From Hormiphora californensis (lineage: Eukaryota > Animalia > Ctenophora), in the NCBI GenBank assembly GCA_020137815.1, contig CM035359.1, positions 6,758,001 through 6,822,000 of the forward strand: DNA of 64,000 nucleotides, written 5' to 3'. Each line of letters starts with the position of its first letter. Positions within the stretch are counted from its first letter, which is position 1. The position numbers were made by a program, and so were the translations under genes. The notes below the pieces were generated by a model that ran no database searches, was not told the DNA's origin, and saw only the letters and a list, made by a program, of their open reading frames with translations. Below are positions 1 to 64,000 of the stretch, piece by piece.

Positions 1-417
1 TAAAACACCTTAAGTGTTAAATGCAATGTCCGTGTATTGATTACGTGATCATTTCTATTTTCTGATTAGAAAAAGAATTTTTTTAATTTCAAAAAAGGTT
101 ATAAAAATTTTCTAAGGTACATACTACATATCAACCACGTCCGAATCGTTTATCGAATCAGTGCATCTTATCGCATGTCTTGCTGCTAATTAGACGGCTC
201 GAAACGAACCGATACGTGATACCATGCCGAATCTGGGCACTTTAAACGGGGTGAGGAAGAATTCGAATTTCAAAATATATTTTCCTCTGAAAATTCATGG
301 GGAGCACCGATCAAAGCATTGACAATCATTCTGTAGAATTTTGCAAAAAAAAGTTATGAAAATTTTTCAAAGGTATACAAACCACGTCCGAATCGTGTTT
401 CGAATCAGTGCATCTAA

Positions 418-2064
418 GGGCGCGCACAGACTGTTCATGCGTGATCATGTCCATAAGTGGGCAAGATTTTGGGTAAGTCGGAAGAACCTGTCCGTTCCTC
501 TCATGAGCGCTCATGAGTGTATCATGAGTGTGTCATGAGTGTATCATGAGTGTATCATGAGCGCTCATGAGACGTTTTTAGGTGTTTCAACGTCTCATGA
601 GCGCTCATGAGTGTGTCATGAGTGTGTCATGAGTGTATCATGAGCGCTCATGAGTGCTCATGAGACCTTGCTCATGAGCGCTCATGAGACATATGTCTCA
701 TCCCATCTCTGTTTCAATGTCTCATGAGCGCTCATGAGACGTTTTGACCTACATGTGCTCATGAGTGTATCATGAGACATGTCTCATGAGACATATATCT
801 CATGAGACGTTAGGGTTAGGGTTAGGGTTGGGTTTACGGTTGGGCTAGGGTTAGGGTTATCCTTTAGGTCTAGGGACCCGTAGGGATAGGGTTAGGGTTA
901 ACCCATAGGCTTGGACCTAGCCCTACCCTCTACAGGTCCCTAAACCTAAAGGAAAGCCCTAACCCTAGCCCAACCCTAAACCCAACCATAACCATAACCC
1001 TAACGTCTCATGAGATATATGTCTCATGAGACATGTCTCATGATACACTCATGAGCACATGTTGGTCAAAACGTCTCATGAGCGCTCATGAGACATTGAA
1101 ACAGAGATGGGATGAGACATATGTCTCATGAGCGCTCATGAGCAAGGTCTCATGAGCACTCATGAGCGCTCATGATACACTCATGACACACTCATGATAC
1201 ACTCATGAGCGCTCATGAGACGTTGAAACACCTTAAAACGTCTCATGAGCGCTCATGATACACTCATGATACACTCATGACACACTCATGATACACTCAT
1301 GAGCGCTCATGAGAGGAACGGACAGGTTCTTCTGACTTACCAGATTTTGATCAAGTCACGCAGACTGTTCAAGCTTGATCATCTGATCAAGCTTGGACAG
1401 TAAAAACTGAAACTTATTCATATCAAAGCAAAAACCACTGTACCCGACTAATTTTGATACTCTGAATCACGTAAGCTAGTTTTCAAATCCATCGGAGGTC
1501 GGGAAAGTGTCCTAATTGGGCATAATTGGGTCTAATTGACCCCACTTACAACTTGTCACCTGGAAATGACATGAGGGCACTTTTCCGACTAATTTTGATA
1601 CGCTGAATCACATAAGCAACTTTTCCAAGCCCCCAGAGGTCGGGAAATGCCCTAATTGAGCAATTAAAGTCAATTAGATCCAATTATACTAAATTAGGAC
1701 ACTTTCCCGACCTCTGGGGGCGTGGATTAGTTGTTCATGTGATTCAGCGTATCAAAATTAGTCGGAAAAGTGCCCTCACATAAGCGTCTATTATTTCCAG
1801 GTGACAAGTTTTAAGTGGGGTCAATTAGACCCAATTATGCCCAATTAGAACACTTTCCTGACCTCTGACGGATTTGAAAACTAGCTGACGTGATTCAGAG
1901 TATTAAAATTAGCCGGGTACAGTGGTTTTCGCTTTGATATGAATAAGTTTCAGTTTTTACTGTCCAAGCTTGATCAGATGATCAAGCTTGAACAGTCTGT
2001 GTGACTTGATCAAAATCTTGCCCACTTATGGACATGATCACGCATGAACAGTCTGTGCGCGCCC
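418..2064. mobile_element. Foldback/MITE with GGG...CCC termini inserted at a TTA site (PIF/Harbinger- or Kolobok-like, non-autonomous)
   Basis: Begins gggcgcgcacagactgttcatgcgtgatc and ends gatcacgcatgaacagtctgtgcgcgccc, with long inverted arms. Flanks are TAA and TTA. The uninterrupted sister copy reads catcTTAtcgca. Confidence 0.85.
472..1341. mobile_element. 870-bp foldback element with 8-bp TSD, internal ctcatgag repeats and TTAGGG-like tracts
   Basis: TIR ggtaagtcggaagaacctgtccgttcctctc / gagaggaacggacaggttcttctgacttacc. TSD AGATTTTG at 464-471 and 1342-1349. Palindromic nearly to the centre. Confidence 0.92.
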
Positions 2065-2330
2065 TTATCGCACGTCCTGTCACTAATTAGACGGTTCGAA
2101 ACTAACCGATACGTGATCCCCATGGGGCCAGTTTAACAAGCGTCAAAATTGCGACTCGATGGGCCTCATGGGGATCACATATCTGTTCGTTTCGAACCGT
2201 CTAATTACCGGCAAGCCATGCAATAAGGTGCACCGATTCGAAACACGATTTGGACGTGGTTACACTTTTGAAAATTTTTTCAAAAAAATTTCAAAAAAAT
2301 TTCTAAAAATTTTTGGGGGAAATTTATCCT

Positions 2331-2386
2331 GCCGTTAAATCGGGGTGCCGCTAAATCGAGGGCCGTTAAATCGGGGTCCGACTGTA
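2331..2386. mobile_element. Right terminus of a Tc1/mariner-like element (TIR CAGTCGGACCCCGATT)
   Basis: aaatcggggtccgactg followed by TA, preceded by gccgttaaatcg subterminal repeats. The same TIR occurs on the mini element at 36824-36905. Confidence 0.6.
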
Positions 2387-2548
2387 TTATTGTATTGACA
2401 GTATAGCAGGCCCCTCGCGGGTTCCGAATGGTCCTGGAAACCAACGTATTGCATTATTTGGTGATATAGACACCTGGCGCGACCCCCCGCACAGGTGTTT
2501 TTGTCACCAATTGCAGTGTTATACCTGAAACTAATGGAAGTATTATAC

Positions 2549-5500
2549 CTGAAGAAGTGCGCCAACGCCCTGACTGACGTAAAGCAGGCCAATCTTCAGT
2601 TTTCCATTGTTAGGTCCGAAGTAGGTGGAAGCGGCAGCGGGTAGGAGAGAGAAATTGGCAGATGATACAAAGGTTATAGTGCACACCCAGATAAAATACA
2701 TCACCTGGAGGGGAATGTAGAGTTGCATTACAGCTGGAAAACACCCCCAACTCATTCCCACCCTACTATATTTCTCCCTAATTGGGACAACTATTGACTA
2801 TGATTCCCCTCTCTATATAACTCACCCTTCTTTGCCCTAGATATATCATAAATCCCTGTGTTACTCACACTTCCTCCGGCGGTGGTGGCGTGGAAGGTAA
2901 ACATGAGAAGTGTCAGGATGGAGCTTTGAAGCATGAGGGCAGGCTGAATTCCAATGACATCACTCAAACTTCCCCAAATCAACCGTCCACCTCCATTCAT
3001 TATCCCTGTGGATGTTAATTAACTAATTAATTATCAGTGAGATCAATATTAGTTGGAATAATACATTGCTGCATATTTGCTGAAACAATTATTGTGCATA
3101 GTTCATCTTTCTAAGGCCAAGGGTCTAGAGGGGAGTATTAGCTCGAACTTTAATATACTTGATCCGGCTTGTTCAATGTCCGGATTGAATAACTCGACCG
3201 TATCTAAGTATCTTAAGCTCAATTACTCAACAGCGCATATGGCTAATAAGAGAATTCTTGTTACCTGTAATGGCCCCGGTTGTTGCCAGAAAATGATCGT
3301 TATTTATGAAGGATTCTCCGAAGACTTTACTCAGCGAGTTCATGAAAATGAAATCACTCCTAAAATATAAAATATAGTTGATATTAAAGCATTTTTCCAT
3401 GGAATATTGTATTACGATAAACTGCACCCATGCTTTTAAATACCCCACGAAGATCAAGATTATTTTCTTGTTAAATGTTTCGCTAAATTAGTAGGCTTTA
3501 CGAAATATTTAACGAGAAATTCATCTTGATGATTTTATATTTAGTAGTATTAGTGATTTTATATTTAGTAGTAATAGGTCGTTCCAAAAATAACTTTTTT
3601 TGCTAATACAAGTTAACTACCATCCACCGACCCTTCTTTTGTACCCAGAAAGAGGATTCATTTAAAAAGCACCGGCCGATAGTCCGGTACAAACTAAAAG
3701 ATATTGCAATGATTTACCTGCCAAGACCAAAGATAATAAAGAACACCCAGAAGTGAAGGCATGATAGCATTTTAAGTGGGGGTATTTCAGGTTGTGTAGA
3801 TATGCTTGGGGACATGAGGTGGAGTTTAGTTCCAACTAGCTGGGATTTCTCATCTTCTGTCGGCCGCGAAACCTAGGCACATATTATAATAGTTGTAAAT
3901 TGAACAAAAACAATCTGAATTTCGAATCTGTTCTGGTGAAGATTCTTTTATGAAGAACTTATTCTTCTCCTAATTATAAGAAGCAAAGAAAAAAGGTAAA
4001 GAAAGGAAGATTTTTGTGATTTATACACGTACCAGAGCGATAGCAATTGCAAGAAGGACTCCACTAACAGCAGCAATTATTAGAAACGATAGTGGAACTC
4101 TTCGAAGTAGATCTGGCTGTGAGAAATACTTCTCCTTCGGATAGCCCTGTAAAAAGGATTTTAACATTTGCTTTCAGGCCTCTATTATATAAGATTACAT
4201 AACATGGCTATTGGGGGGGGAACAATCGTGCCTGAATATCGGATTCAGGCACGACTGTTTTGCCTCAAAGGGTTTTGTGACTCACTTGATACTAAAAAAC
4301 TTGGGCGTTCGAACTTTATGTATACATACATATATAAGAATTAGAGCTAGTACATATGTTAAATCATGTATTCATTATGAATCACATTATTACCGGGTAA
4401 GGAGCATCGTCTGGCGTATAGTTCCACGGGTTGATGAAAGAGGATTGTGCTGTTGCAAATATGAACCCACTCAGCCCACTACCAAGGGCCGAAACTCCAG
4501 CAGCGAGCCCTCGTTTTTTGGGAAACCACTCCATTGCAGTCGAAAGGAAGGTCACTAGCAGGACACCTATAATTGAGGGTTTATATTTACAGGCACTAGC
4601 AGGACACCTATAATTGAGGGTTATTTACAGGCACTAGTAGCTGACAAAGACATTGTCATCGATACGAGTATAATCACGGTCGTGATCAGTTACCTTGGTT
4701 ACCACATTGAACAACTTTTTGATACCCATTTTCTTTACTGGTAACCAATAATTGGCTATACGGTTATTTGTCGCGACCGAATTTATTGTAAAGAATGTTA
4801 AGTAAGGGGTAACGAGGTACTAGCTAAAGGATTGATCGTGACCCCATTTTATCGAGAAACTACTCTTCTTCGTTACTGGAGTTAATGGGTTGAAAATACA
4901 AAATTTTGGTAGAGCTACTTGAGTAACTCTCCCCTCTCTTCTTGGGCTCAGCCCGGCTCAACTCATTTAAAGTCTGATCTTGTCATCTTGAATATCCCAT
5001 TCCCAATTACGACTTTATTTATTTAGTTCACAATACTAATTAATTACCTTCACAGTATCCGATAATACAGTAAATGACTATCACTGCTCCGAAGTTACTC
5101 AGGGCGAGAGTGTTTAGCATGATAGACGCTACAAAGACAATGCTAACTCCAATCAACGACATCTTGTATCCTAGTTTGGAAAGGATCGTTAATCGTTATT
5201 AACATGAAGAATTAGTATCATGGCTAATACTACTTTTTGTACAATTTCAAAATCACAAATGTTTCATGGCTAATTTGAATATACAGTCCTCAGTAATTGA
5301 ACTGACCTATAAGTATTTCCAGTAGGCCCCCTGTGAACATTGTCCCAGAGAGGATAATAGTACACATGATAGGGACAAAGGAAACTCCACTTGACCTCAC
5401 TTCCTCACCCTGAGGGAAATAAATTGAGTAAATCATTTAGCTATCTAGTATCTATCACAATTTTATGTTTATCATTTAGAATAATTTTATTAATGTTCGA

Positions 5501-5812
5501 ACGTTAAAATTTTCCACATGCTTGCTCTACTTAAAAAATCGCTTAATAGATTTAATGTAATATAATTACATGTTTTTCCCTCAAATATGAGACCACATAA
5601 AGCAGAACATTTCCAAAAGAGTTGACTGGAAATCCTGAGGCCAGGTTGCCAAGACAACATGCTGCCAACACTTTATACGACTTGACATCGAGGTCAGTCA
5701 GGGGCATCTGATGGGATGAAGAGTTAGCAGCAGAAGAAGGCATTAGTAGATCTAGTAGATAGAATCGATTAAAAGAAAATATAGACGATGTTAGAAAACG
5801 ATAATAGGGCAT
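2549..5812 (-). CDS. MFS transporter, oxalate:formate antiporter (OFA)-like; multi-exon, last exon(s) not found in the window
   Basis: In-frame GT-AG exons at ~5812(or 5743)-5570, ~5410-5308, ~5170-5048, ~4566-4394, ~4146-4033, ~3872-3718, ~3360-3264, ~3005-2869 and ~2704-2549. Motifs FGNVLLYVVSYLR, MEWFPKKRGLAAG, FINPWNYTPDDAPYP, EKYFSQPDLLRRVP, NGGGRLIWGSLSD and FSLLPAAASTYFGP are typical of eukaryotic OFA-type MFS proteins. Confidence 0.88.
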
Positions 5813-6827
5813 CTAACGAACAAAATTAATGATGTGGGAAATAATGAACTGTTTATGAGAGTTGGATATTATGGTCCTTATAATATTTTGGGTGCTCATG
5901 ATTTTAGAGTTCATTTAGTTGCAAAATCAAACAATTAAACGAACAAACTTTGCATACTATGTAGTAGCTTGCTTAGAACATATCGACCGACGACCATCTC
6001 TCGCAAATATGTCATAAAAAGCAAAATCAATTAACTTTTCCTGAAATTAAAGGCTGTTACCTTACGTCAGATAACGGCTCGGTACAACTCCAACTAGAAG
6101 TTAGCAACTCCAGAAACAGGAGAGAACACTTCAAAGCAGAGAAGAACCACACCCAATGATAGTTGCAGTATCTTGTTGCTGCTCGATATCTCCAAAAACA
6201 GCAAAACCGCAACTGTATATACTATAACCAGACGTAGGAGAAGCTTGACTTTCCGTAAATAAAGTGCGTCTGATTTGAGAGTCCACGATCCAACGTTCTC
6301 TCTACCAATATGATCTCTGTCTGATCTCTCCCTCTCTCTTTTTCTCTCTCTTTCTCTCTCTTCTCTCTCTTTTTCTCTCTCTCTGTTTCTGGTTCGACCA
6401 ACTACTTAAGATAACGATTACAGACCGCCATTATATATACATTGAGGGTAAATACCGAGCCGCAGACTCTTATAGAGAGTATAAACTGCATGACCATGAA
6501 AGAGAGAGAAAGAGAGAGAAAATACTTAGAGATAACTTGGAAGCTAGCTTCATAATCATACGATATAGGGTGGGGTATTATGAGTTCAAAAAGAAGTTTT
6601 TAATGCAGCACTAGGAAATGAGAAAGAATAATGGACGCATTGAAAAAGAGAGTATGATGCATATAATATATTGGTTACCATGGACACGAGTCAATTGGTG
6701 AGATGCAGCTGTGCATGAACAGATTGGTGCACCATATTGTCCATTTAATGTCAATTACTTATCCAATCAATGATTGAATCTATGTTATAGAGCGGTGAAA
6801 TGCAGGAGGAAAATAGTTGTGACTGAA

Positions 6828-6965
6828 ACTCAGGTTCAGGTTACGGCTATATAATTAACTCCCGAGAGCCAGAGATCTCAGGGTTATTCTTGACTATTCC
6901 CTAAAAATTTCCCTGAAATCTCAGGCTAGGGAAAAGCTGTGACAACTGCAGCAGTCTGGGTGGTC
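6828..6965. repeat. Short dispersed repeat; related copies at ~11690-11790 and ~37403-37570
   Basis: Shared ctcaggttcaggt, gagatctcagg, cctgaggtttagg and ccctaaa..ttccctgaaa motifs, in both orientations. Confidence 0.5.
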
Positions 6966-7954
6966 ACAGGTACCGTCTAAGCTTCGCTCCCCGTTAACAT
7001 TGCCTGTATTCTGTAACCTACCCGCAGTGCAGTGTGTGTGACTGTTTCCCCCACAGTATTACAAGTTGCTACAGTTCAGTATAATTGCAGTCACTGGTTA
7101 TTTGGTAACCGTGCTAATCCCACATTAGATGGAAATTGCTTTAGCTTGGTTATACATTAGCTTGGTTATACATTGCAACTGCATAATGTAATATGCGAAG
7201 CCAAATGTTACAAATTATCCACTAGAGTTTATAGGGCGTTTTAGTGTCTAAACTGTTTAGCAGTTGGGAAGGATAAGTTGTTTATGGGATCGATAACTGA
7301 AGCAGGAAGTAGTTGATGTCAAAGTATATAGAAGGGGCCCTTCTAGTTCCACGAAACTGAGGACACAAATATGTGTGCTGCATATAGTTTTTCTAATTTT
7401 GTGATCAAGCACCTTTCATAATGCTCTTGAAAACTGAGTATTGCTCTTGAAAACTGAGTATTGATCAGGGTTCATAGAAAAATCTAAAAATATTATCATC
7501 CGGGTTAGAGATGGTAATTGTACCTGAAGTTGAAAAAGGCCCTTGCCGGTACTTCCCAGAAACATAACACCTCGTGACGCCACGATTTACTATGTGGTTA
7601 GGAAGAAATAAAATATGTATAGCTAGCAGTTGTATTTTTAAGGCATCTGAAACCTAAACAGGTTAACGATGTCACTATTTGGTTCATTGGTGTTCACTGT
7701 TCAGGAAAATATTCGCACGGAGAAGACACGACTATATCGCTGAAACGTTAAAGTTCCGTAAACCGTGATCACCGAGAACTGATAAAACTGTAAAGATACA
7801 CGATTCTTGATTGTTTAGAAATAGTCTCTAGCTCTTTCCAAAATAGGATTACTCCCGAAACACAAACTATTAATTGATCCGGATTTCAATATGCAGACAT
7901 TACTGGCGTTAGAATATTAGGATATATGGGTTATCCTCATTCATTATCCTCACT

Positions 7955-8145
<191 letters not shown>

Positions 8146-8259
8146 CTCCTTTTCTCTACCTTAAGCGTTTCCTTTTGCCCATCATTTCTAATAGAAACCA
8201 TACAAGCAGTTTGGAATATGTATGGGACATCTAAACCCGCGTATATCAAGATATGTTGT

Positions 8260-10533
8260 TGAATAAAGATTGAGCCGACTGCAGGGAACAAAGTAAAGTA
8301 CCTAAAATTAAAAAAGTTTGTAGAAAAACACATCAAGCTAGCTAAACAGAAATACTACACAGAATTTTTTGAACGACATGTCACCGACAGCAAAAAGCAG
8401 TGGTCCATGATCAATAGCCTTTTGAATAGAAACCCCAAAACTAGAGTCAACATCAACAAACTTGACTATAAAGACAGGCAACTAACTGACAACCAAGACA
8501 TGACTGAGGCCTTCAATGACTATTTCTCCAATATTGCTAGAAACCTAAAAGGTGATATCCAATTAAGCAATAATATAACCATGCCGAAAAGCAGTAGGTG
8601 CCTCAACGACATGGCACACACAACAGTTACAACCTCTGAAGTTAAGACACTCATCAAATCCTTAAGCGACAAAGCAACATCTGACACTAACATTAAGCCG
8701 CTAAAGGCTTCTAGCTCTGTTATGTCGCAACTCATAGCCTTCGCAATATCAAATTCTATAGCACAAGGAATTGTACCCAGAAAACTAAAAATAGCTAAAG
8801 TTATACCGCTGCACAAAGGGGGGTCAAAAACTGAAATAAAAAATTACAGGCCAATTTCACTACTCTCAGCCTTCTCCAAAATCTACGAAAAAGCAATGCA
8901 ATCCCGACTAGTTAGCCATCTAAAAGCAAACAACATACTCTTTACTTCTCAGTATGGCTTTCGGGCAGGCCACTCCTGTGAACATGCTCTCTTAGATGCC
9001 CAGCACAACTTAATCAACGCTTTAGAACGTAAGCAGGTAGCGGCCCTTCTTCTACTTGATTTTAGCAAAGCTTTTGATATGGTAGAACATAAAATTTTGC
9101 TCGAAAAATTAGAGCACTATGGGGTTAGGGGCGCAAATTTAGAATGGTTCAGCTCATACCTAACAAATAGAAACCAGTATGTACATCTCCAAAACTGTAA
9201 TTCTGAAATGAAAAAAATTGAACACGGAGTTCCACAAGGATCTATCCTTGGACCTACACTTTTTATTATTTATATAAACGACTTACCATTATCTACTAAC
9301 CTAGCTAAATTCTTTATTTTTGCAGATGACTCTAATCTAATGCTTGAGGCAAGTAACCCTATCGAACTGGAGCATAAGTGCAACTTAGCTCTCAATGCAG
9401 TTCATGATTGGGTCTCTGCAAATGGCCTAAAATTGAATGTAGACAAAACAAATTTATTATACTTCACTAATAACAATCAACATAAAGGCTACACCATGTC
9501 TTTGTCACTCAATGGCAAAAATATTACACAAAAAGATGAAGCCAAGTTCCTAGGAGTAATAGTAGACTCTAAACTTAACTGGAATCAACATTTAATTGCT
9601 CTCAAATCAAAAATTTCCCGAAACGCTGGGATACTTTATAAGCTAAGAGAAATTCTCCCAACTAAGGCCCTCAAAAATATCTATCATGGCTTCATTGAAT
9701 CCCATCTGTTATATTGTTCATCAGTATGGGGCACTGTCCCAAGTTCCCGCCTCTCTAATCTATTCTCGGCACAAAAAAAGGCCATACGGGCAATTAGCCC
9801 CGACCACGTAAATTTCTTCTTTAATCCATCCAATAATAAGATTCCCACTCACACCAAACCCATTTTTAGAAAACTCTCCCTCCTATCCCTTCCCAATCTG
9901 ATCTCTAAAAACATTGTAGGGATATTACAAAAGGTCAGACTAGGAGTTGCACCAACGCAAATCACTAGCCTATTCCAACAAAGTATCCTACTCCCCACCT
10001 GTCACAGCACACGGCAGGAGCAGTCAAATGTTTTCGTTTTTCGCTATTTTAGACTAACTCGCTCAAATTACCAAATCGCTTACGTAGGCCCCAGACTCTA
10101 CAATAAAATAGTCCAACTCGCGTCGAAGAATAGCAACAATGACAGTGCAAAACAAACTAAGTTAAGTAACAAATTCTTTGACCCATTCAAAAGAAGCGTC
10201 ACAAAATTACTCCTCGAAATTCAATCTCTCCCCAACCTAGACCTAAACTCAGACGCTGACGCATGGGGAGACACTAATTCTCTAGTATCTCTAGCCAAAT
10301 GAAATCTGATCTCCAATCCCCTCTCTCTCTCTCTACCTCCGGTCTCCCATAGATAGATATATTTCACTGTCAACCACGCGATCCGTACTAAATTCCACCT
10401 AATCCCACTCATATCCAAATAATGTTTATATTTATTCATAGCGTGACAATATAATTACTAATTCTATATAACTGCCCATAAAAGCGGCGACCCCTCCATG
10501 AGAGGTTCTTTGATTGATTGATTGATTGATTGA
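8260..10533 (+). mobile_element. 5'-truncated non-LTR retrotransposon (CR1/L2-group LINE) with (GATT)n tail
   Basis: The reading frame is open from ~8265 through the RT domain to the stop at 10302. A short 3'UTR follows, then a tgattgattgatt tail at 10511-10533. No endonuclease domain is present. Confidence 0.9.
8407..10302 (+). CDS. LINE ORF2 reverse transcriptase (partial)
   Basis: Motifs KIAKVIPLHKGG, NYRPISLL, QYGFR, LDFSKAFD, GVPQGSILGP, FADD and KFLGV. Confidence 0.95.
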   Translation: MINSLLNRNPKTRVNINKLDYKDRQLTDNQDMTEAFNDYFSNIARNLKGDIQLSNNITMPKSSRCLNDMAHTTVTTSEVKTLIKSLSDKATSDTNIKPLKASSSVMSQLIAFAISNSIAQGIVPRKLKIAKVIPLHKGGSKTEIKNYRPISLLSAFSKIYEKAMQSRLVSHLKANNILFTSQYGFRAGHSCEHALLDAQHNLINALERKQVAALLLLDFSKAFDMVEHKILLEKLEHYGVRGANLEWFSSYLTNRNQYVHLQNCNSEMKKIEHGVPQGSILGPTLFIIYINDLPLSTNLAKFFIFADDSNLMLEASNPIELEHKCNLALNAVHDWVSANGLKLNVDKTNLLYFTNNNQHKGYTMSLSLNGKNITQKDEAKFLGVIVDSKLNWNQHLIALKSKISRNAGILYKLREILPTKALKNIYHGFIESHLLYCSSVWGTVPSSRLSNLFSAQKKAIRAISPDHVNFFFNPSNNKIPTHTKPIFRKLSLLSLPNLISKNIVGILQKVRLGVAPTQITSLFQQSILLPTCHSTRQEQSNVFVFRYFRLTRSNYQIAYVGPRLYNKIVQLASKNSNNDSAKQTKLSNKFFDPFKRSVTKLLLEIQSLPNLDLNSDADAWGDTNSLVSLAK

Positions 10534-11504
10534 TAGGTACTCAGCTCAGACCATCATACAATCGTGTGATATTCAATCCAAAGAACGATTGAAAATGAGA
10601 GAGAATTTTTATTGGTGATGGAGCTATCTGTATACGTTTACGATCTGAATCAGATTGAACTCCCGGTTTCTTGATACAATTATTATACCCCTATTACACA
10701 CGTGATGCCAAGAGATTACTATTGGGTGACAAAGAGTGGCCTATAATATTGAAACAATTCGATTTGAATTTGTTTTGGTTTACTATGAAACAGAATGATT
10801 GTAATTGCACTGAACGAATTGGCACAGGACGATTGAAACATATTGCAAGGAACCCATGTGAGGTTCTGTCGAATTATGAAAAACATGATAATATGACATG
10901 ACCGGAATTTAAATGAATGACTAATACATGATGAGGTAAAATTTATTTTTGGAAGCGGTGGTGTACTGTTTATTGAAACGTAACATCTAAAAAGGAAAGT
11001 TTTGAGGTTAAAATAAGTAAAAATCATTCATCGACAAATAAGACGAATTTGATAAGTACACTCATGATCTCTAGTCTACTCCCTCAAATATGTTTTAAAA
11101 ACTAATTTTTACAGATTTATTACAGTATTTTTCTTTGTTTTTAACACTTATGATAGAAATTAAAATAAGAAAATAAACTAGACCGTACCTTAAATTTTCA
11201 ACACAACCATATTGATGATTAATACCAATAACTCAATATATTGTACTTATTTTGCAATCCATAAACATCATAATGAAATTGAATGATCCATTTGTTCCGA
11301 GAAATGACCACAGAGCTTCAGATATTCTTATTCATTTTTATATCATACTTACTAATAATGACTCTTATTTTATTGTACATCCTATTAATTTATACATTTT
11401 CCTCAGTACTCCAAATTATACTTGCAAGTTATACAAAACCAACTTGGAAACTTTCAATTTAATCCATTTTGCCAAATAATAGCTTTTCTGCGGTGTCTGC
11501 ACTA

Positions 11505-13637
11505 TTAAACTCGTTGGGAGGGACTTCCTTCACTTGAGGAGCTACTGGAACTGGAGGAAGTTCTGGAGCTGCGTGTTATCGAGCCTTCACTCAATCTTGT
11601 CGGTTTGTTATCACCTCCCGTCACATTGGGATCTGGAAAAAAGAGTTGTCTTGAAATGTTCATAATTGTATACCATGGAAGACATTAATGTCAGGCCACG
11701 GCTATTTTCCACTGAGACCTGAGATCTCAGGTCTGACTGGAAAATAGCCGTGTCCTGGACCTGAGGTTTAGGCACGACTTTTTCCCCCCAATAGCTGTAA
11801 TGTGGTATGACTGAGGACTATAACATAATCAACAAGATATAAACTTACTGAATATCACTCTATCAGGATCCTCAGGATCCTTGTTTTTCACCTCTCCAAC
11901 AATTTCACTGTAGTGAGACTTCTTGGGCTTTGCAGGAATGTCAGGCTCTTCCAACTCCTGATTGTTCGGGAGATTTCTACTGAGTTTGAGATTTGAGTTG
12001 TTGGAATAATTGTGTAATTAATGCTTACATTTGCTGTGAAATTGATCTGACCCCCTACGTTTACGGACCAACAATAAAGTACCCGGGTAATCACACAAAA
12101 CCGTGATCAAAACGGTACTCCCACTGCATCACAAGCAGCACTGTAAGCAATAAAAGCAGTGCCAGGGGTGCTGATATCCCTTTCAATAACGTTCAGCCAC
12201 GGTCCTTCTGGTACAAATTTCTCTGCAGCGTAGCCGGGCGCTACCCCACAACATACGCATTCGTGTCGCTTTCGGGTCTCTCAAGAGAGCCCCTACCAAT
12301 CATAGCTTAAGGTGGGCTAGACGACATGCGTTAGACCAGGATCGAACCCTGGACCTAATGCATGGGAGGCGAATGACCACTACACCACCCTGCTGTAAGC
12401 AATGTGCAACTAAAATTTACCTCTTTTTTGTTGGGCAAAGAGAAGGGGTTCTTCATAAGTCCAGCCAACTTATTCTTTTTGATTGTGAACACAGAAGCGT
12501 ACGGATTCTCCTGATATTCAATGGATACGTTAAAAATAAATATCTAAAATAGCAAATGATTCAGAGCACAGCAAAATTCGCATTAGCAGCCAGCTGAACT
12601 TCCATGTTGTCAGCTAATTGGTAATAATTTTAATTGGTATCAACTATCAGGACATCAGGTAATAAAACAAGCATATATATATACCGCGAGTGCACATATC
12701 ACTCCCGCTGTGCGCGACCATTTGCACGCTGAAATATGCACTGTGCTTCCGCGGGAGCGTGCAGATATATGGGTAGCGGGATATAAGTGAGAAAAGTGTT
12801 CTCGCAGTGTTTTTACACCTTATTCACACACAAACACACAGAATATGACTGACAAGGTACTACACGACACAAAGTCTGTCAAATTACACTCACTCTCCCT
12901 CTTTCTCTCACTAATTATCCCTTTATCACGTTTTGTTGTTTTCTATTTCCAAGAATTCCAATCTCCCTCTCTTGTATCTCTCTCTTTATCTCTCTCTTCA
13001 TTCCATTGTTAAAGAGTGTCAAAACTTGTTACCCTTGTGTGTAAGAGTTGCAGTAGTGTCTGTTAGTATTTTTGAGTGTGTTTTTGCTTAGTTTGTACCT
13101 TGTTTTGTCACATCTCTCTGTGTGTAATCACCCAAAATTATGATTGTTTTGCTTGTCATGTGTTTTCTCGCGGAATATATACTCAATAACGTCCTGCACG
13201 GCATGTGCAAGCGATCCTATATCGCACTCGTTTCACTCGTGCAATATAGGTGTGAAATGCACTCCAGCTGCGCTGTCGTGCATTTCACCTCCATATACGC
13301 TCTGCAGTGCAGAGCGTATATGGCACGCTTGCACTGCGTGCAGAACGTTATGTACTATATAAAGTTCAGCTGATTCCCCATCAAAATATATGTACTATCA
13401 CACAGGCTGTTACAAACAATAGCTGGGACTGCAGCGTTTGCCAGCCGATTGCTGAGCTATATAATTGGAGCCAGCTACTCACGGCCTTGGTTTCTCCTCC
13501 ACTGAAAGATTTCTTTGTAAAACCATGACAACTATACATAATTATTACCAGCTGGCAGCTATAATAGTACTTACGGGGCAGCGTTTCGACACTTTAAGCG
13601 CCTTCGCTTACGCTCGCCCTTCGGCCCGGTGTGAGAG
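11505..13637 (-). CDS. IgSF cytoplasmic tail C, five small exons with two tyrosine motifs
   Basis: Exons 13637-13575 (phase 2-2, optional), 13501-13483 (2-0), 12510-12421 (0-0; ENPYASV), 11957-11849 (0-1; SHYSEI) and 11632-11505 (ends SPSQRV*). All are GT-AG and mutually in frame. Confidence 0.68.
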
Positions 13638-16600
13638 CTGACAGGCAAGGAACATGTCAAGGCAGCGTAGTTTCTGTAATCGGTGGTTTTGTTCCGACCC
13701 CCGTTTTTTTCAAATGTTTTGAGTCAATTTCGACATGAATTCGTATTACTCGACCATTTTGTGATAAAGATAGATAAAAAGTTTCCTTGAAATACAAAAT
13801 ATAAATATCCGTGTATAATGTATAAGAACTCCTTTATAGAATGGTTTAATTAGAACTGATTTTTACAGTCATTTATGGGTTGTATTTTCGATCAGTAATC
13901 AGTATCTGTGAATGTGATAATCTGTTTCTGTTAATCGCGATGCAAGCTTTCATTTTCTGTTCATGTGATCTGTTCTGTTTTCATGTGAAGATAAAGTTAG
14001 TGAAGTCTATTTTGTTGTCTGTTACTCTGCTACCATTTTCTGGCCTTTGGTGGTTACCGATTCTGTATCTCATGATTTGACGATATGGAAAATCTTCTAA
14101 GCCTTCAGACCAACACCTTTTATCCTATGACTCTTCAAAGGTCATCCACCCTAAGCATCTTCATTATTCCTCCCTGTGTTTCCTCCCTAAGCATCCTCCT
14201 CCTTGTGAGCTGGTTTCCTCACATAAATCCCATGCTCCTTGTTAAACTTGACAAACTGGGATCCCGCCATGCTAAACAAGTGACTCATACTTTGTCTCTT
14301 TCTGAGCGGCTTCTGTGGGGGTGTTCCACCACCGGGTACTGGGGCCACATTTTCACCGCCCTTCTGTTTGTCTGAATCATGTTTTTTGTCTCCCTTTTTA
14401 TCTCCCTTTTTGTCTCCCTTTTCCTCGTCTCTGGCTGAGTCATAATTGCAACACCAACAAGATAATCCACTGAAAAAAGAAGGTTTCGTCTCTTGATGAG
14501 CTGATTCATGGGTGCAGGTGTGAGAGGTATGAGAGGACTTCATATACTGCTGCTCCATATAATGATGATGGCCGTCATTGTTACATTGTCTTTTCCCAAC
14601 CATATATATGGTCATGTCCCCCACCATCTATTGGATAGTTCCCACCATAAATTACATATATATCTGCTACTTTTCCCCCAAATGTACTATCTACTCCGCG
14701 GGATATGTTGTCCACGTGTCTCTGTTCCACAGTAGTACTAATTAAACCCTCTCATTTCGTGGCATGCTCATTGTTCTGTTGTACATGCCAGTCTCTGAGT
14801 CATATTTTACAAAGGGACTGTTGGGAATGCTAAAGAAGTTTGTCAGCCTCATGGATATGGGGACATCCGAAATGGAAGGCCTCTGATCTTGATCCTTGCC
14901 ATCCTTTCCCTTTTTCCCTTTTCCCGCATCTTTAGACTTGATTCGTTCCAGTGATTTATCGGCAGCTGGGTCGGATTTCGATCTTTTGAAGGAGGGGATT
15001 CTGTCACGGAGAGAGCGCTGCCTTTTCGGGGATCCAGAGGGAGACTCACCAGCCGCGGTGGTGGTAGCAGATTTGTTTCGGAAGATGATTGGTGATCGCC
15101 GTTTTTCAACTGGGGATGATCTACCCCTTCCCGCCACAGTCCTTTTCTTGCTAGTGGGAGAATCCTCGATCTTGTTCCTTTGGGATAGCCTTGTAATTTT
15201 AACTGTTGGCTTATCACTCAGCTTCTTCTTTGGTGGGTAGGCTGCCTCATCCTTGTCTTTCTCTGATCCAAGCCCAATGAATGACATGTTAAACTTGGGC
15301 AAGGAAGGGAACGACCATTTTCCGTCCGGTGTTTCGGGCCTCTTTTTTTCTGGTTCTGTGAAACAACAAGGGCAGCATGCTATACAGGATATAAGGCAAG
15401 TCTGTTCAAATGTGTTATCACCCCGTCTGAAAGAGTTACACCACGTTGGAATATGTATATGGGGGACAGCTGGGCCAGTATCATGAAGAACTCATATTAT
15501 GAAGGAGCACATATTATGAAGGAGCTCGCATTATGAAGGAGCACATATTATGAAGGAGCACATATTATGAAGGAGCACATTATGAAGGAGCATTATGGTT
15601 GGACTCACGACACTGGCCAGTGTTATGAAGCAGCAGTATATATTATATGGGAAGTGGGTGATGTGAAATATAAAAAAAGAGGAGCACGTGCTTGTTGAGC
15701 AGGATATATCGTCAAGGTTTTCAAGAGTAAAAAGATGATAACTATTACTGTATTTTGTACTTACTCAAGGGCAGAAGCATCACCATCGTGTTTGTTTTCG
15801 CGGTAGTTTTTGCAGATACAGATACAGATGAACACGAAGCAGATGAAGATAATGATTCCGGCGATAATGCTAGCTGCCACTACGGCAGCTACCTCACTGT
15901 CCTTTAGTCTTATCTCCTCGGCTGAAACATATGAGTTGTTACAATTGTTACAGCTATTAGATGAGGCAGATCATTTTGTGTATATCCATTATTATGATGA
16001 TCTTCAAATAAAAATGATCGTCAATAAGTTTCAAAATAAAGAATTCACATGATTCCACAATTTTGTTATACCTTCAGCCTCAGTAATGATTGTCATCTGG
16101 GAAGTTTCTGTTACGGTTCCGTTGCCATTGGTAGCGGTACACTTTACATCAAAAGTTCCACCTTCAAAAGGTGTCCATGTAATCACAGATTCGCTCTTGA
16201 ATTTCTCCTGTGGAAGATGATAGCTTATTATTTTGAAGATAAAATGGTTTTCTGATTATATGGACTCCATTTATAGATAGGTGAATAAAAGAATAAACAA
16301 TCTATAGATTCAGTATCAAAGTGAGACTTGTAAAGCTAAAGAAAAGGATTAAATCGAATGGACCCACCTTCCCCCACAGTAAAAAGACCTGTTAAGCCTG
16401 CCCACCATTTCTGACAGAATCATAGAAAATTTCATGTGGAAAATTTCATAATTTCTGTCAATTTTCAACACTCATTTACTAGCAGAACAATTTTCTGACA
16501 GAAATGGTTCAGAAACTTTCTGAAAGCACATTCCCATGAAATTTATCACTGCGCTCACATCGGCGTCTCTAGGTTGGACCTGTTTTGTTTCTTTTCCAGT

Positions 16601-19600
16601 CTTATATATGCTTTATTAAGGCTTTTAATGCGTACGCATGCGTTTAATGCTCCGGTATAGTGACCGTACCGATATCATGCCCTTTGGCAATGACCCTGCC
16701 CACCAAAATTCCCCAACCCCTAGTGCCACCTTCTCAATTGTAGTGGTATTCTGAACTGTCTTGTCTGTGTATATGGTCCAAGTGAGGGAGGGAGGTGGGT
16801 ATCCCCTGGCCTCGCACTTCATCTCCATCTCCTCTCCAACAATACCATCAGGAATGGTCATCTTCACGTTGTATGGTGCCTCGCCCGTATCTAAACAGTT
16901 AGGGAGTCATTATCTTGATTTTATATTAACTTTACATCAGCTCTATAATATATCCAGCAATCAGCGTTTTATATGCGACTCAAAAACAGCCGATTGGTCA
17001 ACTTATTGATTCAGCGTTTTATAATTGGGCGATTGTTAGTTAGATAATTAATATTTCCCAGCGAATAATTAAATTAATTAAATATGTGGTCAGCAGTTTT
17101 ACTGTTCGTCATATGATTGGTGTCACATACCCGAACCTGTATAAGAAATTAGTTTGTTAGCTGAGCTTGACATGTCCAGCATCTACATGGAACATGACAC
17201 ACTGAATCCAGTGCAGTCATACACGGCCGCTTGTAGTGGGAATACGGTAATGGAAAACGGAGACACTGTATGAAGGCGCGCAACCGTGGCCAATCGGCGC
17301 GTTAGTACGTGCTGACAAAAAGTACTTTTAACAGATTGTTGACAAAAGCCCTTGCGCGTTACGCAAATTCCGCGCAGATTACTGTATTTTGCGTTACCGT
17401 ATTTTGACTGCAAGCAGCACTGTAATGATCAACCATCAATGGTAGTCCATCATTGATAGTTTACCAGAAACAATAATTGTAATCTACTGCTATAATTGCC
17501 TGGCTAGACTGTGTTTCGGGCGCCTACCTTTACAAATGTAAAGGGAGGGTTAGAACATAACAATGTTATAAATGACCCGATACCTTATTTCAATCAGTTA
17601 GTCCGTCGATAGAACGAAACCCATTATAGCCGGTAGAGTTTGATCTATACCGAACCCTCACAATAAAATGACGGTGTGATCAGCCACAAAAGGCCGTTGA
17701 GTAAATACTAAATGATAAAACTTACCAACGTAAACGTTAACTTCCTCTGATGTCACTCCTGCACTGGTACACTTGTATTTCCCTTCATGGTCAGCATTAG
17801 CCCCCTCAAACACTGCCTCAACGATACCCTGGATAAATATATTGTGGATTATATACCCTGGATAAATTGTGGGTTAATAGATCATTGTCATTCCAGAAAA
17901 TAGTGATCTCCATAAAATTTCAGCTATAAATTCTAACGTTGTGTTTCTTCACACAACAACTTCTTGACTGGAGTGTCTCTGTGTGTACCTTGTATTGTGT
18001 TGGTATCTCAGTAGCAGTCTGACTATCAGGTACAACCGCCTCTCCATCTTTGAACCACGCCACAGCTGCAGTCTTGTCAAAGTTGAGTGGTTTCTCGTTT
18101 TGAACACAGGTCAAGGTAATGGCATCTCCCCGGATAGGGAAGAAATCACCAGTGACTTCAACGAAGGTTTCACGTGCTGGAACGGTTATGAGTTAGAGCT
18201 AATTAATTAATTAATTGATGTCTCCTGGCAGCATAGTGCAACCTACAATTGAAAACGGCATTGTTTACATGTAAATTCTTGGACATTTTACAATCATTTC
18301 ATTAACCGTTTGGGACCCTAGTGCTGCAGTGACGGCGCCATGCTACCGGTTCCCATGGTGTTAATTCTAAACATCCTTCCATCACTTACTAACGGTGAGT
18401 TGCATGGTTGAACTGTCAGTCATCGTCTTATCATCCTTGACAGTATTGTATCCAGTACATGTAACAGTACCCTCATGCCCGTACACTACACTCACTTTGC
18501 CTGAGAAGAAAGTTAACCTATAATTTGAAGGGTTTTTTAATTCGACATTTCCAGTTTTGAGGTTAGATATAGGGTAAGTTGATTCGCAGCTAGACCCTAG
18601 GTATAGTTCAGTACCTTTGCATGTTTTCTCATACGCCCCGGTGCAAGTTCCATCACCCTTATTATCTCCACTGTTTACGTTACTGCTCCAAGTCAGAATA
18701 ACCAGCTGAATAAGTTAAATAATTAATTAACTACTCAATAATAGCTTTAGTCTCAACTTAGACCATGGGGTATATATGTTTCCCAGTACTATTAAAGATG
18801 AATTTGTACGATTTTCCAACTAAATCTAACAAGAATATAGTGTAAAGACATACCAGACTTTCTATTTACTTCAAATGGGAAACCTTGCACATCCGATAGT
18901 CGGACTGCCACATGGTTCGAAAATTAGCCGCGCTGACGTCGAAAAAAAACCTTGCACTTGGCAGGTATAAAATATCAACTTGTATCATATCACTTACATC
19001 GCCGCGTTTCATTTCCACCTTGTAGGGGGCCCTTCCACCGCTGACCTTACAGGTGAACTCAGCCATATCCCCATACTCAAGAGCAGTGGAAGCTGTCGTG
19101 AAACTCTCTACCTGGACAGCCTTGATGACTGCAAGAGCACCGTTCGCAATCTCGTTCTGGTTCAAATTGCTACCATCTTTAGACCTAAGGGGGGGCATGT
19201 GTTTGAAGGTTTCATCTCAAATAGGTTAGGGATATCTCACGTGAGTTCACCACTTGGGTCATTCCCTCCACATGTCTCCATCGCGGACAGTGCCGTCAGC
19301 CCTAAACAGCTGATCCATAGGGTATCTCACAGCTCGATTGTTTATTACTCACTGGTAGCTGTGAGTCGCCTTGCAGTAGTACGTTCCACTGCTCTCCACA
19401 TTGGTTTTGTCGATGGTAATGGAATAGGTATTGTCACTTTTCCTGATGCACCCCGTGGTATCCGCTGACTTGTCGTAGCAGGTCTCTATTGACTGCAGGG
19501 GAACAAAGATATTAGTATAACAGTGTGTATGAGACTTATGAGGTTTTATGTTTACAGGTGTATTAAGGTGCAGGGAGGTAATGCACCTAGCCGACCAAAA

Positions 19601-22600
19601 GAAAACAGGAAGAAAAAATAAAAGAAAAAATAAGTTTCTACATACATACCTCATCTTCCTCAAAGTAGTTCTGCTTGTAAATCGTTACAGATGGAGTAGG
19701 GTAACCTGATGCCTTGCAGACGACAGTGTTGTCCGTTGAATCTTCATCAATCTCAGATGGTACGGATAAAGTCAATGATAGGGCCTCTGATGAAATATAT
19801 GATGAGTGAGTAAATTGACAACGTATTCACGGAGCAATATTCGGGGCCTGGCAAGGCCCCCCGACCCGAATATAACCCAAACTCAACCCATCCCCCCTAA
19901 AACATCCCCCCTAAAACTAAAACAACGGGGCCGAGCCGACAGGCCCTTAATACCAGATGAAAAAAAAACCATTCGGGGCCTGGCAAGGCCCCCCGACCCG
20001 AATATAACCCAAACTCAACCCATCCCCCCTAAAACATCCCCCCTAAAACTAAAACAACGGGGCCGAGCCGACAGGCCCTTAATACCAGATGAAAAAAAAA
20101 CCATAACCATAACCATTCGGGGCCTGGCAAGGCCCCCCGACCCGAATATAACCCAAACTCAACCCATCCCCCCTAAAACATCCCCCCTAAAACTAAAACA
20201 ACGGGGCCGAGCCGACAGGCCCTTAATACCAGATTAAAAAAAACCATAACCATTCGGGGCCTGGCAAGGCCCCCCGACCCGAATATAACCCAAACTCAAC
20301 CCACCCCCCCTAAAACATCCCCCCTAAAACTAAAACAACGGGGCCGAGCCGACAGGCCCTTAATACCAGATGAAAAAAAAACCATTCGGGGCCTGGTAAG
20401 GCCCCCCGACCCGAATATAACCCAAACTCAACCCATCCCCCCTAAAACATCCCCCCTAAAACTAAAACAACGGGGCCGAGCCGACAGGCCCTTAATACCA
20501 GATGAAAAAAAAACCATAAAACCATAACCATAAACCATAACCATAGATATTTTTAGAGTGAAAGTTTTGAAGCCCCCTGAAGTAGTAGAGAGGTGTTCTA
20601 TGGCTCGTTGGAAAGGTCTCGAGGTCCCGCGACGTATAGGGGGTGTGGCGATGGCCATACCCAAACCCATAAGGTGTAGGACGCGAAAAACAGTCAAAAT
20701 AAGGGGTATACAGAACTCGGCAATTAGAAGGAGTAGAAAGGTGTTCTAGGGTGCGTTCGAAAGATCTCGAGGTGCTGAAGTAATTGGAATGTAATTGGAA
20801 GTAATTACATGTAATTAAAATGTAATTACATGTAATTAAAGGGTAATTACATGTAATTAAAATGTCTAAATGACCCAGAATGATAATTTAAACATATTTT
20901 GACATATTTGGAGGCCCTGAAATCAGCGGGTGGCCAAATTTAATCCGGTTTCGGGTCGGCTGACGTAAAAACTCCGCGTTTTGGTCGATCAACCATAAAC
21001 CATAAAACCATAAACCATAACCATAACCATAACCATAGATATTTTTAGAGTGAAAGTTTTGAAGCCCCCTGAAGTAGTAGAGAGGTGTTCTATGGCTCGT
21101 TGGAAAGGTCTCGAGGTCCCGCGACGTATAGGGGGTGTGGCGATGGCCATACCCAAACCTATAAGGGGTAGGACGCGAAAAACAGTCAAAATAAGGGGTA
21201 TGCTGAACTCGGCAATTAGAAGCAGTAGAAAGGTGTTCTAGGGTGCGTTCGAAAGCTCTCGAGATGCTGAAGTAATTGGAATGTAATTGGAAGTAATTAC
21301 ATGTAATTAAAGGGTAATTACATGTAATTAAAGGGTAATTACATGTAATTAAAAGGTCTAAATGACCCCACATGATAATTTAAACATATTTTGACGTATT
21401 TGGAGCAATTGGAAGGAGTAGAAAGGTGTTCTAGGGTGCGTTCGAAAGCTCTCGAGGTGCTGAAGTAATTGGAATGTAATTGGAAGTAATTATACATGTA
21501 ATTAAAGGGTAATTACATGTAATTAAAGGGTAATTACATGTAATTAAAAGGTATATTACATGTAATTAAAAGGTCTGCATGATCCCAAATGACAATTTAA
21601 ACATATTTTGACATATTTTGAGGCCCTGAGACCAGCGGGTGGCCAAATTTAATCAGGTTTCGGGTCGGCTGACGTAAAAACTCCGCGTTTTGGTCGAGGT
21701 AAACCATAAACCATAAACCATAAACCATAGATATTTTTAGAGTGAAAGTTTTGAAGCCCCCTGAAGTAGTAGAGAGGTGTTCTATGGCTCGTTGGAAAGG
21801 TCTCGAGGTCCCGCGACGTATAGGGGGTGTGGCGATGGCCATACCCAAACCTATAAGGGGTAGGACGCGAAAAACAGTCAAAATAAGGGGTATACAGAAC
21901 TCGGCAATTGGAAGGAGTAGAAAGGTGTTATAGGGTGCGTTCGAAAGCTCTCGAGGTGCTGAAGTAATTGGAATGTAATTGGAAGTAATTACATGTAATT
22001 AAAGCGTAATTACATGTAATTAAAGGGTAATTACATGTAATTAAAAGGTCCAAATGACCCCAAATGACAATTCAGACATATTTTGACATCTTTGGAGGCC
22101 CTGAGACAAGCGGGTGGCCAAATTTAATCCGGTTTCGGGTCGGCTGACGTAAAAACTCCGCGTTTTGGTCGAGATAACCATAAACCATAACCATAGATAT
22201 TTTTAGAGTGAAAGTTTTGAAGCCCCCTGAAGTAGTAGAGAGGTGTTCTATGGCTCGTTGGAAAGGTCTCGAGGTCCCGCGACGTATAGGGGGTGTGGCG
22301 ATGGCCATACCCAAACCTATAAGGGGTAGGACGCGAAAAACAGTCAAAATAAGGGGTATACAGAACTCAGCAATTAGAAGGAGTAGAAAGGTGTTCTAGG
22401 GTGCGTTCGAAAGCTCTCGAGGTGCTGAAGTAATTGGAATGTAATTGGAAGTAATCATACTACTTACTATTCAAATTGTCAGTGCTACATCACCTAGCAA
22501 CTACACCTGCACGTGCAATTATTAGAGCAACTTAGAAACCTCACTCCCAGTTGCAGTTTTGGGTACTAAGGGAAATTCAATTCTGCACGTGCATTCTTTT

Positions 22601-25600
22601 ACTTTTGTCCTGATGTCTAACTCTTCAACCCCAAGCGCTATTCGGCAACGGTCATCTGGGTCCAGGAAAACTGCTGCTGTCAGGGAGCAGGCTAGAGATT
22701 ATGACAGATTACGCCAACGTGTTCAAGCGAGCCAATCAACGACTACTGATAGCTTTACCCAACATCGACCAAGGGTGATTACTCCAGTTGAATATAGAAA
22801 TCTCCGAATCGGCTACATAGCTTAGCGGCCACGTTTTCACGGGATGAGTTTCTGGAACAGCACTGCACCTCCCTGACATTGATCTCTTAAATTCGCACCT
22901 TGACATTGTCAGGAAGCCCAGAGCGTACAACAACATGGGTATAAGGGAGAAAGTGAGAGATAGGCTAGGAACGGATGGTGCAGGTGATGTCAGCGTTCCC
23001 TAATCAAGCTACCATTTCCCCAAAATTCGCCCGTAGGGCGAACGGGCCTACTAGTTACATATAATTAAAATGTAATTACATGTAATTAAAGGGTAATTAC
23101 ATGTAATTAAAAGGTCTAAATGACCCAGAATGATAATTTAAACATATTTTGACATATTTGGAGGCCCTGAGACCAGCGGGTGGCCAAATTTATTCCGGTT
23201 TCGGGTCGGCTGACGTAAAAACTCCGCGTTTTGGTCGAGGTAACCATAAAACCATAAAACCATAAAACCATAGATATTTTTAGAGTGAAAGTTTTGAAGC
23301 CCCCTGAAGTAGTAGAGAGGTGTTCTATGGCTCGTTGGAAAGGTCTCGAGGTCCCGCGACGTATAGGGGGTGTGGCGATGGCCATACCCAAACCTATAAG
23401 GGGTAGGACGCGAAAAACAGTCAAAATAAGGGGTATACAGAACTCGGCAATTAGAAGGAGTAGAAAGGTGTTCTAGGGTGCGTTCGAAAGCTCTCGAGGT
23501 GCTGAAGTAATTGGAATGTAATTGGAAGTAATTACATGTAATTAAAATGTAATTACATGCAATTAAAGGGTAATTACATGTAATTAAAAGGTCTAAATGA
23601 CCCCAAATGACAATTTAGACATATTTTGACATATTTGGAGGCTCCGAGACCAGCGAGTGGCCAAATTTAATCAGGTTTCGGGTCGGCTGACGTAAAAACT
23701 CCGCGTTTTGGTCGAGGTAAAACCATAAACCATAAAACCATAAACCATAGATATTTTTAGAGTGAAAGTTTTGAAGCCCCCTGAAGTAGTAGAGAGGTGT
23801 TCTATGGCTCGTTGGAAAGGTCTCGAGGTCCCGCGACGTATAGGGGGTGTGGCGATGGCCATACCCAAACCTATAAGGGGTAGGACGCGAAAAACAGTCA
23901 AAATAAGGGGTATGCTGAACTCGGCAATTAGAAGCAGTAGAAAGGTGTTCTAGGGTGCGTTCGAAAGCTCTCGAGGTACTGAAGTAATTGGAATGTAATT
24001 GGAAGTAATTACATGTAATTAAAATGTAATTACATGTAATTAAAGGGTAATTACATGTAATTAAAAGGTCTAAATGACCCCAAATGACAATTTAGACATA
24101 TTTTGACATATTTGGAGGCCCTGAGACCAGCGGGTGGCCAAATTTAATCAGGTTTCGGGGCGGCTGACGTAAAAACTCCGCGTTTTGGTCGAGATATGTA
24201 ATGTATGTTTTACAAGAAAAATGAAAAGGGTAGTTTAAAGCAGGAAAGATTGACCAGCTAAGGGCTATGGTAATGTGTGTGAAGGCAATGCAATATTTCA
24301 CTGCATTGGTAATAATTAGTGCTCCGTGGCCTAAATTTGGTGCTCTGGGGGGGGGACAATGTTAAATATCACATACCAGTAACGATGACTTCAGTGGTTT
24401 TAGAGATCCAGCTGTCACTGTTGTACGCAAAGCACTGGTAAATGCCACTGTCACTTGACTTGGGGCTGTCGATGGGGAAGGTAATAGCCTTACCATTCTT
24501 CATCCAGTTACCCTGGAAACAATAATGTAGTTATTAATTGCCCTGGAGACAATAATGTAGTTATTAATTGCCCTGCATAACTCATTTGCTATACATGCTG
24601 GCCAACACTCAAAAATTTGAAAAAAAACCCTTGTTGAGGTTCTGGCGACTGGCAATATCATGTGATGTTCATATCCTCTGAGGATATCTTTTAACATTAA
24701 AAAGGACGTAATTTAAATTTACTTACATCTCCATTGGATGTTTTGCATGTCAGTGAGAGGGCTCCCTCGGATTCCCCATCCTCATACAGATAGTAGTTGG
24801 TAGGCTCTTGTGTGAACTGTACTGGGGACTCCGCTGAAGTGGTATAATTGGGTTGGTGTGATATCAGTACCGGAGTAGATAACTTAGCTTTACAAGAGAT
24901 TCAAGAGATTCAAATTAAAAAGTACTTAACAATAATATTATTGTCATATAACTATAGGTAAAAAGGTGGGAGTAGGAGGGGTAGAGAGAGGGTTCAGAGG
25001 GGTAATAATAACCAAGTTGTGAGTTATCAAGTACTCAGTGAACTGCAGTTTGTGAACTGTAATTGTCAACCCTTTCTCATCTCGTCCTCAGGTTTAAAAA
25101 TAACAATCCACAAACCTTGATCGATTCCCAAGCACAAAATAATTATAAAATTCACATACCTTGTGACATTGATGCTGTAGCGACATTACTTTTACAGTTG
25201 CCCTCTCCAATACACGCTTTACAGGTGTAGGAACCGGATGTGGTTGTTTTCAGAGTCCTACCGTTGTCAGTTAGCCCAGTGGTTACCTCCGTGCCGTCGC
25301 TTGCCCACCAGGTGTAGGTGGGTACCGGGTTAGACTCTGATAACGGGGATAATTGGGGATTTAGATTGGAATACTGTAAGATGTCTTTATTACACCACAG
25401 TATTATCCTGGAGGCAACACCTCAGTTTCATTTCTCACCGTCTTTATATCCGATGGTTCCACAGCAAAGTGTAGCAGTCTGTCCATCTGTCACCTTGTCT
25501 CCGTTAAGAGCCAGAGTGGTTGATGTATACTCGATATTTCCAAACTCTTGCTTAACTTCGACCTTGTACTCGTAGGCTACTTGTGTGACAACCCCGTCGG

Positions 25601-27130
25601 TGAGGGTAGCCTTCACTTTGCACTCGTATGTTCCAGCCATCCGGGATTTTATGTTGAACAACACCTAGTAGTGGTTTAGGCTGCATGTATAAGGTCCAAA
25701 TAAGGAATTAAACCGCTCTTTCTGATACAGATCACACAGGTTAGTCCATCGAGATGTTTAGAATATCGAAGGATATGACAGCAATGCTTTGGAGCGGTGT
25801 TTGTCTATGACTTACCAGAGTGTTCTCCTTAACAGTCAAATCAGCGATTGAGTCGACCTTGATTTCTGCAGATCCATGTACAATGAAAGCGTTGGAATCG
25901 CTTACAAGCTCACCATCTAGGAAATTGGAAGATTTAGATCTGAGTAGACAATTCACTGAATGATCAAGACTTAGGTATAAATACTTTACTACTAAAAACA
26001 CAAAGTATCATTAAATTATTTAATCATTGATCTGCCGTAAAATCCTTGTGGAGGCAGTTTTCACAGTCCTTACTTTTGTACCACATTATTTCACAGTCCT
26101 TACCTTTGTACCATTCGATGGAGTATTCAGGATTGAAGGTTCCAGAAACCTCACAATCAAGTCCGGTCCTGACTGCCTTCTGAGCAGTGTCAATCTTGAT
26201 CGTCGTTGTAGTTAACTCAATCTCAGTGTGAGCTGAAATAAAGTTAAATAAGGAATTCATTTCCTTTGCTCGACCCTACTATAACACATGGTAATACATG
26301 GTAACACATGGTAACACATGGTAACGCATGGTAACACATGGTAACGGAAACAGAATCACTATACTTACTGTATACGTTGACAGAGGCTACATTGCTATAA
26401 ATGGTCATGTCCCCGTTGACAGCCTTGCACTGGTAGAATCCCGCGTGATCCTCGCTGGCACTGTCAACTGTGATCACGTTGCTGTTGCTGTTGTACAACT
26501 CCGTCATTACCCTGGGAAATGTTGGTTTATTATTATACCCTGGGCAGGGAAGTACCCTGGGCAGGGAAGTACCCTGGGCAGGGAAATATTTGTTTATTAT
26601 TATACCAGCTGCAAGGAACGTAATTGGTAATCGCGAGCTCCCGCAGAGGCCAGCCATGGCTTCGTAACTACACGTGCATGGTACTTACATGGTGGGGATG
26701 GTACTTTGCTTGTACCACGTGTAGGTAGCTGTTTCATCCGCTACACATGTCAGGGTTAATTTGGATCCCTTGTTAACGATGACAGAGGAGGGGTTGGTGG
26801 TTAGAGAGAATCCTTGAACACATCCCAGCACTGCTGCACACAACCTGTCAATATGAAACGAGATGATCCAGTGATCCTAGATTCCTAGGCTGGAGTTACT
26901 CCAGTGGAGTAGGACAACAGCAGGGAAAATACTGCAAGGGATCTCTAGAACTGTGGAGAATCATGTATGGTGATAATAACACCAAAAATTTAAAACCTTT
27001 TCAACAATTAAAGCATTATGAGGTGGGACAAGAAAGCAATAATATTTTAAGCATGCTAAATGCTAGTCAAATAAAATTAACAAGTAAATTAAACCATTAC
27101 TTACAGTGCGAGACCCAGATTCCTTTTCAT
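11505..27130 (-). CDS. Type I membrane IgSF receptor: signal peptide, 8 Ig-like domains, one TM, alternative cytoplasmic tails (full span to tail C)
   Basis: ATG 27130 gives MKRNLGLALLCAAVLGCVQG/FSL. About 18 in-frame GT-AG exons encode paired-Cys Ig motifs (LTLTC...WYK...HAGFYQC; AGTYEC; SGSYTC; DSGIYQC; SSGTYYC; HEGTVTC; HEGKYKC; CEARGYPPP...VKCTATN). The TM exon 15921-15765 reads VAAVVAASIIAGIIIFICFVFICICIC and ends in phase 2. Confidence 0.88.
12152..12393 (-). mobile_element. tRNA(Gly-like)-derived SINE with TSD
   Basis: The minus strand starts GCAGGGTGGTGTAGTGGTC (A box), then cgcctcccatgc, then GGTTCGATCC (B box), and ends in a T-run. TSD (c)tgtaagcaat at 12142-12151 and 12394-12403. 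Confidence 0.85.
14187..14469 (-). CDS. IgSF alternative terminal exon B (~93 aa)
   Basis: Acceptor cttttttcag at 14470, phase 2, in frame: GLSCWCCNYDSARDEEK...LFSMAGSQFVKFNKEHGIYVRKPAHKEEDA*. The C-terminal motif is homologous to exon A. Confidence 0.62.
14742..15426 (-). CDS. IgSF alternative terminal exon A (Cys cluster plus basic/Ser-rich tail, ~227 aa)
   Basis: Acceptor ctctttcag at 15427, phase 2, in frame with the TM exon: RGDNTFEQTCLISCIACCPCCF...FFSIPNSPFVKYDSETGMYNRTMSMPRNERV*. The exon is 685 nt with no internal stop. Confidence 0.72.
15481..15595. repeat. ~19-bp minisatellite (catattatgaaggagca) just upstream of the exon A acceptor
   Basis: About 6 degenerate copies are visible. 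Confidence 0.85.
19839..24193 (-). mobile_element. Bipartite tandem array of a Helentron/DINE-1-like element: 5 x ~132-bp end module plus ~6.5 x ~480-bp module, inside an IgSF intron
   Basis: Short units start at ~19839, 19971, 20116, 20252 and 20385 and carry the hairpin ggggcctggcaaggcccc and ccgacccgaa. Long units carry the inverted ttcgggtcgg and gtaattacat repeats. Units are joined by (aaccat)n. Confidence 0.8.
22455..23054 (+). mobile_element. Non-autonomous Helitron (600 bp)
   Basis: 5' TC, 3' CTAG and subterminal hairpin cgcccgtagggcg. It is inserted between A and T of gaagtaa|ttacat with no TSD; the empty site is visible in neighbouring array units. Confidence 0.93.
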
Positions 27131-27929
27131 TCTCCTGTTATCTCAATATCTCGTTCTGTTTATTTCATTCACTAAGCTAATATAGAATGATTAATTTAAA
27201 AAAATACAAGTGCTAATTTTAAATAAGTTATAAAAACTAACAAAAACTACTGGAAATTGACACGAAATATAATGATCACCAGTTCGATCTCTCCACGAGG
27301 GATCAACTGCATGGCGATGTGCTGCCTCAAAATAGCAACAATCGTCCCTCTGCAGCAGCAACAAGGTGGTAACGAGCTACTACGCTTACATATAATCCCT
27401 GACCTCTGCTGTTGTGGTAAGAATACCTTAATTAGGGTGATTTAATATGAAATATATAAACATGGAGAGAGAGGGAGATGGAGGGTGGTATCGTCTTATG
27501 TGGAGATATGCATGTGGTGATTTAGAGGGCGAGAGAGAGTTCCAAATCCACCGCAAAGTTACTCAAATTAACAACAGCAACTTTGACGGCTCATATAAAT
27601 TACTGAAGTTGACATGGGTTAAACACCGGAACAATGTATAAACTACAGGCAAAGCAATGAGTACCCTCAATCCGCGACAATTTATAATTTATATTTAGAA
27701 AATAGTGACATTCAACAATCTGAGAAAAATTAATGCGATATGGCGATATTTGATTGATCAAGAGGACACGAAAAGTAGTTGAGTGATCCAGGAAGAAAGA
27801 GATTACACACAACACACTTCGGAGAGAGGGAGAGGGGGTAGGAGTGTGAGAGAGAGAGAGAAAGGAGGGACCGAGGTTGCTGTAAACTAGTCAGGGCAGT
27901 GAAAAGAAGGAGAGAGTTTGAAGAAACAT

Positions 27930-27964
27930 TCGAAGAGAGCGAGAGGGATAGAGAGAAAGAGAGA

Positions 27965-28046
<82 letters not shown>

Positions 28047-28082
28047 TGGAGAGAGAGAGAGAGATCAGAGAGAAAAAGAGAG
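27930..28082. repeat. (GA)n microsatellite
   Basis: Directly visible. Confidence 0.95.
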
Positions 28083-28357
28083 ATTGAAGGATGCAGGTGC
28101 AGAGTGCAGACAGAGCATGTGACGTAGCGATGTATAATATCATGACTGGTATTATTTTGGGAACCAAAAAAACAAACAACTGTTATAATAAACAGCTTAA
28201 ATTTTATTTAGTTTTTCATGTATACTCAAAGTAAACAAAAAGCATCACTAAATTATTTGGCAGTTTGGCTACCAATTTTAATGATTATACGGTATGGAAT
28301 TAAAACGTGCTGCGAATAGTAATCTTGCAATTGATATTCCTGAACAGTATCATCTTT

Positions 28358-28518
28358 TTAGTCTCTGCAGAGAGATGGAGGTGGTGTATCATTGTTTAGT
28401 CTCTGCAGAGAGATGGAGGTGGTGTATCATTGTTTAGTCTCTGCAGAGAGATGGAGGTGGTGTATCATTGTTTAGTCTCTGCAGAGAGATGGGGGTGGTG
28501 TATCATTGTTTAGTCTTA
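28358..28518. repeat. 38-bp tandem repeat (4 copies) overlapping the 7TM gene stop codon
   Basis: Unit ttagtctctgcagagagatggaggtggtgtatcattgt at 28358, 28396, 28434 and 28472. Confidence 0.95.
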
Positions 28519-29617
28519 GAATCCAGCTTGCAGGGACTTGTTGGCATGCAGGGAGCTGAAGGTTTTGTTGGACTTGTTGCCGGTTGCGATACCTAGCTAC
28601 TCCCGCCTTCACCATCGTATAAGTGAGGAAAGTAGCCTCGTGGAGCGAGATTTGAACTGAGAGCTTCACGACGTCACACATGGATAATTTACCCATTTGA
28701 TACAGTGCCCTAATTACAAATGAACAGCTATCTGCCTCATTGGCGACTATCATATTCAACCTGAAACAGCTACTCGCATTGTATGGTCTGAGGGAGAGAA
28801 GGGTGATATCGTATATGATCTCAACGAGGGAGTTGGCTACGGTCAGCATACTAATCCTCTGCCGGGCACCAGGCACAAGCTTATGGGAGGCCATGTAGTT
28901 TTTAAATGAGATTAAGATATAGATAACACAGCAGAACATGCTCACCCCAAAACTACCAAGTATAGCGTAGTTAGTTATTGTAGTCCTGGTGGACTGCCGG
29001 TCTTGAAAGAAGCACAGCGAGTGACTGCTGTTCGCCTCGATGACAAACCATACTGTGAATATGGTCGTGAAGAGAAAGACAACAAACCAACTTAAAATTG
29101 AAGCAACTCGAACAATGGAGTTTTTGTGGATTCTAAACCTCAGCGGGAACGCTATCATATAGATTTGAAACACATAAACATTAATAGAGCTAAGCTTGAA
29201 AGCTCCTAAGCTGCACTGTGCCAATATTAGCATAATGGGTTTAACAAAAAAGTAGCGGGATGGTATGTAAGCGTCTAGCATACATCCAACTTGTAGTAAC
29301 CCGTTAACACAGCACCAAAAGGGCTGGTTACATCGCAACAATCTCAGTGTCCAGTTCTCTCTCTTTTTCAACCTCAACAGAAGAGAGATGGCAGACATTA
29401 TCACCATGGCAATAGGGTAACCTAGCCATATAAGGAGCTCTGTCACTGGAAACACAATGGAATCTTTCCTATCGGGTACAACACCATCGTAACCCTTGGT
29501 CGAGTTCGCCAGGAATGCAGTCATCCTGTCCCAGGCATCAGTTCCGTCCACCTCCTCTACCAACTCTGCAGAGAGGAGGATGACTGTAACAAACACCTCC
29601 AATGAGGGGTAGGTCAT
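28472..29617 (-). CDS. Intronless divergent 7TM receptor (rhodopsin-class-like GPCR), 381 aa, with N-terminal signal-like peptide
   Basis: About 7 hydrophobic segments. The TM3/ICL2 region FQIYMIAFPLRFR resembles DRY.AI.FPLRY. TM4 has a Trp (SILSWFVV) and ECL2 has a Cys. Canonical DRY and NPxxY are missing. Confidence 0.72.
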   Translation of the reverse strand: MTYPSLEVFVTVILLSAELVEEVDGTDAWDRMTAFLANSTKGYDGVVPDRKDSIVFPVTELLIWLGYPIAMVIMSAISLLLRLKKRENWTLRLLRCNQPFWCCVNGLLQVGCMLDAYIPSRYFFVKPIMLILAQCSLGAFKLSSINVYVFQIYMIAFPLRFRIHKNSIVRVASILSWFVVFLFTTIFTVWFVIEANSSHSLCFFQDRQSTRTTITNYAILGSFGVSMFCCVIYILISFKNYMASHKLVPGARQRISMLTVANSLVEIIYDITLLSLRPYNASSCFRLNMIVANEADSCSFVIRALYQMGKLSMCDVVKLSVQISLHEATFLTYTMVKAGVARYRNRQQVQQNLQLPACQQVPASWILRLNNDTPPPSLCRD

Positions 29618-30139
29618 GTTGATGGCTGCTATCCCCTGACCCTCCTCAAGCAGCTTTCTTGCGTCCTAAAACAGTGGAGGAGGGGGAGTTTAAATGGATA
29701 TGTCGATAATGATGTAATGCAATGTAATAGAACTGCAAGCTATACACACACAACCTACCCATTTGTTTATACGTTCCCCATCGACATCCAGTAGCACCTC
29801 AGCTATCTCGTCTTTTCTCCAGAACCCAGAACTATTCTCATCAACACTTGATAGATTCCTCAAGCCAGAAATTATCGAACTCAGCTCTGCGTTTATCATG
29901 ACATGCAATTAGCTACAATTATGATGCTTTATAGCATGCCCTCTGACAGGGAAACAGCTTTATTAGCTGAAGACAAAGCTAATAAAGCTGTTTCTTCATG
30001 AAGACAAAGCTTCCTTGGGAAAAATAAGCAGTGAGAACATTGAAACAAAGCTAACTGAAACATAAAGCCATCAATTATCTACTGAGTACTGTTCACTGGA
30101 TTATAAAATTCAGTATTCTTATTACTTTCTACCACTACG

Positions 30140-30282
30140 CCCCTACCCCACCCCAAAACACCCCACCCAAAAACACCCCAACCCACCCAACCCCACCCCA
30201 CCCCACCACAACCCACCCTACCCCACCCCACCCAACCCCACCCCGCCCCACCCCACCCACCCCACGCCACTCCACTCCACAT
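30140..30282. repeat. (CCCCA)n C-rich tract; a similar tract in opposite orientation at 61248-61408
   Basis: Directly visible. Confidence 0.85.
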
Positions 30283-30519
30283 GCCCTATTGCCCTCCGCA
30301 CAAGCGTCCCAGTTGGCGCGAGCTTCAGGAGCAACGTACTAAATGGGTGATAAACAAGGAAAAAACAAAGTATCGGTACTGGGAAATAAATGGATGACTT
30401 TGTAACCAATGTTTAATAGTGAGGATAGTAACTGTTCTTAAAGTACCCAGCCCGACCTCCCTTGACGCGTCGTGACCTCAAGTATTATGGCGTGATCACG
30501 TGTCTAATACATTTATTAA

Positions 30520-31907
30520 GGGTACGCTAACCAAAAATTTTTTTCGAGTGCAGGGAAATCTCTCACCGTAGGGTTGTAGGCCATGCCAAGGAGACCTCAA
30601 ATATGCAATTTGAGCTCTCAAATCGAATTCATATTTTTGCTACAGCTGCTTGAAAAATGAACTGAAAATAAGTTTTTGGCATCTTAAAAATACATTTGTA
30701 AAGATAGGATCATAAAAATTTGTGGATTTGAAGAGGACAAAGAGGTGAGTAGCCACAAAAATTTTTTTGAAATCCGAGCTGATTTCCGGTCCTGAGATGG
30801 ATTTCTTTTTTTTGACTTTAACGCCATATTTGGCCAAGTTCCGAAAATATTTGAAAGCTGTAAATTGGTCAAAAGTTGCGTCTAACGATTCTCTATATGG
30901 CCATAAATTTTGGGCGCGTCCTTATTTGAGATAAGCTGTACAGAGTTTTTTTGTGAAAGCCGTCATTTCAGAAATAAATAAATTCCCTGTATCTCAAAAA
31001 CGGCTGATCGTAGAGACCTGAGATTATGCTTAAACGATTCAGAAGGTCCGATTTTGGGGGGGTCTTCTGAGAGACATTTTGCTCCTACTTCAACCGTTTT
31101 TGCTGTAATTGCGAAAAACAAATTCTATGAAAAGGGCAAAAGCTAAACTCCAAAATCCTGTAATTAGGGAATTTTAGCTAAGAAAGGACCGAAACTATGG
31201 AAAAATGTGTAACAAGCTAATTCCTTCACTATTTGGTCCATATGGGTCCCTATAATCACCAAAAACAAAATCACAAAAATCCACGATGGCGAAGATGGGT
31301 TTTTGTTTTTCGCAATTACAGCAAAAACGGTTGAAGTAGGAGCAAAATGTCTCTCAGAAGACCCCCCCAAAATCGGACCTTCTGAATCGTTTAAGCATAA
31401 TCTCAGGTCTCTACGATCAGCCGTTTTTGAGATACAGGGAATTTATTTATTTCTGAAATGACGGCTTTCACAAAAAAAACCTCTTTACAGCTTATCTCAA
31501 ATAAGGACACGCCCAAAATTTATGGCCACTTAGATAATCGTTAGACGCAACTTTTCACCAATTTACAGCTTTCACATGTTTTCGGAACTTTGCAAAATAG
31601 GGTGTTAAAGTGGAAAAAAAGAAATACATCTCAGGACCGGAAATCAGCCCGGATTGCAAAAAAAATTTTTGTGGTTATTCACCTTCATGTCCTCTTCAAA
31701 TCCCCAAATTTTCATGCTCCTATCTTTAAAAAAAAATTTTTGAGATGCCAAAAACGTATTTACAGGACATTTTTTAAACAGCTGTAGCAAAAATATGAAT
31801 TCGACTTGAGGGCTAAAATTGCATATTTAAGGTCTCCTTGGTATGGCCTACAACCCTACGGTGAGAGATTTCCCTGCACTCGAAAAAAAATTTTGGTTAG
31901 CGTACCC
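30520..31907. mobile_element. 1.39-kb foldback element with TTAA TSD (Kolobok-like termini)
   Basis: TTAA|gggtacgctaaccaaaa ... ttttggttagcgtaccc|TTAA, with ~600-bp inverted arms and a ~170-bp spacer. Confidence 0.9.
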
Positions 31908-32519
31908 TTAACCAATGCAAGTGAAGCGAAGCAGTAAGTTAGAGTTTTTTCGTGCCCGGTCACTCGAATGAATAATTCATTGATCTCAGTCGGAGAGTCT
32001 CAGATCCTCAGAACGTACCTACTGTACTTTTATAGTACTAATTATAGCACAATATAATAGAAAAATGGTAGGGTGGGGGCGCACTCAGATTATTTGCCCC
32101 GATCCCCCGGTAGCATTATCCTCTCCCGCCTCCGCCCCAATTAATTGGATACTAGGACTATAATAGTTGCGGGGAGTAGTTTCTCCCATAACCACTTTTA
32201 TGGGCTGGTTCACTTGCTGAGGGCCGCACCCGGGCCGCACCAGTACTGTTATACTGTTGGTACAGCATGTGTGTGCCAGTCTCCAATTTCTCTTGTACCT
32301 TTTAGCACAGTGTGAGTGTATTTTCAGGCAGTACAGCTGTAAACCAGTCACATATGGAAAAGACTCCTCCCATTTCCCATCCTGGCCCAGCTAGGCTACC
32401 CCGCTAGCTAGGCTATCCCACTAGCACTATAACTGGCTACTGTAGCAGACCCTTAAACGAAGATGACAGGTGATGAATCCATATCAAGTGTTCTATGGCA
32501 TGCGACTCTTCCGAAATGG

Positions 32520-33707
32520 GGCCAGCTTGCAATAAATTTAAACCAACACTTGCAAACAGATATTATATATTTTGATTTTCAAAAGGCTTTTGACAGCGTA
32601 TCACACGATGTCATACTTGAAAAACTTAAAGTCCAGTATAACATAAACGGTAAAATGTTGCAATTTCTTAAAGCGTACTTATCTGGACGTCGACAGAGAG
32701 TAGCATTAGATGGTGAATTCTCGGAATGGTCTAATGTTAAGAGTGGAGTCCCTCAAGGATCCATCCTCGGTCCATTCCTTTTTGTTCTATTTATAAATGA
32801 TATAGTTGAGGCCATTGGGGATGAAGGAGAAACCAATATAAAGCTATATGCAGATGATCTAAAAATCTGGAGGACGATTAAGAATGAAAATGATAGTCTC
32901 CAGCCTGATATTGATAGATTGATTGAGTGGAGTGTGAAAAATAAAATGAAGTTCCACCCTAATAAATGTAAACTTCTTAGATGTACCTTGAAGCATAAGC
33001 CTGTTAACCTAAAATATTACTTAGGAAGTAGTGAGATTCAACAATGTACAAATGAAACTGACCTGGGGGTGATCACCAATAGAAAATTATCGCCTCTAGA
33101 ACACCAAAACATGATAATTTCTAAAACGTCTCAGAGGTTAGGCCTAGTCAAGAGAACTAGTGCTCTGGTTGATTCCCCTCTAAAGAGGAGAACACTTTAT
33201 GTCAGTCTTGTTAGTTCGTTGTTTGAACACTGCAGCCAGATATGGCGACCAGTTTCAGCCTCTAGTATTGAAAAGTTCGAAAAGCTCCAAAAACGTGCAT
33301 TAAAATGGATAAATAATGAAATGGAGCTCAGCTATGATTGGAAAACGTATGTCAGTAAACTTAAACAAAGAAAGATTCTTCCTATTACCGAAAGGTTCCT
33401 TTATAATGACTTAAAACTGTTTCATAAGATATTCTACGGATCTTCATCCCTAAAACTTCCAATGTTCCTTCACAAATACATCCCTGACAGACACGACAGG
33501 CGTACAACTAGACAACAGACAAACCGGGACCAAACAGACATCATTTGCACACATAACCCTAATATTGACGCTTTTAAACATAGTTATTTTTACCGTATCC
33601 ATGTGGAATGGAATAACCTTCCGCATGACCTACGAGGCCTAGATTCTCATGATGCCTTTGTGGCCAAGCTCAAAGATTATCTCTGGAATAACATTCCAAA
33701 TTCGTAA
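32520..33707 (+). mobile_element. 5'-truncated CR1/L2-group LINE, RT C-terminal half (second family)
   Basis: Motifs DIIYFDFQKAFDSV, SGVPQGSILGP, LYADD, DLGV and EWNNLP. The first ~20 codons of the listed ORF are not LINE-like. Confidence 0.92.
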
Positions 33708-34056
33708 ATTCGCGGCTGTGCTATTGACTTACTCACCTACTTTCTAAACTTTAGATCAATCTCTCCTATCTCATGGACTTCAAATTATTTATTTCTTTGG
33801 TGTGGTGTTGAAGAGTTGAAACTATACAACAAGCAATCGCACAGTCGCGAATCTAATCACATAATTGATTACAAGACATTTACAAACAAGAATTTTGGGG
33901 GGTTGGCTAGGGAGGGGGAAATAATCAATATATTATCTATTATAGTAGCCATATTAGATTTTGTTTATTCTATTAAAAATATACTGTATTAGTCTGTTTG
34001 TCCGTAGTGTGTGAGAACTGTCTGTGTGTGAATTTTTAGAGTATTTTGAGGTGTAA

Positions 34057-34947
<891 letters not shown>

Positions 34948-35012
34948 TAAGCGCTCCGTCGATATTGACACTCCGTCAATAGGAGCCAACCGGGATATTG
35001 TCTTTATAAATA

Positions 35013-35662
35013 CTAGTAAACCCGTTCGCCCTACGGGCGAATTTCGGGGAAATGGTATTGGTAGCTGGAATAGGGAACACTGACATCATCAGTCTAACTA
35101 ATGACATGCACTATCCCATCTTAAGTAACGGTACCTTAGAAGGAGCTCAGGCGGGATCGCTGCGAGTTTCTGGTTTCAGAACGTCAAATGATGATCCGGC
35201 GATCAAAGTTATAAAAGAACTTACTATTTCGTCTGCTTGCAGTATTCATCTGCCTTAATCTCTGAGATTGATCATCGGTTCTGTTTAACCTCTAACGTCT
35301 TGTTCGTTCTCTCTGCACTTCTTTTGGTGATGCTGCATTTGAACCCCTCAGTGTATGGAAAAGTAGAGAATAGCGGTGAGATCTTGCGTGAATAACTCCA
35401 ATTGTCGCTGTCGTATATCAAGAGTTGTTGAAGAGAGCATATAATTAGCTGGAACAGTGAAACAGACTAAAGCAAGATCAAATGCACGTGCACGTGCAGT
35501 ATAACAGTAGCAACCATGCCATTGGCAACGGCTCCGACTCCTGGCCCCACTCCAATAGTACTCCACAGTTCACCTCTAGGCTCTAAACCTGCACGTGCTA
35601 AATGCCATATAAGGTAAAAAACGTTACACTGGATTTCCCTATTTGCTTTAATAATAGTATGA
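35013..35662 (-). mobile_element. Non-autonomous Helitron, related subfamily
   Basis: Minus strand reads a|TCATACTA...ccccgaaattcgcccgtagggcgaacgggtttaCTAG|t. The ends match the 22455 copy but the interior differs. Confidence 0.88.
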
Positions 35663-36823
35663 TATCGATTTTTATCCTTTTCCAAATCAAATCAAATCAA
35701 TCACGTTTACTAAAAACTGCTGATATATCTTGCCCTGTCACGTGATAACTGGCACTCTAATTGACTTCATGAACTAACTGGTTGGGCATCATGCCAAAAT
35801 TCTTACTTACTGGTCAGTGACGCACTATACCCACCCACTAAAAATTTACCAGTTAGAGGTCCTGCATCCTTACTGCTGGTTGCGTATATAAAACGTGATC
35901 TTGCAACGCCAGACAGGTCAAACCAATATTATACCTGTGATTGCTAATATTATTTTACTTTATGTTTCTGTTACTCTGATTAGACCATATCCGGTATAAC
36001 TAAAATATAGTTTATAGATATCAAGCGCTTGACAACTAATGAATTCTCATAAAATGGGAGGTGCACGCACAAAAGAAAGTTAGAGCTTGGCGACTTTAAT
36101 TTATGCGGTTTGCGATACTTTACTTCTCCCCGGTTACAACACAGAGATCATGTAAAGTGTATACTTCTCGGGAAATAGTGGAGCTCGAGAGAAAACTAGA
36201 ACAATTTTTAAAAACTAAAGCTGGAGATCGGAAAAAATTGCAACCCCTACCCCTACCCCTACCCCTACCCCTGAACGTCCTTTTTGAATCTCCCCTAAGT
36301 CGATTTTCGACTGAATAGATTAGATATAAATTATATAATACGAGAAGTACAAACATTTGGTAATCTTGAACAAATTATAATTATCTTTATCAAATTCAAT
36401 AAGTAACGATAATAAATCTGAATTACACTCAGAAATTCACTCAAGTCATAATATGTATCAATATCACCATTAAAAACTCAATAGATTCCTTCAAGATTTT
36501 CTAATATAAGTCGAAGATACCAAATCGCTTTTTGAAAGCTTGAATCCTTATAAATTGCTCGACCAAATCGGTGTAGTTCTGCATTTTTGTTTTAAAGATA
36601 CCAAATATATATTTCTCACTGATCCCCTGTCTCGAACCTCTGGCTCTAGGGGAACCAGGGCCCTCTACCCACTCACAAATTGTAAAAAGGATTGTTAGAA
36701 CTTCTAATAGTAGTATAACATAACAAAATATCCCACTCATTCAGCAACCTCAAGCAGTACAGTCTTAAGCATATCTATCTCAGTGTCATATCTGAATCCC
36801 CACTTCCTGTTACATAATATATA

Positions 36824-36905
36824 CAGTCGGACCCCGATTAATCGGGCCCCGATATACCGGGTAAAACGCTTTCCCCGAGGATCCCGGTAAATCGGGGTCC
36901 GACTG
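36824..36905. mobile_element. 82-bp Tc1/mariner-like mini-MITE immediately 3' of the TMEM45 stop
   Basis: ta|cagtcggaccccgatt ... aatcggggtccgactg. Confidence 0.8.
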
Positions 36906-36915
36906 TTATACACAT

Positions 36916-57221
<20,306 letters not shown>

Positions 57222-59136
57222 AGCTATAGTTAAAATGTTTTGTTTTAATATTCTCATTAATTAACATTTCCAAAGTTGGATTCTTCAGGAACACTCCAAA
57301 CCATGAAACTGATCCATGAAGTTGGGCTAAGGTTTTGAGAGTCCGATATGATTTGATGAATAGCTTTTACCGTATCAGCATCTATAACTCCACGTTCTTC
57401 TACAGCTATATTGATAAACTCAATTAATAGTGAACTACTACTACATATCTTTCTCAACTATTCCTCTGAAAGCTGTTTACTGCAAATTCAGGATAACTCA
57501 CAAATGCACACTCTTTGATTAATTGGAGCAGCTTTAAATGGGTCTTCTCGAGTGGGGTAGGAAAATTAGATTCAAGCTTTTTCTTAATCTTATCTCGGCT
57601 GCAGCTTATCTCCCAGAATGATTTACGATTGCGTTAGAAAACTTGATTTCTTTCAAACAATTAATAAACATGTCAGCAGGATGCAGCTGATCTTGCTTGT
57701 TCCGCTCTTACGAAACGTGCAAGAAAGGCCCAGCGCCTCATAGAATTGAGTCTTGCGTGATGTGTGTGCAAATGTCCTATAATAGTGCAACCAAAGCTCC
57801 TCGCAGACGTCGGGGTATAATTTATATACCGTGATAACTTATCTAATATCTATAGCATAGATAGTTTTTTAAGTTCTGTCCACGTAATCCACTGTTATAT
57901 ATCATATGATATATTATCCCTATTATAATACATGCGTGCATGTTGAGCCGTCTCTCTATATGGAGAGTTAGACCGTTTTGCCACAACACGTGTGAAGATA
58001 GCAAGTGACAAGTGTGCAAAGGAGCGAGGAGAGGGAATCAACACAATTAAACACCCCTAACACATGCCCTGTCTTTCTACAACTACAATTTTATACTTTT
58101 TTGTAGACAACATATCTTGTAGACAACATATCTTGTAGATATTTGATTCTATAATCTATGTAACATATCTGCATCTAAATAATAGTGTGACTGACTCTTT
58201 TGGCGTCATGGCACTAATCTGTTATTATCAGAAATGTATGAAATCAGTGAGAGATAGATAGAGAGAGAGAGAGATAGATAGAGAGCTCTCTGTTAGGGTG
58301 GATCCTAAGATACAACATATGGTGACTGATTTCGTAGAAACGGTTTGAAACAGCAGCTGCCCGTCACTCTAACTTTGAAGTTCAGATTAGTTAGTGCGAT
58401 GCATTTTGACACCTCGATCGACAAATTTGTTGCTCCACTTCGCCTCTCTATCGCCCAATCTTTTTGACAATTCTGTTACCAATATGCCGGCTCCACACCG
58501 GGCCGAACGCTTGAACACAGCCTGTATTATAATTAGAGCAAGGCTTCAAAATTACAGATCATAAGGTGGTCTATCAACTTTCTGATCGGTCGACTCTCTC
58601 TCTCACCGCATGTAAAGATGGGTTATAACATAATAACATGGGTTAGAACGTTGCCTAGCTTGACCCTCTTTTCGCGAAGGAAGGGTTAGAACATAACAAT
58701 TAGAACGTATAACAAGGTCAGGCAGTTTGTTCTAGCACCGTTTACAGTGACGGTTCGGTAAACGAGAAAACACATGATACATATATCAACTGTTATCGGA
58801 TTTTTTCAAACATCATAGACAGGGAAAGAGGGAGAGAGAGATAAAAATAACCGGAGAGAACGAAAGAGAGGAAGATTGAAAGAGTGAAAGATGGATCGAG
58901 GATCCTGCTGCTGTGAGAGACAGCTGCAAGTCTACAATTACAAGAGAGCAACCAACAAACAACAGGATGGTGCGAGAGTGTTCTACCATATAATACTACC
59001 AGCTACCGAGGGGGGCACGCCAGGTGCGTGATCTTTTGATAGTGGTGTGACTTTGTAGCTGAGGTATGTAACAACTGTTACAAAGGCTACTCACGATTGC
59101 ACTAGAAATCGTCGAAATCATCAAAAAGAATCTTTT

Positions 59137-59699
59137 GGCAATTTTGCATTTGCGGGCATCGCACTATAGACGCAGTACCCACGTACTATAGACGCATTAT
59201 AAACGCATTATAAACGCATTATAGACGCATTATAGACACACGCAATATAGACGCAATTTCGTAAGCAGCACTATAGACGCAATGTAGACGCATTATAACA
59301 GCAACATAAACGCATTTTTATAGACGCGACGCAGTATAGCCGCATTATAGGCGCACTACCCACCCCAAAATCACCTTATAGACGCACTATAGACGCATTA
59401 TAGACTGACTATAGCAGCACCATAAACGCTACATAGACCCATATAGACGCATGATAGAAGCATTATAAACGCAAATCGCTTTTTATAGACGCCGCGTCTA
59501 TAAAAAACGTGCTTTTTTAAGAAGCACTATAGACGTACTCAGACGCACGCTGCGATATTTGAGGCGCAGTTGGGCGAACTATAAACGCATCTTTGTCGCA
59601 TATAAAAGGAAGCAGTATAGACGCATTATAGACGCATTATAGCCGCATGTGAGCGAAATCGATAAAGACGCAATATAGACGCAAAATAAGAAGGAGATC

Positions 59700-59738
<39 letters not shown>

Positions 59739-60766
59739 GGAGGGAGGGAGGGAGGGAGGGAGGGAGGGAGGGAGGGAGGGAGAGGGAAGGAGAGGGAAAG
59801 AGGGAGAGAGGGAGAGAGGGAGGGATACAGAACCAGATCAGATAGAGACAGATGGAGAGATGGAGGGAGGGAGGGAGGGAGAGGGAAGGAGAGGCCGGAA
59901 AGAGGGAGAGAGGGAGGGATACAGAGATGCAGATGCACAAAGATCTGAGACAGACGGAGAGATTAAGATGGAGATCAGAGATTAAGATGGAGAGAGATTA
60001 AGATGGAGAGAGAGGGAGATAGTCCGTCCATCTCTGTCTTTTTCTGTCTCACTCCGTCCCTATCTCACTCTCTCTCCATCTTACTCTCTATCTCCATCTT
60101 AAACTCTGTCCGTCTGTCTCAGGTCTTTAAGTTTATCCATCTGTCTCTGTCCCTGTATCCCTCCCTCCCCCTTTCCATCTCCTTCGCTCTCCTCCCTCGC
60201 TCTCCCTCTCCTTCTTATTTGCGTCTATATTACGTCTTTATCGATTTCGCACACATGCGGCTATACTGCGTCTATAATGCGTCTATACTGCTTCCTTTTA
60301 TATGCAACAAAGATGCGTTTATAAAACGCCCAACTGCGCCTCAAATATCGCATTGTAGCCTGGAGTACGTCTATAGTGCTTCTTAAAAAAGCACGTTTTT
60401 TATAGACGCGGCGTCTATAAAAAGTGATTTGCGTCTATAATGCTTCTATCATGCGTCTATATGGGTCTATGTAGCGTTTATGGTGCTGCTATAGTCAGTC
60501 TATAATGCGTCTATAGTGCGTCTATAAGGTGATTTTGGGGTGGGTAGTGCGCCTATAATGCGGCTATACTGCGTCGCGTCTATAAAAATGCGTTTATATT
60601 GCTGTTATAATGCGTCTATATTGCGTCTATAGTGCTGCTTACGAAATTGCGTCTATATTGCGTGTGTCTATAATGCGTCTATAATGCGTTTATAATGCGT
60701 TTATAATGCGTCTATAGTACGTGGGTACTGCGTCTAAAGTGCGATGCCCGCAAATGCAAAATTGCC
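59137..60766. mobile_element. 1.63-kb foldback element with 9-bp TSD (Mutator/FB-like)
   Basis: GAATCTTTT|ggcaattttgcatttgcgggcatcgcac ... gtgcgatgcccgcaaatgcaaaattgcc|GAATCTTTT. Arms are built from tatagacgcat subrepeats around a GA/CT core. Confidence 0.93.
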
Positions 60767-60938
60767 GAATCTTTTGAGATAGCACTATATATGATACTTT
60801 ATAATCTCAATGATGGATTGTTAGAGGCTATTTTCGGGAATACAACACGGAGAAGGTAATAAGTTAACGGTACAAGTAATCATTAACAAACAAGCTACAA
60901 GAGAGCTGTACACAATAACGTGGCTTATAACGGAATAC

Positions 60939-60940
<2 letters not shown>

Positions 60941-61011
<71 letters not shown>

Positions 61012-61022
61012 AGAGAGAGAGA
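60941..61022. repeat. (GA)n microsatellite
   Basis: Directly visible. Confidence 0.95.
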
Positions 61023-64000
61023 TTAAGTGTTGCGGCAAAAGCATCATGTATACACAATAATAGACGCAGATACCACAGATCTAGAACTTTCCTGAAAAGA
61101 TATACACAATACACCTGGTACACGTGTACGTGCCCACTGCCCAGTAACAGCCCAACACGTTAAGTAAGTTTTTACACGGACCTAAAATGGGGTTTATACT
61201 TGGTAACTTGGTGCCCACTGCTCTCTGTGCAAGATCCAAAAAGAGCGGTGTGGGGTGGGGTGGGGTGGGATGGTGTCGGGTGGGGTGGGTTGGAGTGGGG
61301 TGCCGGAGTGGGGTGGGGTGGTTGGGTTGGGTTTGGGGTGGGTAGGGCAGGGTGGGTTTGGGGTGGGGACTGGGGTGGGGTGGGGTTGGGTGGGGTGCGT
61401 GGGGTGGGTTTATTTGGTAGACGAAAGAAAGAATAATAAGCTAAATTAAAGATCTCCTTATTTAGCTTATTTTTCTTTAATTCCCTCTCTTTCATCCCAT
61501 GCAACTAGCTCCGTCTGAAAGCCTCAATCAGTGAGTACCATATGTGTTACTGGTTCTTCGATACCACTGTTCAATTCACTGTGCCGAAATCATCACTACA
61601 GGTATATAATGTAGGGAGAGTGAGAGAGAAATGGAGGGTGGGGATGATTGACAAATCACGCCCTCTCTCCCTGCTCTCCCATGGTTGGGCTCTAGTCTTA
61701 TTTCATTGTAATGAATGTTTTCAATAGTTTCAATCCGCGTCCTCCCGATGATTTCAAAATTATATTAAACACCCCAAGAAATTAATTCATTCGGCTGGTT
61801 TTTTACATTTCTTCTTTTTTATTTTCTGCAGGTGCAAATTTGCCTAAAAAACGTCAAACCCATCCCCTATGTTTATAGGGTCAGGAAACTAGGTCAGAAA
61901 ACTCAACTCACCACGTTTCTTGAGTTCTGCAGTTCATCACTACTCTTTTTTGACTCGCACTACAGCTCTTATAGTCCGCTGGCATGTAATGCTTGAATCC
62001 ACGCTAGGATATGACATCATTGATAATAGCTCTGCGTGTTTGTTTGTGAAATGTGAATACTGCGTGATCTTGTCCGCACCGAACACGCTTATTAGACGCC
62101 CCATGAGCAGGTCCTCAGATCCGGAGCAAGATGCCACTCCGCGATGATACAGTGCCTGGCAAATCATATATGTTACAGCTGCATCATGACTGGCTTCTAA
62201 TTAGCTGATGTACATGCTAATACAGGCTGCTTGGTTTGATTCATCAACTCCACTCTATCTCCCTCAAAGGAGCGACACACTTTGAGCTGGATCAGATTGT
62301 GTGCGAAATGTTCATAACAAATTGGGTCGTGATCAGGTACATATAATGTATTATTTCCCTTCCTCAGCTCCCGCGATCCCTTTTCTACTAATTTACTGTA
62401 TTTTTCATGGGAATATTTGTTGTTGTGTTTGAAAAGTGTACCGAGAAGTGCACAGGGATTGTTGATTGAGAAGGAATAAAAATAAGTTAATATTATGGGT
62501 TTTATTTCTTCACGTCAGAGTCAGATCGTTAAATTAAGAGTTGATTTGTTGTTGAAAGCTATGTCTTATAAAGTAGTTCACTTGTTCGAAAAGAGCTCAA
62601 TTAGAATACGAATGTCATGCATCACAAAATTCCTCTTTTGTACATTTCAGACTCTCTCGTTGGCTGTGTGACGGGTTGCCGACTCGAGGTATACACCCTT
62701 TAAGAGTTATACTCTCTAAGTCTGTGTTTTTATATTGATTAGAAATTTTAGGGCCGTTCTTTGGGTTTGATGATGTTTCGTGTCGTGCATTAGCGATCGA
62801 TCAGCCATATAAATGGCTATAAATTGGTAACATGATAACCAAGGACACGAATACATGAATAGCTTAACTCTAATGAACTATACTATAATACCACTATTAT
62901 ATATGGAGTCCAATATCGTATCTTATAAGCTCAAATTATGGACTAAAACATGTATGCTTAGATCGCACAGCTAATCAAATTAAATTGGGGATGAAATGTA
63001 GTGGAAGCACTATATATGTTACACTACCAGACCTTTTCATTGGTGCAGTGATCAGGTATGCAGCATTTTAGATTAGATTACTACAGTATTCTAATCGAAA
63101 ATACTGCATTTCTGGTATACGCGTTGAACTAGCACTACCAGACCTTTTTTATTTCCAATACAGGGAGATGTCTAATCTAGCTTATAGAGTAGTAGATTAA
63201 ATATCGATCCCTGCGCTGATAATGTCGATTGAGTCACGTTCTGGTAACCCCCGGCCCACGTCTTGGTTACGAAGTCACCCCTGTTATTATATTGCATGAG
63301 CTATTATATAACTGAGGGCCAGGGGTAATTTCATTACCAACGGCCCACCCTGGACGTTATAGAAAAGTTAGTTTGATCACGTTCTCGTTACCGAATAGAT
63401 GTCGAGTTTTAAAAATGGCACTAGTACGTGCAATTTATCATCCGTACGAGACCTGGTAACTTAATGAATGCTAAGTTGTATCAGTTCATTTTAGATATTG
63501 GAAATTCTTGGAAATTCTTGGATCTGTGCTACTACTACTTATACTGCACGTTCATTTCACTAGACAGTACACGTGCAGCAGAGTGCAGCAGCCTGTTATA
63601 CTAGGTACCAGAACGAAAATCGATGAAAATTGAGGCGCTCTACTGTACTCCATATTTGGAGTTTGACCAGCATATTTAACTTTGTAATTTTGTTTGTAGA
63701 GTATATTGCTATAGCTGTACTACATACCATGCATACTACTATAATATTATACCGACACTATCTGACCTTGTTTTGCTCAAACTCGCGCGAATAACAGTCT
63801 AACTTGGCAACTCTGACCTGCGAAAAATATTATTCGTAAACACCATAATCATTTACTTTTTTGTTTGCAAACTGGAATTTCCAATATTAAAAAAATAAAG
63901 TTTCCAGTGGAAACTTCATTTTTTCAATATTTTTTAATTTAATCCCCGTCGTCTCATGCAGCTTTCAGGCCCCGGGAAATAACGAGAGTGGTCACGCATC

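Follow-up and report, generated by a model that had tools for sequence, protein, structure and literature searches.

The question raised by this locus is whether a single receptor gene of the immunoglobulin (Ig) type exchanges its cytoplasmic tail by splicing and, if so, what the different tails may do. The gene lies in a 64-kb stretch of DNA from the ctenophore Hormiphora californensis, all of which was analysed and which is referred to here as the window.

Gene structure and predicted ectodomain

Reading of frames and splice sites on the minus strand gave a chain of 19 exons with 870 codons and no stop, in which every intron is bounded by GT..AG. The 870-residue translation encodes, in order, a signal peptide, eight Ig-like units and one membrane helix. 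Hydropathy exceeds 1.6 only for windows starting at residues 4-7 and 824-842, which correspond to the N-terminus and to residues 824-860, and the units with a Cys pair occupy residues 21-816. The Cys pair is present in all eight units and the Trp in seven, being absent from unit 5, and each unit is split across 2-3 exons.

27105..27130, minus, exon 1: start codon and beginning of the signal peptide; frame, splice sites; hydrophobic stretch over residues 4-25
26689..26844, minus, exon 2: signal peptide end and Ig1 first half; frame; Pfam Ig_3 E 9e-07
26369..26511, minus, exon 3: Ig1 second half; frame; Ig_2 E 3.9e-05
26104..26232, minus, exon 4: Ig2 first part; frame, splice sites
25816..25916, minus, exon 5: Ig2 middle; frame, splice sites
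25439..25664, minus, exon 6: Ig2 end and Ig3 start; frame; Ig_3 E 0.08
25160..25336, minus, exon 7: Ig3 second half; frame; Ig_2 E 8.3e-05
24727..24833, minus, exon 8: Ig4 first half; frame, splice sites
24377..24512, minus, exon 9: Ig4 second half; frame; I-set E 0.0013
19650..19786, minus, exon 10: Ig5 first half; frame; Ig_2 E 0.0015; preceded by a 4.6-kb repeat-filled intron
19353..19492, minus, exon 11: Ig5 second half; frame; I-set E 0.0005; RNA cover in X3
18998..19184, minus, exon 12: Ig5 end and Ig6 start; frame; RNA joint to 18705 in X1, X3 and X5
18615..18705, minus, exon 13: Ig6 middle; frame; both flanking joints in RNA
18390..18500, minus, exon 14: Ig6 end; frame; both flanking joints in RNA
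17989..18176, minus, exon 15: Ig7 first part; frame; both flanking joints in RNA
17726..17828, minus, exon 16: Ig7 end; frame; both flanking joints in RNA; no Pfam match on its own
16730..16890, minus, exon 17: Ig8 first half; frame; Ig_3 E 3.3e-05; RNA joint from 16730 to exon 18 in X2
16072..16207, minus, exon 18: Ig8 second half; frame; RNA joint to 15921 in X1, X2 and X5
15765..15921, minus, exon 19: membrane helix (TM), four membrane-edge Cys and a short common linker; 5 of 5 listed differences silent

Ig-family Pfam matches with E<=0.1 were obtained in 11 of the 12 ectodomain exons scanned (18 ectodomain exons in all), each below the curated cut-off because single exons hold half domains. 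Among solved structures, exon 17 comes closest to I-set adhesion proteins (Dscam, Robo, contactin). As judged from its sequence, the receptor is a type I membrane protein of the immunoglobulin superfamily (IgSF), and the architecture alone makes an adhesive role of the ectodomain likely. Exon 17 has a second donor at about 16670, which adds 20 in-frame codons and is joined to exon 18 in X3. A profile built from the domains of this gene matched 16 of 2030 pieces of the 64-kb window, all of them its own exons, and revealed neither a second gene copy nor duplicated ectodomain exon arrays of the Dscam type there. Rfam gave no matches over 11000-19800.

One membrane exon is joined to three tails

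The first-pass annotation had noted that the TM exon ends in phase 2 and that three acceptors continue it in frame to different stop codons, and had inferred that alternative last exons switch one ectodomain between different signalling outputs. The phase holds for 15921-15765 on the minus strand, and the donor at 15765 is the branch point for all tails. Among the 15 of 16 joints listed, RNA contigs connect 15765 to 15426 (tail A; runs X2 and X5), to 14469 (tail B; X5) and to 13501 (tail C; X3). The swap point lies ~15 residues past the membrane, and nearly the whole tail is replaced.

15426..14742, minus, tail A: 228 aa, single exon, stop 14744-14742; RNA joint in X2 and X5; relatives at 28-92%
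14741..14470, minus, 272-nt spacer: likely the isoform A 3′ UTR and an intron of isoforms B and C; contigs unspliced over 14469/14470; A contigs pass the stop
14469..14187, minus, tail B: 94 aa, single exon, stop 14189-14187; RNA joint in X5
14186..13830, minus, 3′ UTR after tail B, likely common to A, lower bound approximate; RNA cover to 13914; candidate poly(A) hexamers 13886-13838
13637..13575, minus, 63-nt frame-keeping candidate exon, unsupported; open, phase 2-2; acceptor score 3.4 (weak)
13501..13483, minus, tail C exon 1: 19-nt microexon; both joints in X3, depth 8.9 each
12510..12421, minus, tail C exon 2: NPYASV and NPF motifs; joint 13483>12510 in X3, joint 12421>11957 in X1 and X3
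11957..11849, minus, tail C exon 3: SHYSEI motif; joint 11849>11632 in X1 and X3
11632..11505, minus, tail C exon 4, coding portion: rich in Ser, Val at the C-terminus; joint in X1 and X3; stop 11507-11505
11504..11359, minus, isoform C 3′ UTR: AATAAA at 11374; an X1 contig ends at 11359

The RNA check covered exons 11-19 and the tails, with one contig per run behind each joint and 20-53 letters on its short side. The RNA came from mixed environmental samples, with 0-8% difference from the window, and may therefore combine more than one individual or sister species. X5 carries the A and B joints within one run, and X3 carries the direct C joint with both exons A and B covered. Also in X3, a 66-nt record (36 nt of the TM exon plus 30 unplaced) adjoins a record ending exactly at 14469, which we infer to fit a TM-to-B joint. 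No single run holds all three TM joints directly, and run X4, examined over 13350-15950, has no joint.

The acceptors score 0.3 (A), 8.1 (B) and 5.3 (C), compared with 6.0-12.3 for the constitutive acceptors used for the matrix. Open frames arise readily by chance, with at least 40 codons after 15 of 146 YAG sites. The tail frames are not of this kind, because the splice joints in the RNA coincide with the predicted ones and the coding differences are mostly silent (28 of 30 tail-coding differences among those listed, with 40 of 152 and 40 of 85 rows listed). Taken separately, the listed differences are silent in 5/5 cases for A, 15/17 for B and 8/8 for C, where ~0.2 is expected (P 6e-4, 2e-9 and 5e-6, respectively). 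The joints and the silent-site excess together back a switch of one ectodomain among three tails through the choice of acceptor.

Tails A and B

Both tails are single exons that open with the Cys clusters first read from the sequence (CIACCPCC in A, SCWCC in B). In tail A, the cluster is followed by a long, basic, Ser-rich disordered stretch, a C-terminal helix, a predicted β-hairpin and a C-terminal Val. A strong-looking donor at 15050 inside this exon was rejected, as the only contig covering it (X5) reads through. The Pleurobrachia bachei model EP00116_P011507 (sb/3471769) is 91% identical to tail A; this model (P0007) is a stand-alone protein of 178 aa that starts at an internal Met and has no functional name. 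The match bears out the first-pass suggestion of an early-branching animal. Unnamed relatives at 28-34% identity retain the Cys cluster, and the distant relatives also keep the C-terminal block and a Phe-Arg pair at the acceptor position, while the Arg-x-x-Ser sites are retained at ~30% identity. Conservation begins upstream of the internal Met of the P. bachei model, right at the acceptor. Neither tail A nor tail B has a Pfam family. Two metagenome scans for DNA around the tail A relatives found nothing, an ESM Atlas search with the A hairpin block gave no usable match, and a plasmid search with exon A had no match, which is uninformative.

Tail B runs from its Cys cluster through a charged 12-nt repeat and a predicted β-hairpin as in A to an acidic end, and the length changes listed inside its coding part (3, 3 and 12 nt) keep the frame. 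The two tails share a block with 10 of 24 residues identical (E 6e-06; 0/5000 shuffles). Separate AlphaFold runs place strands at A206-209/214-217 and B73-76/81-84 in the same register, in models of low overall confidence (pTM 0.14 and 0.21). From these sequence comparisons, A and B are likely duplicates with a common C-terminal hairpin motif. Tail B escapes a profile built from the three distant relatives of A (E 1.3 and 6.7) and the A/B DNA similarity is at chance (251/500 shuffles), so the case for duplication is carried by that one 24-residue block. Our searches returned no relatives of tails B or C. A motif common to C and A/B was considered and dropped, the scores being those of chance (A-C 1401/5000, B-C 3938/5000 shuffles).

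Tail C and the transcript ends

Tail C had been described as a chain of five exons carrying NPYASV and SHYSEI. The motifs are there, but RNA shows four exons. The additional 63-nt exon (13637-13575) has no joint, and 13524-13610 has no cover in 4/4 runs (contigs only); the only TM-to-C joint found skips it. Positions 13626-13660 are met only by records that continue unlike the window on both sides, which places the acceptor of this candidate in a dispersed repeat.

A choice between three last exons, each with its own poly(A) site, had also been anticipated. The tail switch stands, but A and B seem to represent a single last exon entered at two acceptors. Of eight poly(A)-type hexamers, none occurs between the A stop and the B acceptor, and contigs in X1, X2 and X3 cross the B acceptor unspliced; within the spacer, 14649-14728 has no cover among the contigs listed. 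It is likely that A and B share one last exon and one poly(A) site, and there would therefore be two 3′ ends rather than three.

Could a single tail be functional, with the other joints arising as splicing noise into cryptic acceptors? The abundance of chance open frames (15/146), the poor score of the A acceptor and the few contigs per joint are all compatible with this. However, the silent excess is found in each tail separately, the length changes in B keep the frame, A is conserved at ~30% identity with motif blocks, and C requires four precise joints, all of which were found. These observations largely refute noise, to which we assign a very small probability. The 178-aa P. bachei model implies an intronless gene of its own for tail A, or for A and B together, which is just as improbable. 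That model stands alone, and a word-indexed protein search found no full-length protein carrying tail A or the TM exon, which is weak evidence; yet TM-to-A joints come from two studies (X2 and X5), and the conserved region starts at the acceptor, ahead of the model's Met. Our result corrects the public P. bachei model, in which tail A is filed as a gene of its own.

Possible roles of the tails

No tail has a catalytic or folded signalling domain (Pfam on A and B; AlphaFold models). We favour, as reasonably probable, a single gene for an eight-Ig single-pass protein in which three acceptors give three tails that likely couple the same adhesive surface to different intracellular partners. The A acceptor, nearest and weakest, and the B acceptor, stronger and 957 nt further on, would both enter one last exon; skipping both would lead to the 19-nt microexon and on to the exons of tail C, which have a poly(A) site to themselves. 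Tails A and B may fold back to the membrane through a second, predicted palmitoylated, Cys cluster, and their common hairpin could dock a cortical or junctional scaffold. Tail A would add a C-terminal Val and a basic, Ser-rich linker of ~130 residues that resembles kinase sites, with B as a stripped-down form. Tail C, with neither Cys cluster nor hairpin, would provide coupling to phosphotyrosine signalling or to endocytosis, through two Tyr-x-x-hydrophobic motifs and NPF. The likely purpose of such a switch is to place and couple a single adhesion molecule differently from one cell type to another, as for fly Neuroglian 167/180.

The tails might instead be sorting addresses rather than signalling outputs, with C internalised and turned over and A/B lipid-anchored in particular membrane domains. 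YxxΦ-type motifs and NPF fit clathrin-adaptor and EH-domain ligands, and tail C contains YASV, YSEI and NPF; the lack of a signalling domain in any tail points the same way. We nonetheless hold this to be unlikely, as the hairpin block and Arg-x-x-Ser kept at ~30% identity point to specific partners in addition to any sorting role. It seems to us distinctly improbable that the protein serves immunity or self-recognition in the manner of Botryllus FcoR3/4 or Hydractinia Alr, with C as the inhibitory form carrying an ITIM and A/B as forms without inhibition. SHYSEI, which is kept with a silent change in run X1 only, fits the consensus [I/L/V/S]xYxx[I/V/L] as given in PMC9546547, and spliced tail swaps are described for Alr1/Alr6 and FcoR3/4 in PMC9546547 and PMC12582321. 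Both tail C Tyr, 42 residues apart, carry I/V/L at +3 (912/50000 shuffles, 1.8%, in a test chosen post hoc). However, SHYSEI is a single match to the broad consensus, reached by 8% of shuffles, and fails the stricter I/L/VxYxxI/L/V of PMC12582321, to which there are no matches. The ITIM first proposed is a weak sequence match. The suggestion of allorecognition finds no support: the gene is single-copy in the 64-kb window, domains 5-8 are no more divergent (63 differences in 1907 bases over 14 listed pieces, 3.3%) than the tails (3.1-3.9%), and Pleurobrachia individuals fuse (N=8; PMC11565835). Among the 12 papers that our literature search listed on this point, none mentions ctenophores, and no paper on a ctenophore SHP came up.

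Returning to the coupling of one adhesive surface to different partners, a bolder version is possible but doubtful. Ctenophores may have independently built a three-way switch from an ancient tail A, a duplicate B nested in the 3′ UTR of A and a tail C with tandem phosphotyrosines, each cell type (nerve net, comb cells, epithelium or phagocytes, for instance) making its choice among them, with the A/B hairpin as an undescribed ctenophore junction-docking motif. If so, the gene would offer a way into the wiring or gluing of cells in comb jellies. Isoform-specific probes could show in which cell types each tail is used, and the conserved A/B motif could serve as bait for junction partners.

Comparison with known systems

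The principle is known in other animals. In this earliest-branching group the gene appears undescribed: neither it nor a ctenophore IgSF member with alternative tails was found described in a search mostly without subscription journals and without supplements, and tables of genome papers may list the gene. CEACAM1 is an Ig-only adhesion molecule with long and short tail forms, and HEMCAM is another. The short form of HEMCAM and CEACAM1 is essentially truncated, whereas here each tail is substantial and separately constrained. The P. bachei model EP00116_P011507 presents tail A alone, without ectodomain or membrane helix.

In shrimp Dscam (Penaeus monodon), also an IgSF receptor, the last-exon variants 44.1 and 44.2 exclude one another (PMC6851185); it has 10 Ig and 6 FN3 domains and large ectodomain exon arrays, of which our gene shows none. 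Splicing in Botryllus FcoR3/FcoR4 also alters tail Tyr motifs behind one ectodomain (PMC12582321). There, intron retention exchanges ITIM and hemITAM, and the genes form paired families that are polymorphic and contain Sushi domains, whereas here acceptor choice is used and A and B have no ITIM or hemITAM. Hydractinia Alr1/Alr6 are IgSF receptors of a non-bilaterian whose cytoplasmic tails come in alternative versions, and ITIM-like motifs occur in some Alr tails (PMC9546547). The Alr genes encode 1-3 Ig domains and an FN3-like fold with one exon per domain at 41 clustered loci, and in their alternative forms the membrane helix changes as well; in contrast, our gene spreads its domains over 2-3 exons, has one copy in 64 kb and uses one common membrane exon.

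In Drosophila Neuroglian (L1 family), one IgSF ectodomain has its intracellular ends swapped by splicing. Nrg167 and Nrg180 share the ectodomain and differ inside, and they are not found in the same cell types or at the same sites (PMC10635556). A PDZ-type end is present in one of the forms, and FIGQY is the ankyrin-binding motif of L1/Neuroglian (PMC3627646). The ctenophore receptor differs in having eight Ig-like units without FN3, no FIGQY, and three tails that are replaced almost whole. FIGQY is absent from all three tail translations and FN3 gave no match in the 12 of 18 ectodomain exons scanned, the L1 pattern being six Ig and FN3 repeats. With these differences, our analysis suggests that the receptor most likely works like fly Neuroglian, with one adhesive ectodomain and a spliced exchange of tails.

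Structure of the receptor gene

The gene is real and RNA-supported, and its three tails are under constraint. Its exons are as follows:

27130 to 15765 (-), 19 exons up to and including the transmembrane (TM) exon
15921-15765 (-), TM exon
15426-14742 (-), tail A, 228 residues
14469-14187 (-), tail B, 94 residues
13501-13483, 12510-12421, 11957-11849 and 11632-11505 (-), tail C, 115 residues
13637-13575 (-), candidate 63-nt exon, open and frame-keeping, giving a tail C of 136 residues if included

Spliced together, the 19 exons give 2612 nt, which read as 870 codons with 0 stops; all introns are GT..AG. In hydropathy windows, the 870-residue protein is hydrophobic at its N-terminus and in one other stretch, at about 824-860, and the eight units between them each carry a Cys pair, with a Trp in seven. 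Ig-family Pfam matches at E<=0.1 were obtained for 11 of 12 exons scanned from the 18 of the ectodomain (best 9e-07), all below curated cut-offs because a single exon is half a domain. Among solved structures, exon 17 resembles I-set domains of Dscam, Robo and contactins, and exon 2 resembles mixed Ig entries, with no one family prominent for the two exons. From the phase-2 end of the TM exon, the reading frame continues at all four acceptors, 15426, 14469, 13637 and 13501. Taken alone, we regard the gene structure as very likely.

A second donor of exon 17 (16670-16729, minus strand), seen in RNA run X3 (joint 16206/16669), adds 20 in-frame, Gly/Trp-rich codons inside Ig8; run X2 splices exon 17 from the upstream donor instead. 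This donor pair is a second splice choice, located in the ectodomain.

RNA contigs join one TM exon to three tails

We aligned contigs from five environmental RNA runs (X1 to X5, three studies), in which 6-9% of sampled words were present. The RNA derives from wild animals that were pooled and differ from the window by 0-8%, and each joint is supported by one contig per run with a short side of 20-53 letters. On 10400-19790 (X1, X2, X3 and X5; 15 of 16 joints listed), the TM exon is joined to tail A in X2 and X5 (15765>15426), to tail B in X5 (15765>14469) and to tail C in X3 (15765>13501). The alignment also holds seven joints between exons 12 to 19, the tail C joints 12421>11957 and 11849>11632, each in X1 and X3, and 13483>12510 in X3, listed as 12507/13482 with a silent third-position change in the two letters between. 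A second alignment on 13350-15950 (X1, X3, X4 and X5) lists three joints, again those running from 15765 to the three tails. No single run gives all three tail joints directly, X5 giving A and B and X3 giving C; X3 contigs also cover the tail A and B exons. A 66-nt X3 record, of which 36 nt belong to the TM exon and 30 letters are unaligned, lies beside a record ending exactly at 14469; the depth sum agrees, and this arrangement is consistent with a TM>B joint. Thus, the first-pass annotation's proposal of one TM exon serving three tails is borne out, and the outcome it named as refuting, use of only one junction, did not occur.

Tail C exons and 3' ends

Tail C had been described as a five-exon chain. 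Four exons are seen, the first a 19-nt microexon, but the 63-nt exon has no joint to 13637 among those listed and no cover at 13524-13610 in X1, X3, X4 and X5. Its acceptor region, matched only by records diverging on both sides, is a dispersed repeat.

Instead of the expected three poly(A) sites, two 3' ends are likely. Eight poly(A)-type hexamers were looked for in the 272 nt from the tail A stop to the tail B acceptor, and none occurs there; X3 and X5 contigs continue beyond the tail A stop, and the tail B acceptor is crossed unspliced in X1 (14406-14580), X3 (14440-14535) and X2 (14275-14648), with neighbouring introns such as 15438-15698 at zero depth. The missing hexamers and the crossing contigs indicate that A and B are likely two entries into one last exon, ending near 13830-13900, of which 14649-14728 has no listed contig. 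Isoform C has a separate 3' end (AATAAA at 11374, contig end at 11359). Acceptor scores are 0.3 for A, the weakest, 8.1 for B and 5.3 for C, against 6.0-12.3 for constitutive acceptors (in-sample), the pattern expected of regulated choice.

Further features lie within or beside the tail exons:

15050 (-), strong donor inside exon A, score 8.5, phase 1, compatible with the last tail C exon (11632); it could yield a hybrid A/C tail and is read through in the sole contig covering it, from X5
14470-14627 (-), stretch ahead of the tail B acceptor in which the tail B frame runs on without a stop for 52 codons; it includes Met codons and a His-rich part, and has no in-frame acceptor
14151-14200 (-), bases around the tail B stop, duplicated in frame shortly downstream; the stretch behind this stop has many insertions among RNA contigs

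Anatomy, relatives and constraint of the tails

Tails A and B both start with a Cys cluster and have in common a block of 24 residues, 10 of them identical (E 6e-06, 0 of 5000 shuffles). Separate AlphaFold runs, of low overall confidence, predict a same-register hairpin within it (A 206-217, pLDDT 64-71; B 73-84, 70-79) and mostly disorder elsewhere. A profile from distant A relatives misses tail B, and the DNA similarity of A and B is at chance level. Tail B is, with moderate support, an old, shortened duplicate of tail A. In shuffle comparisons, tail C shows no relation to either. It carries two Tyr, each with Val/Ile at +3 (912 of 50000 shuffles, post hoc), one NPF and a Ser-rich end finishing in Val. 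Tail A and its relatives hold Arg-x-x-Ser sites, with a C-terminal Val in five of six distinct sequences; the end of B is acidic. Such motifs serve palmitoylation, SH2 or clathrin-adaptor binding, EH binding and PDZ-like docking, roles that are putative here.

Searched exhaustively, 1.84 billion representatives yielded three matches to tail A (92%, 32% and 34%). A profile search retained 5 of 2327 candidates, the new ones being P0006 (28%) and P0007 (91%), the latter a stand-alone 178-residue model from Pleurobrachia bachei (EP00116_P011507). By this match, the window would likely belong to a Pleurobrachia (Ctenophora). P0002, P0003 and P0006 probably come from other ctenophores. Three features of tail A recur in them: the Cys cluster, the C-terminal block and a central block of Arg/Asp/Ser-Pro. 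The similarity of P0002 and P0006 starts just behind a Phe-Arg pair, whose codons in the window hold the tail A acceptor; judged from protein, this position suggests that both share the phase-2 splice.

Differences were scored on displayed rows (40 of 152 for 10400-19790, 40 of 85 for 13350-15950), excluding non-coding rows, giving 35 coding differences. Silent among these were 5/5 in the TM exon, 5/5 in A, 15/17 in B and 8/8 in C (expected fraction 0.19-0.23). Length changes listed for the tail B coding part are 3, 3 and 12 nt, unlike the ones in the UTR, whose lengths are not divisible by three. The silent excess and frame-keeping length changes thus point to protein-level constraint on all three tails.

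Surrounding sequence

The gene lies among repeats and other reading frames:

8263-10302 (+) and 32457-33707 (+), ORFs resembling, by eye, non-LTR retroelement reverse transcriptases; the former sits 1.1 kb past the isoform C 3' end
11692-11757 and 13176-13361, intronic self-complementary (palindromic), MITE-like elements
19839-24193, tandem arrays that fill intron 9 (4.6 kb), one of 132 bp (5 copies) and one of 466-477 bp; an insert interrupts them at about 22500-23050, and its ORF (22526-22825) is near-copied at 39494-39844
28472-29665 (-), hydrophobic 397-residue ORF, multi-pass receptor-like, directly upstream of the Ig gene on the same strand, with no Pfam match at E<=0.1, terminating in a 38-bp tandem repeat
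44135-48233 (+), gene for a 7TM receptor with LDLa repeats (Pfam Ldl_recept_a E 1.3e-08, 7tm_1 E 7.6e-09); in its C-terminal tail an acidic repeat of 12 residues occurs about 30 times

Proposed function and comparison with known systems

We lean towards an adhesion or recognition protein whose intracellular tail would be selected by splice-acceptor competition together with poly(A) choice. Tails A and B would be the long and short lipid-tethered forms docking a scaffold, and C a form coupled through Tyr. That the tails are sorting addresses only is a less probable reading. An ITIM or self-recognition receptor, suggested earlier as an allorecognition-type system, is less probable still: SHYSEI fits the broad ITIM consensus but fails the strict one and arises in 8% of shuffles, the gene is single copy within 64 kb, and domains 5-8 differ by 3.3% (63/1907 bases, 14 listed pieces) against 3.1-3.9% for the tails, although recognition variation is expected in domains 1-4. 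Individuals of Pleurobrachia also fuse (PMC11565835). It is very improbable that the extra joints are noise, and equally so that tail A, or A and B, is a separate gene.

In architecture, the gene does not fit the L1, Dscam or Alr families. Our literature search found no description of this gene, which supplementary tables may carry nameless. IgSF ectodomains with swapped tails are already known in Neuroglian (PMC10635556, PMC3627646), Alr1/Alr6 (PMC9546547), FcoR3/4 (PMC12582321) and shrimp Dscam (PMC6851185), and HEMCAM is reported to have long and short tail forms. What is unusual here is that, in a ctenophore, nearly the whole tail is swapped three ways directly behind the membrane and that one tail probably lies inside the 3' UTR of another.
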